A DNA stretch of 59,849 nucleotides, taken from positions 1 through 59,849 of the IMG/VR virus record IMGVR_UViG_3300027672_000013. One strand, written 5' to 3'. A program made the position numbers and the translations under genes. Positions 1 through 59,849 of this stretch are shown here, piece after piece (positions within the stretch are counted from its first letter, which is position 1; each line of letters opens with the position of its first letter). The DNA comes from a virus. Its lineage: Duplodnaviria; Caudoviricetes. Below the pieces are notes generated by a model. It had not been told where the DNA came from and searched no databases. It saw only the letters and a list, made by a program, of their open reading frames with translations.

Positions 1-471
1 AGCATTAGATGTAGTCCATCCACCTGAAGTAAGGGCGTGTACCCTTCCTGCGGCAAGAGTCTGACTTCCAAACTCTAACACACGACTACCTCTACCATTA
101 GCACCTGCAGATGAGGCAGTAGATGTATCTAACTTTATCTGACGCATATAAAGGACGCTCGCGTTACCCCCTATTATATTTCCGGTTATGTCTAAATCGG
201 TTCCGTCCCACGTCAGATTAGCATCAGCGCCAAACGCACCTGAGTCATTAAATTGTATTTGAGTGTTGCTGCCTGCAGGTGTCCCCCCTCCTCCTGCTGC
301 AATCCAATTCGTTCCGCTGCCTGTACTCGAAAGAACCTGACCATTTGTACCAAGGTCACCGGAGCTATCCTTGAATCCGCCTGTAACCTCTATATCCCCC
401 GTAATCTTAACGCCTGAACTTAGGGTCTCAAACTTTTTTACATTACCAAAACGGATTTCAGTGGCTCCGCT
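1..471. repeat. Terminal direct repeat, left copy (circular overlap)
   Basis: Matches 59379-59849 except at 5 positions (87, 199, 244, 343, 344). Confidence 0.97.
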
Positions 472-693
472 TATGCTATTCATAAAGAAGAAGTAATTAC
501 TTCCTCCATATCCAAAAGCTATGAACCCCGAAGTACTACATTCTAACAGAATTAGGGTAAGGCCAACAGGAGCAGATAAGATAAGTCCCGTATTATTCGC
601 CTTTATAACTCCCTCAGGAGTAGTAGGGTCGCCAAATTGAATCTCGATATCATCACCGAAAGAAATATTCTCAAGAAATTTAATAGCTGACAT
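1..693 (-). CDS. Tail fibre-like protein, 5' part of a 320-aa gene that wraps the junction and ends at 59109
   Basis: Manual translation from ATG 693 (MSAIKFLENISFGDD...GTNGQVLSSTGSGTNW...AGSNTQIQFNDSGAFGADANLTWDG) runs in frame into ORF 59109..59525; the motifs are typical of fibre proteins; missing from the ORF track. Confidence 0.85.
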   Translation of the reverse strand, partial: MSAIKFLENISFGDDIEIQFGDPTTPEGVIKANNTGLILSAPVGLTLILLECSTSGFIAFGYGGSNYFFFMNSISGATEIRFGNVKKFETLSSGVKITGDIEVTGGFKDSSGDLGTNGQVLSSTGSGTNWIAAGGGGTPAGSNTQIQFNDSGAFGADANLTWDGTDLDITGNIIGGNASVLYMRQIKLDTSTASSAGANGRGSRVLEFGSQTLAAGRVHALTSGGWTTSNA

Positions 694-709
694 AGAGAGA
701 AATTAATAA

Positions 710-735
710 AGGGTGGGGGTTTAAACCCCCACCCT
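710..735 (-). terminator. Dispersed palindrome acting as a probable terminator
   Basis: AGGGTGGGGGTTTAAACCCCCACCCT, a perfect palindrome just after the stop at 743, followed by a T-rich tract on the - strand. Confidence 0.7.
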
Positions 736-742
736 ATTATGT

Positions 743-2719
743 TTATTGTAGACTCTGAATTAATACACGCAATCCTGCACTAGAGGCAGCAGCTGCTGTA
801 CTTATAGTGATATTATTTACGTCAGTTCGAATAACTTTACACTGTACCGTTTCAAAGGTGTTGTTGGCGTATATCTGAACAATAACATCCCGCGTGTTTA
901 AACCGTGATTTACTACGTAGCTACTAACACTACCATTTCCTATGTTAGCTTTAAACTGAGTAGCCTCAATCAAGACATCTACTGCCGCATCAAATCCCGT
1001 TACCTGAGAGGTAGCGATAGCGATGGTAGTATCCGTAATTGCAGTTACAGCACCAAAGGCGTTAGTTGTAATGACAGGAACACTTGAAGCAGAACCTTCT
1101 GTTGAAAATGCAGTCTGAGCAGGAATAGCAGGTTGGCCTGCAGTCATACCTGATTTAAAGCCGTTGGCGGCGAGGAACTTGGAAATACCCTCAATACTAT
1201 TGGTAGCCTTGTCGATGTTACTCTGAACCTCTGTCCAATCTGCCTCGCTAGTTGGGTTATCGATATTAGCAATAATTAAATCACCAATCTCTAGCGTAGT
1301 AGTAAAGAACCCCGCACCGTCACCTGCTATAGTTACTACATAGGTAAATCCTTTAAGAACAGCTGCGCCTGTAGGAGGTGCCGCAGATGCGTCATAAGCT
1401 CCTTGGAAGATTAATGCTCCTGAACCTGCAAGTGTTGTATCTACATAGTTCTTAGAAGCTGCTGAAGCTGCTGCACTTGGAACCTGAGGAATAGTTACCT
1501 GACCTGTGAATGTAGCCGTCGTGCCTGTCAAGTTACCCGTAAGAGTAGCCGCTACCGCACTCATGTCTGCTGTAACAGTAAGGTCGTTTCCAATAGTTAC
1601 ATCAGAAGGCAATGCGATTTTGATGGAACCATTGTTTCCGGTAGTCTCAGTAATGGCAATCTCATTGGTGGTTCCTGCAATAGTTACAGTACCCCCTGTT
1701 GCTCCTCCCGATGGAGTCAATACTATCTCAGCACTATTGGATGCACCTGCCGCTACAGGTAAAGTATACGTAACATTCGCAGGCGCAGAACCCGGTGAAA
1801 TGGCAGTAATGTGACCCGCAGCATTTACCGTAACCGAAGTTGGGTAATTATAAGTGTTTGCGGTTACACCGCTGTCTTTGTGAACAATACGAAGAATATC
1901 AGTGTTAAAACCAAAGGTGTCGATATAAACTCCGTCACCATTAATCGCTAACGTGTCACCATTACTAATGGTTTGAGTTATACTGCCTGACCCATTACCC
2001 GACACATTGAAATCTTGAAAGCCTGCAGCAATCGTGGCCCAAGTATTATCACCTCTTAAATAATTATTGGAACCCGGAGTTCCCGCTGCGCTTAACGAAG
2101 CAATTAAAGTGGCAGGACCTGTTTGAGTTGTCGTGTCATTGACACTAATAAAAGTACTGTCTGAAGCCGTTAAGCTTGTTACACCCGTATTGGTTATAAG
2201 TACTAATCCACTAGAAATGGCAAGAGAAAGACCTGCTGCACCTACGCTGAAACTTAATGTATCGCCATCCGTAATATCAAAATCAGTCCCTGTTGCAGGA
2301 CTGACAGCTTCTACAGTAAATCCACTAAGCAAACCATTAACAACAGCTCCAACCTGAGTAAGGGTATATTCTCCTACAGCATTACTTACATTAGCAATAA
2401 GCGTAGAAGAAGCTGCAAGCGTTCCCGAACCTGAGGCCGACTGAATGATGTTAGTAGCTGTGGTGTAGTCGGGTCGGATATCAACATCGACTGTTGTTCC
2501 GGCATTCAACAAACCGCCACTACCCGTAACGCTATCTACGTTACCTGTTCCGTCGAGACTTACCCAAGCAGTACCGTTATAATACTTAAGAGTAGTACTT
2601 GTAGTGTTATAAATAATACGTCCTGCAAACCCTGTGGGGTCAGAGGATACATTCTCAACTGCGACATCTTGAATCTCATTGGATTCTAACGTAATGTCGT
2701 CTAAAAATTTAATAGCCAT
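743..2719 (-). CDS. Tail fibre/spike-like structural protein
   Basis: 658 aa, rich in G/T/S/A; GRIIYNT...YYNGTAW, YLRGDNTW and VTVNAAGHIT fibre motifs; C-terminal VVNHGLNT domain. Confidence 0.75.
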   Translation of the reverse strand: MAIKFLDDITLESNEIQDVAVENVSSDPTGFAGRIIYNTTSTTLKYYNGTAWVSLDGTGNVDSVTGSGGLLNAGTTVDVDIRPDYTTATNIIQSASGSGTLAASSTLIANVSNAVGEYTLTQVGAVVNGLLSGFTVEAVSPATGTDFDITDGDTLSFSVGAAGLSLAISSGLVLITNTGVTSLTASDSTFISVNDTTTQTGPATLIASLSAAGTPGSNNYLRGDNTWATIAAGFQDFNVSGNGSGSITQTISNGDTLAINGDGVYIDTFGFNTDILRIVHKDSGVTANTYNYPTSVTVNAAGHITAISPGSAPANVTYTLPVAAGASNSAEIVLTPSGGATGGTVTIAGTTNEIAITETTGNNGSIKIALPSDVTIGNDLTVTADMSAVAATLTGNLTGTTATFTGQVTIPQVPSAAASAASKNYVDTTLAGSGALIFQGAYDASAAPPTGAAVLKGFTYVVTIAGDGAGFFTTTLEIGDLIIANIDNPTSEADWTEVQSNIDKATNSIEGISKFLAANGFKSGMTAGQPAIPAQTAFSTEGSASSVPVITTNAFGAVTAITDTTIAIATSQVTGFDAAVDVLIEATQFKANIGNGSVSSYVVNHGLNTRDVIVQIYANNTFETVQCKVIRTDVNNITISTAAAASSAGLRVLIQSLQ

Positions 2720-2733
2720 TTTTTACGGGGGGT

Positions 2734-3459
2734 TTAATTAAAGAAAGCCTTCCCCGAAAAGGGAGCGCTAAAAGTCAAAGTTACGGTATTTAGAGAATCG
2801 TAGTCTACAGAACAGTATACCTCAATATTATTAGAGTCTACTACAGATACAGCGGTGTACTTATTGAGGTTGTGAGTTACAACCCAAGTAGAAGCAGGGG
2901 CGGCCTGAGTGTAGACAAAGTTCTTGTCATTGGAAGCCGACACATTATAAGTAAGGATACTGAGAAGATAATCTTTAGTATCAATAAAGCTACCGGGGCC
3001 TGAGACATAGGTCAATGTAATGTCATACATCTCAGGGAAAGTAACATTTTGAGTTACTCCCGTCCACTGAAAAGCGCCCCAATTAGAAATCTTATCCGCC
3101 TGAGAAATAAGAACTACGGAGCCAATAAGAGGATTTGAATAGAAGTTAACTAGAGAATCTGAATAGCGATTAAACTGATACTTGCTAATCATAAAAGTCG
3201 TTACCGTACTGAACAGTACATCAGACCCTACATTCCCTAAAAAAGAAATAGTCCCCTCCTTATAACCCACCGTGGGCTGATAGTCCATATAACGATACTG
3301 AAGAGATTGGCTATTAACTTTATTGTCGTCGTTTATAAAGTCAGCTACAGCGTCAGCTGTAAAATTTTTGGTGGCAAATAGCTGCTGAGAATCACTTCCT
3401 ATCCACTTATCTGTCCCTACAACAACGGTATCGAGAGGGTATGTGCTTATGCGAGCCAT
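2734..3459 (-). CDS. Tail fibre-associated structural protein
   Basis: N-terminus MARISTYP...IGSD...TKNFT is shared with 57223..57765; C-terminal WVVTHNLN domain is shared with 743..2719. Confidence 0.65.
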   Translation of the reverse strand: MARISTYPLDTVVVGTDKWIGSDSQQLFATKNFTADAVADFINDDNKVNSQSLQYRYMDYQPTVGYKEGTISFLGNVGSDVLFSTVTTFMISKYQFNRYSDSLVNFYSNPLIGSVVLISQADKISNWGAFQWTGVTQNVTFPEMYDITLTYVSGPGSFIDTKDYLLSILTYNVSASNDKNFVYTQAAPASTWVVTHNLNKYTAVSVVDSNNIEVYCSVDYDSLNTVTLTFSAPFSGKAFFN

Positions 3460-3463
3460 GTCT

Positions 3464-3471
3464 CAAAGATA
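3464..3471 (-). promoter_or_regulatory. Bacteroidota-type -7 promoter element
   Basis: TATCTTTG on the - strand, 4 nt before ATG 3459. Confidence 0.6.
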
Positions 3472-3491
3472 AATAATATAAGGAAAGAAAA

Positions 3492-3511
3492 ACGAGGGTT
3501 TAAACCCTCGT
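3492..3511 (-). terminator. Palindrome variant / intrinsic terminator
   Basis: ACGAGGGTTTAAACCCTCGT followed by TTTTCTTT on the - strand. Confidence 0.7.
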
Positions 3512-3590
3512 CTTTACAGAATAAATAACCTGCATATTTATAGTAGATGTAGACACCCACTTCATACTCCTATGCTTATTGATATAGCGT

Positions 3591-4322
3591 TTACCATAAT
3601 GCAATCATATTAGTAGCTGTAGTTCCTGTGTCGTAAACACGAAGGACCTGAACAGGAAGGAAAGTTCCGGTAGGTAGGTGGCTAAAAGTTACAATGCTAC
3701 GGTCAGCAGTCATAACCTTTACCTCGCTCCATGTAGCCGCAGTGCCTGAAGCATCGCCTATATAGACAACGCATGCAGCCTGAATGGAGTTTAACTCATT
3801 AATAGTTGAGCTATAAACGATAAATGTCCCTGTTGCTGCAAACAAAGTGTTGTCTGATAATGAAAGTAATGTAGAAGAAACTACAGCAGTGACAGTAGTC
3901 ATAGTTCCTGCAGTAGTATTCACCACAACATCTCCCGCATTAATAACACCTAAGAATCCAAACTGATAAACCTGATAATCTTGACCTCCGGCAGTAAAAA
4001 TATCAACGTTAAGTGTAAGGATTGTAGACGAATCTACAGCCGTTACAACAGCTTGAGCATTTGTAGTAGTGTTGACAACAGTATTTCCAACAACTACAGG
4101 GGTGGGAGTAGTAAAGTTTGCCCCTACGTCCTCAAGTTTATTAGCCGTAACAGCAGTCTGAGTTCCTGACTGAACAGCAGTAGCTACTCCTAGTGAAGTA
4201 AGGCCCGCTCCCGCAACTGCAGTACCCTCAATTCGAGCAACCGCAGGAGCGGGGATATTAGTTGTATCACTTGGGATAATATCCCTAGCCGATGTAGGCT
4301 GAAGTTTTTGATAGGTACTCAT
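3591..4322 (-). CDS. Structural protein with an internal duplication
   Basis: 243 aa, T/V/A-rich; repeated G(N/D)xVVNTT...VTAV(D/V)SSTxLxL; C-terminal PTGTFLPVQVLRV...GTTAT. Confidence 0.6.
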   Translation of the reverse strand: MSTYQKLQPTSARDIIPSDTTNIPAPAVARIEGTAVAGAGLTSLGVATAVQSGTQTAVTANKLEDVGANFTTPTPVVVGNTVVNTTTNAQAVVTAVDSSTILTLNVDIFTAGGQDYQVYQFGFLGVINAGDVVVNTTAGTMTTVTAVVSSTLLSLSDNTLFAATGTFIVYSSTINELNSIQAACVVYIGDASGTAATWSEVKVMTADRSIVTFSHLPTGTFLPVQVLRVYDTGTTATNMIALW

Positions 4323-4331
4323 GATGTTTTC

Positions 4332-4886
4332 TTAGACGTTTGTTAATGCCGACTTAGTCCACTTGGCTGCGCCCGCAGCACCCGCAACTACGCACACATA
4401 AATACCGTTATCAGCGTCAGTTTGGTCTCCATGATATAAAACCATCTGACCTGCGGTTCCTGCGGTAGCCGCACTAGTAGGAGCTGAACCCTGAGTTTGA
4501 AATATAATATTAGACGCTGTTCCCAATAAAAGACTAACAGGAGCGGAACCGCTTCCAACAGTAATAAAATTAGAACCCCCCGATGTGCTTGCGGATAAAA
4601 GGCCGTTTCCTATAGTGCCATTAGCAGTGAAAATAGCAAATTGGTTAGCAAGTCCACTGCCACCAAGAGCTGCATTTATAGTAACGTCACCTGTTGCTGA
4701 GCTAATTGTAACATTATTTCCTGCTACAATAGAATCAACAGCGCCTCCGCCGCCACCACCAATAAGGTTTGATACATCCTGAAGAGTGTAAGCCGCTCGT
4801 CCTGCGTTAGCTTGAGCGGAGCCTCGATTTGCTGTGTCGATATCTGTAGATACCGTATGTATTTTGTCTGTAAGTTGAAGGGCCAT
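4332..4886 (-). CDS. Small fibre-like structural protein
   Basis: Gly run, VDSIVAGNNVTIS..TGDVTINA and APTSAATAGTAGQ...IYVCV...W motifs. Confidence 0.6.
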   Translation of the reverse strand: MALQLTDKIHTVSTDIDTANRGSAQANAGRAAYTLQDVSNLIGGGGGGAVDSIVAGNNVTISSATGDVTINAALGGSGLANQFAIFTANGTIGNGLLSASTSGGSNFITVGSGSAPVSLLLGTASNIIFQTQGSAPTSAATAGTAGQMVLYHGDQTDADNGIYVCVVAGAAGAAKWTKSALTNV

Positions 4887-4897
4887 AATTCTTTTTT

Positions 4898-5056
4898 TTA
4901 AAGAGGAAACTTTCGATTTAATGAATCGCGACGTTCGCCGCAGCCACAGCCTTTACCCGTAGCTTTAGCTACTGTATTTACCACCGCTTTTACTCCGGTA
5001 GCAGTCGTAACGTTTTCAATAACGTCACCTAGGCCGCGTACATTCTTTCGAATCAT
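4898..5056 (-). CDS. Small basic protein (52 aa, CGC motif)
   Basis: Manual translation MIRKNVRGLGDVIENVTTATGVKAVVNTVAKATGKGCGCGERRDSLNRKFPL; below the track cutoff. Confidence 0.8.
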   Translation of the reverse strand: MIRKNVRGLGDVIENVTTATGVKAVVNTVAKATGKGCGCGERRDSLNRKFPL

Positions 5057-5196
5057 TTCACCTTCTTTAGGTTAGGGTTCTTACGTTTAGCTTTTGCTGA
5101 AGCTTTACGAGTTGATGCCGCTAAGATAGCTCCTGCAGCTTTCTTAGAGACACCACTCTTCTTAGCAATTTTTGCTTGTACTTTTTTAAAGCTCAT
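5053..5196 (-). CDS. Small Lys/Ala-rich protein (47 aa)
   Basis: MSFKKVQAKIAKKSGVSKKAAGAILAASTRKASAKAKRKNPNLKKVK; ATGA overlaps with both neighbours. Confidence 0.8.
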   Translation of the reverse strand: MSFKKVQAKIAKKSGVSKKAAGAILAASTRKASAKAKRKNPNLKKVK

Positions 5197-5474
5197 CCCT
5201 TTCGACTAGCCTTACGTACAGCTTTCTTAATAAGCTTTGTTGCAGTACGAGCCTTAGCGGTTGGTTTTGGCTTAGTCACCATTTTCTTCATAACCTTCTT
5301 AACCGCTTTCTTTTTAGGCTTGTCCATAGTGCCGACAGAGGCAAAGGATTTACCCGTGTTCAACTTGTTCATCGCTTTAGACTCATCGCGACGAGACTTA
5401 AGTGATTGCTTCTTTTTACCGTTGCGAGCCGCGAGAGACTCGTCCATTCGTGAGTTGTAACCTTGCTTTTTCAT
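5193..5474 (-). CDS. Small Lys-rich, histone H1-like protein
   Basis: 93 aa, very rich in K/R; TACATTTG lies 4 nt upstream (5479-5486). Confidence 0.8.
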   Translation of the reverse strand: MKKQGYNSRMDESLAARNGKKKQSLKSRRDESKAMNKLNTGKSFASVGTMDKPKKKAVKKVMKKMVTKPKPTAKARTATKLIKKAVRKASRKG

Positions 5475-5494
5475 AATTCAAATGTATTTAAAAA

Positions 5495-5674
5495 TTACTT
5501 ACCGTAAGTCTTCTTTACATAACGACCCTGCTTTCGCTGACCCTTTATCTCAGCCTTAACGCCTTTCATCTCTGAACGGAATTTCTGTCGAACTTCTTTC
5601 TTAGCAGCTCGGTTCAATTTACGAACTTCTTTTCCGGGGAATGTAGGAGCTAATGGGGTTGCTAAATCTCTCAT
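5495..5674 (-). CDS. Small basic protein (59 aa)
   Basis: Manual translation MRDLATPLAPTFPGKEVRKLNRAAKKEVRQKF...KKTYGK fills the gap between neighbours. Confidence 0.75.
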   Translation of the reverse strand: MRDLATPLAPTFPGKEVRKLNRAAKKEVRQKFRSEMKGVKAEIKGQRKQGRYVKKTYGK

Positions 5675-5679
5675 AGTTT

Positions 5680-5970
5680 TTAATATTTACCCTGTCGGGA
5701 TTTTGGTGACGAGGACGTAGAGCCACCGGGCCCCGCCCACAATTTTTTACAAGACCAATAACGAGCACTCATCTTATCTGTAGCACTGCCACATTTATGA
5801 CGAGCCTTAAATGATTTACGCGCAGCAGGAGAATAGTTATGACCGTAGCCCTTAGCTCCAAAATGAATGAGTTTCTCTTTGCCTCCGCTACAAGCTTTCA
5901 CCATCTTCTTCTTACCCGCTCGGTCAGAGCGGGTCGGCGAGTTGCATTTCATTTTAGACTTCGTAGCCAT
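5680..5970 (-). CDS. Small basic Cys-containing phage protein (DUF5754-like)
   Basis: KKKMVK...IHFG..GY...RKSFKARHKC...SARYWS..LW pattern. Confidence 0.7.
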   Translation of the reverse strand: MATKSKMKCNSPTRSDRAGKKKMVKACSGGKEKLIHFGAKGYGHNYSPAARKSFKARHKCGSATDKMSARYWSCKKLWAGPGGSTSSSPKSRQGKY

Positions 5971-6206
5971 TATCGTTTTACTTTTCCTGCAGGTGTATTA
6001 GAAACAAACTGTTTCTTACGACCGAATCGTTTTTTCTTCTGAGCTGTAGAAGCACGTTCTGATTGACTCATGCTCTTGGCTTTTGCTAAAGGTAAACAAC
6101 GGTCAGGGTTTTTCTTGTTCTTACTTGTACCGCACTCTCCCTTGATGGAACCGTCAGTACCAATACGAACCCACTTCTCGTCTCGCCATTTCTTTAGCTC
6201 ACCCAT
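5970..6206 (-). CDS. Small basic phage protein
   Basis: LKKW..EKWV...ECG...RCLP..KA..MS pattern; coupled to its neighbours. Confidence 0.75.
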   Translation of the reverse strand: MGELKKWRDEKWVRIGTDGSIKGECGTSKNKKNPDRCLPLAKAKSMSQSERASTAQKKKRFGRKKQFVSNTPAGKVKR

Positions 6207-6358
6207 CAGTAAGACGACTTCATCTTCTTCTCCATTCCGTAATTAGGATTGTTCTTTACTTTCCCTTTTGTCATCTTGGCATAAGAATCCGCTTGAGCTT
6301 TTCCAATTGCGTTATATGGAAACACACGCTTACCTGCTTTACTAGTTACCGTAGGCAT
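6206..6358 (-). CDS. Small basic protein (50 aa)
   Basis: MPTVTSKAGKRVFPYNAIGKAQADSYAKMTKG...; 1-nt overlap with the next gene. Confidence 0.75.
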   Translation of the reverse strand: MPTVTSKAGKRVFPYNAIGKAQADSYAKMTKGKVKNNPNYGMEKKMKSSY

Positions 6359-6360
6359 AA

Positions 6361-6486
6361 TTACTTTTTTTTAGAATGAGAATAACCTTTCTTCTTTAAC
6401 GACAAGTGTTCTTTAACTGTATTAGCGACCTTCTTGACTCCGGTTTCGCTATACATATTATGAACCTTAAATTTCTTAGCAGCCAT
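6361..6486 (-). CDS. Small basic protein (41 aa)
   Basis: MAAKKFKVHNMYSETGVKKVANTVKEHLSLKKKGYSHSKKK. Confidence 0.75.
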   Translation of the reverse strand: MAAKKFKVHNMYSETGVKKVANTVKEHLSLKKKGYSHSKKK

Positions 6487-6641
6487 TACTTCTTGGATTT
6501 TTTAGCGTAGTTAGGGTCTTTGCAATACTTGCTCGCAGCCATATTCGCATACGCCGAAGGGTAACGGTCAAAGGTTCGCTTCGCCCACGAGATACCTGCA
6601 GGGCAGATTTTGTTTCCTTTGGTGCGTCCTTTAGTAGCCAT
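6486..6641 (-). CDS. Small basic protein (51 aa, YPSAYAN motif)
   Basis: MATKGRTKGNKICPAGISWAKRTFDRYPSAYANMAASKYCKDPNYAKKSKK; TAATG overlaps. Confidence 0.8.
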   Translation of the reverse strand: MATKGRTKGNKICPAGISWAKRTFDRYPSAYANMAASKYCKDPNYAKKSKK

Positions 6642-6910
6642 TACCGTTTTTTTATTTTTCCGTTGCGAGTAACTTGAGTAGCGGTTTTTTTACCCTTTGA
6701 GTCCCTGACTAATACCCTGTTATAGGTTTTAGACTTACCTCGTTTATTAGTAGTTTGCCTGCTATTTTGAGATACCGATGAGCCATCTGCATATGTAGAA
6801 GAGCTTCTTTCAGTAATACTAGATTTGGTCTTACCCCTCTTGTTCTGAGAAGTTTTCCGCGTGGAGTCCACGGATACAGAAACGCTGTACGGGTTAGTTT
6901 TCTTAGCCAT
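6641..6910 (-). CDS. Small K/R/S/T-rich protein
   Basis: 89 aa; repeated NKRGK(T/S)K. Confidence 0.75.
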   Translation of the reverse strand: MAKKTNPYSVSVSVDSTRKTSQNKRGKTKSSITERSSSTYADGSSVSQNSRQTTNKRGKSKTYNRVLVRDSKGKKTATQVTRNGKIKKR

Positions 6911-7137
6911 TACCTAGTTGTTGTTCCTTTAAAACCTTTGAAGCCTACAATTCCTCTACGCTGCGAGGCTCGCTGCTTACGATTTCTCGATGACTCCTTA
7001 CGTTTTTTATCCGCCGCTTCTGTTCTAGCCTTGCGTCTATCTACAGAATCTTTATTGATAGCAGAGAGCCGAGTGGCTAAAGTATCCTTGAAGGTCGTAG
7101 TAGAGTCTACCTTCTTCTCTTCTTTTTCTTTAGCCAT
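6910..7137 (-). CDS. Small basic protein
   Basis: 75 aa; TATATTTG promoter element upstream at 7154-7161. Confidence 0.7.
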   Translation of the reverse strand: MAKEKEEKKVDSTTTFKDTLATRLSAINKDSVDRRKARTEAADKKRKESSRNRKQRASQRRGIVGFKGFKGTTTR

Positions 7138-7144
7138 AGCGAGT

Positions 7145-7161
7145 TACTTTTGTCAAATATA
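7145..7161. promoter_or_regulatory. Overlapping -7 elements serving divergent genes
   Basis: TACTTTTG (+, 7145-7152) and TATATTTG (-, 7154-7161) lie in the 24-nt gap between divergent ATGs 7137 and 7162. Confidence 0.55.
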
Positions 7162-7593
7162 ATGAATGACTACTTAAAATATTGGCGCGTTATACGATAC
7201 TTCGTTAAGTCGAAGTATGGACTCAATACCGCAGACCTAGAGATGCTACTGTTCTTATACTCAGAGTCATACTTTAGTAAAGATAAATTTAAAGAGTTCG
7301 ATAGGTTATTAAGTTGGGATGTTAATCGATTCAATAGACTACGCCGCGATGAGTGGATAGTTATGTTCCGAAAACACTCAGGAAAACGAAAAGCCCTGTA
7401 CGAGTTATCGTACAAGGCTAAGCGCATGATAGACTCAGTATACAAGAAACTGAGCGGAGAAGAAATCCCTGTCGGGTCAGATGCTAATCCTATGTATGCT
7501 CGGAATGTCTCATACTCTGATAAGAGATACCGAACGATGATTGAAGATATGAATAACTCTACTCGACAATTACAACATCGCTCTCGCGAATAA
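7162..7593 (+). CDS. Putative winged-helix DNA-binding protein
   Basis: Start moved to ATG 7162 (MNDYLKYW); YGLNTADLEMLLFLY...LYELSYKAK resembles a MarR-like wHTH; the only + strand gene in this block. Confidence 0.55.
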   Translation: MNDYLKYWRVIRYFVKSKYGLNTADLEMLLFLYSESYFSKDKFKEFDRLLSWDVNRFNRLRRDEWIVMFRKHSGKRKALYELSYKAKRMIDSVYKKLSGEEIPVGSDANPMYARNVSYSDKRYRTMIEDMNNSTRQLQHRSRE

Positions 7594-7816
7594 TGGTATA
7601 CGGGATATCACCCACCATTAAGCTGTGACCCGCATGTTTGTCAAAGTAGATGATGTCAGAATCTTTAATGCCATGTACGTCAGTACCCACAGTATTAACC
7701 TTTGCTTTCTTATAACGGAAGTCCCGTGTATCTTGAGAGGTAAGGATAAGACCTGACTGACTCTTTATCTCTTCAGAGATAGGAGTGATAGCTATGTACT
7801 TGCCAATTGGTTTCAT
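7559..7816 (-). CDS. groES: Co-chaperonin GroES-like
   Basis: MKPIGKYI...SQSGLIL...KVNTVG...IIRESDVV; overlaps the groEL stop. Confidence 0.9.
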   Translation of the reverse strand: MKPIGKYIAITPISEEIKSQSGLILTSQDTRDFRYKKAKVNTVGTDVHGIKDSDIIYFDKHAGHSLMVGDIPYTIIRESDVVIVE

Positions 7817-9450
7817 GACTGCTCATATGTTCGTGCCATGGTAATGATGGCGTTAGTACTTAGGATACTGACAGCTACAGACACCGCGTTCTGAAGAGCT
7901 ACCCGCGTAACTTTAAGTGGGTCGATAACTCCCATCTCAATGAGGTCACCATACTTAGCGTTCTTTACGTCAAAGCCGTGGCCCTCTTTAGTTACTAAAT
8001 TCATAGCCGTCTCATATACGTCAGCAAATGAACTACCCGCATTAATAATTATCTGACATACAGGAGAACACAACGCATCAGATAGAATAGTTGCAGCTAC
8101 AAGGTCCTCAGCTTTTTTATACTCCTCGTTCAAAAGCTTCATCTCAATTTTTTGATGCTCGTTATAAAGAGCGACACCTCCGCCCGGAAGGATACCCTCC
8201 TCCAAAGCAGAGCGTACCGCACATACCGCATCGTCAACACGGTCGAACAACTCCTTCTGCTCTAGGTCAGTATTGCCGCCTACACGAATAACACCGATAC
8301 CTCCCGTTAAAGAAGCAATGCGAGAAAGGATAAAGTCTTTGTCCTCTTTACGAGTAGCTAACTTAGCCGCTTCTTTAAGCTCGCTTACTCGCTTCTTTAC
8401 ACTGTCTACGTTAGAGTCATCCTCCTTTAAAATGATGGTTTGGTCTTGACCTACGATTACCTTCTTAGCAACACCTAAGTCGCTAGGTTTAATAAGACTT
8501 AAGTCATCGCCCGTAGCCTCAGAAAAATAAGTAGCCCCTAAACTTAACGCGATATCTTGCATCAACTCGTGCTGCTTGTATCCGAAGTTAGGAGGTTGGA
8601 TAGTACAAATCTTAACCTTCTGTTTCATAACGTTAGCTGCTAACGTGTTAGTGAGCTGCTGCGAACAAGGTGCTATAATTAAAAGCTTACGGTTCTTACT
8701 CGGCTCAACTACATGAGTTAATACCTTCTCGATAGAATGGATGTTGTCTATCTCAGCATCAGATACCAACACAAGGCAGTCGTCATAAACACACTCGTCC
8801 TTCTTGTGGTTGTTGATGAATAGAGGTGTAGCATAACCTCGGTCTACCTTGATGCCCGTCGTAGTCTCAAACGTAGTCTCGCTACCCTGACTCTTCTCTA
8901 CAGTAACCATACCCGTCTTGCCAACCTTGTTGTAAACGTCAGCAATTATCTTGCCCACAGCCTCGTCATTGTTAGAAGAGATAGTCGCAACGTCAAGCAT
9001 CATCTTCTTGGTTAAAGGACGTGAACGATTCTTGAGCGAATCAACCACCTCATTCGTCATAGATGTTAAGCTCCGAAGAACCATCGTGCGATTTAAAGAA
9101 AGGTTCTCAGAAAATAAAGAAGAGCCTGTAGTTACCAAAGCCTCAGTAAGAACAATAGCAGTAGTCGTGCCGTCACCCGCACTCGTAGCCGTGCGCTCAG
9201 CTGCCTCCTTCATCATGCGGACCGCTAAGTTCTCTACAGGGTCAACTAAGTCAACTGACTTGGCAACCGTAACGCCGTCCTTAGTAACAGTGATGCCGTG
9301 AGTGTGATGAGGAGATTCAATAAGAACAGTATTGCCGCTTGGCCCTAACGTACTCTTAACAGCTTGAGAGAGTTTAGTGATTCCCTCGATAAGACGAGAG
9401 CGACCATCGTCGCCAAATTTTAAGTCCTTAGGACTATAGCCTGCATTCAT
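7813..9450 (-). CDS. groEL: Chaperonin GroEL
   Basis: AVKSTLGP, VTKDGVTVAK, AGDGTTTA, GILPGGGVAL and GVIDPLKV motifs; 545 aa; no GGM tail. Confidence 0.97.
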   Translation of the reverse strand: MNAGYSPKDLKFGDDGRSRLIEGITKLSQAVKSTLGPSGNTVLIESPHHTHGITVTKDGVTVAKSVDLVDPVENLAVRMMKEAAERTATSAGDGTTTAIVLTEALVTTGSSLFSENLSLNRTMVLRSLTSMTNEVVDSLKNRSRPLTKKMMLDVATISSNNDEAVGKIIADVYNKVGKTGMVTVEKSQGSETTFETTTGIKVDRGYATPLFINNHKKDECVYDDCLVLVSDAEIDNIHSIEKVLTHVVEPSKNRKLLIIAPCSQQLTNTLAANVMKQKVKICTIQPPNFGYKQHELMQDIALSLGATYFSEATGDDLSLIKPSDLGVAKKVIVGQDQTIILKEDDSNVDSVKKRVSELKEAAKLATRKEDKDFILSRIASLTGGIGVIRVGGNTDLEQKELFDRVDDAVCAVRSALEEGILPGGGVALYNEHQKIEMKLLNEEYKKAEDLVAATILSDALCSPVCQIIINAGSSFADVYETAMNLVTKEGHGFDVKNAKYGDLIEMGVIDPLKVTRVALQNAVSVAVSILSTNAIITMARTYEQS

Positions 9451-9466
9451 TAGATTGGATTTGATT

Positions 9467-9474
9467 CAAAGATA
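9467..9474 (-). promoter_or_regulatory. -7 promoter element for groEL-groES
   Basis: TATCTTTG 16 nt upstream of ATG 9450. Confidence 0.6.
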
Positions 9475-9479
9475 TAAAG

Positions 9480-9640
9480 GAATGTTATAGTTAACCGTTC
9501 CCTATAGAGAGAGAGAGAAACAATACTTTAATATTTTTCTTCCCTATGTAACTTAAATTAATTAACATTATTGACACTTTAGCTGACTATCAATAAGTTA
9601 CGTAACACTGTTGTAACACCGCTGTGTTAAAAAACAACAC
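9480..9640. other. AT-rich origin-like element, copy 1
   Basis: Shares GAATGTTA, a dinucleotide run, CTTCCCTAT, TAACATTATTRACA and AGTTACGT with 20128-20265. Confidence 0.45.
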
Positions 9641-9641
9641 T

Positions 9642-9672
9642 AAAAGAAAAGAGAGAGGCATCACCCTCTCTC
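9642..9672 (-). terminator. Intrinsic terminator
   Basis: GAGAGAGG/CCTCTCTC hairpin followed by TTTTCTTTT on the - strand, downstream of the gene ending at 9698. Confidence 0.7.
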
Positions 9673-9697
9673 CCCTCATTAATCACATTTAAATCTC

Positions 9698-9880
9698 TCA
9701 AATTAAACGCAACATATCCTTACGCATTTCAGCACGACCAATGCCGTCTGCAATCATATTAACTTTATTCTCGTACTTGATTCTGTTGCGGTACATAGCC
9801 GCTTCTTGAATCCCTGTCATTTGAATAGGGCGGTCATTAACTAACCTGCCATTCTTCATGGTGAGTCCTTCTGTCTTCAT
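9698..9880 (-). CDS. Hypothetical protein (60 aa)
   Basis: Start moved to ATG 9880 (MKTEGLTMKNGRL); TATCTTAG lies 4 nt upstream. Confidence 0.65.
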   Translation of the reverse strand: MKTEGLTMKNGRLVNDRPIQMTGIQEAAMYRNRIKYENKVNMIADGIGRAEMRKDMLRLI

Positions 9881-10093
9881 ACAGCTAAGATATAAAAAAA
9901 GGTGAGACACTAACACTGTTTAGGCTCCCTACCCTTTCACGTCACGTCCACCCAATCCCTAATCAATTTTTTTTGACAGGGGGGTTGATGTTTTTCAAAC
10001 TGCCGTCCCAATTGTTTGGCGTTTTTCCCACGCACCCTATTCGCCTACAGCCCCCGTCCCTGTAGGGCTGTAGAGCTTCACGCCTATTCGCTT

Positions 10094-10111
10094 CGGGGGT
10101 TTGAACCCCCG
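10094..10111. repeat. Dispersed palindrome copy
   Basis: CGGGGGTTTGAACCCCCG in the non-coding strand-switch region. Confidence 0.85.
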
Positions 10112-10300
10112 TCCGAAAGAGTGAGTGCGCCCCCTGCGCCCCCTGCATACGCATACAAAGCAAGAGTGCTTACACATCTCTTTGCCCCTGCGCCCAAATT
10201 TACCTGCCTTACATAGTTTGGTGAACCCCTTGCTGCCATTGGGCTGTAGAGCTACGGATGAAGTAAGCGTGACTGACTGAAAAATTATCTCTCATCTGAT

Positions 10301-10333
10301 GTGTTGAATTAGACAATAAATGCACTACATTTG
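10301..10333 (+). promoter_or_regulatory. Early promoter 1 with AATTAGACAAT box
   Basis: TTG, AATTAGACAAT (10307-10317), 8 nt, TACATTTG (10326-10333). Confidence 0.75.
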
Positions 10334-10380
10334 TGAAAGCGCTGAACGAACAAATGACCTCAGCAATTAATCTCTCTATC

Positions 10381-10530
10381 ATGAAAAAGACCTTCAACGA
10401 GTACGTAGCGGAACTGATGCAGAATCTCGATACGCTGAACAGCATGAACCTCACAGCAGAAGCGCGTGACCATGGAAAGAAGACCTTGGTGGATGCTTAC
10501 ATAATTATGATGGCCGAATCGCAATCATAA
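10381..10530 (+). CDS. Early hypothetical protein (49 aa)
   Basis: ATG 10381 preceded by AATCTCTCTATC. Confidence 0.7.
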   Translation: MKKTFNEYVAELMQNLDTLNSMNLTAEARDHGKKTLVDAYIIMMAESQS

Positions 10531-10555
10531 ACCTAACAAATCTAATCTCTCTCTC

Positions 10556-10876
10556 ATGACTAACTTCTATCAAACAACCCAACTCGCAGTCAGCCTTCAG
10601 GAAGCTTTCAACTGCTTACCTGCTGACGCAATGGACGAAGTAACAATGACCGAAGGTCTTATCGTTGTTCGCTTTTACAAGAGCATCGTCACTCCTTTCG
10701 TCATCAGCACTCTGTTGGACAAATCCACAATCAAGGATGAGTACAAGGTGACTAAATCTCAGATATTACGTGACCCTGATACGGGCTTGTCGTTTGTGAC
10801 TCTCACTGCTGATGAAGTGAAGGTGAACGTGATGTGGCACGCACATTCAAACCCATGGTTGATGTTGGAGGACTAA
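10556..10876 (+). CDS. Early hypothetical protein
   Basis: 106 aa; AATCTCTCTCTC-ATG leader. Confidence 0.8.
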   Translation: MTNFYQTTQLAVSLQEAFNCLPADAMDEVTMTEGLIVVRFYKSIVTPFVISTLLDKSTIKDEYKVTKSQILRDPDTGLSFVTLTADEVKVNVMWHAHSNPWLMLED

Positions 10877-10931
10877 TTCAGTTACACTGATGATGACCTG
10901 AATGGTCGAAACGCTGTGAAGCGTATGTAAC
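10876..10931 (+). ncRNA. Hammerhead ribozyme, type I (HHR1)
   Basis: Stem I GUUACA/UGUAAC; core CUGAUGA plus an extra U; stem II GACC-UGAAU-GGUC; GAAA; stem III ACGCU-GUGA-AGCGU; cleavage after GUA (10925); upstream AUUCA is complementary to loop II. Confidence 0.88.
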
Positions 10932-10966
10932 AAACCCGATGCACAATGCATCACAATCTCTCTCTC

Positions 10967-11611
10967 ATGAATAACTTAAACGAACTCGAAGTAGCCTACT
11001 TCACAGACTTCAACGCAAACGGCACGAAGGTGCAAGCGTATCTCAACACAAAGGAATCAGTCAAGCTGATGAAGAAGAAAGGCTTTGACTCTTCAGTAAA
11101 GATGTGGCATCAGGTGAATGCTCTATGGTCGCATTTCACATCGGACGAACAGAAAGCACAGCGCGTTGAATCAGGCATCGTCATGACATCCACCGACTTT
11201 ACAGCGAAGGTGCTTGGATATGCTGACAAAAGCGAGAAGAACCGAATGTGCCGAATCGCTGAGCGAATCAATGAGCACGCAGGCTTGCTGACTGCATACA
11301 AGCGTGAACGCACCCGACAGGAGAACGCAGGTGAAAGTGTTAAGCGTTCTGCGCAGGATTTCGACAAATGGTCGAAGGTCGTATGTGAGCAAATCGACAA
11401 AGGTGCTGACGTAGATGGTGCTGCCGAAGCGACGGGTGAAGCGGAATCACAGACTGCGAAGAAAGCGTTCCAAGTTCAGACCTTCGGTGTATCAAAGATG
11501 CGAGCTACCATCGATGAAAATGGAGTAGGCAATTTGAATGGTGCGAGCAAAGCTGATGTGCTTGCTACGTTGGATGCGGCACGAGCAATCTTCGAAGCGA
11601 TGGCTGACTAA
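10967..11611 (+). CDS. Early hypothetical protein between HHR1 and HHR2 (214 aa)
   Basis: Start moved to ATG 10967 after AATCTCTCTCTC; no family recognised. Confidence 0.85.
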   Translation: MNNLNELEVAYFTDFNANGTKVQAYLNTKESVKLMKKKGFDSSVKMWHQVNALWSHFTSDEQKAQRVESGIVMTSTDFTAKVLGYADKSEKNRMCRIAERINEHAGLLTAYKRERTRQENAGESVKRSAQDFDKWSKVVCEQIDKGADVDGAAEATGEAESQTAKKAFQVQTFGVSKMRATIDENGVGNLNGASKADVLATLDAARAIFEAMAD

Positions 11612-11618
11612 TCCAAAC

Positions 11619-11634
11619 GGGGGTTTGAACCCCC
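11619..11634. repeat. Dispersed palindrome copy
   Basis: GGGGGTTTGAACCCCC between the stop at 11611 and HHR2. Confidence 0.85.
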
Positions 11635-11636
11635 AC

Positions 11637-11690
11637 TTCAGTTACACCGATGAGTCCTGAATGGACGAAACGCTGCGAAGCGTCTGTAAC
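11637..11690 (+). ncRNA. Hammerhead ribozyme, type I (HHR2, U4C core variant)
   Basis: Stem I GUUACA/UGUAAC; core CCGAUGA; stem II GUCC-UGAAU-GGAC (compensatory change relative to HHR1); GAAA; stem III ACGCU-GCGA-AGCGU; cleavage after GUC (11684). Confidence 0.88.
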
Positions 11691-11703
11691 AAATCTCTCT
11701 CTC

Positions 11704-11775
11704 ATGACTACTGAAAATCTATACCGAATCTCAACCGCCATCCTTTGGATTGCATTCATACTTTCTCAGCTATGA
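11704..11775 (+). CDS. 23-aa hydrophobic peptide
   Basis: MTTENLYRISTAILWIAFILSQL; has the AATCTCTCTCTC leader and an ATGA overlap with the next gene. Confidence 0.7.
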   Translation: MTTENLYRISTAILWIAFILSQL

Positions 11776-12740
11776 TTAACTACCAACCTGATACCAACAG
11801 CGAACGCGCAGAAATGATGGGCTACCATCGTTCACCTTCGCCGCGCGACCTTCGCAAAGGTGCATCCATCTCAGATATCGCAGGCTTGCGTCCTGCGGAC
11901 AGGAACGCACTTAAGCAAACAGGACTGCTCAACATCGATGCGAAGTACGGCATCGGGTTTGAGATTGAAAAGACATCCTTTGCTCGCAATGCAGTTCAGA
12001 ACTTTCCTTTGTTCTCAGGATATGAGCGCGATGGTTCCTGCGGATATGAAGCCATCACCAACATCCTGCCTTTGCTACCTGCATCGGAATGGCGCAACAA
12101 AGTGTACTCGATGTTCCATCAGGCTGAGCGCATCTTGGATGACCAATGGTCACCATCTGATACACGATGCGGAGGTCACATCACCCTATCCTGCGAAGGC
12201 ATGACAGGACATGAGCTGATGGACAACATGAGACCTTACATGGGCATCGTTTTGAGTCTATATCGCAAACGTCTTCGGAACTCGTATTGCATGCACAATG
12301 TCAACCTCGCATCAACCTCCGAAAGAGCATTCCGAAGGATGCACAACAAGTACAATGTAGCTAAGGTCATGAACCATGCCATTGAGCTACGTGTTCCATC
12401 TCGCGTGACCTGTGTTGCCGACATGAAGCGCAGGTACGAACTGATGTATGTGTTGGTTGACTGCGCACGTCAATCGTTCGAAGGCAATGCACCGACATGG
12501 GCGAAGGCAATGTCACGCATCAAGCCAATCGTCTCACTCATGTACAAGGACGATGAGAAAGAGCAGAAGATTTGGTCAATCGCCAAAGGGATGCAGAAGT
12601 TCATCAAAATCGGTAAGATGGACTTTGAGCTGATGCCGTATCTCGACCCATACTCAGATGAGTCACCCGAATTCCGAACACGCAAGTGCCAACGAATGCT
12701 CGACGAAGGTGCGCGAGCATACAACCTGACGAGATTCTGA
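11772..12740 (+). CDS. Putative amidoligase (COOH-NH2 ligase fold, Amidoligase_2-like)
   Basis: GIGFEIE, RDGS, YEAIT, CGGHIT, KY and IELR motifs in the order typical of the family; start moved to ATG 11772. Confidence 0.75.
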   Translation: MINYQPDTNSERAEMMGYHRSPSPRDLRKGASISDIAGLRPADRNALKQTGLLNIDAKYGIGFEIEKTSFARNAVQNFPLFSGYERDGSCGYEAITNILPLLPASEWRNKVYSMFHQAERILDDQWSPSDTRCGGHITLSCEGMTGHELMDNMRPYMGIVLSLYRKRLRNSYCMHNVNLASTSERAFRRMHNKYNVAKVMNHAIELRVPSRVTCVADMKRRYELMYVLVDCARQSFEGNAPTWAKAMSRIKPIVSLMYKDDEKEQKIWSIAKGMQKFIKIGKMDFELMPYLDPYSDESPEFRTRKCQRMLDEGARAYNLTRF

Positions 12741-12741
12741 T

Positions 12742-12767
12742 GGGGTGGGGGTTTGAACCCCCACTCC
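12742..12767. repeat. Dispersed palindrome copy
   Basis: GGGGTGGGGGTTTGAACCCCCACTCC between the stop at 12740 and HHR3. Confidence 0.85.
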
Positions 12768-12821
12768 GCTGTCGGGCGATGTGTATCGCTCCTGATGATG
12801 ACTCAAAAGAGTCGAAACAGC
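12768..12821 (+). ncRNA. Hammerhead ribozyme, type III (HHR3)
   Basis: Stem III GCUGU/ACAGC; cleavage after GUC (12773); stem I GGGCGAU-GUGU-AUCGCUC; CUGAUGA plus an extra U; stem II GACUC-AAAA-GAGUC; GAAA. Confidence 0.9.
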
Positions 12822-12860
12822 AAACCAATAAACGGGTGATGACCTACCATCAAAAGCCTT

Positions 12861-13103
12861 ATGAACTATCTACAATCGTTGCACTATGCTCTCGAAGCTG
12901 TCCAATCCAAAGTGCGTCCTAATGACGCATTGAACTCCGAAGCATCCCGATTTAGGAACGAAATCGAAGGTGCTCTTGCCTTCGCTGTTATCGCTGAGAT
13001 TAAGAGGTCGCAACCTTTCGCTCCGAATCGGACGTTAACTGCGGATGAGGTAGACACGATGGTTTCAGATGCCTATGCGAATCTCCCAAGCTTCAACTGC
13101 TAG
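12861..13103 (+). CDS. Early hypothetical protein
   Basis: 80-aa ORF following HHR3. Confidence 0.75.
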   Translation: MNYLQSLHYALEAVQSKVRPNDALNSEASRFRNEIEGALAFAVIAEIKRSQPFAPNRTLTADEVDTMVSDAYANLPSFNC

Positions 13104-13140
13104 GTGTTAACAACTTGTTAACAACTTTTAACATTCAATG

Positions 13141-13172
13141 TTTGGAATTAGACAATGTCTTCACTATATTTG
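13141..13172 (+). promoter_or_regulatory. Early promoter 2 with AATTAGACAAT box
   Basis: TTTG (13141), AATTAGACAAT (13146-13156), 8 nt, TATATTTG (13165-13172); a close match to the Bacteroidota -33/-7 consensus. Confidence 0.8.
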
Positions 13173-13225
13173 TACCATCATTAACACGGAGCGCACCTAA
13201 GCTCTTCACAATCTCTCTCTCAATC

Positions 13226-13417
13226 ATGCGAACATCACGCAACACACGTATCGACGACGGCTACCAAGGCAAGGTAGAATTTTGGGCAACTCAATTGGAG
13301 TCTGCTACTAAGGGCGAAGGCAGGTATGACCTATCCCGATGCCAATCCTCACTCGTTTACTTCACAGAGAAGGCGGCGCAATGGAAAAAGGCAAACGCGC
13401 ATTTACTCTCTTACTAA
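13226..13417 (+). CDS. Early hypothetical protein (63 aa)
   Basis: Start moved to ATG 13226 after AATCTCTCTCTCAATC. Confidence 0.75.
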   Translation: MRTSRNTRIDDGYQGKVEFWATQLESATKGEGRYDLSRCQSSLVYFTEKAAQWKKANAHLLSY

Positions 13418-13424
13418 CCTCATC

Positions 13425-13448
13425 AGGTGGGGGTTCAAACCCCCACCT
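13425..13448. repeat. Dispersed palindrome copy
   Basis: AGGTGGGGGTTCAAACCCCCACCT, identical to 15245-15268. Confidence 0.85.
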
Positions 13449-13463
13449 TTATCTCTCTCTCTC

Positions 13464-13706
13464 ATGACTACTCACTATCTATTTGTCGCTCCGAATGTAT
13501 GGGGCAAAGGAACTTCCGAGCAGGAAGCACACAAGAACGCGCACTACGCAAGCAAGAGTAACGGACACGCGCTACTTCGATTCAACCACGATGACTTCTA
13601 TGTTGATGAGTACGGACACCTTCAATGCGAAGGCGAAGGCGGAACCATCCTAAGCGCAAGCAAGGGACTAGGCAAAGGGCTTCGACAATCACTAATGAAT
13701 CTCTGA
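13464..13706 (+). CDS. Early hypothetical protein (80 aa)
   Basis: Start moved to ATG 13464 after ATCTCTCTCTCTC. Confidence 0.75.
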   Translation: MTTHYLFVAPNVWGKGTSEQEAHKNAHYASKSNGHALLRFNHDDFYVDEYGHLQCEGEGGTILSASKGLGKGLRQSLMNL

Positions 13707-13711
13707 TTACT

Positions 13712-13966
13712 ATGAAAAACTTTCGACCCTTCCGAGTGACCTTCACCTCACCAACCAACCACCGAGGTGCACGAGTACGCATCCAAGACCTTCGCCAAGG
13801 CACACGCATCTTCCTCTCGTATGACTATGCTATAGGAGACATCAAGGAACAAGCCGCGCAACACCTTGCATCTATCGGGATACCATCCACCGCATCAGCA
13901 CTCGCTGACATCGAGAAAGGATACATCATCCTATCTGACAACTTCAAAATTGAACTGACCAAATGA
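13712..13966 (+). CDS. Early hypothetical protein (84 aa)
   Basis: Start at ATG 13712; contains PTNHRGARVRI. Confidence 0.75.
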   Translation: MKNFRPFRVTFTSPTNHRGARVRIQDLRQGTRIFLSYDYAIGDIKEQAAQHLASIGIPSTASALADIEKGYIILSDNFKIELTK

Positions 13967-14058
13967 AATATTTCATCGACATCTGCACTACTCTCGGCGT
14001 AGTCATCTTCTACCTTGCCTTCGTCGCACTTGGCTGCTACCTACACGACTCACTATGA
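13963..14058 (+). CDS. 31-aa membrane peptide
   Basis: MKYFIDICTTLGVVIFYLAFVALGCYLHDSL; ATGA overlaps at both ends. Confidence 0.65.
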   Translation: MKYFIDICTTLGVVIFYLAFVALGCYLHDSL

Positions 14059-14126
14059 ATACCGAACAACTACAGGAGATGTACGGACTTGAATGGATTG
14101 ACTACACAGAATACACAGAGCAATGA
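14055..14126 (+). CDS. 23-aa acidic peptide
   Basis: MNTEQLQEMYGLEWIDYTEYTEQ; ATGA overlaps at both ends. Confidence 0.55.
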   Translation: MNTEQLQEMYGLEWIDYTEYTEQ

Positions 14127-14275
14127 ACTGCACTCTATCCTTCTACACAGGAGTTCGCTCATGGTGGGTGACCAAGGACTTCAAAGACCGAAGCCACGTT
14201 GATAATTTCATAGCCTATATCAAACGAACCAAAGGCTACAACTTAGATGAACTTTTTATAAACAAGGAATCATGA
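14123..14275 (+). CDS. Hypothetical protein (50 aa)
   Basis: MNCTLSFYTGVRSWWVTKDFKDRSHVDNFIAYIKRTKGYNLDELFINKES; ATGA overlap with 14272. Confidence 0.65.
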   Translation: MNCTLSFYTGVRSWWVTKDFKDRSHVDNFIAYIKRTKGYNLDELFINKES

Positions 14276-15237
14276 ACAGAATACAAGAAGATGTTGAGAC
14301 ACACGCTCTATTACACGCAGAGGTTAAGCGAGTACTCGCACATGAACGAGGCAACACATTAATCAGAGATGAGGATGTCTACTCTCTCCAATCAATGATG
14401 TCTTACAAAGAATCGTTAGGCGCATACCGAGAGCGAGTATACGTAGCTAACAACAAGGAGATGAAGGCTATGGACGAATGGGATGCCCGCAGGATGTATG
14501 AACGAGTAACTCGAAATGCTGTATGGGAGGTCGCAAATGAAATCAGGTTGAACCGCAAGAGCTTTAGACGAAAGGAATTTCTTTTACCGTCAGAAACAAA
14601 TGGTGAATACAGAATCCATCCACTTGCCTTCACTCACCCACTACTTAAAAGCGTACCACACCTTGACGATGTTGTAATTAAAAAGGAGGACGGTACTTGG
14701 ATTGCTGTATACAAAGAAAAGACAGGAGGATTCGGTTATGCGGATACAATAATGGATTGCATCCACGGGGCAGCCAAGGCTATCGAGACCCGCACAACTT
14801 ACTTTCTAAATAGAGCTACCGAAGAAGCTACCTTCTCACACGACGAGTTCGATTCGAGGATGATAACCCACATTGCCAACTCAACACTTCACCCTAAACA
14901 TTGCGAAGAGCTACTTCTAAACTTTGACAAGCCATCAGAAATTACATGGGTTTTGTTTAGCACATCCAATGGCAACCGATACAGCGATAGGTACAGAATC
15001 TGTAGCTTGGAGGATGTAGAGGGAGAGGAGATACAAAGACAATCGCCACACATCATAGAGATGGGCAGGTACAGGAAAATTGTTAAGGTCAAGAAGCTCA
15101 TGCTTAAAGACGAGGAAGTGACGAAGGCAATAAAGCATTGCGAGAAACAAATTGAGGACTACAAAACACAGCTTAAAGTGCTCAAGCAAGACAGAGGATA
15201 TGTGGTTGCGGATTTAGAGAGATTCGTTACAAGTTGA
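14272..15237 (+). CDS. Hypothetical protein with a C-terminal coiled coil
   Basis: 321-aa ORF in the coupled early chain. Confidence 0.8.
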   Translation: MNRIQEDVETHALLHAEVKRVLAHERGNTLIRDEDVYSLQSMMSYKESLGAYRERVYVANNKEMKAMDEWDARRMYERVTRNAVWEVANEIRLNRKSFRRKEFLLPSETNGEYRIHPLAFTHPLLKSVPHLDDVVIKKEDGTWIAVYKEKTGGFGYADTIMDCIHGAAKAIETRTTYFLNRATEEATFSHDEFDSRMITHIANSTLHPKHCEELLLNFDKPSEITWVLFSTSNGNRYSDRYRICSLEDVEGEEIQRQSPHIIEMGRYRKIVKVKKLMLKDEEVTKAIKHCEKQIEDYKTQLKVLKQDRGYVVADLERFVTS

Positions 15238-15244
15238 GGAGAGA

Positions 15245-15268
15245 AGGTGGGGGTTCAAACCCCCACCT
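15245..15268. repeat. Dispersed palindrome copy
   Basis: AGGTGGGGGTTCAAACCCCCACCT after the stop at 15237. Confidence 0.85.
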
Positions 15269-15300
15269 GACTCACCCCCTAAAAAAAACATCTCTATTCA

Positions 15301-15332
15301 TTAGGAATTAGACAATCTTTGTACTATCTTTA
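15301..15332 (+). promoter_or_regulatory. Early promoter 3 with AATTAGACAAT box
   Basis: AATTAGACAAT (15306-15316), 8 nt, TATCTTTA (15325-15332). Confidence 0.7.
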
Positions 15333-15362
15333 CATCATCATTAATCATTTAACACATATACC

Positions 15363-16400
15363 ATGTGCGTAATCATCATCAAACAACAGGCTGACCAAGC
15401 CATTGACCATCACATCATTCGTGCATCAGCACGTATCAACCCTCATGGATTGGGAGTGACATGGCTTGACACATTCGAAACAGAATACCTTAACTCATCA
15501 GACTATGAGGTGCTAAGTATCAACCGACCTTTCATTGCACACTTCAGGTATGCTACGATTGGAGATATCAATGAGCACAATATGCACCCCTTCGTATGCG
15601 GTAACAACAAAGACGAACTGCTCATGATGAACGGAACCATCAAGGGGTTAGGCAACAAGACTGACTGCGACAGTCGGGTGCTTGCACATATGCTTGGCGA
15701 CATTGACCGAGCAGATTGGAAGGACGTACTTGAGCAACACGACTGCCGATTTACAACCATCAACACGAAGACCCGCACGTTCGAGCTGTACAATGAATCC
15801 ATGTGGCACACACACAAGGGAGTCATGTACTCTAAAGCCAACGTGTTATTCAAGCATGACATAGCGGTGTATGGAACACTTAAGAAAGGACACGGCAACT
15901 ACCATAGGTTTCTTGCACAAGCAGAGTTTGTAGGTGCAGGCATCACGCAAGACAAGTACCCTTTGCTTATCGACGGGCTACCCTACCTGCTACCTGAGAA
16001 GGGAGTCGGACATCGCGTAGAGATGCATGTCTTCCGAGTGACAGACGATATGCTTCAGGAGATAGACCATCTAGAGGGACATCCCAATTGGTACGTTCGT
16101 AAGCGAGTAGCTGTTCATGTAGGTAGCGATACCTTCCATGCATGGACGTACTTCAATCCAAAGAAACGAACGGCAAATGATGTGATGCATTCAACATTCA
16201 CCTCACCTAAACCAACGCCTTTGGTTTACGTAGATGCAGATGACGATGAGACCCTACCCTTTGAAGAGGAGGAAGGAACCTATTGCATCGATTGCTATGG
16301 CAACGTGACTAAGGATGAGTCACCCTTTGATACATATACCTGTACCAATTGTCACTCTACATTTGAAGCTCATATCCTTGACCAATACAAATTATTCTAA
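15363..16400 (+). CDS. Class II glutamine amidotransferase fused to gamma-glutamylcyclotransferase (AIG2-like) and a Zn ribbon
   Basis: N-terminal Cys2, NPHGLG, HFRYAT, HPF, NGTI and DS motifs; then VYGTLKKG...IDHLEGHP..Y; C-terminal CIDC...CTNC. Confidence 0.85.
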   Translation: MCVIIIKQQADQAIDHHIIRASARINPHGLGVTWLDTFETEYLNSSDYEVLSINRPFIAHFRYATIGDINEHNMHPFVCGNNKDELLMMNGTIKGLGNKTDCDSRVLAHMLGDIDRADWKDVLEQHDCRFTTINTKTRTFELYNESMWHTHKGVMYSKANVLFKHDIAVYGTLKKGHGNYHRFLAQAEFVGAGITQDKYPLLIDGLPYLLPEKGVGHRVEMHVFRVTDDMLQEIDHLEGHPNWYVRKRVAVHVGSDTFHAWTYFNPKKRTANDVMHSTFTSPKPTPLVYVDADDDETLPFEEEEGTYCIDCYGNVTKDESPFDTYTCTNCHSTFEAHILDQYKLF

Positions 16401-16582
16401 TGATTTTAAAAAAGATAGACTTGGAAAAAAATGAGTACATACTCATTGAGGATAACGAAGGCGGCATCACCTATAACAGATACAGCTCAGACAACACCTT
16501 GAAACAACACCTTGGATTCACAGCATTCACAGACGAAGCCTATTGGGGAGTAGACAATGTGTTTATAAACGTAGAACAATAA
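16400..16582 (+). CDS. Hypothetical protein
   Basis: 60 aa; TAATG coupling. Confidence 0.65.
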   Translation: MILKKIDLEKNEYILIEDNEGGITYNRYSSDNTLKQHLGFTAFTDEAYWGVDNVFINVEQ

Positions 16583-16583
16583 T

Positions 16584-16838
16584 ATGGACAAGAATACAAT
16601 ACCCGACTGCCTTAATTGGATGACCGATGATATGGTAGGTGCAGGAGCACCTGCCGATGCAGGTGAAGCTAAGCTAAACGAATGGCTCTATGAGTTCTTT
16701 GACGAGTACGAATCAGGAATCATGGAGTACATACAAAATGCCATGCAAGAGTTCATGCAATCAAAGCAACCTGTAGAGTACGGAGAGGACGAACGCGGAT
16801 GCGATAAGTACCACCAACAAAAAGATGACACGCTATGA
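16584..16838 (+). CDS. Acidic hypothetical protein
   Basis: 84 aa, in the operon. Confidence 0.7.
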   Translation: MDKNTIPDCLNWMTDDMVGAGAPADAGEAKLNEWLYEFFDEYESGIMEYIQNAMQEFMQSKQPVEYGEDERGCDKYHQQKDDTL

Positions 16839-17119
16839 CTGACATAATCCAACCAACCAAGAAGGGAATAGCTCGTATCATCATGGATGAAATCGTGCTG
16901 AAGACTATCACGCCATCAGGCAAGGAAGACCAAGCTGAACTATTAGATATGGTAGAGGAGGCAGTTGAGGAGTTCTTAACCGAGCTTCACAACCACCTTG
17001 TAGATGAGGATGCCGGGGGTTCAGACCCCCACCCAAGCGAGGGTGCTTGGGAGAATGCAGATAAGATTCTGCACAATGGTAAATGGTACGTGACTTATAA
17101 TGAACTAAATAAAAACTGA
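16835..17119 (+). CDS. Hypothetical protein containing a palindrome copy
   Basis: 94 aa; GGGGGTTCAGACCCCC at 17015-17030 lies inside the ORF. Confidence 0.7.
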   Translation: MTDIIQPTKKGIARIIMDEIVLKTITPSGKEDQAELLDMVEEAVEEFLTELHNHLVDEDAGGSDPHPSEGAWENADKILHNGKWYVTYNELNKN

Positions 17120-17120
17120 G

Positions 17121-17372
17121 ATGGCAACACTAATTAAATCAGACGGGAGTCAGCATGACTACCCAAACTTTGTAGGCTTAGAGGCTAAACAAGATGCAGT
17201 TGGGGGATACATTGAACCTGTATACCTTGACGGAAAAGTATTGGTTGTAAATGAGGAGGGATTAATCACAGACCTCCCGCTAAATGAAACCGCATCATCG
17301 ATGGCTATGCAGACCATAGTCGGAGACGTACTCCTACTTAGTCGAGAGGAGTGGGAAGCAGATAATAAATAA
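17121..17372 (+). CDS. DUF3846-like protein
   Basis: Q.AVGGYIE.V...VNEEG...LPLN..AS...IVGDV pattern. Confidence 0.75.
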   Translation: MATLIKSDGSQHDYPNFVGLEAKQDAVGGYIEPVYLDGKVLVVNEEGLITDLPLNETASSMAMQTIVGDVLLLSREEWEADNK

Positions 17373-17376
17373 TATC

Positions 17377-17730
17377 ATGAAAGAATTTTTCAAAGGTGCG
17401 TATGTAAACGCACGGAACTACGGAGATAGCAAGGCAAGGATAGATGAGTTGAAGAAGATAAACTCTCGTGAGGAGTTCAGACTTCATGACCTAACTATGT
17501 TCGGTATGCTAATGACGAGGAAAGATTTTGAAGCTAATCACGCTCACCTATCTCACTATCTACATAAGGATTGCAAAGATGTGATGATGTACTTACAAGG
17601 CTACTTCCTTCAGGGGTTAAGCAACGGTAAGTTCTACACCAATCAGTTCACCGCGAGAGGAAAGAGTGATAAGAACATCAAGACAATGGAGAAATATATT
17701 TTTGATAAACTTAAAAAATTGTCTAATTAA
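17377..17730 (+). CDS. Hypothetical protein
   Basis: 117 aa, in the operon. Confidence 0.7.
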   Translation: MKEFFKGAYVNARNYGDSKARIDELKKINSREEFRLHDLTMFGMLMTRKDFEANHAHLSHYLHKDCKDVMMYLQGYFLQGLSNGKFYTNQFTARGKSDKNIKTMEKYIFDKLKKLSN

Positions 17731-17764
17731 TCCTTGCAAATAGTATAATTCTTTACTATCTTTA
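17718..17764 (+). promoter_or_regulatory. Promoter with an inverted AATTAGACAAT box
   Basis: ATTGTCTAATT (17718-17728), TTG (17734) and TATCTTTA (17757-17764). Confidence 0.6.
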
Positions 17765-17786
17765 CTACCTCATTAATCTATTCATC

Positions 17787-17981
17787 ATGTCTAAAATTAA
17801 ACAACACCTTGGCGACAGCCAAGATGAAGACAAGTTCTTGGATGACACGTATCGTGTCAAGCAACCAACTATTACGTCAACTCCCTACATCATGGGGGCT
17901 ATTCGTCAAATCTTTGACGACCAACTACTTGCATGTAAACTGCAAGAGCAATCTAAATCTAATGAAACGAGAGATATTTAA
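17787..17981 (+). CDS. Hypothetical protein
   Basis: 64 aa, directly after the promoter. Confidence 0.6.
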   Translation: MSKIKQHLGDSQDEDKFLDDTYRVKQPTITSTPYIMGAIRQIFDDQLLACKLQEQSKSNETRDI

Positions 17982-18258
17982 TGCGTATGTACAAGCTATT
18001 GCCAAACGATTTGACTTAACATCAGAAGAAATATTCACCAAGAAAAAGCAACGGCACTTGGTAGATGCACGGCATGTGCTATACTATATGTGCAGTAAGA
18101 GACCAATGAATCTAAGCTACATCCAAATGTATATGGGTGAGAATGGATACGACATCTGCCATTCGGCAATCATTCATGGTATCAAGAAAGTTACTGCTCA
18201 GATAGAGAAAGACTCAGACTATAAAGGTCTTGTCTCCGACCTCAATAATCAACTATAA
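17962..18258 (+). CDS. DnaA domain IV-like HTH protein
   Basis: Start at ATG 17962; IFTKKKQRHLVDARHVLYY...LSYI...HSAIIHGIKKV resembles Bac_DnaA_C. Confidence 0.7.
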   Translation: MKREIFNAYVQAIAKRFDLTSEEIFTKKKQRHLVDARHVLYYMCSKRPMNLSYIQMYMGENGYDICHSAIIHGIKKVTAQIEKDSDYKGLVSDLNNQL

Positions 18259-18259
18259 C

Positions 18260-18275
18260 GGGGGTTCAAACCCCC
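18260..18275. repeat. Dispersed palindrome copy
   Basis: GGGGGTTCAAACCCCC right after the stop at 18258. Confidence 0.85.
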
Positions 18276-18291
18276 ACTTAAATTAATCGTA

Positions 18292-18900
18292 ATGGAAAAG
18301 AAAAAATCTGTGTTCCAAACCTTGTCGGCTATAAACGTTAAGAGCAAGGTCAAAAGAAAGAACAACTTAAACTATCTGTCATGGTCAGATGCATGGGCTA
18401 TGCTCAAGGAAGTATACCCCGATGCACAACGTGTCATCTACGAGAACGAGCACACAGGATTAAACTATTGGACAGATGGTAAGACAGCATGGGTAAAGGT
18501 TGGGATAGAAGTAGAAGGCATTGAGCATATTGATATGCTTCCCGTCATGGACTTCAGAAATCAAAGCATCACAGCTGAGAAGATGACATCCATGGATGTG
18601 AACAAAGCTATCCAAAGGTCAATGGTAAAAGCTATTGGACTGCATGGGTTAGGCATTGCAATCTACCAAGGTGAAGACTTACCTGATACACCATCAGCTC
18701 CTGAGCCTGTAGCTAAAGAGCTACCGAGTCTTACTATGAAAGGAGAGCAATGGGTAGGTGCTCAGAAATACTTCAGGGATAACCATCACAAGGATATAGC
18801 TTCGCTCTTCAAGCAAGTAGAGAAGTCCTACAAGATTCCTCCTCGTGTAAAGGGTGAGCTTAAGAAGTTGCATGCTGAAGCTGAGAATCAAACAGCATGA
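18292..18900 (+). CDS. Single-strand annealing protein (Sak3/DUF1071, Rad52-like)
   Basis: LNYLSWSDAW, LPVMDFRN, NKAIQR..VKAI..HGLG..IYQGEDLP. Confidence 0.85.
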   Translation: MEKKKSVFQTLSAINVKSKVKRKNNLNYLSWSDAWAMLKEVYPDAQRVIYENEHTGLNYWTDGKTAWVKVGIEVEGIEHIDMLPVMDFRNQSITAEKMTSMDVNKAIQRSMVKAIGLHGLGIAIYQGEDLPDTPSAPEPVAKELPSLTMKGEQWVGAQKYFRDNHHKDIASLFKQVEKSYKIPPRVKGELKKLHAEAENQTA

Positions 18901-19628
18901 GCAACGTCATTGAACTACTCAAGGACGACTCAAATTATTACGGGGCTATTGGAAGGCAGTACTTATCTAACTCAGATATAGGTATACTGCTTTCCAACCC
19001 TAAAGAATTTGGCAAGTCCAAGGAAGACAACATCAACTTCTCTAAGGGCAGGTTGTTTCATCAGTCTATCCTTGAACCTGACAAGGCGAAAGACTTTGTT
19101 CATGTAGACACGAATGTTAGAAGCACTAAGGTTTATAAACAATTCCTTATTGATAACGATGTACCATTCGCTATGCTGACGAAAGAGTATCATGAGATAC
19201 TCGAATCAGTTGACACGATGATAGCTCATTGGGATTTCTTTTCTATGATAAGAAAGGATGGTGCTATCTATGAACAGCCCGCTGTTAAGGAGATACATGG
19301 TAGGATGTGGAAGGGTAAGGCTGACATCGTAACTGACACTCATGTCTATGACCTCAAGACAACGAGTAACATCCATGACTTCAAGTGGTCTGCTCGCAAG
19401 TACAACTACGACAGCCAAGCGTTTATATATGAGACGTTGTTTGGTAAGAGGATGGAGTTCCTTGTCATCGATAAGCCATCAGGATTACTCGGTCACTTCA
19501 CAGCGTCCGATGAGTTCCTCAGTAGAGGGGAAGAGAAAGTAAGGAGAGCTATAGAGATACACGATAAGTTCTTTATCGATAATCCTGTAGAAGACATTGA
19601 TGATTACTACATCAAGGATGTTTTATAA
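18897..19628 (+). CDS. PD-(D/E)XK exonuclease (RecE/DUF3799-like)
   Basis: LSNS, G.LFH..ILEP, KGKAD, DLKTT and YNYDSQA motifs. Confidence 0.8.
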   Translation: MSNVIELLKDDSNYYGAIGRQYLSNSDIGILLSNPKEFGKSKEDNINFSKGRLFHQSILEPDKAKDFVHVDTNVRSTKVYKQFLIDNDVPFAMLTKEYHEILESVDTMIAHWDFFSMIRKDGAIYEQPAVKEIHGRMWKGKADIVTDTHVYDLKTTSNIHDFKWSARKYNYDSQAFIYETLFGKRMEFLVIDKPSGLLGHFTASDEFLSRGEEKVRRAIEIHDKFFIDNPVEDIDDYYIKDVL

Positions 19629-19803
19629 CTACAAAAAAATTCAGATAGAAGTTCCAACTATCTGCTCGACATCGCAAAACAAACAAGACCTAATCGATGC
19701 GGTATCGTTTCATTTGGAACAACAAATTAAAGTGGGTAAACCCACGTCCATTAAATCCATAATCCAATCATGGCTTACGAAAAGAGAATCAATATCCGTC
19801 TGA
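19618..19803 (+). CDS. Hypothetical protein
   Basis: ATG 19618 overlaps the end of the exonuclease gene. Confidence 0.5.
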   Translation: MFYNYKKIQIEVPTICSTSQNKQDLIDAVSFHLEQQIKVGKPTSIKSIIQSWLTKRESISV

Positions 19804-20081
19804 ATACAGACATGCTAGACAAGGAAAAATATTTCCATGGCAAGAAGCACATCATGGCTGACCTCACGCTCATCCCAACACCAACCAACGAGTTCAATGA
19901 ATACATGATTGTTCAGGACTCCAAGGAGAAGGATGCGGAGGGTAACACAGTAAAGGGAATCATTGTGGGCAACGCGAAGGATGCCAACTTTGACAAGGTT
20001 AATAAGCAAGACAACCCTGAACCACCTAAGCCCGCTGTTGCTGAGACAGACGAAAGCACTGACGAGAGTGTTCCATTCTAA
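19770..20081 (+). CDS. Putative single-stranded DNA-binding protein
   Basis: Acidic tail ending DESVPF; follows the annealase and exonuclease. Confidence 0.65.
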   Translation: MAYEKRINIRLNTDMLDKEKYFHGKKHIMADLTLIPTPTNEFNEYMIVQDSKEKDAEGNTVKGIIVGNAKDANFDKVNKQDNPEPPKPAVAETDESTDESVPF

Positions 20082-20085
20082 TGAA

Positions 20086-20114
20086 AGGGGGTGGGGGTTT
20101 AAACCCTCACCCCT
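20086..20114 (+). terminator. Palindrome copy / terminator
   Basis: AGGGGGTGGGGGTTTAAACCCTCACCCCT followed by CTTTTA. Confidence 0.7.
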
Positions 20115-20127
20115 CTTTTATCATTAC

Positions 20128-20265
20128 GAATGTTAGTTTTCAACACCCCCTTACTCTCTCTATATATATTCTCTATCTTTACTTTCCTTCCCTATACATG
20201 AGAATAATATAACATTATTAACATGGTAACTGTTAATCAGTTAGTTACGTCCTCCAATACAACAC
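20128..20265. other. AT-rich origin-like element, copy 2
   Basis: Similar to 9480-9640; directly upstream of the primase-helicase; contains TTATTAACA. Confidence 0.5.
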
Positions 20266-20274
20266 AATACCGAC

Positions 20275-22710
20275 ATGACCCCGACACAAAAGAACACAAC
20301 CATCTTCAGAAACATACATGATACTGATACCGCATACCATATCACGACTACTAAAGCTCTTCAGAGAATAAAGGATGGCGCATCCCGCGAATTAATAAAC
20401 AAGATTCGTAACCGCAACATCAACAAGAGCGAGAGACAAGAGCTAAAGAAACATCTACCTGCCATATGTTTCAGCGGCATCTTTACTAAAAGGAATGACG
20501 CAAGCCTTCAAGAGCACAGCGGATTCATATGCCTTGACTTCGATGACTACGAGAAGCGTAGCGATTTGATGGCTCAGAAGGAACGATTGTCTAAGGACAG
20601 GTACGTGTACTCGGTGTTCGAATCACCATCAGGTCTTGGTCTAAAGGCATTGGTAAGAATCCCACCTGTTGCAGAGAAGCACGTTCAGTTTTTTAATTCA
20701 ATGCAGAAATACTTTGCGAGTCCTCACTTCGATGCGAAGTGCAAGAACGTAGGTAGGGTATGCTATGAATCCTTTGACCCTACCATATATATAAACGAAG
20801 AGTCTGAGGTATGGACTAAGGTTGAGGAGCCTGAGTATGTAGAGGTGGTATCCCATCGTGACCCACCAACCATCCCCATTACGGATGAGAATAAGATAGT
20901 AGACATACTCGTTAAGTGGTGGCTAAAGAAGTACCCTATGGTAGAGGGTTCTCGCAATGCAAATACGTATGTCTTAGCTATGGCATTCAATGACTATGGT
21001 ATTGCTAAGAGCCTATCGTCCCACGTACTGAGGCAGTATTCATCAGAAGACTTTACTTCCGAGGAGATAAACAGAACGATTGAGTCTGCTTACTCCAACA
21101 CAAGTAACTACGGCACTAAGTATTACGAGGATGATGTGCACATCAATCAAGTAAAGAGCTTACTAAAGAGTGGTGTAACAAAAAAAGAAATCCGCTTGCA
21201 ACTAAAGGAGTCCTCCAATCTTGCGAGTGATGTAATTGAATCTGTGCTTACACGGCTTGAGGAGGAGAATGAATCGGTATCCTTTTGGACGAAGAGTGAG
21301 AAGGGGGTTATCAAGATAGACCACCTTGAGTTCAAAGAATTCTTAGAAGACAACGGCTTCTACAAGTTCTGTCCTGAAGGGAGTAAGAACTATGTGTTCG
21401 TTAAGGTGACCAACAACCTCATCGACCACACCTCAGAGAAAGAGATAAAGGATTTTATTCTTAACTACCTGCTGTCATGTGATGACCGCACCATCTACAA
21501 CTTCTTTGCTGACTCGGTTCGATTCTTTAGGGAAGAGTTCCTGACCCTATTATCTACGATTGATATCTATTTCATTGCCGATACCAAGGAGGTGTCATAC
21601 CTATACTATCTAAACTGTGCAGTAAAGATTGGTCTTAACGAGGTGGAGGTTATGGATTACATAGACTTAGGTGGCTATGTATGGAAGGAGCATGTCATCA
21701 ATAGAAACTTTCTGCGATGTGAGTTTAATCAGTGCGACTTCTCTGTGTTCATTGGAAATATATGTAGCAACAATGATGAAAGAAAAGAAACGATGGAGAC
21801 TACCATCGGTTACTTAATGCATGGATACAAGAACCTAAGCTACTGTCCTGCTGTGATATTAAACGATGAGGTAATTAGTGACAGCCCTGAGGGAGGAACA
21901 GGTAAGGGATTAGTGATGAGTGCTCTAGCTCAGATGAAGAAGCTAGTTGTGATAGACGGCAAGGCGTTTGCTTTCGAGCGTTCGTTCCCCTATCAGTTGG
22001 TGTCAGCTGACACACAGATACTGTGCTTCGATGACGTAAAGAAGAACTTTGATTTCGAACGGCTGTTCTCTGTAGTGACAGAGGGCTTGACGTTAGAGAA
22101 GAAGAATAAGGATGCCATCAAGATACCATTTGATAAGTCACCTAAGATTGCTATCACTACTAACTATCCAATCAAGGGTAGCGGCAATAGCTTTGAGCGT
22201 AGGAAGTGGGAGCTAGAGTTACATCAGCATTACAATAAAGACAACACCCCTGTTATGGAGTTTGGCAAACACTTCTTTGCTGATTGGGATGATGAGGATT
22301 GGTGCAAGTTTGACAACTACATGATTGATTGTCTCACGCAATACCTGAATAAAGGATTGGTGAAGAGTGACTTCATTAACCTTGAAATGAAAAAAACATT
22401 ACGCGCTACAGGTGCTGACTTCATGGAGTGGTGCGGTGTAATAAACTCAGGTGAAGAAAACAATCGGTTCTTAGTTCTTCATGAGAAGAACCATATGAAT
22501 CAGATGTATGTAGACTTCATAACAGAGTACCCTGACTATGCCGCAATGGGAAAGATGACAGTCACTCGTCAGCAGTTCCATAGGTGGGTGGTGCTGTACT
22601 CTAAATACAAGTACGGGGTAGAGCCTGAGGTAGGAAGAGATAGTGTAGGGAAGTGGGTTCGTATGAGGTTAAAGCATGAGCTTGAGGTGCAGTCATCTTT
22701 CAATATATGA
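20275..22710 (+). CDS. Primase-helicase (VirE-N/BT4734-like primpol, PriCT, SF3-like ATPase)
   Basis: KKHLP..FSG.F, SGFICLDFD, SPSG.GLK, GSRN; Walker A EGGTGKG and Walker B LCFDD. Confidence 0.85.
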   Translation: MTPTQKNTTIFRNIHDTDTAYHITTTKALQRIKDGASRELINKIRNRNINKSERQELKKHLPAICFSGIFTKRNDASLQEHSGFICLDFDDYEKRSDLMAQKERLSKDRYVYSVFESPSGLGLKALVRIPPVAEKHVQFFNSMQKYFASPHFDAKCKNVGRVCYESFDPTIYINEESEVWTKVEEPEYVEVVSHRDPPTIPITDENKIVDILVKWWLKKYPMVEGSRNANTYVLAMAFNDYGIAKSLSSHVLRQYSSEDFTSEEINRTIESAYSNTSNYGTKYYEDDVHINQVKSLLKSGVTKKEIRLQLKESSNLASDVIESVLTRLEEENESVSFWTKSEKGVIKIDHLEFKEFLEDNGFYKFCPEGSKNYVFVKVTNNLIDHTSEKEIKDFILNYLLSCDDRTIYNFFADSVRFFREEFLTLLSTIDIYFIADTKEVSYLYYLNCAVKIGLNEVEVMDYIDLGGYVWKEHVINRNFLRCEFNQCDFSVFIGNICSNNDERKETMETTIGYLMHGYKNLSYCPAVILNDEVISDSPEGGTGKGLVMSALAQMKKLVVIDGKAFAFERSFPYQLVSADTQILCFDDVKKNFDFERLFSVVTEGLTLEKKNKDAIKIPFDKSPKIAITTNYPIKGSGNSFERRKWELELHQHYNKDNTPVMEFGKHFFADWDDEDWCKFDNYMIDCLTQYLNKGLVKSDFINLEMKKTLRATGADFMEWCGVINSGEENNRFLVLHEKNHMNQMYVDFITEYPDYAAMGKMTVTRQQFHRWVVLYSKYKYGVEPEVGRDSVGKWVRMRLKHELEVQSSFNI

Positions 22711-24170
22711 GTGACTTAATAGAGCGCATCTCAGGATACTCCGATGAGATGATGCACGAGTGGTGCTCGTGCCTTCAAAGGGTAGTGACGCAAGAGAAAA
22801 CAATTAAAGAGGGGCGTGGTAAAAACAAGAGAGAGCGTAAAGTTCTCAAGCATCCCACACAGCCTGATGTATTAGAGAGAATCAACAATAGCGTAGAGTT
22901 CTACAAGACAAGACAAGACATGGAATTTAGTTACCGAGATTACCAAGAAGAAATCATAGACCAAGCAGAGGAGATACTTCTTGAGCATCGCTTTGTTTAT
23001 CTAGGCATGCAAGTAAGGACGGGCAAGACCCTTACAAGCTTAGGTCTAGCCGAGAAGATGTGCGTGAAGCATAAGGATGTTGACAATGTATTGTTCCTAA
23101 CTAAGAAGAAAGCTATCTCAAGTATCACTGACGATTCGAATCTGATGTGTCCCTCGTATAGCCTATTCATAATTAATTACGAGAGCATGCATAAGCTTCC
23201 CGATATCAAATGGGATATGATAGTTATGGATGAGGCGCATGGCATGGGCGCTTTCCCTAAGCCAAGCAACAGAGCGAAGATGGTTAAGGAGTTGATACAG
23301 AAGTGTAAGTCTTATGTCGTGTTGATGTCAGGCACACCAACGCCTGAGTCCTACAGTCAGATGTACCATCAGGTGTATGGTATTAAGACCAACCCGTTTG
23401 CTAAATACAAAAGCTTCTATCGATTCTCTGACGACTACGTAAGGGTGTCTCAGATAAAAATAAACGGTCACTTCAGAAACAATTACCACGATGGACGAGA
23501 GCGTATCTTAAAAGATATGGAGCCGTATACCATTAACTACACACAGAAAGAAGCAGGCTTTAAGGTTGACACAAGGGAGCACATCATCAAGGTAAAGATG
23601 TCTGACAAGACGTATGATTTATGTAAGCGACTGAAGAAAGACTTGGTCATCCAAGGAAAGAAAGAAGTTATCCTAGCTGACACACCCGTCAAGCTTATGC
23701 AGAAACTCCATCAGATGTTCTCAGGCACAGTGAAGTTCGAGAGCGGAGAATATATGGTGATGGACGATACCAAGGCTGTGTTTATTCATGACAACTTTGG
23801 AGATAAGAAGATAGGTATCTTCTATAAGTTCGTAGCAGAACTCGCTGCCTTGAAGAGCGTGTATGGTGATGGGCTTACCACAGATTTGGATGAGTTCAAT
23901 AGCACCGACAAGAGCATAGCCCTTCAGATAGTCAGCGGGCGCGAGGGGATATCCCTACGTCAGGCTGAGGCATTGGTGTACTACAACATAGACTTCAGCG
24001 CAACAAGCTATTGGCAGTCACGCGACAGGATGACAACGAAGGATAGGCTAACAAGCGATGTGTATTGGTTGTTCTCTGAGAACGGAATAGAATCTAAAAT
24101 CTATAAGGCCGTCAAAGACAAGAAGGCATATACCGTTAATCACTTTAAACAAGATGCGGATACTTTGTAA
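22707..24170 (+). CDS. SF2 (SNF2-like) helicase
   Basis: VRTGKT, DEAH, SGTP, GREGISL and WQSRDR motifs. Confidence 0.88.
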   Translation: MSDLIERISGYSDEMMHEWCSCLQRVVTQEKTIKEGRGKNKRERKVLKHPTQPDVLERINNSVEFYKTRQDMEFSYRDYQEEIIDQAEEILLEHRFVYLGMQVRTGKTLTSLGLAEKMCVKHKDVDNVLFLTKKKAISSITDDSNLMCPSYSLFIINYESMHKLPDIKWDMIVMDEAHGMGAFPKPSNRAKMVKELIQKCKSYVVLMSGTPTPESYSQMYHQVYGIKTNPFAKYKSFYRFSDDYVRVSQIKINGHFRNNYHDGRERILKDMEPYTINYTQKEAGFKVDTREHIIKVKMSDKTYDLCKRLKKDLVIQGKKEVILADTPVKLMQKLHQMFSGTVKFESGEYMVMDDTKAVFIHDNFGDKKIGIFYKFVAELAALKSVYGDGLTTDLDEFNSTDKSIALQIVSGREGISLRQAEALVYYNIDFSATSYWQSRDRMTTKDRLTSDVYWLFSENGIESKIYKAVKDKKAYTVNHFKQDADTL

Positions 24171-24181
24171 ATTGTCATCAA

Positions 24182-24421
24182 ATGACAGAGCAACAAATCC
24201 AATCCAAGCGCATCAAACAATTAGAAGCTGAAGGGTACTACGTACTTAAGCTGATGCAAACAAACAAGAATGGGATACCTGATGTGGTAGCTATACCTCC
24301 CAACTCAGGAGTTCTATTCAGCGAAATCAAAACCCCAAAGGGTAGGTTGTCTAAGTTGCAGGAATACAGATTAAAAGAACTTGAAGCTCATGGATTACGA
24401 ACAGAAGTATACAGAGGATGA
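24182..24421 (+). CDS. VRR-NUC domain nuclease
   Basis: EQQIQ...GIPD...EIK..KGRLS.LQ pattern. Confidence 0.85.
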   Translation: MTEQQIQSKRIKQLEAEGYYVLKLMQTNKNGIPDVVAIPPNSGVLFSEIKTPKGRLSKLQEYRLKELEAHGLRTEVYRG

Positions 24422-24713
24422 GAAACCATACGAGTTGGATGAGGATTTTGTTAATCAAATCCGAATTGTCCCTCGTAAAATTCTTGTAAAAATTGTTGCT
24501 ATGCTGCATGACAATGCTGAGTACCTAACGGGAAGTCAGGATGAATACATGGAGATGGGCGGTAACGTAAAAGGAGAAGAGCCTTTCTTTTTTAAGATAG
24601 GCTACGTGTTTTATTATTCAACAACCCCCGTGTTAGTAAGCTTTGAGGAGATTACCTCCGATGATTATCTAGACTTTATATTAGCAGACTCTTATCTAAT
24701 CGATTTAAATTAA
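24390..24713 (+). CDS. Acidic hypothetical protein
   Basis: Start moved to ATG 24390. Confidence 0.65.
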   Translation: MDYEQKYTEDEKPYELDEDFVNQIRIVPRKILVKIVAMLHDNAEYLTGSQDEYMEMGGNVKGEEPFFFKIGYVFYYSTTPVLVSFEEITSDDYLDFILADSYLIDLN

Positions 24714-25265
24714 ATGAAACTTATTGTTACCAAAGACATACAGGCACTAGCCACGCTAGTGAATGAGATATGTGATTGCGATGTCTTCTCAAAGAGGAGA
24801 GTTAGAAAACATGTGGATGGACGAATGATATTCTCTAAAGTCCTAGCGAAGAAGGGGCTTACCCTTACGGGTATCGGTAAGATATTAGGAAAGAATCATG
24901 CGACGATATGCTTCTACCTCAGGAAGATAGATGGCTACCTTGAGTATGATGAGATACTCCGGAATAAATATGAGTATGTCGCAGGCATCTACGCTCCAAC
25001 CGATGATGTTCCTAACTACTACCAATATACTAGGACTGATTTGCTGTCAGAAATTAAAAGGTTGAGAGACTTACTTGAACAAGAGCAGTCAGCCAACAGA
25101 ACTACAACATCTCTTTATAAAAAGGCATCTAGAGATGACTCTAGGCTGTCCCCTATCTACAAGGTTATTAAAGAGAGAACCTCGCAAGGGGTGGAGTCTG
25201 AAGTCCTCCGTAAACTAAACCATATGTACAACGGGATTGATTTACGTGTACCTAAAGCATCATGA
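24714..25265 (+). CDS. DnaA domain IV-like HTH protein with a coiled coil
   Basis: SKRRVRKHVDGRMIF...LTGIGKILGKNHATI resembles Bac_DnaA_C. Confidence 0.65.
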   Translation: MKLIVTKDIQALATLVNEICDCDVFSKRRVRKHVDGRMIFSKVLAKKGLTLTGIGKILGKNHATICFYLRKIDGYLEYDEILRNKYEYVAGIYAPTDDVPNYYQYTRTDLLSEIKRLRDLLEQEQSANRTTTSLYKKASRDDSRLSPIYKVIKERTSQGVESEVLRKLNHMYNGIDLRVPKAS

Positions 25266-25417
25266 TGAAGTGTCCTCACTGTACCTCACAGCTTCATTGG
25301 AGTGGTGACTTTGACTACGAAGACTATGGGCGTGAAGGGGGTGGTGTAATAGGCAACTACTCATGCCCCAACGTCGCCTGCATCGTAGAGGATGTTGATA
25401 TTTTTATGAACGGATAG
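25262..25417 (+). CDS. Small Zn-ribbon protein (51 aa)
   Basis: MMKCPHC...WSGDFDYEDYG...YSCPNVAC; ATGA overlap; not in the track. Confidence 0.75.
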   Translation: MMKCPHCTSQLHWSGDFDYEDYGREGGGVIGNYSCPNVACIVEDVDIFMNG

Positions 25418-25439
25418 CGGGGGTTTAAACCCCCTGCTA
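25415..25439. repeat. Dispersed palindrome copy at the convergence of the two gene blocks
   Basis: TAGCGGGGGTTTAAACCCCCTGCTA. Confidence 0.85.
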
Positions 25440-25501
25440 ACTATATTTGCGGTTGGGTTTTGGTATCACCCATGCTTTGTTTCTTATTGTGTTTCTTGAT
25501 T

Positions 25502-25538
25502 AAGCCCTCCGTTTCTTGTTGCGGGGGGCTTTTTTTAT
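25502..25538. terminator. Probable bidirectional terminator
   Basis: AAGCCCTCCG...CGGGGGGCTT followed by TTTTATT, between convergent blocks. Confidence 0.65.
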
Positions 25539-28500
25539 TCACTAGGAAGTCGGTCATACTTCCTTTTATTCTCCCTTTCTTTCTCCCTTTCCTTCTTACG
25601 TTCTTTTGCAGGATTAGAACTGCGAGCCTCCTTTTCTTCCTTCTTCTTTTTTCTCTCATCCTTCTTATCCTTCTCCCTCTGCCCTTTCGTACTTAAGATT
25701 CCATCTTCAATATAGTTAGGTCGGCTACTACCCCCGATACCCATTGCCTCATAGAAGGATTCCATTGCTAAGATATCCTCATCGGTTCCCTCTATCATCT
25801 CTTCTGTAAACTCAAACAAACCTATGAAGTTGTTTACGTCACCTCTCACCGCAACGCTAAGCCCTGTTTTTAAAGCTGCTAGTGCTCCGTCTTTTCCCGT
25901 CTCTACATCTTTGAAGTTTCGTGTCAAGCCCTTGACAGGAGTTACGCCTTGCTCTCCCAAACGGAACCCATCTCCCATCATCCAACTAGCTACTCCCTCA
26001 GCGGCGCTTCCGAGGATAGGTATAAAGGATAGCAGGTTAAATCCCGCTGCAGCCAACATCAACTTTTTGTATACCTCTTCTCTATCCTCGTCATCCCCCG
26101 ACCATAACTTACCAAAGTTACCTGCTGCGGTAAAGAGAACGTTGGCTCCTGCAAAGTTCATATAGAACTTACGAACGTCCTTCAGCTTAGGAGCTTTTCT
26201 TTTACCTACATCACGACTTATGTTGATACCTGACTGCACAACGTTGTTAATCATTAGCATAGGAGCTGTTCCAAACATAGTTAACAGAGCTGTGTATGCA
26301 GATTGGTTCTGCATCATAACGCTTCTGTCAGCAGGGTTTCTACTTTGTTGTGATGAGTTATACTCTTCAAACTTTTCGATAGCTGTCTCGGTATCCATAC
26401 CGTTGATTATGTTACGGCGATAGTTTGCCATATACCCTAACACTCCCGCTATGTCACCCACCATAGTACCAAAGGCTGAGCCGCGCTCATTGAATCTCAT
26501 AAGGCTTCCCAATATTCCTTTCTTTCGGATAGCGGGGGTTGACTTTGTTCCGGTTTCAAGCCCTACGATATCACCCTTTACCCCTTGCTCTAAACGATGT
26601 CGGAACGAAGGAGAGTTTTCTTTGGCGAACTTAACATACTTCCTCCCTTGAGCTAAGACTATAGCGAAGTCTCCTAACCAAAGAAGTAAATCCGCACCCG
26701 GAATTCTCTTACCGTCTTTTCTAAAAGTGTAATCAGGGATAGCTAATACAGCAGAGGTAGCTTGCTTAACTATTTGAACAGCTTTCCACCCTAAAGCAAT
26801 CCCAACGAATACTGATGAAAGCAGAGATAAAGCTTTGTCATTATAGATAGCGTTCTTTCCTGAGTTAGGATTGATAGCTTGATTGATAGACTGTCTAACC
26901 AAATTACTTGTACCTGTCATATCCAAAGCTGTCTTCACAGCTTCGTTAGTCATGATGGAATTAAGAGTCCGTGTGTCAGCAGCGAAAGCCTTGAACCTTT
27001 CCATGGATTGGAAGTGGTCTTCTAGTGCTGTAGTAAATGCAGCGTTGTCAAGTATAATCTCGTTGTCTGTATCAACACGTTCTTTCAATGCATTGGCAAA
27101 CTCAGCATCAAAGATTCCCATGAAGTCTCCTCCTTCCAACAGGTTTACATCTGTTCCATTGGCTATCGTTTGAGTAGGGAAGTAGTTAGATATGTAGTTT
27201 AGATTAACATCGTTTACCTCGCGGTATACATTGTTTATCCCCTCGTAATAATCATTGCTTAGATAGTTGACAGTCTCGTCCACAAAGGACATCATGTCTT
27301 GGCCTAAGAAGTTTTCTATTTTAGCAGCAGTAATAGGGTCATCGAAATCTATACCCATACGCGCAAGCTTATCACGTTGAACAGGGTTCTTAGATAAAGC
27401 ATAGATACGCATGACCGCATCCTTAGTAAAGTTTTCTTCTCGTGTAGCAAGATTTGAATTCTTATCCTGCTTCCCTCTAATCCTAGTAATGTTATCTAGC
27501 GTAAGCTCATCCGCTGAGTATATCTCTCGACGCATAAGCTTATAGCTTTCGAACCCATACTTCTGAGCCATAGCATCCATAGAATCTATTTGATTGTAGT
27601 ACCCCTTAAGGTATCTGCTCTCTGCTCGATTCAGTCTATTATAAACCTCCCTCTTCATCTCAGGACCTAAGGTCTCCATGAATGTACCAAGGTGTAGAAC
27701 ACCTCGAACGGCAGACTTAATGACATCACTTACATTGCTACTTGTAAAAGCTTTTACATAAGTCTTAGATGCCAATATCATCTTCTTCCCACGCTCATTA
27801 AATCCTTTACCGTTTCCGGAACGCCATATCTTTCTAGCTTCTTTAAGCTTAGCGTTGAATTCGTTTTTGTTCAGTGGTTGCCCGTCTGAATTAAAGAAGC
27901 TAGGGAATAGTTGTTTGAGCTGAGCTGTTATCCCTTGGTTTATTTTAGCATTAGCCTCGGCCCGTGTAGCCCTTGTCTGAGCAAGGATAGTACGCTCCGC
28001 TAATTGACCATCTTTATACTCCTTGAATATCTCCTTGACCTGCTCAAGAGACATGTCATTGATACCTTGGAACTCTTGGAGAGCCATAGATTTTAATACA
28101 ATCCTCCTCTCCTTAGTCGTAAGGTTGTCAAATCCCTGCAAGGAATTCTTCTCGATAGCTTTAACGGCTTCCTCTGTCTCAAGTGAAACACGTATCTCAT
28201 CTAGTGCTGCCTGTCTCTTGACAGGGTCTGCTATAGTAGCGGCACTTAACACCTTGGTTAACTCAGCTGCAAACGCCTGAGCGTCTGCGCCTAACCTACC
28301 TCTCCGTGCTTTCTTACCTGAAGAAGATGACTTGCCTTTCTTTGCATCAGACTTAACCTCACTAGCCAATTTGCTGATGAGCTTATTCTTTATCTTCTTA
28401 TTCTGAATCTCTACCTGACCTAGCACATACTCCATGTCAGCAAGCAAGCTTGACTCTGTAGCTTTAGCCACTCGGTTTACAAGACGATTGATTTGCCCTT

Positions 28501-31500
28501 GACTATAGATGCCTGACTTAGGCATGTTGTCTCTAATAAACTTAGAAAGGACTCGTTTGGATTGCATCAAAGTCTGCGCTCCCTTTCGTCGTTGCTTTAT
28601 GTTATTACGAATAGCGCTTATCTCCTGAGATATATCTCTGTTAGCTTTGATGTTCATGCTCTTGTCAAGAGCTACAGTAAGCTGCTCCTGTACCTCAACA
28701 GATTGAGATTGGAACACAGGATTAGCCCTTAATAATTCAAGTGCTTTAGCTCTAACCTTTGAGAAGGATGGGTTCGCAGAGGAGTCGGCAAAAGCCTCTA
28801 CCTGACTGTATACATCGGCGTAGATATCTTTACCCACGTTCATACCACCATCTACGTTACCAAACTCTACAGGAACTGTAGGGCTAAACAAGTCAATCAC
28901 CTCAGACATAGACGCATCAATGGCTTCTGCGGTATACCCCCTATCCATAAGTAACTTCCTAATTGCTGCATCAGCATAGCCATTCTGTCTACCAAAAGAA
29001 ATGGTATCGTTCATAGACATAGACCCATTGTCTGTCCCTGTCATGAACTGTATATCTTCCGATAGTCCTACCTCTTGTGCTTCAGCAAACAGCTCATTCT
29101 GTGAGAGCAGGTCAACCACTACAGCTTGAGCGAATTCGTCAAGCGTTAAGTTTTGTAATTGTTCAGAGCTTAGGTCAGATATGCCGGTAAGCTCTTTGAT
29201 GAAGTTGAATAAATCGGTAAGCCAATTCTTAAAGTTTCTCTTCTCTGCTGCCTTAGTAAAGGACTCACCCTTATTACCAATAGCTAGTGCCAATGCCTCC
29301 TCGCGGATATAGGTATTTATTTCCTGAGGACTAGACCCATCCTTCTTCATCTGCTTAATGACACGCTGATAGTTTTTACTATCCTTTACCTGTTGCACGT
29401 ATGGTGAATCATCGGGAACTAAATCCATACCAACTTGATATGCTTCAGAGTTTAATGCCTTAGCGGTGTTCAGCCATATGTGACCGAACTCGTGGATAGG
29501 AGTGTTGTAGTTTTCAAGAGACGGGTTTAGGTATACCTTTCCCTCTGACACTACACCATAAATCTTTTGGTCTTTAGTGGTTAGCTTATTAGAGTACGCA
29601 TCTTTTATCAAAGCTTTGAACTCTGCCGCGTCAGTGACTACTTCAACTCCGGGGAATGAAGCGCTCAGTCTAGAAAGAAACTGTTCATAGTTAGTCTTGG
29701 TAGAAGGGGCTACACGCGATGATGTACCTGCCGTCATCATAGCAGAGCGCATCTCAGCAGCGCGAGCCTCTTTGGAGGTGGCCGCCTTGCCCTCTTTAAA
29801 AGCTTTTATTGTCCCGTAGTTATTGGTTATAAACCTTCTGATATTTTTTACATCAGTAACCCTACTCTTACTAGCTATAGCTTGACCTGCCTTATTGTAT
29901 ATGTCTACCGTTCGTGTGCCGTCAGTGTTAGTTACTACCCTAACATCAAGCGTCCTTCCTTTGTCATCTAAGACAGTGTACTTATCTCGTTTAGTTATTC
30001 TCTGAGTAACCTTTTGATTAATCTTTTCTAATGAGCTAGGCAGTACGTTCCAAAACGGAACGGTATCCTCAAGCAATCCAACCGCAGCACCTCGAATATA
30101 TATAGGATAGTTCGTGTGACTTGGAACATCCTCAGATTGTTGCTGCTCCTCGGTCATCATGAAGTCCCTCCAATTTTTATTGTTAGGGCCAAGAAGTTCC
30201 GGAGTTACTTTCCTTCCCTGAGCATCCCTTACCTCAAGCACCATAGTTAACGCTCCCATAGGAAGCCCCTCCGTAAACTGCTCAATGTTAGCAGCTCGGA
30301 TGCTCTCCATAGTAGCTCCTATCTCCTTGAGTTTAACATGAATATCAACCTTGCTTTGGACTTGGTCCGTAGGGAATAGGTTGGTTATAATATCAGCCCT
30401 TAGGTCTGTTCCAAGTTTATCTATGTTAATAAGGAACTCTTCAATGGTTGCGGATTCAATAGCATCTTGAGCTTTCTTATTGTCAGCAGGTTTAGTTCCA
30501 TACTTCCTGCCTTTAAGATATTCTTTGGCTTGCTCAAAAAGCTCTTGACTATTCTCTTGCTGAGAAATAAGGTCCATCGCATAACGAGCGGTAACCATAT
30601 TAGAATCCAAGGCACTTGGTTTCATGTTGTAGACTACAGTGTAGTCACCCTTAGATGCCCCAATAATAATTCTCTTAGCTGCTTCCTCATCGATAGATGC
30701 CCATGCTACCTTACCGAAGATGCCTTCTTGCAAAGCGAAGAACGGACCGCCCATACGGAATTCATCAACCTTTAGTTGGTCAGCCATCGCTAGGTTTACG
30801 CTCGTGTCATATAACTCCGAAAGCGGAATCCTACGCACCTTACTTACAAGCTCTCCATTTTCGGTAACAACAATCGGAACGCTTACCATAGTAGTTTCCT
30901 CTACAGTAAAGTCGTTCTCCGCTAACTCAGGTGATACCTCGTTCAATAACTTGGTGGCCTCTCTTACTTCTTTATCTGTAACACCAAAGCCATTCGTATC
31001 CTTTTCAATTTGGAAATTCCTTTGAGTAGAGGTATCAAACTTGGAGAAAGAAGAAGCCGTAGAGTAATCCGCAGGCATCGTCTTGCTATCGGGGTCTGCG
31101 TTTCGACGCACAATTTTAACGCGTTCTATAAGCGCGTCTTTAACCATGGATTTTTGAGAAGGGTTAAGCTTAGTGGCTGACTCAAATGCAATAGCTACAT
31201 AGCCGGGCCTGCCGTCTTCGTCCTTAATTACACCTTCCCCACCCTCGTACATTATGTAGTAATACTTTCCATCTACAGTTTTTTCAACAAAATCCTCCCT
31301 GTAATTCTCCCTAGGTCTCTCCCTGTCAAGGCTAAGATTAACCTGTTCTCCCTCTGTAAAAGACTCTAGCCCATTGCGAGTTCCATAAGCAAAGAACTTA
31401 CCTGCATTTACAGGACCCATCAGCTGCTGTCGCTCCTCAGCTCTTCGCTCTTCGGGGCTGACTTGAGCTTGCCGTTCTTTAGCTGCAGCCAAACGACGAA

Positions 31501-34500
31501 TTTTACCTTCAGACCACTGAGTGATAGCTCTGCCATATGCTTCTTGTGTTGCAAAGTCTGACTCTTGCAATGGGAACTGCTCAGCAGCTATCTCTTCAGC
31601 TGTATTCCCTTCTTGTCTAGATGCCAAAAGCTCAGCCTCAATCTCGGTAGCTGTTTGCTCAGGGGCGGGGGTTTGAACCCCCGCTTCAGCGGCTGCTTCT
31701 GTAACGGCCTGTCGATTCTGAGGGCTGAGCAGTTGGTCAGCCAACTCGGTAGGCGTTACGGTTGCTGTAGTTTCATTAACCGCTGCAGGCGCAACCTCAG
31801 GTAGTGGTTGGTTAAACTTATTGGCAAAGGATTTGAACTCTTCTAAGGAAACCCTTCCCTCTATCATCGCATTAAAAACATCGCTAAAAATTCCTTGGTC
31901 TCCATCTGAAATTGCCAAACGAAGGCTTCTTCCCCCCGCTCTAGACTGAGTTCTCCCCAATGGTATATCAGCACCTATTTTTCTAAGCGCACGAGTGACC
32001 GTGGCTGTCGGGGAATCTCCACTTATTACTGTTCGAATAATCTTCTGTATAGCAAAAAAGTCGTATCCCTCTGCTGCTAGTTCCTTTTTTCTTTTCTGAA
32101 TTTTAGGTGGGTACCCCGGTACCATCCCGTCATTTACAGGTGCAGCCTCTTCTACTACAGGAGCGGCCTCTTCTACTACTGCTTCAGGCGCAGCCTCTTC
32201 GACTCCTGCTAATTCATTTATCTGTCGCAACTGCTCTTCAGTAGCAGGAAACTTTCCGTCCGGTAGTGCAAACTTTGGAATACCGTTGCCTTGTCTTACG
32301 GACTTAGCGGCTTGTACGATTCTCCTCTTTGATTTAATCTCCTTAAGTTCAGCAGCTTCTTGTACGCCCAAGGCAGCAAGGGCAGCGGTATTAGCGGGTG
32401 AATCCTTACGCCTTTTAATTTTTGCTCGTTCTTTTTTAAATCTGTTTTTTAATTCTACTGCTTTTCTCTCGTACCTATTGAGTTCGAACGTCATCTCATC
32501 ATCAGTAAGCCGTTCGGTTGGAGCTGCTTCTTCCTGAACTACAGGCGCAGCTGCCTCTTCTACCGCGACTTCTTCTACTACAGGCGCAGCCTCCTCAACA
32601 GGAGCAGCCTCCTCAACTACAGGCTCAGGAGCAAACAATCCCTCACCAATTTCTTGAGATAAAGCCTCAGCCTCTGCGTTAACTGCAGCTTCCTCACTAG
32701 CTACTACTTCTTTCTGAAACTTGGTAAGCTTCTTACCATCAGCCTTTCTCTTCTCTATACCTGCCACGATACCATTAAGCCTTACCGGGTCAATGGTGCC
32801 GTTTCTAAATGCGTTTACGTCTGAACGTATAGGCTTGTCGATAGCCTCTACTACTTCCTCTTGAGCAATTTCTTCCGCAGCTTGGTCTTCGGCTTGAGTC
32901 TGCTCGGTAGCTTCGTCTGTTGCGGGTACTCCTTCTCCCACCTCTGCGCTATCTGTGGTTGGTTCTTGTGTAAGTACCTCCTCTGTGCTTGGCTCTTGAA
33001 TGGCATCTTCAGTATCTATAGTTGGTGTAACATTAAACGCCTCAACATCCCCGACTTCTATCCCTGTATTAACCGCATCAGTAACATCTACATCTTCACT
33101 AACCTCAGATAAAAGCCCTTCTACTAACGATGCTGTTTGAGAGTCGTTTGTTATTTGAGCATTGTCAGCTATACGCCTAAGTCTACGTGGGCTTGCATCC
33201 TCTATGTAAGAAAGGAACTGCTTCTTTGTCATCATCGTTCTTCCCACACGATAAGACGGTACTCCCTTCCTTCCGTACCCTGCAATATTCAAAGACGATA
33301 TATCTATAGCGCCTTCAACCACATCTCCCGTCTCGGATATGGTTCTAATCTCTGCATTGATATCAGCTATCGTGCCTTGAAAAACTTCCCTACGGCTGTT
33401 GGTAGATGACAGCCCATCACGAACTGCCATTAGTTCCATGAGCCTAGCCCTAGCCTTACCGCTGTTAGAGGAGGATACATCTAACAAATCATTTGCCTCT
33501 CTTCGTAGACCTACGTTCTCAAGGACACGCTGCCCCTGCTCAGCGTCTATCTTACCTAAACGAACCATGTTGTCAGTCCATCGCTGAATCTGAGTATCAC
33601 TTGAACCATCCAAGGCCATGGTTTCGGTATTCATAAACTCGTTAGCAAGACGGAGATTGTTATTTCCCATAGTTTGTCGTGCTATAGTAGCTGCGGCATT
33701 AGCCCCTTGGCTACCTATAGAACCTAAGCTCTCAGCAAGCACCTCCTTACCATCTATCTCATCGCCCACAGAGAGCATAGCCAATGCTTCACCCGCGCCT
33801 TCTGCTGCAGGGTCAAATATAAATCTCTCAAGAGTATAAGAAGCCACCTTAGCGCCCTTGCTTGCCGCTAAAGCAGGCTTGAATACCTTACCCGCCATTC
33901 CTCCTGCTATAAAATCCATAGCAGCGATTGTAATTCCACGCTTAAACCCCCTCTCTTTTCCTTCAGCCCATACCTTCTCGTCCCTCAATGCAAGAAACAT
34001 TTGTTCAGGGTTAGTAGCATCGTAGCCAAAGCTTCCCGCTGCTTCTAATAGCGCATTAGTATACTCCAATATAAAGGAGTTAACTGACATGCCCGTCCTT
34101 ACCCCATATCCGAAACCTGTAACGGCACCGGGTAAAGCGCCCACACCAAAAGCTGATACACCAACACCTGCTCCAACAGCGGTTCCTGAAAGTGTAGTTC
34201 CTGCAAGAATCTCTGCGCCATATGGAAGTACCTGAGCTAGGGAAGAACCCATAAAAGTAAGGGCAACTTCTGCAGGGTTATTTCTTAAAGCCCTTCGAAT
34301 CTCAGGTCCTGTACGTGCGTTATTATATCGACTCAATCCACGGGATTGATTTAAACTTTTTGATTCGTTAATCTGAATCATCTCAACAACAGCATCCATC
34401 AATGCCTTGTCATCCTCTACGTCAATACTTCCTGTAGCAAGCTTTAATAATACCTCAGCTCCCTCCCCTGTCTTTATACCATTACTCCACTCAACTTCAA

Positions 34501-36331
34501 ATGCCTCTACGTTATCTACAAACTCTCCCCCAATATTTTTATCATGCTTCCTACTAAGGTAAAGCTTGGACTGTTCGTACTGTAAAGCAGCAGCCTGTCT
34601 ACTAGCTTCCATGCCAAGGTAGTTCTCTACAATTTCATTGTAAGCATTAGCTTCATTCTGAGTGCGAGGTGTGAAGTCGGGTAACTCACTAAAGGGTACA
34701 CCTAAAGTATCAAATGACTGCTGTTCTAAAACAGCTAATTGTCCCTTCAATTGTTGGTTAGCCTTAGAAGCTTCCTTTGCCTTGACCTGACGTTTTTCCT
34801 CTAGGTATACATCAAGGTCCTCTCTCATTAACTTTAGGTCCTCGTCATATACGATATCGAATAACCCCTGAGCCTCTTGCTCTACCCTAGACTTTTCCAA
34901 ATTAAGCGCCCTCGCATTAAGGGGGCCGCCGTCCTCGTTAAAGTAATCTAGATAGCTCGCATCGGTATCGGTGCTTAATAACCGCTGCTCATCCGAAGTT
35001 AAATCGTCGCTGTATATATTGTTCTCAGCCATCTCTTCAAGAAGTAAAGACTTCTTAACTAGATTGTCATATGAATCTAGAGCTTGTTGATAGGAATTAT
35101 AATCACCGCCTCTCTTTTGAAAGAACAACTCTGATTCTAAATCTACTGTATTAGCGGTCTTCCATGACCCCTCAGCAAAAGCATTGGCTTCTTCCTCAGT
35201 ATTAAAAGTATACACCTCCCCCCTTTGCCTAGCTCTTTCGATAGCTTCTTCTAAGGGAAGCTCATCCCATGTATTAGCATTGCCATCTGTCCTGTACCCT
35301 CCCTTTGGAAATAAAGTAGGCACCACCTTATACACACCGTCCTCCTCAAAGGATGTCATAAGGTGAGAAGAGGAGGTTCCATCTGAATTTCTCCTAGATA
35401 TAGGCCGAGACTCTTTAGCTCTTAAAGAATTCTGAGCGTTTAATCCGGGTTCGTTGTCAGTAAGATAACCCCCATCGCCATCTTCACCGAGGTTTTCGGG
35501 TATAGTTATCGCTTCAGTATAAGCATGGTCCTTAATAAAGTTTCTGAGTTTTACGGATTCACTCTCAGCCCCTCTTGCCGTAAAGGTATCTAGGTCAAAT
35601 GTTTCCTCCTGAGTACCGTTATGATTAACTACGGTAACAGCATCGCCCGCTCCTGATTCAATAAAATTAAATCCCCACACACCAAAATTCTCTCTTAATA
35701 TAGGAACAACATCCTCCTCTTCTTGGGCTATAAGCTCAGGGGTTATAAGAGAATTAGCTAGAGCTTCTGCAGGCTCATAAAGCCCTTTCGCTCTCATCTC
35801 TTCATCCTTTGAGGCATCTTTTAACCCACTCACTTCACCTGCTTTCGCAAGCTCTGCTGCTTTTGCTTCTGCATCGGCAAAATATTTATCCGCTTCAAGA
35901 CCTGCCTCTCTAACCCCCATTCCTGAAGGGTCAAAGTACTGAGACTCATCCCGTGAACCCGTTTCCCTTAGCGGTGTAGCTAACCTCTCAGCCTCGGCTG
36001 TACGTTCAACTGCTACCTGCTCAGGGGTAGCATCAATGTCTTCAATCGTAAGAGCGGACCGCCCCGATAAACCACTTTCCAAAAGCGAATCCGTAGGCTC
36101 TTCTTTTTTTTTTACAGGTGCAGCTTCTTCCTGAGGCTGTACAACAGGGAAGTATTTAGCCTTAAAGTCTTGTCGAGTCTTGCTATATAGCCCACGCGCA
36201 GCGACCTCCTTAAATATATTCTCTTGCTCGTTCGGGTTACCGTTATACTTAGCTACAAACTCATCAAAAGATTTTGTATAAAGACCCTGCGCTTTAACAG
36301 TATCGTAAAGCAACTGTAGATTCTCGTTCAT
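25535..36331 (-). CDS. Giant (3598 aa) probable internal virion/ejection polyvalent protein with a zincin-like HExxH domain
   Basis: Last gene of the structural operon; PIHEFGHIW (29480-29494) with a downstream EEALA; hydrophobic Gly-rich segments; EEAAP repeats. Confidence 0.75.
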   Translation of the reverse strand: MNENLQLLYDTVKAQGLYTKSFDEFVAKYNGNPNEQENIFKEVAARGLYSKTRQDFKAKYFPVVQPQEEAAPVKKKEEPTDSLLESGLSGRSALTIEDIDATPEQVAVERTAEAERLATPLRETGSRDESQYFDPSGMGVREAGLEADKYFADAEAKAAELAKAGEVSGLKDASKDEEMRAKGLYEPAEALANSLITPELIAQEEEDVVPILRENFGVWGFNFIESGAGDAVTVVNHNGTQEETFDLDTFTARGAESESVKLRNFIKDHAYTEAITIPENLGEDGDGGYLTDNEPGLNAQNSLRAKESRPISRRNSDGTSSSHLMTSFEEDGVYKVVPTLFPKGGYRTDGNANTWDELPLEEAIERARQRGEVYTFNTEEEANAFAEGSWKTANTVDLESELFFQKRGGDYNSYQQALDSYDNLVKKSLLLEEMAENNIYSDDLTSDEQRLLSTDTDASYLDYFNEDGGPLNARALNLEKSRVEQEAQGLFDIVYDEDLKLMREDLDVYLEEKRQVKAKEASKANQQLKGQLAVLEQQSFDTLGVPFSELPDFTPRTQNEANAYNEIVENYLGMEASRQAAALQYEQSKLYLSRKHDKNIGGEFVDNVEAFEVEWSNGIKTGEGAEVLLKLATGSIDVEDDKALMDAVVEMIQINESKSLNQSRGLSRYNNARTGPEIRRALRNNPAEVALTFMGSSLAQVLPYGAEILAGTTLSGTAVGAGVGVSAFGVGALPGAVTGFGYGVRTGMSVNSFILEYTNALLEAAGSFGYDATNPEQMFLALRDEKVWAEGKERGFKRGITIAAMDFIAGGMAGKVFKPALAASKGAKVASYTLERFIFDPAAEGAGEALAMLSVGDEIDGKEVLAESLGSIGSQGANAAATIARQTMGNNNLRLANEFMNTETMALDGSSDTQIQRWTDNMVRLGKIDAEQGQRVLENVGLRREANDLLDVSSSNSGKARARLMELMAVRDGLSSTNSRREVFQGTIADINAEIRTISETGDVVEGAIDISSLNIAGYGRKGVPSYRVGRTMMTKKQFLSYIEDASPRRLRRIADNAQITNDSQTASLVEGLLSEVSEDVDVTDAVNTGIEVGDVEAFNVTPTIDTEDAIQEPSTEEVLTQEPTTDSAEVGEGVPATDEATEQTQAEDQAAEEIAQEEVVEAIDKPIRSDVNAFRNGTIDPVRLNGIVAGIEKRKADGKKLTKFQKEVVASEEAAVNAEAEALSQEIGEGLFAPEPVVEEAAPVEEAAPVVEEVAVEEAAAPVVQEEAAPTERLTDDEMTFELNRYERKAVELKNRFKKERAKIKRRKDSPANTAALAALGVQEAAELKEIKSKRRIVQAAKSVRQGNGIPKFALPDGKFPATEEQLRQINELAGVEEAAPEAVVEEAAPVVEEAAPVNDGMVPGYPPKIQKRKKELAAEGYDFFAIQKIIRTVISGDSPTATVTRALRKIGADIPLGRTQSRAGGRSLRLAISDGDQGIFSDVFNAMIEGRVSLEEFKSFANKFNQPLPEVAPAAVNETTATVTPTELADQLLSPQNRQAVTEAAAEAGVQTPAPEQTATEIEAELLASRQEGNTAEEIAAEQFPLQESDFATQEAYGRAITQWSEGKIRRLAAAKERQAQVSPEERRAEERQQLMGPVNAGKFFAYGTRNGLESFTEGEQVNLSLDRERPRENYREDFVEKTVDGKYYYIMYEGGEGVIKDEDGRPGYVAIAFESATKLNPSQKSMVKDALIERVKIVRRNADPDSKTMPADYSTASSFSKFDTSTQRNFQIEKDTNGFGVTDKEVREATKLLNEVSPELAENDFTVEETTMVSVPIVVTENGELVSKVRRIPLSELYDTSVNLAMADQLKVDEFRMGGPFFALQEGIFGKVAWASIDEEAAKRIIIGASKGDYTVVYNMKPSALDSNMVTARYAMDLISQQENSQELFEQAKEYLKGRKYGTKPADNKKAQDAIESATIEEFLINIDKLGTDLRADIITNLFPTDQVQSKVDIHVKLKEIGATMESIRAANIEQFTEGLPMGALTMVLEVRDAQGRKVTPELLGPNNKNWRDFMMTEEQQQSEDVPSHTNYPIYIRGAAVGLLEDTVPFWNVLPSSLEKINQKVTQRITKRDKYTVLDDKGRTLDVRVVTNTDGTRTVDIYNKAGQAIASKSRVTDVKNIRRFITNNYGTIKAFKEGKAATSKEARAAEMRSAMMTAGTSSRVAPSTKTNYEQFLSRLSASFPGVEVVTDAAEFKALIKDAYSNKLTTKDQKIYGVVSEGKVYLNPSLENYNTPIHEFGHIWLNTAKALNSEAYQVGMDLVPDDSPYVQQVKDSKNYQRVIKQMKKDGSSPQEINTYIREEALALAIGNKGESFTKAAEKRNFKNWLTDLFNFIKELTGISDLSSEQLQNLTLDEFAQAVVVDLLSQNELFAEAQEVGLSEDIQFMTGTDNGSMSMNDTISFGRQNGYADAAIRKLLMDRGYTAEAIDASMSEVIDLFSPTVPVEFGNVDGGMNVGKDIYADVYSQVEAFADSSANPSFSKVRAKALELLRANPVFQSQSVEVQEQLTVALDKSMNIKANRDISQEISAIRNNIKQRRKGAQTLMQSKRVLSKFIRDNMPKSGIYSQGQINRLVNRVAKATESSLLADMEYVLGQVEIQNKKIKNKLISKLASEVKSDAKKGKSSSSGKKARRGRLGADAQAFAAELTKVLSAATIADPVKRQAALDEIRVSLETEEAVKAIEKNSLQGFDNLTTKERRIVLKSMALQEFQGINDMSLEQVKEIFKEYKDGQLAERTILAQTRATRAEANAKINQGITAQLKQLFPSFFNSDGQPLNKNEFNAKLKEARKIWRSGNGKGFNERGKKMILASKTYVKAFTSSNVSDVIKSAVRGVLHLGTFMETLGPEMKREVYNRLNRAESRYLKGYYNQIDSMDAMAQKYGFESYKLMRREIYSADELTLDNITRIRGKQDKNSNLATREENFTKDAVMRIYALSKNPVQRDKLARMGIDFDDPITAAKIENFLGQDMMSFVDETVNYLSNDYYEGINNVYREVNDVNLNYISNYFPTQTIANGTDVNLLEGGDFMGIFDAEFANALKERVDTDNEIILDNAAFTTALEDHFQSMERFKAFAADTRTLNSIMTNEAVKTALDMTGTSNLVRQSINQAINPNSGKNAIYNDKALSLLSSVFVGIALGWKAVQIVKQATSAVLAIPDYTFRKDGKRIPGADLLLWLGDFAIVLAQGRKYVKFAKENSPSFRHRLEQGVKGDIVGLETGTKSTPAIRKKGILGSLMRFNERGSAFGTMVGDIAGVLGYMANYRRNIINGMDTETAIEKFEEYNSSQQSRNPADRSVMMQNQSAYTALLTMFGTAPMLMINNVVQSGINISRDVGKRKAPKLKDVRKFYMNFAGANVLFTAAGNFGKLWSGDDEDREEVYKKLMLAAAGFNLLSFIPILGSAAEGVASWMMGDGFRLGEQGVTPVKGLTRNFKDVETGKDGALAALKTGLSVAVRGDVNNFIGLFEFTEEMIEGTDEDILAMESFYEAMGIGGSSRPNYIEDGILSTKGQREKDKKDERKKKKEEKEARSSNPAKERKKEREKERENKRKYDRLPSE
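31665..31684. repeat. Dispersed palindrome copy inside the giant gene
   Basis: GCGGGGGTTTGAACCCCCGC, encoding AGVQTPA. Confidence 0.8.
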
Positions 36332-36341
36332 GTCCGCTAAT

Positions 36342-38444
36342 TTAATCTAAAGCTTCTAACCGCAACCGGTCTCTATACTCTTGTTCCTGATAATCCATGA
36401 TGTTTGGAATAAACCCTTCTAGGTCTTCCGCTGTAACTTTAAGCTTTGCAGCTCTTTGCTTTAAAAGTAATTCGTTAAGAGCTAACCATTGCTGTTCTGT
36501 TATATTGGCAGGCAGTATAATCCCCCCCTCAGTAACATCGTCAATCGCAATAGAAGTAACCCCTACCTTATCTCTTCCAATCGTAGGGTCGCTTCCTGAG
36601 CTAGAAAGTACTTGTACTCCAGTAATACCAACTTTGTTAAAGAACGAATTGAATGCGTTTCTTAACACGAGCGGTTGAGTCTCTACTTTTGTACTTAATA
36701 GCTTGTCGGGGTAAGAATACGTAGCAACAAGTTCTACCGATGCATCATCACCGTCTTGGTCAGTTATCATATCTCCATACTGAAGAGGGGTAGGAATAGC
36801 TTCAGGGCGGATTACCTGCTCAGCACGGCCACCTCTTCCTACCATACTATGACGAGTCATACCGTCTTGAATGCCTGAAGTCTGAAGCATCTCTATTATG
36901 TTACCCGCATTACGAATATCATCAGGAAGGACAGCGGTAACGATACGTTCAACCATAAGCGAAGGGTCATCTCCCTTATCCATTGGTGTACGTTTAATAG
37001 GATTATTAGGGTCATCCTCGTTTACATCGTAAACAATAATTTGGTCTTCAGTCAACTCAATATAATCAATGAGTGGATTGAGGTTGGCTAAATTATTTAA
37101 GGCAGCAGTGGTCTCTTGCGTTATCCGCTCATCCCTTGCATTTATATCTGCCTGAGTAGCGTTTGCAGGAAGCTCAGGTATGTCCGTAAAGCCAAACTTA
37201 GCTAGGTTATTTAATGAAGTTTTCAAAGTCTTCTTAGCGGAACCTGACTTGCGCTCACCTTCAGTTTGCGGTCGGTTCTCTCTAGGCTCATATGCTACCT
37301 CCTTAATGTCAAGCTTAGACTTAATACTTGTCTCTACTGCATCACCCGCTTGTTCAAGCTGAGCGTCTCTGTTAGCCATTACTTTTTTAAAGTCAGCCTC
37401 TGAGATACCGTTAAGGTTAGTATCAGACTCTACCATCATCTTCCTTAACTCAGCCTCACTCTGTCCAAATAAAGAAACCACTGCCCCTGAATCAGGTTGC
37501 ATTTGGTTGTCTATCATAAGGATAAGGTTAGGGTCAGCCGCCGCAGCCGCAGGGTCTTGAGTAAAACCAAACATCTCATTGGTAACGCCGGTAATTGGAT
37601 TACCCAATTCGTCACGAGAATTATTTACTCGCAACGTATTGGTAAGTAGCGATGTAACATTAAAGCCATTGGCAAGTTGGCTCTGAACAGCGTTATCAAT
37701 AGCAGATACAATCTCAGGATTATCTAAAGGGTTCTCCCGTGTCTCTACATTGTTCCTCATAATAACATCGATACTCGTGCCAAGCTGCGTAGCGATACCC
37801 TCGGTAGCCTTATTAACATCGTATAAGTCGTACTTGGCATTTAGCCTATTGCGAAGTTGACTAACAGGGGCATAGTCATTAGGGTTCTGCATCATGATGC
37901 CATCCTCCCCATCCTTCTTACCAAGGAGTACCTTACCATCGGTAGGGTTAATCCAAAGCCTAGTGTTGCTGTAGTTGCCTAACCCACGGGTAGACTCCAT
38001 AAGGTACTCTTCTAAAGCTTGAGATGCAGGAAGACCCGTCTCAGGGTCTATCTCCTTGCGCTGCTGAAGCTCTGCGTACTTAGCATTAAAATCTTTTCCA
38101 AACTCAAAAGCTTCAGTACTTCCCTGCTGTAGGTTAGCTCTGATACCCGTGTAATCAGAAGGGCGCATCTGACCTGACTTTAAAAGTCTCTCAACCTGAA
38201 GCGCATACTGTGCTGTATCACCCGCAAACTTAGATGTCCACTCATTAAAACCTTGGTGGTCACCAAGGGGAGGGTTGTTTATGTAATCATTAAAAGCTTG
38301 GATGTCCGCATCAATAGCCGCCTTCTTTTCTGTACGAACACGGGCTTCCTCATTAACCACATCGGACATCTGTCGCCCAACCTCATTCCAATTAATCTGA
38401 GATTCAGCACTCCTCTCTACAAATCCATAAAAATTCTTAGCCAT
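36342..38444 (-). CDS. Putative internal virion/ejection protein
   Basis: 700 aa; middle gene of a small-medium-giant trio typical of podoviruses. Confidence 0.6.
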   Translation of the reverse strand: MAKNFYGFVERSAESQINWNEVGRQMSDVVNEEARVRTEKKAAIDADIQAFNDYINNPPLGDHQGFNEWTSKFAGDTAQYALQVERLLKSGQMRPSDYTGIRANLQQGSTEAFEFGKDFNAKYAELQQRKEIDPETGLPASQALEEYLMESTRGLGNYSNTRLWINPTDGKVLLGKKDGEDGIMMQNPNDYAPVSQLRNRLNAKYDLYDVNKATEGIATQLGTSIDVIMRNNVETRENPLDNPEIVSAIDNAVQSQLANGFNVTSLLTNTLRVNNSRDELGNPITGVTNEMFGFTQDPAAAAADPNLILMIDNQMQPDSGAVVSLFGQSEAELRKMMVESDTNLNGISEADFKKVMANRDAQLEQAGDAVETSIKSKLDIKEVAYEPRENRPQTEGERKSGSAKKTLKTSLNNLAKFGFTDIPELPANATQADINARDERITQETTAALNNLANLNPLIDYIELTEDQIIVYDVNEDDPNNPIKRTPMDKGDDPSLMVERIVTAVLPDDIRNAGNIIEMLQTSGIQDGMTRHSMVGRGGRAEQVIRPEAIPTPLQYGDMITDQDGDDASVELVATYSYPDKLLSTKVETQPLVLRNAFNSFFNKVGITGVQVLSSSGSDPTIGRDKVGVTSIAIDDVTEGGIILPANITEQQWLALNELLLKQRAAKLKVTAEDLEGFIPNIMDYQEQEYRDRLRLEALD

Positions 38445-38454
38445 ATCTTTTGAA

Positions 38455-39261
38455 TTAATCGTTGCCTCCCATTAAGGCACTGTACTGCTCCATATAAGAC
38501 GGGTCAAATTTTATTTGATTCATCTGAGCGGGAGTAAGGCCACGTTTAAACTGTCGGAAATCTTTGTTTCCCATAGAGCCAATACTGTTAAAATCTAAAT
38601 TAGAGAATCCGGGACTTGCCGCAGCCCCCATTCCTTTAGAAGCATTACCAAACTTTTCAAATTGGCCTGCATCAAACTGTAGCCCCGCCATAGCTGCTTT
38701 TTGAGCGCCTTTGTTTTGCGAATAAAGAGGAAGAGCGGAAGCACCTGCCGCAGCTACGTCAATGCCACTCTGAATCATAGCGGATTTAGCTGCTGCTGCC
38801 TGTTCATCATACATAGCCGCAGCACCTGCTGCGTCCTGAGATGTCTGAAGGTCAATCTGAGTTTTTATATCATTAAGTCGGCTGTCCTCATCACGGATAT
38901 CTTTATCAAGCTGCTGAAGTTCTTGTCCGTATCCAACCCGCTGTTGCTCACCCATCTGATTCTGAGCTTGCTGAAGGTTAGCCAACTGAGCTATACCACG
39001 AACCCCTGCTCCCTGCATAGCCTCAACAGACGAAGCGCCTTGAGCTAGTGACTGCTCAAGCGCCATCGTGTAAGGGTCTTTGCTAATGGTACGTCCCTCC
39101 TGAAAGTTTACGTCAAGCTTATCCTTTGCCTCATTAAGAGCTATATCTGCTTCTCGTTGAGCTGCCAAAGCATTGTTCTCAGCTTTTTTCTTTTGCGCCA
39201 TAGAGACACCCATAGTGGTAAGGGCAATTCCTGCGTTAATTCCTGCTACGATTCCTGACAT
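38455..39261 (-). CDS. Putative DNA pilot/ejection protein
   Basis: Hydrophobic Gly/Ala N-terminus followed by an A/Q-rich coiled coil. Confidence 0.6.
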   Translation of the reverse strand: MSGIVAGINAGIALTTMGVSMAQKKKAENNALAAQREADIALNEAKDKLDVNFQEGRTISKDPYTMALEQSLAQGASSVEAMQGAGVRGIAQLANLQQAQNQMGEQQRVGYGQELQQLDKDIRDEDSRLNDIKTQIDLQTSQDAAGAAAMYDEQAAAAKSAMIQSGIDVAAAGASALPLYSQNKGAQKAAMAGLQFDAGQFEKFGNASKGMGAAASPGFSNLDFNSIGSMGNKDFRQFKRGLTPAQMNQIKFDPSYMEQYSALMGGND

Positions 39262-39776
39262 AACAATTGTTGTTTAAAGATGATGTGCTCAGGGAGTTCT
39301 TTGTAATCGGTGGTATAAACCTCCTTCTCTGCCTCTTCAATAGTTTCGGCATCAGTCCTATACACGCAGGCCCAAACACAGTCCTCATGCATGTACGCTA
39401 CCCGCTGTGTACCTGTCTCTGTAAAGACAGTCATAGGGGCTTTAATATACTTAACCTCTCCTGTATCCAAAAGGATAGACATACTGCCCTTCATAAAAAA
39501 GGAGGGGTGATTCTGTTTATGGATAAAGCTTACAACTAAAGATTCCTTAGGCATAAATACCTCACGGGTATATAGACCATTATCAAGGTTGTGCTTTACA
39601 GGGAACTGCTCATCCATCTCAGTGGTATGGTGCAGTGCTACTCCCGCTATCTCTTGCAACTTCTCCGAAAAACTAGCTATATCTTCCCACAATACACCCC
39701 GCTCACTATGTATATGATACAGTAATGATTCGGGAGTCATTAACGGTTGGTGAAGTAATGCTTGCAGCTCAGTCAT
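39246..39776 (-). CDS. Cupin-fold phage protein
   Basis: H...GLYTRE..MP....V..IHK..H...KG and APMT..T..GTQR..Y.HED motifs; TATCTTTG lies 5 nt upstream. Confidence 0.7.
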   Translation of the reverse strand: MTELQALLHQPLMTPESLLYHIHSERGVLWEDIASFSEKLQEIAGVALHHTTEMDEQFPVKHNLDNGLYTREVFMPKESLVVSFIHKQNHPSFFMKGSMSILLDTGEVKYIKAPMTVFTETGTQRVAYMHEDCVWACVYRTDAETIEEAEKEVYTTDYKELPEHIIFKQQLLCQES

Positions 39777-39795
39777 AAATTCAAAGATAGCAGGT

Positions 39796-40620
39796 TCACG
39801 GGAAGGATTTCATTGCTTCAGACTTAACTACAAATAGCTCGACATGAGTAGTTAAAGAGTTCGTTAAAGTTAACTCAGCATAGTGACCTAAGATGCCTTT
39901 AGACTCTGCAACTTGGTTCTTTATAAACATAGCGTACACCACGGGTACACCGGGAGCTACACCCCCACCTGCAGTATCTACGGTATACTGAATTATGTTT
40001 TGACCCGCAGCAAGGTTTACGGTAATAGCCGTCACCGTACCTGAGTAAATAGGAGTAAGTGTAGCAGGAGCTACCACGGGTACTCCGAAATAAATCGAGT
40101 CCCCAATACTTATGATGCTTCCAATCTCTGTAGTTAAAGCAAAGCTAAGTATCACATTAGTTCCCGCCTGAACCGCATTAGTTGTATTGCCGATACCATT
40201 GACAGAACGCAAAGGATACTCTTGCGGCGCATCAGCAGGAGTGGTTCCCTCATTACGAACAAAAGCAAACCAATCGGACTCCTTCTCTACAAAATAAGAT
40301 GGCTCGATAAAGCCCGTTGTCTGAAGGTCGCTTGTCACGGTAACCCCCCACGGTTGATTCCCCTCTAAAGCAATGGTCTTAAAAATCTTATTAACTACAG
40401 GGTCTTGATTTAAAAGAGTGGTAAGGGTAGAGTTATAGTTAACGCCATAGTACTGATTCCTTACGGTATTAGTATTGTGCCTATAAAGAGTCCCTCCTTT
40501 AAACGTATAGAGGTACTGATTCATATGCTTTATGAACTCAGGCTCATACGAATAGAACGAAGGCCACCCTTGGTATCCCGGATTAAACGTAAGCGTATAG
40601 TTTTGGTTAGATACAGGCAT
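39796..40620 (-). CDS. Tail protein resembling the C-terminal part of tail stabilisation proteins
   Basis: TLTF...GWPSFYSY.PE, K.FKTIALEG and KESDWFA motifs. Confidence 0.6.
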   Translation of the reverse strand: MPVSNQNYTLTFNPGYQGWPSFYSYEPEFIKHMNQYLYTFKGGTLYRHNTNTVRNQYYGVNYNSTLTTLLNQDPVVNKIFKTIALEGNQPWGVTVTSDLQTTGFIEPSYFVEKESDWFAFVRNEGTTPADAPQEYPLRSVNGIGNTTNAVQAGTNVILSFALTTEIGSIISIGDSIYFGVPVVAPATLTPIYSGTVTAITVNLAAGQNIIQYTVDTAGGGVAPGVPVVYAMFIKNQVAESKGILGHYAELTLTNSLTTHVELFVVKSEAMKSFP

Positions 40621-40629
40621 GATTCTAAA

Positions 40630-41574
40630 TTAAGGACAGGCGATAACGTTGTTAGTAATTATGCCATTAGAAAGGGTAATTACATATTGAACGACAGTAG
40701 TAGTAGTGCTATTCATTAGATAGCTACCATCAGCGGGATGTGATGTACCCGTGTTATCCGAGAACAGATAGTCATATCTCGATGGTGTAGTCAATGGAGT
40801 ATTCTGAACGCTTACCAAGTAAACAGAATCGGGTAAAATAGGAGTTGCTCCACACGCAGGGGGAGTAACGTATACCTGTGAGATAAGGAATCTATTAGTA
40901 TCAGGGATAGGGGCGGCGCACTCTACAGATACTTGATAGCTTGTAGAGGTTGTAGTTAAACATGTAACACCAAGCGTTACTATGCTTTGCCCTGCTATTG
41001 GCTTAGGTATAACCTGAACCAACGTCCCTGCCGAAATTCCTGTACTTAAGCTAAGGTTGTTACTTGTAAAAACATAATTCACTTCACTACCCGTAGGAGT
41101 AAAAACTGCATTGTAGTAGTCTCTTTCGTCCACACCCGGCCATGAGGCTGCAACCCCAAAGTCGCTAGTTGAGTCACCTAAAAAGAAAGGGCCTGTTGCT
41201 ATTCGAGTGTGCTCTCCGTCATTAGGGCTAGACCATGTGTTATACCCCGTATTGCCCATGCTAGTAGCAATGCCTACAGGTGCGGCTGATGGATTGAATT
41301 TTACAATTACAACGCCTGCATTAGGGCCTGTTGATATATCAATATAGTCTGTAGACTTTACGCCAACAGGTCTTGTTATAGGGTTATTGGCACAAGCCGT
41401 AGTGCAGTCGCAATCTTGGCTGTCTACAAAGACTCCACCTAAAAGTTGCCTTACAATTGTGCCATCAGAATAGTACCCATCCGGCGCTGTACCTCCTGAA
41501 GGAGGAGGTAAAGTGGCAGTGCTAGAAGTAGCTAGGGTTGGTCCGTTAAGAATATAGTTTGCTGTAGTTCCCAT
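40630..41574 (-). CDS. T/S/P-rich, Cys-containing structural protein
   Basis: APDGYYSDG and PADGSY repeats; lies between tail genes. Confidence 0.6.
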   Translation of the reverse strand: MGTTANYILNGPTLATSSTATLPPPSGGTAPDGYYSDGTIVRQLLGGVFVDSQDCDCTTACANNPITRPVGVKSTDYIDISTGPNAGVVIVKFNPSAAPVGIATSMGNTGYNTWSSPNDGEHTRIATGPFFLGDSTSDFGVAASWPGVDERDYYNAVFTPTGSEVNYVFTSNNLSLSTGISAGTLVQVIPKPIAGQSIVTLGVTCLTTTSTSYQVSVECAAPIPDTNRFLISQVYVTPPACGATPILPDSVYLVSVQNTPLTTPSRYDYLFSDNTGTSHPADGSYLMNSTTTTVVQYVITLSNGIITNNVIACP

Positions 41575-41589
41575 TGATTAAATTTATTA

Positions 41590-44500
41590 TTAACAGCAAT
41601 CACAACCGATTACAGATTGAAGCATGTCAGCAGCGTTACCTGCGGTTAATTGCACCGAACTTGCATCGGCACAAACAGTAATGCTACCTTGAGAAGCTAG
41701 GCTTACAAACTGAGAACTCCTATCGCAAGCAGTATACCTAAAGGTTATCTGTCCTAATCCTATGTTTGAAACAAGTATCGAGCTTCCGTTAGCACACACA
41801 CAACTGCAACAGGCATCGCCTGCGCTAATGGTTGAGTAACACAAAGAAGTCTCCACAGGAGTCCTATAGTCCCAAACGAGATACAGATAGGTAAAGTCGC
41901 CTAGGTTTGCGGGCGCGGTAAAGCTTCCTGTAATTGGCTGAACCGTTGTCTGAGTAGCAGGGAATGTAGTCCCATTCAATATAACTGAAGCTATCTGATT
42001 CTCATCAAACAAAGTATCACTTGCCAAGTAATAGAATTTATTGGTTCCCGATGTGGTATTAAATACAAACGTATCTGTTGAGGTTTTATTAGAACCTAGC
42101 GTAACTACAGAACCGTTAGTTGGAATAGCTCCCGTGCCTTGCGGAGCGGTAATGAGCTGATAGTCAGACACCACTCCCCCACCTAACACTCCGCCTACGT
42201 AAGTAAATGTAACAGGAAACTCCTGAACAGGAGACTGATAAACGCCTCCCTCTACAAAGCTGTACTGATTGTGAATAGTTTGTAAAGTGTCATTAGCATC
42301 CGTTACTGTAGCCAACACTAAAGTCAAGTCGTTTGGCGCAGGACACGATACCGTTAGATTTAAATCTACAGAAGCGCCTGTCCCTGTTATTCCAATTACA
42401 GCCCGTGTATTAGTTACTCCTGAAGGAAAACTAAAAGAACCCGAAGCTGTGTACGGGCCATAAGTTGTTCCGTCTACATCAAACTCAATAGACGAAGTGC
42501 CTATAGGTGTAGGTAAAAAGAATGATACAGTAACATCTCCTGCAGCCCTGTTAAGGTCAACGCAGAAATTAGCGGGTGATGTAGGTGAAATAACAAAGTT
42601 GCTGTTAAAGCCACACGGAGAACAACTTGCCTCAACAGGAAGAAGCGTGGTATTATTAGCCAACACATACTCGTTCATATAAGGGTCGAAACCTCCTAAC
42701 TTCTGAGTATTGAAATTGGTTATAAACATATCCCTAAACCATGAGCGCATACCCTGTTCTGATAGTACTGTAAGCTGCTCCTGAGGGCCATTACCTCTAA
42801 GGTTAATTACAGCACCTCGTTTAGCATCTGTGAAGAAAGAATCAGGCCCATATTTTACAAAGCTCTCAGGGTTATTACTAATTCCGTATTCCTCTACACG
42901 AGCAATCTGCGTTCCAAGAACCTCAGGAATTGAGGCAATTGAACCGCCACCCGTACTATCAGAAAGCAAGTTCTTACCCGTAAGGACATAAGATATCTTA
43001 TCCTCCTGAAGAACTAGAATGTCAGTCTCTCTTCCGAAAAGAACTTCGATAGGTCCAAACGATTCCTCAAGAGCTTTAAAGTTGGCAAGGCCAAGGTTAA
43101 ACTCGTTAAGGCTGTTTACGTTAGACTCGTTATTATAGATGCCGCTGTACGTAATATCAGAAGAACGATGTGCTCTCTTATAATCCTGAGCGCTTACCGA
43201 AGTAACACGGTTACCTAACGCTAGTGTTCTACCTGCAGCGGAGTCTCGCACCCTGTAGCTCTCTATACCATTGCCAAAAGAAAAGCAATTAAAGAAAGCT
43301 GTGTCTACAACCCCGCTAATATCGTTTGCAATATCCTGATTGGTAACGTTACCGCTATGGTTTCCAAGAGCATCAATAGAGTAAGACTCGGAGCTTTCAT
43401 AAAATACATCAGGAAGTGCATCAAGTGGCTCTGTTTCAAATGCCACTACATTGCCGCCCCTTACAATCTCCCAAGTTACCTTAGCTTTAGACTCTTTTTT
43501 GTTGCTATTTCCGCAAGCCTCAGTTCCCACTGCAAGAAATCTAATCTCGTTTGTATTTCCTGAGCCTGTTCCTGTATCCCTAAACCATCGGACTGCGTAT
43601 TGATAATTAAATATGTATGTATTTAGGCCATAATTATTGTTGCTAGTATTGGTTACAGGATTTACCATAACAACATTATTAGGAGCGGCTCCGCCGCCTA
43701 CATAAGAGGTGCCATCATTTAAAGTAGAAGCAATAGCATCTCCTTCAAACCAATCAATAATATCATCGTAATCAAACTGAGAAGTAAATTGTTTGTTGTA
43801 ATCATACGTTCTTCTTCCGCATGTTGGCTTCTCGCCATCCCCCCTTCCAAGGCGAGTAAACTCCATAGTAAGTTTAATTATACTTCCCGCAGGAATAGAA
43901 GGAGGAGTAAAGACTCCACTACTATTAGCTGTTCCGCTTAACCCCGTATATTGAACAAGAGGAGAGAAGCCATCAAATCCTGATACAGAACTAAATGTAC
44001 CGGGAGCTATAAAGGAGTCAGCAGTAAGACTAGCATTAAATCCGGTGACTTTTATTTTAAGGTAAGTTCCTCCCGGAACTAAAAAATCCTCATTGTCGGA
44101 AAGTATAAAGTTTTTTTGCTCTACAGTTTTTTCAAGAACGGTGGCATAGATACAGTTTCTCAACGGCCCATCCGAATCTTTCTTTACTATCAATCGCGTA
44201 CCCTCCTGTGACTTAGCAGCATTCTCACCCTCTACCAAGAAGTAATTATGGGCTGTAACAGGGTCGTAAAAATACATGCTTGAGTAAATGGTATCATAAC
44301 CCTGAGCATCAGGTTTAATTACGAACCTATAGCGTGTGGCAAAACTAGGAGCTACTTGTGTAGTGGGTATCGTTACCCGTATGCTATTCTTGGTTACAGA
44401 ATCTCCACAAGAAAAGAAGGCTGTATTGTTATTACTTGTTAGCGCGGTAGTAGCACGACTAAACTTATCCATATACACTATACCAATCTCATAGCCTCGA

Positions 44501-46263
44501 TTACTATGTAAGCTAGATGTATTACTGACTGTTTGATAAAATAACTCTTGAACGGTTATCTCGTAATACTCATAAACATTAAAAACAGGAGTAACTGTGC
44601 TATTTACATATCGCATCGCAGGAAACTGAAATCCTATGCTACTACTTCCTGCGGTATGTAAGGTAACAATAGATGTATTGGCAGAAGTTACTCCGCTCTC
44701 ATACTCGAACACAGGCGTAGGGTTACCTCCCGTAAGTTGATTTCTTAAAGCGCAATTAAATACGTCAGTAAAAGTCGTTCCGTTACAGTATCCTGTAGGG
44801 CTTGTTTCTATATTGGAATCCGTACCTACTGCATTCTGAAACGATTCAGAATTAAATAAATCGGTAACAGATGAAAAAGCCTGTGGAAGAATATAACTCC
44901 AAGAAACAATTACACCCACAGTCTGCTCTGTAGGAACAGAAGTCATACCATCATTTTCAAATTGCTGATGGTTAAATAATAACGAAAATTCAAGTGCTAC
45001 TCCTGCGGTCAACTCAGTTTGTACACTTGATAAATCTAAATTTAAAACAGAATTTGAAACAATTAATGGTGTTCCTGAAGGAGTATATGTGTAAGAACCT
45101 GACGAAAGCGAGGTGCTTAAGTTTTGAAGACCTATGTCCTCTTTTATCTCAGAAGCCTGATATCCAATTTGGACAGGAAGCGCTGCTCTATCCACTAAGT
45201 TAAACCCTTCAACATAGTTGCCGTACATAAGACGGTTGCCCATCATGGTTTGAGCCTTGGCTAATAGAGGAACATTGTCAAACGTCCTAACAATCTCATC
45301 ACTAGGGAGAACGGTATATATCTTACTGTTCGTAAATGAGTAATTATAGTTAGTGTTGTCAACATAGCCCTGTTCAGACTTGTCAAATTTCTCAATAACA
45401 CGAATGATATTATTGGCTATTTCTTTGAATAGCAAGTCAACGCCCACAACTAAACTATCGCCTGAGTTAAAAGTGATATCACAAGTGTTATCCCTATTAA
45501 CCATCCCTTCATTTAAAAAGGAAGCTGCGCTTAAATCAAAAGGCTTTGGGACAAAAGCAGGAGCAGACCACGCAGAGGTAGCAGAGTATTCGTTCTCCGC
45601 ATATCGATAACGGTACGCAAAACAAATAAACCTCTCCTCTAAAAAATTCTCTTCACCTCCAACTTCACTAGACACCACATTGGGAGACTCAATAGGAGGA
45701 GCCTTAATAACTAATATATCATCATACGTTATAGGGTCATCTACATAGGCGGTAGGCTGCGGGTAAGATTTCTTAATGTTAATCCTACGAGGAGGATTGA
45801 AGTTGTCTGTAAAAAACAAAAGGTCGTCTACTAAATCAACTCCGTTAATAAGATGATTCTCGCTAAAGTTTAGCGTAGTGTTTACGCCACCACCGTCATC
45901 GCAGCTTACAAGATGGTATGTCGTAGTTCCGCTAATAGTATTGTATGATACAATAATATCTATCTTATCTGTAGCGCTAGGAGTAAACCCTGAAGGTTGA
46001 TGTACAAACCAATAGATAGTCTCTTCAGCACCATCCTCAAATGCGCCTATACATCTCGCATTGCTTCCAAGAGGGATATTGTTAAAGATTAAATCTACAA
46101 GCTTAGTATTGCCCTCAGAGTTTTCTACACTTCCAATATCACTTTGAGATGTAGAACCCAATCGAATGTTTAGAGCATCGGTATACTCTCCGTCAGGAAC
46201 AAGACGCTTGTCAAGCCCCTTATTCATACGACCCTTCAGAAAATTTCTAGTTGTAGTAGCCAT
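41590..46263 (-). CDS. Tail stabilisation/nozzle protein
   Basis: 1557 aa; MNKGLD.RL.PDGEY.DALNIR, LFFTDN.NPPR.IN, FAYRY.Y, GNRLMYGNY and YGIS.NPES motifs. Confidence 0.75.
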   Translation of the reverse strand: MATTTRNFLKGRMNKGLDKRLVPDGEYTDALNIRLGSTSQSDIGSVENSEGNTKLVDLIFNNIPLGSNARCIGAFEDGAEETIYWFVHQPSGFTPSATDKIDIIVSYNTISGTTTYHLVSCDDGGGVNTTLNFSENHLINGVDLVDDLLFFTDNFNPPRRINIKKSYPQPTAYVDDPITYDDILVIKAPPIESPNVVSSEVGGEENFLEERFICFAYRYRYAENEYSATSAWSAPAFVPKPFDLSAASFLNEGMVNRDNTCDITFNSGDSLVVGVDLLFKEIANNIIRVIEKFDKSEQGYVDNTNYNYSFTNSKIYTVLPSDEIVRTFDNVPLLAKAQTMMGNRLMYGNYVEGFNLVDRAALPVQIGYQASEIKEDIGLQNLSTSLSSGSYTYTPSGTPLIVSNSVLNLDLSSVQTELTAGVALEFSLLFNHQQFENDGMTSVPTEQTVGVIVSWSYILPQAFSSVTDLFNSESFQNAVGTDSNIETSPTGYCNGTTFTDVFNCALRNQLTGGNPTPVFEYESGVTSANTSIVTLHTAGSSSIGFQFPAMRYVNSTVTPVFNVYEYYEITVQELFYQTVSNTSSLHSNRGYEIGIVYMDKFSRATTALTSNNNTAFFSCGDSVTKNSIRVTIPTTQVAPSFATRYRFVIKPDAQGYDTIYSSMYFYDPVTAHNYFLVEGENAAKSQEGTRLIVKKDSDGPLRNCIYATVLEKTVEQKNFILSDNEDFLVPGGTYLKIKVTGFNASLTADSFIAPGTFSSVSGFDGFSPLVQYTGLSGTANSSGVFTPPSIPAGSIIKLTMEFTRLGRGDGEKPTCGRRTYDYNKQFTSQFDYDDIIDWFEGDAIASTLNDGTSYVGGGAAPNNVVMVNPVTNTSNNNYGLNTYIFNYQYAVRWFRDTGTGSGNTNEIRFLAVGTEACGNSNKKESKAKVTWEIVRGGNVVAFETEPLDALPDVFYESSESYSIDALGNHSGNVTNQDIANDISGVVDTAFFNCFSFGNGIESYRVRDSAAGRTLALGNRVTSVSAQDYKRAHRSSDITYSGIYNNESNVNSLNEFNLGLANFKALEESFGPIEVLFGRETDILVLQEDKISYVLTGKNLLSDSTGGGSIASIPEVLGTQIARVEEYGISNNPESFVKYGPDSFFTDAKRGAVINLRGNGPQEQLTVLSEQGMRSWFRDMFITNFNTQKLGGFDPYMNEYVLANNTTLLPVEASCSPCGFNSNFVISPTSPANFCVDLNRAAGDVTVSFFLPTPIGTSSIEFDVDGTTYGPYTASGSFSFPSGVTNTRAVIGITGTGASVDLNLTVSCPAPNDLTLVLATVTDANDTLQTIHNQYSFVEGGVYQSPVQEFPVTFTYVGGVLGGGVVSDYQLITAPQGTGAIPTNGSVVTLGSNKTSTDTFVFNTTSGTNKFYYLASDTLFDENQIASVILNGTTFPATQTTVQPITGSFTAPANLGDFTYLYLVWDYRTPVETSLCYSTISAGDACCSCVCANGSSILVSNIGLGQITFRYTACDRSSQFVSLASQGSITVCADASSVQLTAGNAADMLQSVIGCDCC

Positions 46264-46264
46264 A

Positions 46265-47191
46265 TTATTTTATCCACTTGTCCTGCCCGCGCAGATTCAT
46301 TAACAACTTACCGGGGTCTATGCTGCTCATACGAATCTTAGCGTTTCGAAGAAGGGCAGCCTTTTTCTTTTTAGCTCGATTCACAACGTACTCCTGAACA
46401 CCAAATTTTGCATCTAAAATAGAATATTGGATGTAAGCATAGATGTACTCTTCAAACATTTTGTTGAGACTTATCTCTGAATTAACACCATTCTCCATAC
46501 CATCAGATACATACTCAAGGATACATAGCTCTCCATTCATCTCTGAGCTAAAGTTAATTACCCCCGACTTCTTGTTGATGCTAAAAGTTGGATTGGCATT
46601 AGCCGTCTCGGTGTTGAGACCAAACCGCGCACCAATCTGATAATCAAACCACCACCCTCCATCTACATTGTACCCCTCCATACCATCGAACTGAGGATTG
46701 TTTTGATTGAGGTAGATGCTTTTCTTTTGACCTGTAATCCTATCATAATCAATGTCCGAGAACTCAGGACGAGCAATGTTTCCATCAATATCAAAAAGAA
46801 TATTGCAGTCATTATCTTGAAGGTAAGCGTTACTCCAATTCGTTTGGATGTTCTCGGTTAAAGGGCGAAGGACTCCATTCTGATACAGGGACATACGAAC
46901 CCAATTAACATAGTCAGGAGGAAGGACATAACGAAGTGTCTGACATACAGAAAGCTCAAGGATTTTTATCTCCTTAAGAGCATCATAGTTTAGCTCCTGA
47001 ATACCACGCTTCGCATGGAACATAATTTTGTACCGCTCCTCGTTATTTACAAGGGAGTGGTTTCCGCTATACATAAGAAGGAAGTTGGTAACAATATCAG
47101 CTAAGCTTACATACTGATACGAACCCCAATTTGCATTCTCAGGAGCAACGCCTCCATTCTCATAGTATTGATAGTCAGTAATATATGCCAT
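46265..47191 (-). CDS. Tail ring/adaptor protein
   Basis: LPPDYVNWVR and LEYVSDG motifs; gene position. Confidence 0.6.
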   Translation of the reverse strand: MAYITDYQYYENGGVAPENANWGSYQYVSLADIVTNFLLMYSGNHSLVNNEERYKIMFHAKRGIQELNYDALKEIKILELSVCQTLRYVLPPDYVNWVRMSLYQNGVLRPLTENIQTNWSNAYLQDNDCNILFDIDGNIARPEFSDIDYDRITGQKKSIYLNQNNPQFDGMEGYNVDGGWWFDYQIGARFGLNTETANANPTFSINKKSGVINFSSEMNGELCILEYVSDGMENGVNSEISLNKMFEEYIYAYIQYSILDAKFGVQEYVVNRAKKKKAALLRNAKIRMSSIDPGKLLMNLRGQDKWIK

Positions 47192-47196
47192 AATGA

Positions 47197-47946
47197 TTAT
47201 TGTTGTTGGTCTAATGTTTCCTTAGTGGTAGCATACTGAACCACGGTAGTCTCTCGAATTTCCATGCCCGCCATCTGAAGAATCTTATTAACTAAAATAT
47301 ACTCATCATCAATTGACAACTCGAAATCTTGATAGTCTGCCTGACTAGAATCAAACACAGGCTCTCCACCCGTCACATTAGTGAAGGTCCACTTAGGAGT
47401 AAATGGATATCTAATATACTGAGCCTCAACTGCAGTAAGAATATTGAATGTAGCAGGATATGCGGTTAAAAATGCTCCTGCTAATGTGTAAGCCGGATAT
47501 GTAGTGTCAGGCGCTGTTAACAATGAATTGTTTAAAAGAGTAATCTTACTATGAGTTATAGCTTCAGCCTCTCCCGTAAAAGTTCGCGGTGTAGTTGAGG
47601 TATCATAGCACAGCACTTTATTTAAAAGATAAAAGTCATCTCCTGTAGAGTTTACCCCTTGCTGTGTAGATGGTAAGTAAAACTCACTGTCTACATTGTG
47701 AGGTAAGTTTCTCGTTACAGAAAAGTAATCGATTACCTCAAGCATCTGCTTAGTCATATTGGCATACTCCGTGCCTGACTTCCTCATATTTTCGTTGTTA
47801 ATAGCAGTATTGTAATCAGAAAAATATTCATCGAACAACTCTAACTGTGCTTGTTTGGCATACAGATTAAAATCTTGAGGAGAGATATATCCGTAATTGT
47901 TCTTGTTTAGGATACCAAGAACTGTATTTCTTACCGAATTAATCAT
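47197..47946 (-). CDS. Tail tubular/head-tail connector protein
   Basis: LNKNNYGYISPQDFN..AKQAQ and YIRYP..PKW motifs. Confidence 0.6.
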   Translation of the reverse strand: MINSVRNTVLGILNKNNYGYISPQDFNLYAKQAQLELFDEYFSDYNTAINNENMRKSGTEYANMTKQMLEVIDYFSVTRNLPHNVDSEFYLPSTQQGVNSTGDDFYLLNKVLCYDTSTTPRTFTGEAEAITHSKITLLNNSLLTAPDTTYPAYTLAGAFLTAYPATFNILTAVEAQYIRYPFTPKWTFTNVTGGEPVFDSSQADYQDFELSIDDEYILVNKILQMAGMEIRETTVVQYATTKETLDQQQ

Positions 47947-47962
47947 GGGGGGGGCCTTTTTC

Positions 47963-48003
47963 CAAAGATAGATAAAAAAGAAAGGGAGCCTATTGGCTCC
48001 CCT
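47963..48003 (-). terminator. Terminator followed by a -7 element
   Basis: GGGAGCC-AATA-GGCTCCC plus TTTCTTTTT; then TATCTTTG (47963-47970). Confidence 0.65.
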
Positions 48004-48028
48004 CTTCTCTTACAATATAAGACTTAGT

Positions 48029-48781
48029 CTATTTAGCCGTTAGATAGTTCTCTAAAGACTTGAGAGATTCTAACCCTTCATCAGTAAGAAAGTACTGCTC
48101 ACACGCATGGTATGGGTCGCTTCCAAATGGGATGGTAATCATCTTCTTTTTATTACTTGGAGTACTAAACCAAATCTCGGTCTTGTCTCGTCTGAAAGAC
48201 AATAGACCATTAGAGAAGAACCCCTTAACATTGGATTGCAACGAAAGGTTAGGGTCGTTAAGAACCTGCAAGAAGTCACCCGGATTGTTCTTGGCAAAAA
48301 TCAATAAGTCTCTACGTAGCTCAGCGCTAGTTTGATTGCTAGGGTCAATACCAAAAGCTACTCGAACAATGTTTTCTACCTGCTCAATATCTAACTCACG
48401 GCATGCGATTAACGCATCTACCTCTGAGTTTAAAGTAGCAATTTCATCAGCTGCTTCCTTCTCTTCATTAATCTCTTCAAACTTCTTTCCGTTTAAAGGA
48501 TGAAGCGCAAGGAATTCTTGAAGCAATGGGTTAGTTCTTGGTACGTGAAGAAGACCATCAATAAAAATGATAGGCTCTCGAAGTACGTTGTCGTCCTGTT
48601 CGTCTTCAAAAATTGATTTCTGATTAGGAGAGTATCGCATTACACGATTAGTTCCTGTGTCGTCATCCCAATATAGAAGTGGGATACGGCGACTTCCCGC
48701 TGCGGGAATAAAAAATGACAATGGAGTAGCCTTTGTCATGAGTCGATAAAACCTATCGATAGGCTTGAGTTTCTTTTGCAT
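48029..48781 (-). CDS. Hypothetical protein downstream of the capsid gene
   Basis: Start moved to ATG 48781; the track's extension only translates the palindrome. Confidence 0.75.
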   Translation of the reverse strand: MQKKLKPIDRFYRLMTKATPLSFFIPAAGSRRIPLLYWDDDTGTNRVMRYSPNQKSIFEDEQDDNVLREPIIFIDGLLHVPRTNPLLQEFLALHPLNGKKFEEINEEKEAADEIATLNSEVDALIACRELDIEQVENIVRVAFGIDPSNQTSAELRRDLLIFAKNNPGDFLQVLNDPNLSLQSNVKGFFSNGLLSFRRDKTEIWFSTPSNKKKMITIPFGSDPYHACEQYFLTDEGLESLKSLENYLTAK

Positions 48782-48818
48782 AAGAATGGATTTGATTAGA
48801 TTAAAAAAGATAAGAGAA

Positions 48819-48842
48819 GGGTGGGGGTTTGAACCCCCACCC
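48819..48842 (-). terminator. Palindrome copy after the major capsid gene
   Basis: GGGTGGGGGTTTGAACCCCCACCC with a pyrimidine/T tract following on the - strand. Confidence 0.75.
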
Positions 48843-48861
48843 GTCCTTATCATATGATATC

Positions 48862-50313
48862 TTACTCTGTGAAGAGGAAGAAGTTGTTAGCACCTAAAGT
48901 GCAAACCGCTCGCTCAGACAAGAAGTGAACCTCCATCGCATCCAAAGATGAGTTAGACGCTCCGCCTGCAGAACCTGTAATCCAAGTCTTGTAACGACGG
49001 TCTTCAGTTTCTGAAGCGCGGTACCGGACGTGAAGGAAAGGTCGCTTAGCGTTCTTACCAAGAATTTGGTCATATACAGATGTAGAACCTGCAGGTACCA
49101 ACAAACCGTTGATACGTCCTGAACCTGCGCCACCCGCAAGACCACCACGCATTGTTGGGTCGTTCAAGTATTTCCAATCTGACTTATAGAAGTCATAGCC
49201 ACGACGGAATCCGGTGAAACCAAGATTCAAGGCCATGTCCTTATCGTTGTCAAAAAGACCATACGATGTACCACCTGCTCCGTAAGAGTTCTGTGCAGCC
49301 AACATATCGTCGATATCGAATCCGAAGTCACGGTTGACGAAAACTACGTTCTCTTCAATCGCTCCCTGCTTATCCAATCGGCTAATGATGGTGTCCCACT
49401 CTGCCAAAGCAGCAGGGTTACCTCCGTTGTAAACATTACCACGGTCATTCACTACATAGAATACACCTTCAGAACCCGCAGCAGTATTGCCTGCAACACC
49501 TGCAGCAGCATTACTACTCAAGGCAGCCAAAGCTCCTGAACCTACTTCAGCAGGAACAGCTTCAAGCATTGCTGTCTCCAAGTGGTCATCAAAACGAAGG
49601 CGAGTCTCATGCTCAGACTTCAAGTACCACAGGTATCCTGTTGCACCATTCTCAGTCGTTACTTCAACCCATCCGATTTGAGCCATATCAGAACCTGATA
49701 CCGCATACTTGTCCTTGAGGATGATTGGCTTATTCTCGAAGAATACGTCATCAGACTCTAAAGAACCAACCATACCTGCAGTTCCTTTAGCAAACTCAGA
49801 ACCATAGATAAATACAGTGTACTTACTTGCAGCGGCTGCGTTTACGAAACCTGCTGCGTCATAGAATGCAGCGGTAAAAGTACCGTTTGCAGTGTTAACC
49901 GCAGTCACAACAGCTTTGTATTCACCAACTACAGTAGTACCTGAGATAACAACAGTCTGACCAACCCGAATAGCGATAGCGCCTGAACCGGGAATCAATA
50001 CATCGTTAACGGTAAACTGAGCTGTAGTTGCTCCTGCACCTACAACCGCAGTTGTACAGTCAATGTACTTAACGTGGAGACGACCCTGCTCTGCCCACTT
50101 AATGAGGTCAGAGTTAGAAGGCATCTCGGCACCTACCATACGCAAGAAAGATGCGATAGTTCGGTTGCCATACCGCTCGAATTCTTTTTCATAAGTATCA
50201 GGGAGATACTGATTCAAGAAGTTGAAGTCGGTAATATAATTTGTTTGTAACGCCACCTGTTCAGCACTAGGTTGTAGTGCGAATGTGGGCGTTGCTGCTA
50301 CTTGTCCGGCCAT
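48862..50313 (-). CDS. Major capsid protein
   Basis: 483 aa; follows portal and an acidic scaffold, followed by a hairpin; KWAEQGRL and FIYGSEF.KGT motifs. Confidence 0.75.
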   Translation of the reverse strand: MAGQVAATPTFALQPSAEQVALQTNYITDFNFLNQYLPDTYEKEFERYGNRTIASFLRMVGAEMPSNSDLIKWAEQGRLHVKYIDCTTAVVGAGATTAQFTVNDVLIPGSGAIAIRVGQTVVISGTTVVGEYKAVVTAVNTANGTFTAAFYDAAGFVNAAAASKYTVFIYGSEFAKGTAGMVGSLESDDVFFENKPIILKDKYAVSGSDMAQIGWVEVTTENGATGYLWYLKSEHETRLRFDDHLETAMLEAVPAEVGSGALAALSSNAAAGVAGNTAAGSEGVFYVVNDRGNVYNGGNPAALAEWDTIISRLDKQGAIEENVVFVNRDFGFDIDDMLAAQNSYGAGGTSYGLFDNDKDMALNLGFTGFRRGYDFYKSDWKYLNDPTMRGGLAGGAGSGRINGLLVPAGSTSVYDQILGKNAKRPFLHVRYRASETEDRRYKTWITGSAGGASNSSLDAMEVHFLSERAVCTLGANNFFLFTE

Positions 50314-50331
50314 TTTTTCTAAATTTTAAAG

Positions 50332-51471
50332 TTAAGTCCTACGTGGACTACGAATTTTTAAACCCTTCCCGCTTGATTGCGAGACGGACCTTACCTGCAT
50401 CCCGTCTTTTTTAGTAGAAACCTGTGGGATTGAACGGTCAGACATATTGACATTCTTAGTCTTCTTCATTAAATCATCCACTGCCTCTGCCTTGCCTTGC
50501 TCATAAAAGAACGAAGCAAACTTTTCGGGATTCATTGCCATTGCTAAAGACCGGTGATAAGCATGAGCATCGGTTAGCAAACCCTGTTCATCCGTAAACT
50601 GTTGAATCCACGGAAGAGGAGAGTCCTGCATTTTTCTTAACTCATCTTTATCAGAAGGCGAATAAACCAAAGAGCGGTCACCAATATTGAATTCAAAACC
50701 TTTGAACTCTTGGTTAAACACTTGATTTGTTTTGTCAACAAACCAATCCCTTCTACGTTTTATCTCTTCCTCTTGATTTTTAGCGTTAGCTGTATACTGC
50801 TTGTACTCTTGGTACTCTTCAGAGTTAGAGAGAGAGGAATTTCCCACTGACTCAGCAGGGATTCGGTATTTCTCTTTAGCTTCTTCGAAGTAACCCTTTG
50901 CCTTTGCAATAATTTTCTTTTGCGCTAAGCGCGTTTTTTTAATAAAGTCCTCATCATCGAGTTCTTCGTCATATATATAGTCTTGAAGCATAACCTCAAG
51001 GTCGTCATCGTCCATACCTTCTTCCATCTCCGTCTCACGTAAGTAAGCGGCTATTAAATCTTCATTAGCTAAAGCAGAATGGTCTTCATTTAACTTCATA
51101 AAGTCCTTAATGCCTCGCCCTGTCTCTTTCTTATACTTAAAAAAAGCAGACATCTCTTCATCCATCTCCCCGTTATCCTCACGAGCAGACTTTAAATCCT
51201 CAAGTGAATTAATCTTCATGCCTAAACGAGAATTAATCTCGCTAAGCAGTTGTTCTTCTCCAAGCTCTACTTGTTCTTTAACAATTTCTTCAGCTACCTC
51301 CTCTTGATTTTGTTTAACGGGATTCCTTAAATCAATTCTAGCGATATCGCTCTCTTCAGTTGATTCAGGCTCACTAAATTTTGCTTCATGAGCTTCAAGG
51401 AGCTTGGACTCTTGCTCTTGAATTGATTGAGTCTCAATAGACTCTACCGCTTTTACTTGAATTCCTTCCAT
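50332..51471 (-). CDS. Capsid scaffolding protein
   Basis: Highly acidic and coiled-coil; lies between portal and capsid genes; FYEQGKAEA. Confidence 0.65.
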   Translation of the reverse strand: MEGIQVKAVESIETQSIQEQESKLLEAHEAKFSEPESTEESDIARIDLRNPVKQNQEEVAEEIVKEQVELGEEQLLSEINSRLGMKINSLEDLKSAREDNGEMDEEMSAFFKYKKETGRGIKDFMKLNEDHSALANEDLIAAYLRETEMEEGMDDDDLEVMLQDYIYDEELDDEDFIKKTRLAQKKIIAKAKGYFEEAKEKYRIPAESVGNSSLSNSEEYQEYKQYTANAKNQEEEIKRRRDWFVDKTNQVFNQEFKGFEFNIGDRSLVYSPSDKDELRKMQDSPLPWIQQFTDEQGLLTDAHAYHRSLAMAMNPEKFASFFYEQGKAEAVDDLMKKTKNVNMSDRSIPQVSTKKDGMQVRSVSQSSGKGLKIRSPRRT

Positions 51472-51509
51472 TTGATTTGATTTGTACGAAAGTAACTAAT
51501 TTATTCTAC

Positions 51510-53942
51510 CTAGCGTGGACTAAATTCAGCCAAGTCAAAGCCATCTAGACTATCCTCATTGGATTCAAATGAAACCGCAGGTAAATTGTTCTTTCGTTGA
51601 TTTATAAGCTTAGACTGTTGAGTGTTCTGCTGACTAATGCGGTCAGACTTAGCCGTCTCTCTTTGGTCTTCACGAGTTTGTATCTGAGACTCTACAATAT
51701 CCTTCAACTGCATCTGATAATTAAACTCTTCAGCCATTAACTGACTCTTAAGCTTAGCCTCTGCTTGTTGCTTTTCAATTTCAAAAGCAATCTCAGCCTG
51801 CTTAAGCTGCATCTTGCCTTGAAGCTCCATCTGCATCTTCTCCATCTGACCTTGTTGCGCTGCTTGCTGCGATTGAAGGTTTTGTTGAGCCTGAACTGCC
51901 TGCTGCTGCATAGCCATCCGCTCCTCACGGTCTTGCTTAGCAATTCTCTTAACTTTTAAAAACTGATTGGCAAGTTTAAGATTCTTAATCTCTCGAATAT
52001 CAATAGCATCCTCAAGATTAATGTCTCCTTTAGAAAGAGCCATCTGAATGTTTTGCTCAAGCTGTGCTTTTTGTTCTTCGTCAGGAGTTACCTCAATAAA
52101 GATTCCGAAATCGTAGATATACAAGTCGTTCATGTCTCGTAAGACAGCAACGTTATACTTTCCAATCTGATTTATAAATTGGTCTTTAAAGTCAGCATAT
52201 TCAAGGATGTCTCCTATTCTATAGGTAAGGCTTTCGGCTATAGTTCGGAACATATACAGGCTACCATCAAGGATATGACGGGTTGCTGTATTAGAATTAA
52301 GTGCTGCTAGTTTCTGAACACCTACAAGTGAGTTGGGGTCAGGCGTAGAGCCATCTCTAGCTTCATTAAGACCCGTAACATCACGAATCATCTGAAGATA
52401 GTGGTTCATATTTTGAACTAACATCTGAGCCTTACCTGAAGCGCTGCTTGATGTAAGTTGCTGAATAGGGATACGCCCTTGGTTATACTCTCCCTCCTGA
52501 GTATAGCTTCTTCCAATTACACTACCCGTTTGAAAAAATAAACGAAGAGCATCTGATGGATTATAAGCGTTCCCCGTTCCCAAGTCTACTTCATTAAGAC
52601 CATCAGCGTCAATGTAGACACCATCAGGGACTGTCCTAGAAATAACCTGCTGAAGTTTAAGGTGAGTAATCTGAATTAAATCAGCAAATGGAATCATACG
52701 CCGAGTTAAAGATTCAATCACTCCCTTGTACATACGAGGAGCTACAGCTGTATAATTAGAAAGGGCATGTTGAGACGCAGACTTAGGACGAACCATATTT
52801 TCTGCCATCTCCCACTTAAGAACAATATTAGTTCCCATAACCATAACCCCATCATACCAAACATCAATGGTTTTCTCAAGCTTCTCAAACTTACCATCAT
52901 CCATCATCTCCTGAGGAGGATTGAATTGGTCGTCCTTCTCAATGACTCGTTTATTGTCTCCATCTACCTTCTTCTTATAGACAATCTTTTTAGTTGTCTT
53001 ATAGTTGAAGTACATAAGGGTAGTGGTATCTCTATAAAAGATATCATTGTCATAGTACTGAGCTACATTATAATAGTCATACCAACTCTGCCCTGATTTA
53101 GAAATAACCTCTAAGTCTTCCTTAGTTAAACTAGGGTCAATTTTTATAAGGTCGTTAATTGGAACAGTTTTAATTTCTCCCCAATAAAAACAATCCGTAA
53201 AGTGAGGGTCTTCGGTATAGCTGTATACCACGTTGGCCGGGTCTACATACTTTACTTCTACACCGCTTCCCTTTAAGAATTCAGTTTTAGCAACTGATAT
53301 ACCTATAACAGTTAGGTCATAGTCAAGACGCTTACGAAGGTCATGGTAATGATTCTCTTCAAGAATAGTATTGATAGCCTCCTCTTCTGCAATCTCAATA
53401 GCGGGCTTATACTTAAGCTGCATGAACAGCTGAAGCTCTTCATCAGAGTTAGGCAATTCATCAGACGGAACTACAAATGGGTCTACACCGCTTTTCTGTT
53501 GAATATTTTCAAGAAAGGGTTTAGCAACCATTTGACTTTCAATCAAATCTTGAAATGCACTTCGTCTAGATTGAGACAGTGCATCTTGAGATTGAGCCTT
53601 AACCTTAAAAAGACGCTCTGACATTCCGTTAACGACAATGTCAACGAACTTAGGGAGAATAGGAACAGGAGTCCAATCAAGATTTAAATAAGATAGGTCA
53701 CCATCAACAGCTAATTCATTTTTATATTTCGCAACCGATTGCTCTCCACGAGCATACAACCGTAAGCGATGAAAGTCTCGCCATTGACTGTAAAACCTGC
53801 ATTGATTTCCATCTTTTTTAAACCATTCGTACTGAATAGCTTGACCTATCTGCAGGCCAAATTCATCAGTGGCTTTTTCCGCATCTGATACAAACTGACT
53901 TGGAAAGCCTGTAGATGAAATATTTATAGTTACTTCCTTCAT
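51510..53942 (-). CDS. Portal protein
   Basis: 810 aa after the terminase; PILPKFVDIVVNG, TGLNEARDG and a Q-rich C-terminal coiled coil. Confidence 0.8.
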   Translation of the reverse strand: MKEVTINISSTGFPSQFVSDAEKATDEFGLQIGQAIQYEWFKKDGNQCRFYSQWRDFHRLRLYARGEQSVAKYKNELAVDGDLSYLNLDWTPVPILPKFVDIVVNGMSERLFKVKAQSQDALSQSRRSAFQDLIESQMVAKPFLENIQQKSGVDPFVVPSDELPNSDEELQLFMQLKYKPAIEIAEEEAINTILEENHYHDLRKRLDYDLTVIGISVAKTEFLKGSGVEVKYVDPANVVYSYTEDPHFTDCFYWGEIKTVPINDLIKIDPSLTKEDLEVISKSGQSWYDYYNVAQYYDNDIFYRDTTTLMYFNYKTTKKIVYKKKVDGDNKRVIEKDDQFNPPQEMMDDGKFEKLEKTIDVWYDGVMVMGTNIVLKWEMAENMVRPKSASQHALSNYTAVAPRMYKGVIESLTRRMIPFADLIQITHLKLQQVISRTVPDGVYIDADGLNEVDLGTGNAYNPSDALRLFFQTGSVIGRSYTQEGEYNQGRIPIQQLTSSSASGKAQMLVQNMNHYLQMIRDVTGLNEARDGSTPDPNSLVGVQKLAALNSNTATRHILDGSLYMFRTIAESLTYRIGDILEYADFKDQFINQIGKYNVAVLRDMNDLYIYDFGIFIEVTPDEEQKAQLEQNIQMALSKGDINLEDAIDIREIKNLKLANQFLKVKRIAKQDREERMAMQQQAVQAQQNLQSQQAAQQGQMEKMQMELQGKMQLKQAEIAFEIEKQQAEAKLKSQLMAEEFNYQMQLKDIVESQIQTREDQRETAKSDRISQQNTQQSKLINQRKNNLPAVSFESNEDSLDGFDLAEFSPR

Positions 53943-56173
53943 CGTATTATCTCGCTTGTCGTTCCATTGTTAGTGTACCGAGCGAAGTTAACGCTAATTT
54001 TTCTTTGTTTTTGTTGCGGCAAATACAGGTGTTTTTGGTTTGCCATAATTGCTAATCCGGAACTAATTGTAGCGTCAAACGCAGTACGATTATTAATATC
54101 AAACTTTGCCCAATCCTCAAGTGTTCTTACAAAAGGCATCATACCCATTTCATCAGACTCTCTGAAAGTTCCCTCTAAATCAATGCCTACATGCTTCTCA
54201 ATATAAGATTCTATAGCTGATGCATGAGCCTGTTTTACGTCTTCGCTTGAGTTAGGAATTCCACCCAACTCTTTTTCTGTCTTAGATAATTTTATAAATG
54301 GCTTATCAGGGCGGTTCATACAGAAACCCCTGTATCCTCTGTTCTTAAAGTGGTAAAGAAGTCTAGGTTTGTTGTTCTCAATTAGGATAGGCATGCCATA
54401 AAACACACAGGCCATTAAGACATCCTCAAAGAAAATCTCAGCGGTCTGAGGACGAGCGACATACTCTAGGAAAAATTCATTACTTGGAGCATCTTCCATG
54501 CTAAATTTAGTAAGACCATGAAGAGCACCGTTAGAACCTCCTCCACCTACTACGCCTGATATATCATAAGAGTCACACCCTAAAGCTCCTATGTGTTCAT
54601 TAGCCGGATACTTTACGCCATGCTTATCAATCATTTTATTTTGCAAGTTCTTATTCGGAGTCCACGAAATATAAAATCTTCCGCGTTTATCAGGATAGAA
54701 CTGAACCTTTGTGTCTTTTTGACCATCCTTCCAACCGAACGACCCCCTAGTTACGTAATGGTCCCGTATTAAAGATTCCGAATAATCAAGCTGCTGATAA
54801 ATCTTAGTGAGATTAAACAATGAAGATTTACTTTCATCTCTAAAAGCATGCGACTCAGTTCTAGGAAACTGTCTATAAAACTCATTAAGCGCATCAGGGT
54901 CATCTTTCAAAGACGCTACTTCAGCATCCCAATAATCTATAGCTCCATTTTTAATGTACCTATCATCAATACCTCGTATAGGTTTCAAAGGAGCCTTTAA
55001 TACCGGATGCCCATATCGGTCAATAAAACCCTCCATGTTGTACTCCATAGGAATAAACAAAGAGTACATACCGCTTTTGGTTTGACCGTTTGCGTTTCGA
55101 GTATTAATATCAGAGTCTTCGTAAAGCTTTTTAAAATTACCACCTCCTTTATTTAAAGCGTTAGAGGTAGACCCCATCATACATTTTCCAATAATCCTGC
55201 TACCCAATCGGAGACAGGTTTTAGTTACCCTCCAATTATTTTGAATGTTGTTTGGCTTAATCCACTTACCACTCTCATCGTGAACTAAAAGCAAAAGCTT
55301 TTCTCCATCGTAAGAGTTATCATCTGTGTTCTTCCAATCAATGGTAGTATCAAGACCATCAAGGTCCTCTGATGCCACTACGTGCATATTTTTTTTGGTA
55401 ATCTTAGAAGCAGGAATTCTAAATGCTAACTCCGTCTTTGGCTTATCCATACCGTCTTGAATAGGCTTAAAGAAAAAAGGAAGTCTATTAGCAATAGGAA
55501 CCACCTTATCAGTAAACATCTTCTTAGCATCTGACCCCGTCTTAGATAAAATACCTACCCTTGAATCTTTAGCTAATGTCCCTGTGTTTACACATTCAGA
55601 TGAACCCATAAAGGAAAAACCTGAACGCCTAATTTTTAAATAAGACATACCGAAAGACCTCTCATCCGCCTTACATGCTTCCCAAAAAATATAGAATATT
55701 CGGTTCGCCTCTCTAAAGTCAGGATATCCAACATCAATGGATGCCCACTGTAAATAAATATAGTGAGCGCCCGTCATATAAGTAGGTATGCCTTTATTCA
55801 AAAACCAATGCCCATTTTCTCTTGAGTCAAACTCAGCTTCAATGTAATCTATCCATTCATTCTTAAATGGAGATGGCATTTCATTCCATTGAAATATAGA
55901 TTGAATTCGCTGCAGCGGTTTAGGTAGCTCATGTCGAATCCAATAATCCGGTTCTTTAGATAACTCTTTAGGAGTCGGAGGCAAAGCAATATCTAATCCT
56001 GAGATATTAATAACATCTCCAATCTGTCCTGTCTTAGATATAACAACAACCTGATACTTTTCATTATAACCATACGCCCATGTCTTTGCACGGTTTTTAT
56101 TAACAAGTACAGACTTGGGAATAAATCCCGGCTTAGGGATATAAAGGTTATTTTCTTGCTCGTTGTTCTGCAA
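53939..56173 (-). CDS. terL: Terminase large subunit
   Basis: LKIRRSGFS (Walker A-like), LLVHDESGK (Walker B), GSTSN, GCDSYD nuclease, ENNK and FDATIS motifs. Confidence 0.85.
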   Translation of the reverse strand: MQNNEQENNLYIPKPGFIPKSVLVNKNRAKTWAYGYNEKYQVVVISKTGQIGDVINISGLDIALPPTPKELSKEPDYWIRHELPKPLQRIQSIFQWNEMPSPFKNEWIDYIEAEFDSRENGHWFLNKGIPTYMTGAHYIYLQWASIDVGYPDFREANRIFYIFWEACKADERSFGMSYLKIRRSGFSFMGSSECVNTGTLAKDSRVGILSKTGSDAKKMFTDKVVPIANRLPFFFKPIQDGMDKPKTELAFRIPASKITKKNMHVVASEDLDGLDTTIDWKNTDDNSYDGEKLLLLVHDESGKWIKPNNIQNNWRVTKTCLRLGSRIIGKCMMGSTSNALNKGGGNFKKLYEDSDINTRNANGQTKSGMYSLFIPMEYNMEGFIDRYGHPVLKAPLKPIRGIDDRYIKNGAIDYWDAEVASLKDDPDALNEFYRQFPRTESHAFRDESKSSLFNLTKIYQQLDYSESLIRDHYVTRGSFGWKDGQKDTKVQFYPDKRGRFYISWTPNKNLQNKMIDKHGVKYPANEHIGALGCDSYDISGVVGGGGSNGALHGLTKFSMEDAPSNEFFLEYVARPQTAEIFFEDVLMACVFYGMPILIENNKPRLLYHFKNRGYRGFCMNRPDKPFIKLSKTEKELGGIPNSSEDVKQAHASAIESYIEKHVGIDLEGTFRESDEMGMMPFVRTLEDWAKFDINNRTAFDATISSGLAIMANQKHLYLPQQKQRKISVNFARYTNNGTTSEIIR

Positions 56174-56432
56174 ATCCTTGTTTACTATCGGTTCTACTTG
56201 AATCTCTGCTAAGCAAGTTAAGCTCTTCCTGCTCTGATTCTATCTTGTTTAAGATATCAAAGGCATCAAAAATGCAAAGCTTCTTAGTAGCTGCTGCATT
56301 TTTTAATTTGTCAGCCGCTAATTCATCCTCTGCGTCAGGCTTAATAATATCTTCTTTAGCAACTTTTATTAGCTGCTCTACTGCAGTATAACCTGCAGCA
56401 ATTACCTGTGCTTTTAGTTCTGAAGAATTCAT
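56148..56432 (-). CDS. Helical protein, possible terminase small subunit
   Basis: 94 aa overlapping the terL start; called from position only. Confidence 0.45.
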   Translation of the reverse strand: MNSSELKAQVIAAGYTAVEQLIKVAKEDIIKPDAEDELAADKLKNAAATKKLCIFDAFDILNKIESEQEELNLLSRDSSRTDSKQGFAEQRARK

Positions 56433-56992
56433 AAAGAGAAAGCAATTTGGTGGTCGTACATACGGTAAAGCTTTTCTCCATCTACAGTAAACTCATACTC
56501 TGAATCCGGAGTAAAAGAAACTTTAGTTCCTTCAACTATTCCTTCTTTTAAAAGATATTCATTGGGGTATTTCATTACACCCATTAATGGCTCTTCTGAT
56601 GTAGGTCGAAATATAGAAGAGTCTTCAGGAGGAACAGGTTTTACAAAACAATATCGATTATGCGGGTGCCACTTATCGTCTTGCTTGTACATAAAAAATT
56701 GGTCATCATCAATTAAGAAAAGCTCTTCCCATAAATGACTTTTACCGCTACGTCTCTTTCCTGAGATATCATTATAAAACTTAAATACATTATGATGAAC
56801 AAGAAGAATATCTCCTGTTTTTATTGGCCCATCATATTCTAACGGAACTTCCTTTACTACAGCAAAACGATTAGCGGCATGGTGATTTTCTTCAGATGTA
56901 CTTGTTACAACTTCTACATCACCCATAATCTTTGTATTGTCATAACGTCTTTCCCCAAAAGGGAAAGCTATAAAACAAGTTGGAGAACGCAT
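56429..56992 (-). CDS. Tandem GroES-like domain protein
   Basis: AVV..VP...IKTGDILLV and HNRYCFVKP...EGTKVSF...EFTVDGEKLYRM resemble two GroES folds. Confidence 0.55.
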   Translation of the reverse strand: MRSPTCFIAFPFGERRYDNTKIMGDVEVVTSTSEENHHAANRFAVVKEVPLEYDGPIKTGDILLVHHNVFKFYNDISGKRRSGKSHLWEELFLIDDDQFFMYKQDDKWHPHNRYCFVKPVPPEDSSIFRPTSEEPLMGVMKYPNEYLLKEGIVEGTKVSFTPDSEYEFTVDGEKLYRMYDHQIAFSL

Positions 56993-57222
56993 TAAATATT
57001 AAGATTGTATTCTATAGAGACGGGCATAGTTTGACGAAACTCTTTCCATAGAAAGACCTCCGCTCCTTTCTCAATCCAAATAAGAATTGAAGATGTAACA
57101 TCCTCCTGCCTAATATGATGAATGGTATATGCACCACTCAATACCTCTTGTCCTACGATATAGTGCATAGCACCACCCTTGTAGTCCGACCCAATTGATA
57201 TTTTACGGATATCGCGGGCCAT
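56992..57222 (-). CDS. Hypothetical protein
   Basis: 76 aa; IRKISIGSDYK..AMHY.VGQ. Confidence 0.7.
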   Translation of the reverse strand: MARDIRKISIGSDYKGGAMHYIVGQEVLSGAYTIHHIRQEDVTSSILIWIEKGAEVFLWKEFRQTMPVSIEYNLNI

Positions 57223-57765
57223 CTATCTCACCGCAACAACGGTTGCGTTAACATTGCCCACTATCACACTAAAGGAAGTATTAGAGCTTAAGAACACTTC
57301 AAAGTAATCAGCTGTTGTGGCAGTCTGAATAGTCTGAATAGTAGTGGATTTAGAATCTGTTGCCGAAATAGTCTGCTCGGTATCAGCCAAAGCAACTCCA
57401 TTCTTATAAAGAATAAAATTGATGGCAGGAGAACCCGCGACAGCCTCCGTAGAGACTACAACAGTAATAAGGAAGAGGTTGGTAGTAGCAGGAGTTCCCG
57501 AATCAGAATAAGTTAAACGATTAGTTGCTGCCGCCCACTTAGAAGCTGACCCCTGAGTGTAAACATTAGCAAGAATTACAGGACTACCTGCGAGTACAGT
57601 GGTAGTGCGAGTAGTAGAATACCCATTGAGATGACCGGAACTCAGGGCAAAAATGCTTCCAATAGTATAGTTCTTGGTAGCATCGAGATTATCAGCATCA
57701 GTTCCGATTACAAAATCAGCAAGACTGATAGCAGCATCAACAGGGTATGTACTAATCTTAGCCAT
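57223..57765 (-). CDS. Fibre-associated structural protein
   Basis: N-terminus MAKISTYP...IGTD...TKNYT is paralogous to 2734..3459; beta-rich C-terminal domain. Confidence 0.6.
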   Translation of the reverse strand: MAKISTYPVDAAISLADFVIGTDADNLDATKNYTIGSIFALSSGHLNGYSTTRTTTVLAGSPVILANVYTQGSASKWAAATNRLTYSDSGTPATTNLFLITVVVSTEAVAGSPAINFILYKNGVALADTEQTISATDSKSTTIQTIQTATTADYFEVFLSSNTSFSVIVGNVNATVVAVR

Positions 57766-57766
57766 C

Positions 57767-58012
57767 TTATTCTTTTGGTGTTATTGCTCCGGTTTCAATA
57801 TTCAAAGTAATATCTACCCCATACTTTTCAGTGATAGATTTTTCTACTTCCGCGAATTTATTCTTTAGAGAACTCATGTTTAAAAGCATCTCTGCCTTTG
57901 CCAACACGTTGTCTGCAAGCTGAAGCTTAGCTTGGTTAACTTCTTGAAGCGACTCCCGCAAATTCTTAAGTTCGTCGGGAGTAAGCGCGGTGGGCTGATT
58001 TTTCTTAGCCAT
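57767..58012 (-). CDS. Small coiled-coil protein
   Basis: 81 aa ending EKYG...LNIETG; TATATTTG upstream at 58035-58042. Confidence 0.7.
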   Translation of the reverse strand: MAKKNQPTALTPDELKNLRESLQEVNQAKLQLADNVLAKAEMLLNMSSLKNKFAEVEKSITEKYGVDITLNIETGAITPKE

Positions 58013-58081
58013 AGTAAATTAAATTAGATTGGTTCAAATATAAGAATCTTCTGTAAATACTGACGTAATAAAAACAAGTTA

Positions 58082-58255
58082 CTACATAAGCGACTCAATA
58101 GTTTCTATGTCCCTAGGCGTTAACCCGTCCTCATCATGACTTAATTGCATACCCGTAGCCACCGCTTCTGAATAATTTCCGAGTACGTGGTTAATAAATA
58201 ACTCCGCACCCGTAACCGCAATAACATCATCGACTTGTTGTTGTGTATACCGCAT
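58082..58255 (-). CDS. Hypothetical protein (57 aa)
   Basis: Manual translation MRYTQQQVDDVIAVTGAELFINHVLGNYSE...; TAATG coupling to 58255. Confidence 0.65.
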   Translation of the reverse strand: MRYTQQQVDDVIAVTGAELFINHVLGNYSEAVATGMQLSHDEDGLTPRDIETIESLM

Positions 58256-59106
58256 TATCCAAAGGTTTGAGTGGTATTTTCTATTATTCCAAAAATTCCA
58301 TAATCCGTTTCTTCCCCTGAAAATGCTCCTGTGTCACTGCCTTTTAAGCTAAAAAAAGAAGCGTCAGTTTGGCTATTAAACTTAACAACCATGCTCTCTA
58401 TAATGGGTTTATTAGAATATGTTCCCGACTCCCAATGTATTTGCCACCAATTATTTGCTGCACTCGTACCCAAAGCCCACCACATACTATTGGTTGAACT
58501 ATCACATGCTTTAAACGGTGCATAAGTTGCACTATAAAAATGACCCGCATTTACAACAATACCCGTTTCACTTGTGTTTGATGTAAGGTTAGTAGTAGGG
58601 TATTTTGTTCCGGTTCCTCCGGCTGCTGTCCAAAATCTAATCTCACTTATAGCTAAGCGAGCAGAGGTATCTGCGCCCGCTGAGGTAACACCTCGAACTC
58701 TAAGATATCTGTTTTGAACATTAGAGGGTGTATAGGTTCCGGTAGCAGCTGCGCTTTGAATTTTATCCCCAAACTCCTGAGCCTTAACACTAACTGTTCT
58801 TTGTGAGGTAGAGGAGTTTGAATCCACAAAGGTCAATAAACTCCCAATGTGGTTACTCGATGAATCTAACTCCCTAGTAACAGAACTATCTAATACAGTA
58901 ACCGTACCTCCCGCTTTAGATTGTACCGAATAATTAGGGTTGGTGTAGGAACTCGCGTTGGTTACCGTAATAGAAATTGCACCAAAAGTTCCACCCTCTA
59001 CAGATATAGTAGGTGTTGGCAATGTTGCACTACCACCACCCTGAGTAGTGAAGAATCCATCGATTCCATTTATGTCTGTTGTCGAAACTCCTGATATACT
59101 TGCCAT
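58255..59106 (-). CDS. Structural protein with a discoidin/carbohydrate-binding-like domain
   Basis: RYLRV...ISEIRF, PFKACD..TNSMW, WWQI and LKGSD motifs. Confidence 0.55.
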   Translation of the reverse strand: MASISGVSTTDINGIDGFFTTQGGGSATLPTPTISVEGGTFGAISITVTNASSYTNPNYSVQSKAGGTVTVLDSSVTRELDSSSNHIGSLLTFVDSNSSTSQRTVSVKAQEFGDKIQSAAATGTYTPSNVQNRYLRVRGVTSAGADTSARLAISEIRFWTAAGGTGTKYPTTNLTSNTSETGIVVNAGHFYSATYAPFKACDSSTNSMWWALGTSAANNWWQIHWESGTYSNKPIIESMVVKFNSQTDASFFSLKGSDTGAFSGEETDYGIFGIIENTTQTFG

Positions 59107-59108
59107 GA

Positions 59109-59849
59109 TTAACTAATTTCAATCCAATCCCTAGAGGGATTAAAGTATACTTTATTTGTGCCAACCTTGTGGCCCACAACTCTAACTACATTGCCTGTAG
59201 TAAATCCACTTACATCATCAGTTAACGCACCCGCCGTTGTGTCTAGATATATTACATCTCCAATGCTTCCTCCGGGGTCATTATTTAAATATACAACTCC
59301 ATCCATAAGTAGAGGGTCACCTGAAGTTCCTGATGTAGCCACACCCAAAAGACCTGTAGATAATAAGCTAACAGATGAAGCATTAGATGTAGTCCATCCA
59401 CCTGAAGTAAGGGCGTGTACCCTTCCTGCGGCAAGAGTCTGACTTCCAAACTCTAACACACGACCACCTCTACCATTAGCACCTGCAGATGAGGCAGTAG
59501 ATGTATCTAACTTTATCTGACGCATATAAAGGACGCTCGCGTTACCCCCTATTATATTTCCGGTTATGTCTAAATCAGTTCCGTCCCACGTCAGATTAGC
59601 ATCAGCGCCAAACGCACCTGAATCATTAAATTGTATTTGAGTGTTGCTGCCTGCAGGTGTCCCCCCTCCTCCTGCTGCAATCCAATTCGTTCCGCTGCCT
59701 GTACTCGAAAGAACCTGACCGCTTGTACCAAGGTCACCGGAGCTATCCTTGAATCCGCCTGTAACCTCTATATCCCCCGTAATCTTAACGCCTGAACTTA
59801 GGGTCTCAAACTTTTTTACATTACCAAAACGGATTTCAGTGGCTCCGCT
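59109..59849 (-). CDS. 3' part of the same junction-spanning tail fibre-like gene
   Basis: The frame is open from the window end to the stop at 59109; the track's M59525 is an internal Met. Confidence 0.8.
   Translation of the reverse strand, partial: SGATEIRFGNVKKFETLSSGVKITGDIEVTGGFKDSSGDLGTSGQVLSSTGSGTNWIAAGGGGTPAGSNTQIQFNDSGAFGADANLTWDGTDLDITGNIIGGNASVLYMRQIKLDTSTASSAGANGRGGRVLEFGSQTLAAGRVHALTSGGWTTSNASSVSLLSTGLLGVATSGTSGDPLLMDGVVYLNNDPGGSIGDVIYLDTTAGALTDDVSGFTTGNVVRVVGHKVGTNKVYFNPSRDWIEIS
59379..59849. repeat. Terminal direct repeat, right copy
   Basis: Matches 1-471 with 5 mismatches. Confidence 0.97.

Follow-up and report, generated by a model that had tools for sequence, protein, structure and literature searches.

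The stretch of DNA analysed here (the window, 59,849 nt) is interpreted as the near-complete genome of a ~60-kb podophage related to Elemovirus, with a host most likely among the Flavobacteriia. All the features described below lie on its + strand. A promoter-like repeat (10302..10345), one of the five copies of repeat family D2, stands before the first early gene block. Its TAGACAAT-N6-ACTAYNTTT core (10310-10332) recurs exactly at 13149 and 15309, with 0 matches expected from shuffles, and the upstream promoter proposed in a preliminary description of this DNA is thus upheld as a promoter-like motif. The repeat contains TAcaTTTG, a candidate element of the Bacteroidota -7 type. A sigma-70 promoter scan performed no better than on shuffled sequence. 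The next copy of the repeat (13141..13184) probably marks the start of a second transcription unit. The first early transcription unit, ~10340-13140, contains orf1 (10381..10530, 49 aa), orf2 (10556..10876, 106 aa) and orf3 (10967..11611, 214 aa, with an alternative ATG at 10946), none of which belongs to a known family; searches of PHROG, Pfam and NCBIfam with orf1 gave 0 matches. These are followed by a small hydrophobic ORF of 23 codons (11704..11775), which overlaps (ATGA) the start of a conserved early gene encoding a 322-aa protein (11772..12740), and by orf5 (12861..13103, 80 aa), the final gene ahead of the next promoter-like motif. Starts resembling that of the 23-codon ORF were also seen at 13463 and 17154 (repeat family D10).

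Three cis-acting hammerheads occupy gene junctions of this unit, and reading by eye revealed no promoter-like motif at any of the three junctions. HHR1, a type I hammerhead at 10881-10931 (from 10877 when its 5' UUCA is included), was recovered by our descriptor, by its MFE fold and by model R1, which had been built including the HHR1 copy. It consists of stem I (10881-10886/10926-10931), the core CUGAUGA (10887-10893), stem II GACC/GGUC, GAAA, stem III CGCU/AGCG and the triplet GUA, with a predicted cut after 10925. HHR2 (11641..11690), also of type I, has stem II GUCC/GGAC, the triplet GUC and a predicted cut after 11684, 19 nt upstream of the 23-codon ORF; it was found by the descriptor with position 4 relaxed, by its MFE fold and by a sub-threshold match to RF00163. 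HHR3 (12768..12821; descriptor, MFE fold and model R2) is of type III, with stem III GCUG/CAGC, a stem I of 7 bp, stem II GACUC/GAGUC, the triplet GUC and a predicted cut after 12773. The three-helix junction is both the MFE and the centroid fold of all three copies. The descriptor scan and the folds therefore place three hammerheads where the preliminary description had them, on the sense strand and in gaps after stop codons: 4 nt after TAA 10874-10876 for HHR1, 29 nt after TAA 11609-11611 for HHR2 and 27 nt after TGA 12738-12740 for HHR3. Its wording of consecutive gene boundaries is loose, as the 10530/10556 junction and the 11775/11772 overlap have no ribozyme.

HHR1 and HHR2 share 92% identity across 38 nt (repeat family D8), and the compensatory change noted earlier in their stem II is real, being a swap of A-U for U-A. 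So is the upstream UUCA facing UGAAU in loop II: in HHR1 it lies at 10877-10880 and is able to pair with that loop, and in the window copies 4-5 bp (UUCA/UGAA) are possible between loop II and the stem I side. In an 11-sequence alignment the three proximal pairs of this putative contact hold in 11/11, 9/11 and 9/11 rows, with covariation. At least 3 bp can form in only 15 of the 46 distinct type I copies, a number rarely matched by permutations; related copies share both partners. Two of the ribozymes are accompanied by a hairpin. The GGGGGUUUGAACCCCC hairpin, a recurrent gene-end hairpin of this phage (found at 13 sites of the window, where 0.15 would be expected), lies 6 nt upstream of HHR2 (11619..11634), and an 11-bp hairpin with the same GGGGGUUUGAACCCCC core (12742..12767) abuts stem III of HHR3 with a spacer of 0. 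The fold of 12738-12824 reaches -42.8 kcal/mol (z -5.9).

Both RF00163 (Hammerhead_1) and RF00008 (Hammerhead_3) describe the same fold and core, and all scores obtained here fall below their gathering cut-offs, which are annotation criteria rather than biochemical ones. At these thresholds Rfam gave 0 matches in the window and 0 in eight relatives' loci (145 kb). The Rfam check suggested with the original observation thus came back empty, except that in E-value mode HHR2, alone in the window, matched RF00163 with 28.7 bits, short of the cut-off of 34; RF00008 did not match HHR3. In the relatives, Rfam hammerheads were the best family and stayed just below threshold (47.0 vs 48.5; 33.5 vs 34). 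Since every score lies under the cut-off, routine annotation based on thresholds overlooks the entire set, and we therefore relied on our own descriptor, shuffles and covariance models. Single ribozymes gave 0 blastn matches in GenBank phages. Across 200 shuffled versions of the window with dinucleotides preserved, the descriptor with a strict core found 7 matches in total (0.035 per window) and with position 4 relaxed 22 (0.11 per window), compared with 2 and 3, respectively, in the window itself, all on the + strand and within 2 kb; the - strand had 0. Model R2, built without HHR3, found HHR3 at 55.0 bits (rough E 6.6e-13). The consensus is small and the Rfam thresholds are unreached, as would suit chance matches to a short motif; the shuffles, with 0.035-0.11 per window against 2-3 seen, the independent model R2 and the family-wide covariation described below refute that explanation, whose likelihood we regard as negligible.

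A search anchored on GroEL yielded 80 related loci; searching viral contigs with orf3 alone or with the 322-aa protein alone found no relatives. The descriptor and two covariance models identified 63 hammerheads in 29 of the 80 loci, all of them on the early-operon strand and 1.4-6.2 kb from GroEL, even though the scan of the other side covered twice as much sequence; the suggestion that related phages be searched for such ribozymes was thus rewarded. Descriptor matches longer than 75 nt (6/64 in relatives) had been excluded before all counts as chance-type, with minimal stems and on either strand. Where at least 8 kb of early-side sequence was available, 19/25 loci have a hammerhead and 6/25 none. 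No convincing hammerhead was found in the relative MW202828.1, which has no model match and one minimal 138-nt descriptor match inside a gene. Because of this genome and the 6/25 long-flank loci, we consider the hammerheads dispensable. A type I candidate in NC_055853.1 (16042-16108, 34.8 bits) was not counted, its stem II being broken by eye.

In a hand-checked alignment of type I copies the stems are 100% paired and 9/15 stem pairs have changed on both sides; among 36 model matches, whose alignment is model-fitted, the figures are 98.3% and 13/15. Type III copies, with the window copy left out, are 98.8% paired and have changed on both sides at 10/16 pairs, compared with only 20-39% pairing in slid-alignment controls. 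These alignments were rebuilt without L080 and without the extra-U type III copies, which MAFFT had misaligned. The NUH rule is obeyed by 54/54 distinct copies (GUC 42, GUA 8), and 62/66 copies lie outside any ATG-initiated ORF of at least 40 aa. The nearest downstream ATG that begins a frame of 20 codons or more is found 19-33 nt past the cut in 31/32 distinct type I copies. Of the 20 distinct type III copies, 16 are preceded within 36 nt by a strong hairpin, compared with 57/500 control windows. The upstream stop codon lies inside or just before stem I in many type I copies (gaps mostly -10 to +6 nt). Together, these comparisons support the view that the window motifs are real hammerhead-family elements under selection.

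The same loci reveal considerable turnover. Gene content between ribozymes varies among relatives, and copy number ranges from 0 to 6, with up to 6 in 2.9 kb. Relative to loci L006 and L008, orf1, orf2 and HHR1, together with a repeated leader, form an insertion: orf2 has no counterpart in either, and DNA homologous to orf3 is present in both. On this comparison HHR1 is a recent addition, within an insertion specific to the window. Such variability, the lack of any copy in some relatives and the near identity of copies within a genome, as with HHR1 and HHR2, are what would be seen if hammerheads were mainly selfish or structural repeats that spread with gene cassettes as recombination joints and brought no benefit to expression. 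This seems improbable to us, as core and pairing have been kept through many compensatory changes, and strand, placement between genes and spacing to the next start codon are all under tight constraint. Moreover, the type III copy after the 322-aa gene persists down to 33% protein identity, where neutral repeats would have decayed.

The 322-aa protein has 257 homologues, with a Pfam family on 0 of them, and no detectable relationship to the 321-aa early protein. Its AlphaFold2 model has a pLDDT of 92.1. In a Foldseek search of the PDB, 27/27 of the matches listed were GS, GmaS, PafA/Dop or YbdK, the best E among them being 3.8e-4, with TM only 0.2-0.36. The predicted fold thus resembles glutamine-synthetase-type carboxylate-amine ligases, a resemblance for which the fold search is our sole source. 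An Atlas lead, Amidoligase_2 on 12% of one cluster of look-alikes, found no confirmation by hmmscan of 32 family members or by a PDB-sequence profile search. Of the 20 loci that have the gene, 14 have a hammerhead within 200 nt downstream of it, of type III in 13 of the 14, and the homologues concerned share 33-72% protein identity. The type III ribozyme after this gene is therefore syntenic, contrary to the earlier idea that the HHR3 position had been filled independently.

In 9/20 loci, as in the window, where it sits between HHR2 and HHR3, the 322-aa gene is flanked by ribozymes on both sides. Two cuts around a gene could free an RNA with 5'-OH and 2',3'-cyclic-phosphate ends that a host RtcB-type ligase would circularise or splice, and this end chemistry would fit RtcB. 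We hold such a fate to be very improbable: the two ends would derive from separate ribozymes that differ in topology, they lack complementarity, and a PHROG scan of 30 window proteins revealed no RNA ligase, RtcB or kinase family. Spliced or circular products of phage-associated hammerheads were sought and, according to the available text of that study, none was found (Perreault 2011, PMC3088659).

The cores of the window copies depart in two ways from the consensus. HHR1 and HHR3 have every core base plus an extra U (10894 and 12799) between A9 and G10.1. The type I variant with the extra U also occurs, with different stems II and III, in L090, L092 and L095, and the type III variant, with different stems I and III, in L044 and L053; a chrysanthemum viroid hammerhead tolerates an additional base at the same position. 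In HHR2 the core reads CCGAUGA, with C (base 11648) at position U4. This C is unique, occurring in 0/63 of the relatives' hammerheads when position 4 of the descriptor was relaxed, and the exact HHR2 pattern had 0 matches in viral contigs. All 10 metagenome matches to HHR2 have U at position 4, and 6 of these contigs are otherwise identical over 50 nt, so that HHR2 may be crippled or the C may be an assembly error. U4C is reported to cause a considerable loss of activity in vitro, although a viroid hammerhead with this change kept enough activity in vivo for infectivity (Perreault 2011, PMC3088659). HHR2 in the window genome may therefore cut more slowly owing to C4. A stronger version, which we judge somewhat unlikely, is that only two ribozymes work, HHR2 having been disabled recently by U4C, or that the C arose through an error in sequencing or assembly, HHR2 being canonical in the actual phage. 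If HHR2 were disabled, orf3 and the 322-aa gene would stay on one RNA. Against this, its stems and the rest of its core are intact, and for that reason any decay would be only one step old.

Taking these lines of evidence together, we propose, with a probability of roughly three in four, that the early polycistronic RNA cuts itself at the three hammerheads and thereby uncouples neighbouring early genes; division of the early transcript into separate mRNAs is a plausible and the most economical reading of the sequence data. Each ribozyme would fold co-transcriptionally and cut after 10925, 11684 or 12773, giving an orf1-orf2 RNA, an orf3 RNA, an RNA for the small ORF and the 322-aa ligase-like gene, and an orf5 RNA. 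After a type I cut the upstream RNA would retain nearly the entire ribozyme, and its 3' end would for that reason be structured and bear a 2',3'-cyclic phosphate, while the downstream RNA would have a 5'-OH followed by a leader only some 19-41 nt long. After a type III cut the strong hairpin followed by 6 nt would form the 3' end of the upstream RNA, and the compact ribozyme body would open the downstream one. The sequence data establish the motifs with their conservation, covariation, strand, placement between genes and spacing; from these we infer cleavage in vivo and its consequences. Three metatranscriptome runs contained next to none of the sequence words of the stretch. The likely gains, which we infer purely, would be a protein-independent uncoupling of early genes with separate stabilities and a defined, context-free region for translation start, in a host with no apparent use of Shine-Dalgarno pairing.

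Cleavage might instead be conditional, the upstream hairpin, a ribosome translating the preceding gene or the Mg2+ supply modulating folding, so that the ribozymes would time expression or switch it from a coupled to an uncoupled mode and back. The stop codons in or directly before stem I of many type I copies mean that a terminating ribosome would cover stem I, and the non-consensus cores of the window could tune the rate. The sequence does not demand such control, MFE predictions contain no competing alternative fold, and hammerheads that have tertiary contacts in nature usually self-cleave co-transcriptionally; we therefore think regulated cleavage quite unlikely.

Self-cleavage that separates the early genes could also go further. 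The hairpin-plus-hammerhead modules may be a protein-free punctuation, with cleavage required for early expression: the 5'-OH leader (19-33 nt for type I) would let ribosomes start in a host that appears to make no use of Shine-Dalgarno pairing, the upstream mRNA would be capped by a hairpin and a cyclic phosphate, and ribozyme-leader units would serve as joints for cassette swapping. We consider this extension tentative and on balance unlikely. In T7, a host protein, RNase III, cuts polycistronic early RNA at gene boundaries, at double-stranded sites, leaving hairpin 3' ends. As punctuation, the modules would be a self-cleaving counterpart of the T7 RNase III sites; the likeness is an analogy only. 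In the phage described here, cleavage would be the work of the RNA itself and would yield 5'-OH and cyclic-phosphate ends. Synthetic insulators of the RiboJ type place a hammerhead before a coding region, removing upstream RNA and fixing the context of translation start. Unlike these engineered elements, the natural ones described here would also set the 3' end of the upstream mRNA.

In our literature search, Perreault (2011) was the only paper found on self-cleaving hammerheads at phage early genes, and no paper was found on hammerheads in Flavobacterium phage or on hammerhead ribozymes in Bacteroid- phage genomes. The available text of that study reports multiple hammerheads flanking single genes in prophages, shows cleavage by triple phage-associated arrangements both in vitro and in vivo (E. 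coli), and proposes that they turn long phage transcripts into single-gene mRNAs; 4 of the 18 consensus hammerheads tested were inactive in vitro (Perreault 2011, PMC3088659). The arrangement described here, three copies in 2 kb between consecutive promoter-like motifs and on the coding strand, is therefore a clustered phage-operon case of a kind already known, with the same role proposed for it, and not the undescribed system it was first taken for. Prophage clusters such as the ardA triple of Agrobacterium tumefaciens likewise have several copies of mixed topology on the sense strand of phage gene blocks, with non-constant genes between them and the same proposed mRNA-cutting role, and pseudoknots joining loop II to sequence beside stem I are described there as well (PMC3088659). 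In contrast to the scattered prophages in its available text, the hammerheads here belong to a whole family of lytic-type ~60-kb Elemovirus-related phages, where they occupy the first early operon in association with a gene-end hairpin specific to the phage; one copy is syntenic with a conserved ligase-like gene. In the HF1/HF2 haloviruses, an HHphage variant lies 13 nt upstream of the early helicase gene, with a mapped 5' end within 3 nt of the cut (PMC3088659). There, too, a lytic virus has a hammerhead just before a start codon in its early region; as described, however, it occurs singly, its core has an insertion near C3, its activity depends on salt and the host is an archaeon. The supplementary alignments of Perreault (2011) may already contain metagenome members of the Elemovirus-related family.

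What is new is a whole family of Elemovirus-related phages with conserved hairpin-plus-ribozyme modules, in unusual numbers and at a fixed distance from cut to next start codon. Rather than a new mechanism, they provide extensive natural material, in which dozens of related phages have 1-6 ribozymes apiece and the three topologies all occur at equivalent junctions, along with a hairpin as conserved partner, the fixed start-codon distance and one conserved gene bracketed by ribozymes. These bear on the role of genome-encoded hammerheads in bacteria and phages, a question for which the available text of a 2019 review mentions the processing of polycistronic transcripts as a suggested purpose and calls for more work (PMC6765202). 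The family also has a cultured member in which that role is amenable to testing by genetics, the Flavobacterium phage vB_FspP_elemoF_6-3D, whose first early gene is preceded at 17 nt by a canonical type III hammerhead.

Reading of the sequence and a purpose-built descriptor both confirmed the three hammerheads that a preliminary description had located at gene junctions in the first early operon of the window, all on the plus strand: HHR1 (10881-10931; type I, GUA, predicted cut after 10925), HHR2 (11641-11690; type I, GUC, predicted cut after 11684) and HHR3 (12768-12821; type III, GUC, predicted cut after 12773). The descriptor covered all three topologies with an optional base after A9, and in a second pass position 4 was left free; matches on the plus strand numbered two in the strict form and three with position 4 relaxed, and there were none on the minus strand in either form. 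Chance, as a rival explanation, can be gauged from 200 dinucleotide-preserving shuffles, which yielded 7 strict and 22 relaxed matches in total, or 0.035 and 0.11 per window. Minimum-energy and centroid folds (ViennaRNA) reproduced the exact three-way junction for HHR1, HHR2 and HHR3, unchanged when the upstream hairpins were included. The Rfam search that the preliminary description had proposed gave no window match at gathering thresholds; under E-value reporting HHR2 alone appeared (RF00163, 28.7 bits, the cut-off being 34), and HHR3 did not match RF00008. A covariance model built from 10 type III copies of related phages, with the window excluded (R2), found HHR3 at 55.0 bits (E 6.6e-13, such E-values being rough by the tool's own statement), the next window match scoring 13 bits, and a model built from 11 type I copies that included HHR1 and HHR2 (R1) recovered these two and nothing else in the window. 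Inside the exonuclease gene, 22 nt at 19494-19515 (repeat D5) are 73% like the 5' part of HHR2, and R1 found no ribozyme there.

Searching related phages, also proposed in the preliminary description, revealed hammerheads on the same early-operon side of GroEL. Single early proteins used as queries found no relatives among viral contigs; GroEL retrieved 80 loci (1.16 Mb), in which the descriptor gave 64 matches, of which six were dropped because they exceeded 75 nt and had minimal stems. Descriptor and models combined identified 63 hammerheads in 29 of the 80 loci, a figure that understates prevalence because many loci are fragments, absence from a locus being weak evidence for the same reason; at least one was present in 19 of the 25 loci whose early flank reaches 8 kb or more. 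As in the window, each of the 63 is 1.4-6.2 kb away from the start of GroEL and on the other strand from that gene, and the sequence scanned comprised 379 kb on this side of GroEL versus 781 kb on the other. The hammerheads are restricted to junctions of the early operon and to its sense strand, and types I, II and III are all represented among the relatives' copies. Up to six type I hammerheads are packed into 2.9 kb on two metagenome contigs (L094, 1444-4299; L088, 1411-4055), one behind nearly every small early gene. The best-scoring families for the relatives' copies were the Rfam hammerhead models, with scores just below threshold (47.0 versus 48.5 for the type III copy of locus L006, 29.9 versus 34 for its type I copy and 33.5 versus 34 for a type I copy in L046), and 145 kb of relatives' loci gave no match at gathering thresholds.

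These copies are genuine members of the hammerhead family, with fold and core kept by purifying selection. In 11 hand-checked type I sequences 100% of stem cells were paired and 9 of 15 pairs had changed on both sides; the corresponding values were 98.8% and 10 of 16 for 10 type III sequences excluding the window, and 98.3% and 13 of 15 for 36 type I model matches (31 distinct), an alignment that leans towards structure because it was fitted to the model. When the 3' partners were slid by 1-3 columns as a control, pairing fell to 20-39% in all three alignments. The NUH rule was kept by all 54 distinct copies, with GUC before the cut in 42, GUA in 8, AUC in 2, and CUA and UUA in one each. A loop II contact may also exist, UUCA being able to pair with loop II in the type I copies of the window (with one base more in HHR1). 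In the 11-sequence alignment the three candidate pseudoknot pairs nearest stem I were present in 11, 9 and 9 rows and covaried, the fourth being found in only 2; among 46 distinct type I copies, runs averaged 2.0 bp and attained 3 bp in 15. Flank permutations equalled the observed pairing in 0 of 2000 trials, yet both partners are common to related copies.

Two departures from the consensus core, unmentioned in the preliminary description, were found in the window. HHR1 (at 10894) and HHR3 (at 12799) carry an extra U between A9 and G10.1, and a viroid hammerhead tolerates an additional base at this point. The extra-U form recurs in type III copies of two relatives (L044 and L053), with the stem II of HHR3 and different stems I and III, and in type I copies of three others (L090, L092 and L095) whose stems II and III differ; because it recurs with changed stems, it appears to be a maintained variant. 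In HHR2 the core reads CCGAUGA, C replacing the conserved U4 (11648). No hammerhead of the relatives has C at this position, and an HHR2 pattern permitting C or T there found T in every one of the 10 metagenome contigs that it matched; in six of them the 50 nt of HHR2 are otherwise identical. According to the part of the 2011 survey consulted, U4C considerably decreases activity in vitro and still supports viroid infectivity (Perreault et al., 2011, PMC3088659). Since C4 is unmatched among the relatives and weakens activity in vitro, HHR2 may have reduced activity, may have been disabled recently or may owe its C to an assembly error, and a dead HHR2 is one of the rival explanations we considered.

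The hammerheads keep a fixed geometry with respect to the stop codon, the hairpin and the start codon. Outside every ATG-initiated ORF of at least 40 aa lie 62 of 66 copies, the other four, including HHR3, being within short, spurious-looking ORFs that overlap the hairpin. Type I copies begin at the upstream stop codon or a few bases from it, and the cut is followed at 19-33 nt by the next ATG that opens 20 codons or more in 31 of 32 distinct copies. Type III copies are preceded by a strong hairpin: the 36 nt upstream fold at -8 kcal/mol or below in 16 of 20 distinct copies (median -18), compared with 4 of 31 type I copies and 57 of 500 windows drawn at random from these regions. In one type I subgroup stem III is extended to 11-13 bp and, by eye, contains the gene-end hairpin sequence of its own phage. 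The window's version, the near-palindrome GGGGGUUUGAACCCCC / GGGGGTTYRAACCCCC (26 strand matches versus 0.15 expected), occupies 13 sites (715, 3494, 10095, 11619, 12747, 13429, 15249, 17015, 18260, 20093, 25419, 31667 and 48823), mostly just 3' of genes and mostly without a T-run; it lies 6 nt upstream of HHR2 and directly adjoins HHR3. The GGGGGTTYRAACCCCC hairpin may be a terminator or a protector of RNA 3' ends, and other phage subgroups carry versions of their own (GTCCGTTNNAACGGAC). The early genes of the window lack a Shine-Dalgarno sequence and instead share a CU-rich leader, ATCTCTCTCTCATG, at 10370, 10545, 10956, 11693, 13211 and 13453 (six matches versus 0.67 expected). A 23-codon hydrophobic ORF (11704-11775; MTTENLYRISTAILWIAFILSQL) starts 19 nt past the predicted HHR2 cut and overlaps the start of the next gene by ATGA; two other early genes (13463 and 17154) open with a comparable MTT... 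sequence.

Promoter-like motifs probably delimit the operon. Exact copies at 10310, 13149 and 15309 (repeat family D2) contain TAnnTTTG, which we take to be the Bacteroidota -7 element, and no such motif was seen by eye in the three ribozyme-bearing gaps. Because the motif recurs at 10310 and 13149, the first transcription unit most likely extends from ~10340 to ~13140.

Synteny separates the copies by age. The order hairpin-HHR2, 322-aa gene (11772-12740), hairpin-HHR3 is collinear with the closest relatives, L006 and L008, in comparison with which 10400-10955, comprising orf1, orf2, HHR1 and the repeated leader, is an insertion. A homologue of the 322-aa gene is present in 20 of the 80 loci; a hammerhead follows it within 200 nt in 14 (type III in 13), three of the remaining six loci ending before the region is complete, and precedes it within 250 nt in nine. 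The preliminary description had HHR3 filling its position independently; the reverse is indicated, because the type III copy is syntenic with the 322-aa gene, hence old and conserved, and HHR1 lies in the insertion and is the newcomer. Between orf1 and orf2 (10534-10565) there is a leader of the kind usually found after a type I ribozyme, here with no ribozyme before it, as might result from loss of a ribozyme or from insertion of a cassette via recombination between repeated ribozyme-leader units; selfish or recombination repeats were among the rival explanations.

For the 322-aa protein 257 homologues were identified; none is assigned to a Pfam family, and many come from contigs of about 58-63 kb. 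Its AlphaFold2 model is confident (pLDDT 92.1, pTM 0.90), and all 27 PDB matches listed by Foldseek were glutamine synthetases, gamma-glutamylmethylamide synthetase, PafA/Dop or YbdK-type ligases, with weak scores (best E 3.8e-4, TM 0.2-0.36). In the Atlas, Amidoligase_2 is assigned to 12% of one look-alike cluster, an assignment that hmmscan did not confirm. At 15363-16397, 2.6 kb downstream, a 345-aa protein combines a class-II amidotransferase-like stretch with a gamma-glutamyl cyclotransferase domain, and genes of these types travel with amidoligases in phages. The two proteins together look like a putative phage amidoligase system, which is context separate from the ribozyme claim.

From the sequence evidence we put the probability that the early RNA is processed by hammerhead cleavage at roughly three in four, and consider any specific benefit about half as probable. 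Cleavage during transcription would split the early RNA. A type I cut would leave the ribozyme body as the structured 3' end of the upstream product and give the downstream product a short free leader; after a type III cut the structured 3' end would be the hairpin with about 6 nt more, and the downstream product would begin with the folded ribozyme. In both cases the upstream product would bear a cyclic phosphate and the downstream product a 5'-OH. Neighbouring early genes could thereby be uncoupled in stability and translation with no host or phage protein needed. Conditional cleavage and circularisation are rival roles for the same elements. The preliminary description had proposed an undescribed system; the sections of Perreault et al. 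(2011, PMC3088659) consulted already report prophage hammerheads whose multiple copies frequently bracket single genes or short runs of genes, an arrangement implying that long phage transcripts are processed to operon- or gene-length mRNAs, and the window set therefore belongs to a known kind. There, three tandem arrangements cleaved in vitro, a triple set from A. tumefaciens underwent cleavage in E. coli, a stem I-stem II pseudoknot was considered probable in about 40% of hammerheads, and in a halovirus a hammerhead preceded an early gene by 13 nt. What purpose these ribozymes serve was still to be defined according to the portion of a 2019 review consulted (PMC6765202). In the literature covered, which did not extend to the 2011 supplementary alignments, no paper joins hammerheads to Flavobacterium phages or Bacteroidota phage genomes.

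The IMG/VR record of the window (59,849 bases; 99% complete by CheckV) is complete or nearly so and encodes GroEL (7813-9450, minus strand), a GroES-like protein, a primase/helicase, a Sak-like annealing protein, an exonuclease and a 3598-aa protein (25535-36331, minus strand), whose sole family match is DUF6861; MW202828.1 and Elemovirus have counterparts of this protein with a structural annotation. The primase-like protein of the window shares 63% identity with that of MW202828.1, a 60.8-kb podophage that is uncultured, and 39%, across one third of its length, with those of Flavobacterium phages of the genus Elemovirus; apart from a few records without a host, the remaining matches were all to Bacteroidota phages. 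Elemovirus shares with the window the GroEL/GroES genes, a giant structural protein and genome size. The cultured Flavobacterium phage vB_FspP_elemoF_6-3D (NC_055853.1; hammerhead seen in locus L085) carries an unannotated canonical type III hammerhead at 17866-17920 (minus strand), 17 nt before the ATG of gp59. In the same genome the annotated 35-aa gp66, on the opposite strand (16030-16137, plus), overlaps a weak type I candidate and may be a spurious call.

Follow-up and report, generated by a model that had tools for sequence, protein, structure and literature searches.

What role do hammerhead ribozymes play when they lie between early genes in a marine tailed phage? The question is raised by a locus in the 59,849-nt stretch of DNA analysed here (the window; IMG/VR record IMGVR_UViG_3300027672_000013), a virus genome that is 99% complete and has genes for portal, terminase and structural proteins. 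Three hammerhead motifs stand there within 1.9 kb of the + strand, the first two enclosing one ORF and the second and third enclosing two. Hammerheads between phage genes are a layout known in phages since 2011, and the locus presents no new kind of RNA or mechanism. For prophage clusters that flank single genes, the passages of Perreault et al. 2011 on such clusters describe cleavage in vitro, and in vivo as well for one of the clusters, propose mRNA processing, and discuss this reading alongside circles (PMC3088659). A 2017 review, in its part on phage hammerheads flanking small ORFs of no known function, takes the same view and still calls the function of phage hammerheads an open question (PMC6155905).

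A preliminary description of the window had singled out the first two motifs as twin ribozymes able to release a circular RNA with one gene, which would be either a circular mRNA or a captured RNA-based mobile unit. Our comparison of the locus with its strains and relatives leads to another answer: probably an early polycistronic transcript is cleaved by its own three hammerheads into gene-length mRNAs.

Three hammerhead motifs in the window

The first two motifs, HHR1 and HHR2, are type I hammerheads open at stem I, each with stems of 6, 4 and 5 bp. HHR1 (10881..10931, + strand) scores 67.1 bits with our own covariance model R1 and reads GUUACA / CUGAUGA / U / GACC-ugaau-GGUC / GAA / ACGCU-guga-AGCGU / A, cut, UGUAAC, the predicted cut falling after A10925 in a GUA triplet; its core holds all conserved bases plus a U (10894) inserted between A9 and G10.1. 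HHR2 (11641..11690, + strand; 70.6 bits with R1) reads GUUACA / CCGAUGA / GUCC-ugaau-GGAC / GAA / ACGCU-gcga-AGCGU / C, cut, UGUAAC, with a predicted cut after C11684 in a GUC triplet. The two form direct repeats spaced 759 nt apart (38 nt at 92% and 17 nt at 94% identity), and they share the same stem I strands as well as the AAA that comes next. The preliminary description had placed both motifs and both cuts correctly and had rightly taken them for a type I pair of direct repeats with the same stem I strands; since the cuts fall after 10925 and 11684, the piece between them (10926-11684) measures 759 nt and carries one 214-aa ORF. What it had missed is the extra U of HHR1, a U4 to C change in HHR2, and the third hammerhead.

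This third motif, HHR3 (12768..12821, + strand), is of type III and is recognized by sequence, descriptor and fold. It reads GCUGUC, cut, GGGCGAU-gugu-AUCGCUC CUGAUGA U GACUC-aaaa-GAGUC GAA ACAGC, with a predicted cut after C12773 (GUC), stems of 7, 5 and 5 bp open at stem III, and a canonical core with an extra U after A9 that its orthologues lack. The core of HHR2, CCGAUGA, is canonical apart from U4, and at this position (11648) sister strains have T where the present genome has C. Changes at U4 are known from mutagenesis work to slow cleavage strongly, so HHR2 of the present strain may be weak in cleavage. A pseudoknot between UUCA ahead of stem I and UGAA of loop II, possible in HHR1 and HHR2, was considered and dropped, since strain L023 has UCA with UAAAU instead.

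The three are confirmed as genuine hammerhead motifs. A descriptor scan of the window returned three strong matches, all on the + strand, while 200 shuffles gave a mean of 0.035 matches with the same descriptor, with at least one in 7 and at least three in none; the pattern GATGA-N8-30-CGAAAC matched five times against 0.49 expected, and the three-way junction is the minimum-energy fold of each motif folded alone. In the Rfam search none of the three reached the gathering threshold: HHR2 scored 28.7 bits against RF00163 (threshold 34; E 2.6e-4 in 2.6 kb and 0.006 in the window), HHR1 had no match at E up to 10, and HHR3 none (type III, RF00008) at E up to 5.

The hammerhead family in related phages

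The exact pattern with the window's own stem III was found at no locus, and a looser hammerhead pattern at 17 IMG/VR loci. The family is present in further contigs of marine phages. With the type I covariance model, 29 copies from 18 sources were collected, 20 of them distinct. Among these 20, both sides have changed in 10 of 15 stem pairs, and 99.7% of cells pair, against 24-38% in slid controls; the paired share is inflated, as part of the collecting relied on a descriptor and a model in which pairing is required. Type III copies have compensatory changes in stems I, II and III; orthologues of HHR3 occur in five relatives (L010, L017, L020, L024 and L025, two of which may be the same phages), and compensatory stem changes are also seen in a second phage group. 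This group uses GAGG ribosome sites; its hammerheads begin 0-3 nt past a stop codon, and 10-25 nt separate their ends from GAGG-ATG. As many as five of them stand in a row on one strand (L005/L011). A pattern scan of species genomes gave four contigs in four phyla, with complete hammerheads (three) only in L030. The latter is a contig of a marine Verrucomicrobia MAG, from which we draw no host assignment.

Layout of the operon

The region begins with a promoter-like element, TTAGACAAT-N5-CACTAnATTTGT (10309..10334, + strand), whose pattern matches once more at 13148..13173 (+ strand); the two matches, starting at 10309 and 13148, compare with none expected, and the element may well act as a promoter. 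An ORF of 3598 aa was considered as an N4-like virion RNA polymerase and dropped, as it had no PHROG match at 1e-5. All further features of the region are on the + strand as well. Two small ORFs follow the first element, one of 49 aa (10381..10530; no Pfam or PHROG match) and one of 106 aa (10556..10876; no family), the stop codon of the latter lying 4 nt ahead of HHR1. Downstream of HHR1 comes a CU-rich leader, AAUCUCUCUCUC (10955..10966), which directly precedes the ATG of the 214-aa ORF and is common to five ATGs of the operon region. The 214-aa ORF (10967..11611) is the only long one between HHR1 and HHR2, and an in-frame ATG at 10946 would extend it to 221 aa. Between its stop codon and HHR2 stands a GC hairpin, GGGGGUUUGAACCCCC (11619..11634), which has 12 copies genome-wide and folds separately beside HHR2. 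Behind HHR2 lie a 23-aa hydrophobic ORF (11704..11775) and, its start overlapped by the stop of the former (ATGA), a 322-aa ORF without assigned function (11772..12740), identified by ORF reading. Another GC hairpin, recognized from the repeat copies and the fold (12747..12762), precedes HHR3, and an 80-aa ORF (12861..13103) comes after it.

The motifs are regularly placed in intergenic slots, in which a stop codon comes first, frequently with a GC hairpin behind it, and then the hammerhead, a short leader and the ATG: HHR2 and HHR3 come after a stop codon and hairpin, HHR1 directly after a stop codon, and leader and ATG stand downstream of HHR1 and HHR2.

For the protein flanked by HHR1 and HHR2, neither a Pfam family among 26 family members nor a sequence match in PDB was found, and one weak PHROG match (E 0.0015) has no assigned function. 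The structure model has a pLDDT of 91.4; Foldseek returned nothing at E up to 0.001, and the best Z with VIA-align was 7.1. Residues 37-105 compare with assorted helix-turn-helix and sigma-4-like domains at Z 4-5, inside the tool's stated noise band. The N-terminal and central conserved region may be helix-turn-helix-like in the model, and a DNA-binding role would be a guess.

Comparison of strains and relatives

If the twin ribozymes formed one unit with the gene, its homologues should be flanked in the same way. When the 214-aa protein and the 322-aa protein were each used alone to scan IMG/VR, no relatives came up; a search with a 6-row alignment found loci that encode homologues of the former. 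The expectation, already raised in the preliminary description, holds on one side only: five relatives (those with HHR3 orthologues) have a hammerhead 3' of the homologue, whereas none of the seven homologue loci with a visible upstream region (L020-L026) has one upstream. In the five relatives the homologue directly follows the promoter-like element, and HHR3 closes the unit just ahead of the next such element, the 80-aa ORF being absent.

The near-identical strain L023 (93-95%) lacks HHR1, the 49-aa ORF and the 106-aa ORF together, about 586 nt, and the crossover of this indel lies inside the repeated leader, not in the hammerhead. Because HHR1 is missing along with both small ORFs, the DNA unit that varies is, as judged from the aligned sequences, the ORFs plus HHR1 and not HHR1, gene and HHR2. 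The two small ORFs are also absent from L010 and L017, as is the 23-aa ORF, which L023 keeps with changes; the 322-aa ORF is conserved in L010, L017, L024 and L025 at about 73% nucleotide identity. In a further contig (X15, record 11) a different upstream sequence is joined to an HHR1-like motif. In a more distant relative with the same gene layout, MW202828.1, a 10-kb locus was examined and contains no hammerhead; an operon of this kind can therefore do without the ribozymes.

The stretch was found in 20 DNA sequencing runs from 13 studies and in no RNA run. Contigs assembled from four DNA runs have no joint that skips 10926-11684, four runs being too few to show absence. The sole joint reported leads backwards from 11691 to 11649 and stems from other contigs, in which the hammerhead is present twice.

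Probable processing of a polycistronic transcript and the competing explanations

In the explanation that we prefer, 10300-13100 would be one early transcription unit of the phage with three hammerheads in its intergenic spacers, each ribozyme cutting itself during RNA synthesis and the polycistronic transcript being split into gene-length mRNAs. A type I cut by HHR1 or HHR2 would leave the upstream piece with a structured 3' tail, made up of the GC hairpin where present and the ribozyme body and ending in a 2',3'-cyclic phosphate, and the downstream piece with a 5'-OH followed by a leader that is short and unstructured and runs 41 nt (HHR1) or 19 nt (HHR2) to the ATG; after the type III cut of HHR3 the upstream piece would end 11 nt behind the hairpin. 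The benefit is likely to be insulation: each gene would get its own defined ends, and its stability and translation would hence not depend on the cargo in front of it. Each ribozyme would move together with whichever gene or cassette precedes it on the 5' side, and form the 3' end of that cassette. The motifs, their conservation and covariation, their intergenic placement and the comparisons of strains and relatives are direct observations; cleavage in vivo we infer, as well as an effect of cleavage on stability or translation. The locus adds comparative evidence on the role of phage hammerheads, in that one ribozyme comes and goes with its upstream cassette, and where the inserted cassette is absent a promoter-like element fills the slot, a pattern that fits an insulator or punctuation role. 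It also offers a small and well-defined set of natural variants for testing such a role, in which HHR1 is present or absent, position 4 is U or C, and the extra U is there or missing.

The circular reading is highly improbable in the light of these comparisons. According to it, the 759-nt RNA would close by reverse hammerhead ligation on a rebuilt HHR2 or by a host RtcB-type ligase, giving a circular message that resists exonucleases and can be translated into the 214-aa protein. This would be the first case of a DNA phage with a circular mRNA made by ribozymes; units of 246 nt with a 56-aa ORF, which lie between matching type I pairs in four loci of the second phage group (L008, L009, L015, L016), would then do likewise. 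Part of the argument for it stands: cutting by both ribozymes would set free a 759-nt RNA with one gene. The 5' end of the piece, UGUAACAAA, equals the natural 3' strand of HHR2, and because UGUAAC(AAA) is identical in both, the ends could pair and rebuild HHR2; they are indeed paired in the minimum-energy fold, but not in the centroid. The predicted 5'-OH and 2',3'-cyclic phosphate are substrates of RtcB-type ligases, the route taken by retrozymes in the portions of PMC7229834 and PMC4918200 that treat them. However, stem I strands match in five of ten distinct neighbouring type I pairs of related contigs and differ in the other five, pairs with a type III motif cannot rebuild, and the junction next downstream is the type III HHR3, which is unable to do so. 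The U4 to C change of HHR2 stands here and not in sister strains. Neither the circular mRNA nor the captured mobile unit finds support in the seven homologue loci without an upstream hammerhead, in L023 without HHR1, or in the folding of the RNA, which is not viroid-like and shows no unusual degree of structure (z = -0.75, with equally good folds in 4 of 20 shuffles). The length is a multiple of 3 as had been pointed out, but so are 8 of 16 inter-hammerhead segments (P = 0.13), and the ORF does keep its stop: going round the circle, a stop is met in each of the three frames, which makes endless translation impossible. In the part of their paper on phage clusters, Perreault et al. 2011 considered products that were circular or spliced, and detected none (PMC3088659).

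An alternative is a role at the DNA level, in which linkers of about 50-70 nt, hammerhead plus leader, would be homologous recombination sites that shuffle early-gene cassettes, RNA cleavage being secondary or neutral. Nearly the same 50-nt motif stands in otherwise unrelated phages, and stem I and core are common to two phage groups with different types of ribosome site; some contigs match 11640-11691 only and are unlike on both flanks, one of them at a depth of about 700, gene content between motifs differs among strains, and the L023 crossover falls within the repeated leader. Yet that crossover is outside the hammerhead, the contigs of the four runs have no joint skipping any hammerhead-to-hammerhead unit, and compensatory changes in all three stems, with the core bases and not the whole sequence strictly conserved, argue for selection on RNA structure. 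We regard this role as unlikely. Quite improbable, too, is that the three motifs are decaying relics whose core departures killed activity and left the transcript intact. None of them reaches the Rfam gathering score, and the orthologues in relatives have canonical cores; every stem, however, is intact in all three. HHR1, HHR3 and one strain variant of HHR2 all have the extra U, and such a recurrence looks more like tolerance or selection than decay. An extra base at the same core place occurs in CChMVd A10, which the relevant passage of PMC1636495 describes as a working natural hammerhead with moderate rate loss only, natural active hammerheads there including both an extra base after A9 and the GUA triplet.

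Comparison with known systems

The locus stands next to the clusters of Perreault et al. 2011: here too at least two hammerheads lie close together on one strand of a phage genome and flank single genes or short blocks. In the cluster descriptions of that paper, as here, hammerheads of mixed topology lie intergenically on one strand within 2-3 kb, and the flanked genes are small, without assigned function and not constant in identity (PMC3088659). Unlike those prophages, the present genome is that of an uncultured marine podophage of virulent type; unlike those clusters, it has a regular module of stop codon, GC hairpin, hammerhead, CU-rich leader and ATG, two of its three cores have an extra U after A9, and a ribozyme moves with its upstream cassette, as the strain comparison suggests. 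According to the paragraph of the same paper on the haloarchaeal viruses HF1/HF2, their hammerhead lies upstream of an early helicase gene, with a mapped 5' end within three nucleotides of the cut (PMC3088659). It differs from the present locus in that it stands alone, has an unusual core, needs high salt and belongs to an archaeal virus.

With retrozymes and viroid-like RNAs the locus shares two same-sense hammerheads, cut ends able to pair and rebuild one ribozyme, and predicted end chemistry that suits closure by tRNA ligase or RtcB. Those RNAs are non-coding and highly self-complementary, and twin ribozymes define the element; we found here neither a conserved twin-ribozyme unit nor a highly self-complementary, mostly non-coding RNA. 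Unlike retrozymes, the 759-nt piece is plain mRNA of average foldedness, 85% of it taken up by the 214-aa ORF, and the twin arrangement is confined to the present strain, the next junction being of type III. In synthetic insulators of the RiboJ type, a hammerhead ahead of a coding sequence removes variable upstream RNA, so that expression becomes independent of the upstream sequence. Such insulators are engineered, whereas the arrangement here is natural and the ribozyme seems to go with the 3' end of the gene before it.

Three hammerhead motifs in the early-gene block

Three ribozyme motifs are confirmed in the window, all intergenic and on the coding strand, within a + strand block of small genes divergent from the chaperonin gene. 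HHR1 (type I, 10881-10931, +) reads GUUACA CUGAUGA U GACC-ugaau-GGUC GAA ACGCU-guga-AGCGU A, cut, UGUAAC, and HHR2 (type I, 11641-11690, +) reads GUUACA CCGAUGA GUCC-ugaau-GGAC GAA ACGCU-gcga-AGCGU C, cut, UGUAAC. On reading the sequence, both lie where the preliminary description had placed them, and the repeat finder agrees that they are direct repeats, spaced by 759 nt. The predicted cuts fall after 10925 and 11684, so that the released piece would be 759 nt long, and it does hold a single long ORF as had been claimed (10967-11611, 214 aa). Two details depart from that description, namely an extra U between A9 and G10.1 in HHR1 and a change of the conserved U4 to C in HHR2. The two motifs are moreover extended to three by HHR3 (type III, 12768-12821, +; GCUGUC, cut, GGGCGAU-gugu-AUCGCUC CUGAUGA U GACUC-aaaa-GAGUC GAA ACAGC; cut after 12773), in which the extra U is again present. 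De la Pena and Flores are said to have found in 2001 that an extra U between A9 and G10.1 can even speed cleavage. In PMC1636495, an active hammerhead of natural origin has one base more (A10) at the same place, and GUA is given as a natural cut triplet.

At the gathering score, the whole window gave no match in Rfam. A purpose-written descriptor scanner, which looks for the core with or without an extra base and for three stems in any of the three topologies, reports the sites of HHR1, HHR2 and HHR3 in the window and no others. When at least 4 bp in each stem and a sum of 15 bp were required, the mean over 200 block shuffles was 0.035 matches, with one match in 7 shuffles and three in none. 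In the E-value mode of Rfam, HHR2 is the sole Hammerhead_1 match (28.7 bits, threshold 34; E-value 2.6e-4 on 2.6 kb and 0.006 on the window), and HHR1 and HHR3 are without a match even in this mode, presumably because of the inserted U. The covariance model of the family, run with filters off, finds HHR1 and HHR2 as the only type I copies in the window. Each of the three motifs folded alone has the hammerhead junction as its minimum-energy fold; once the flanks are included, HHR2 and HHR3 each form a hairpin and the hammerhead, and for HHR1 with its 5' flank a competing fold exists.

Signals around the hammerheads

HHR1 starts 4 nt past the stop of the 106-aa ORF, and upstream of HHR2 and HHR3 there is a stop codon followed by a GC hairpin GGGGGUUUGAACCCCC. 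This hairpin is a 16-nt palindrome, GGGGGTTYRAACCCCC, with 12 copies in the genome against 0 expected, most of them directly after stop codons (715-730, 10095-10110, 11619-11634, 12747-12762, 13429-13444, 15249-15264, 17015-17030, 18260-18275, 20093-20108, 25419-25434, 31667-31682 and 48823-48838), at least two of the 12, at 31667 and 48823, lying by position within long ORFs. The copy at 715-730 has a T-run behind it and is intrinsic-terminator-like, the other copies being without one. Downstream of HHR1 and HHR2 lies the leader AAUCUCUCUCUC-AUG, and this CU-rich leader (UCUCUCUCUC-AUG), without a Shine-Dalgarno sequence, precedes five start codons of early genes (10371-10383, 10546-10558, 10957-10969, 11694-11706 and 13454-13466). 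The promoter-like repeat, with one copy at 10309 and one at 13148, closes with TAnnTTTG, known as the Bacteroidota -7 box; together with the CU leader lacking a Shine-Dalgarno sequence, this hints at a Bacteroidota host.

Comparison with relatives and strains

As far as sequence can tell, it is the comparison with relatives that decides between the readings of this locus, and L023, a scaffold at 93-95% identity, is the most telling. Window position ~10400 is there joined straight to ~10955, with the crossover within the repeated leader AAUCUCUCUnUCAUGAA, so that the 49-aa ORF, the 106-aa ORF and HHR1 are missing (~586 nt in total); the HHR2 core is the canonical CUGAUGA. Five further loci (L010, L017, L020, L024 and L025, two of which may be the same phages filed twice) have ~73% DNA identity to the window and encode a homologue 41-42% identical to the 214-aa protein. 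In each of the five this homologue lies directly behind a promoter-like element (TTAGACAAT ... CACTAnnTTTG) and a CU leader, and upstream of it a hammerhead is found in none. Downstream there follow a hairpin, a type I hammerhead, the 322-aa gene (11772-12740 in the window), a hairpin and a type III hammerhead, with the next promoter-like element immediately behind. L026 has the same upstream side, and the contig then ends. The twin arrangement thus occurs in 0 of the 7 loci that encode a homologue and have a visible upstream side.

From this count and from what L023 lacks, the variable DNA unit is therefore the small ORFs with HHR1, not HHR1, the gene and HHR2. In a contig of the public DNA run X15, an HHR1-like motif with the same bases downstream of it is preceded by another upstream sequence, which points to a possible third state of the slot. 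The comparison of relatives and strains thus has the hammerhead behave as the 3' end of whichever cassette lies upstream; in a slot without a cassette, the promoter-like element would supply the 5' end instead of a hammerhead. The leader left by the predicted HHR1 cut is 41 nt, close to the leader length estimated for a transcript that begins at the promoter-like element. A 23-aa hydrophobic ORF (11704-11775) lies directly behind the HHR2 cut, its stop codon sharing ATGA with the start codon of the 322-aa gene; in L023 the ORF is present with amino-acid changes, and it is missing from the relatives at 73% identity.

Possible roles of the hammerheads

The best explanation is probably that the ribozymes punctuate the early transcript of the phage, which they would do by self-cleavage. 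Such punctuation is an already known arrangement, of which this locus is a new and well-resolved member. In Perreault et al. (PMC3088659), three such clusters cleaved in vitro and one in vivo, and spliced or circular products are considered conceivable, none having been detected there. A 2017 review (PMC6155905) describes the motifs as flanking small, non-conserved ORFs and their prokaryotic role as open, and PMC13725137 presents RNA-virus 5' UTR hammerheads as serving translation and type I hammerheads whose helix III is long as known in bacteria and phages.

The preliminary description had proposed that the 759-nt piece (10926-11684) forms a circular single-gene RNA after the predicted HHR1 and HHR2 cuts, or that it is a captured RNA-based mobile unit. 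The geometry of end pairing is as described, the 5' end UGUAACAAA being identical to the natural 3' strand of HHR2, and the ends of the 759-nt RNA are paired in its minimum-energy fold, though not in the centroid. This geometry aside, nothing points to a circle, and we consider its formation very improbable. The RNA is not more structured than its shuffled versions (z = -0.75), 4 of 20 of which fold equally well; stops occur in all three frames round the circle (13, 16 and 3), and a length that is a multiple of three is found in 8 of 16 inter-hammerhead segments (P = 0.13). Among related contigs, the stem I strands are compatible in no more than 5 of the 10 distinct pairs of neighbouring type I motifs, and for pairs with a type III partner rebuilding the ribozyme is impossible. 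In this strain, moreover, HHR2 carries the U4-to-C change, which is expected from mutagenesis work to slow a hammerhead. The comparative data support neither the circle nor the mobile unit, and no report of a ribozyme-made circular mRNA of a DNA phage came up in the literature searched.

The hammerhead family in marine phages

Searching IMG/VR with a loose pattern (core, CGAAACG, CGUH-UGUAAC) retrieved 17 loci, in which same-strand arrays reach a maximum of five hammerheads per 2.4 kb by the descriptor scanner (L005 and L011). A covariance model trained on 16 type I copies then gave 29 copies from 18 sources (20 distinct copies), including some in L020, L023 and L025, loci reached via protein and not RNA. 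In the model-found alignment both sides changed in 10 of 15 stem pairs, and 99.7% of cells were paired against 24-38% in a control with partners slid, a share inflated by collecting the set with pairing-rewarding tools; the training-set alignment gives the same picture. Despite this inflation, the variety of pair types found at individual positions is as expected of a real structured RNA. Type III copies vary in a like manner, both sides of stem I changing between GGGCGAU/AUCGCUC, UCAGGCU/AGCCUGA and UUAGGCU/AGCCUAA.

A second marine phage group, with GAGG ribosome sites, has five same-strand hammerheads, one type III and four type I, in ~2.4 kb (L005, 618-2990, - strand, by the descriptor scanner; L011, 2055-4427). 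They begin 0-3 nt past stop codons and finish 10-25 nt ahead of GAGG-AUG, and some enclose just one 56-aa ORF, the units being 242-249 nt long. The two phage groups, with their different translation signals, share the rule of one hammerhead per intergenic slot. Three hammerheads of the second-group type also lie on a contig binned in a marine Verrucomicrobia MAG (L030, 434-1617), which is possibly a prophage or a phage contig binned in error. L002, a freshwater podophage with a window-like layout (chaperonin gene, divergent early genes, gamma-glutamyl cyclotransferase gene), has no hammerhead in its 10-kb locus (MW202828.1, 41797-51974) by Rfam, the descriptor scanner or model R1, the covariance model built from type I copies.

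Natural variants were read from contigs of four public DNA runs. T in place of C at 11648 was seen in all four, and one same-phage contig has in HHR2 this T together with the extra U and a stem II change of U-A to G-U. Also seen are an HHR1-like copy that has GUC and lacks the extra U, and a variant of stem III with ACGUC/GACGU. Two runs have contigs identical to the window, C11648 included, which is therefore a real allele. Contigs in X15, X17 and X18 match only the 52 nt of HHR2 (11640-11691), both sides being unlike the window; one has a depth of ~700, and two carry two copies. Other, far more abundant marine phages therefore have nearly the same hammerhead.

The 214-aa protein and the genome

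The family of the 214-aa protein is small (5 clusters at 90% identity; 27 representatives at E <=1e-3), and neither a Pfam family nor, by sequence, a solved relative was found. Its structure is predicted confidently (pLDDT 91.4), helical in the N-terminal and central part, the C-terminus having a small beta-sheet and one helix. A clear structural match is absent: Foldseek gave none at E <=0.001, and the best VIA-align match has Z 7.1, helix-turn-helix-like matches at Z 4-5 being within the tool's stated noise band.

The window is an entire IMG/VR virus record (59,849 bp, completeness rating 99%) with genes for portal, large terminase, virion structural proteins, helicases, a Sak-type annealing protein and an exonuclease, together with a GroEL-like chaperonin gene and a gamma-glutamyl cyclotransferase fusion. 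Among public DNA data sets, 20 runs of 13 studies contain the phage; they come from sea water, sponges and marine sediment. A 3598-aa ORF (25535-36331, - strand), without a PHROG match at 1e-5, may encode a giant virion or ejection protein.
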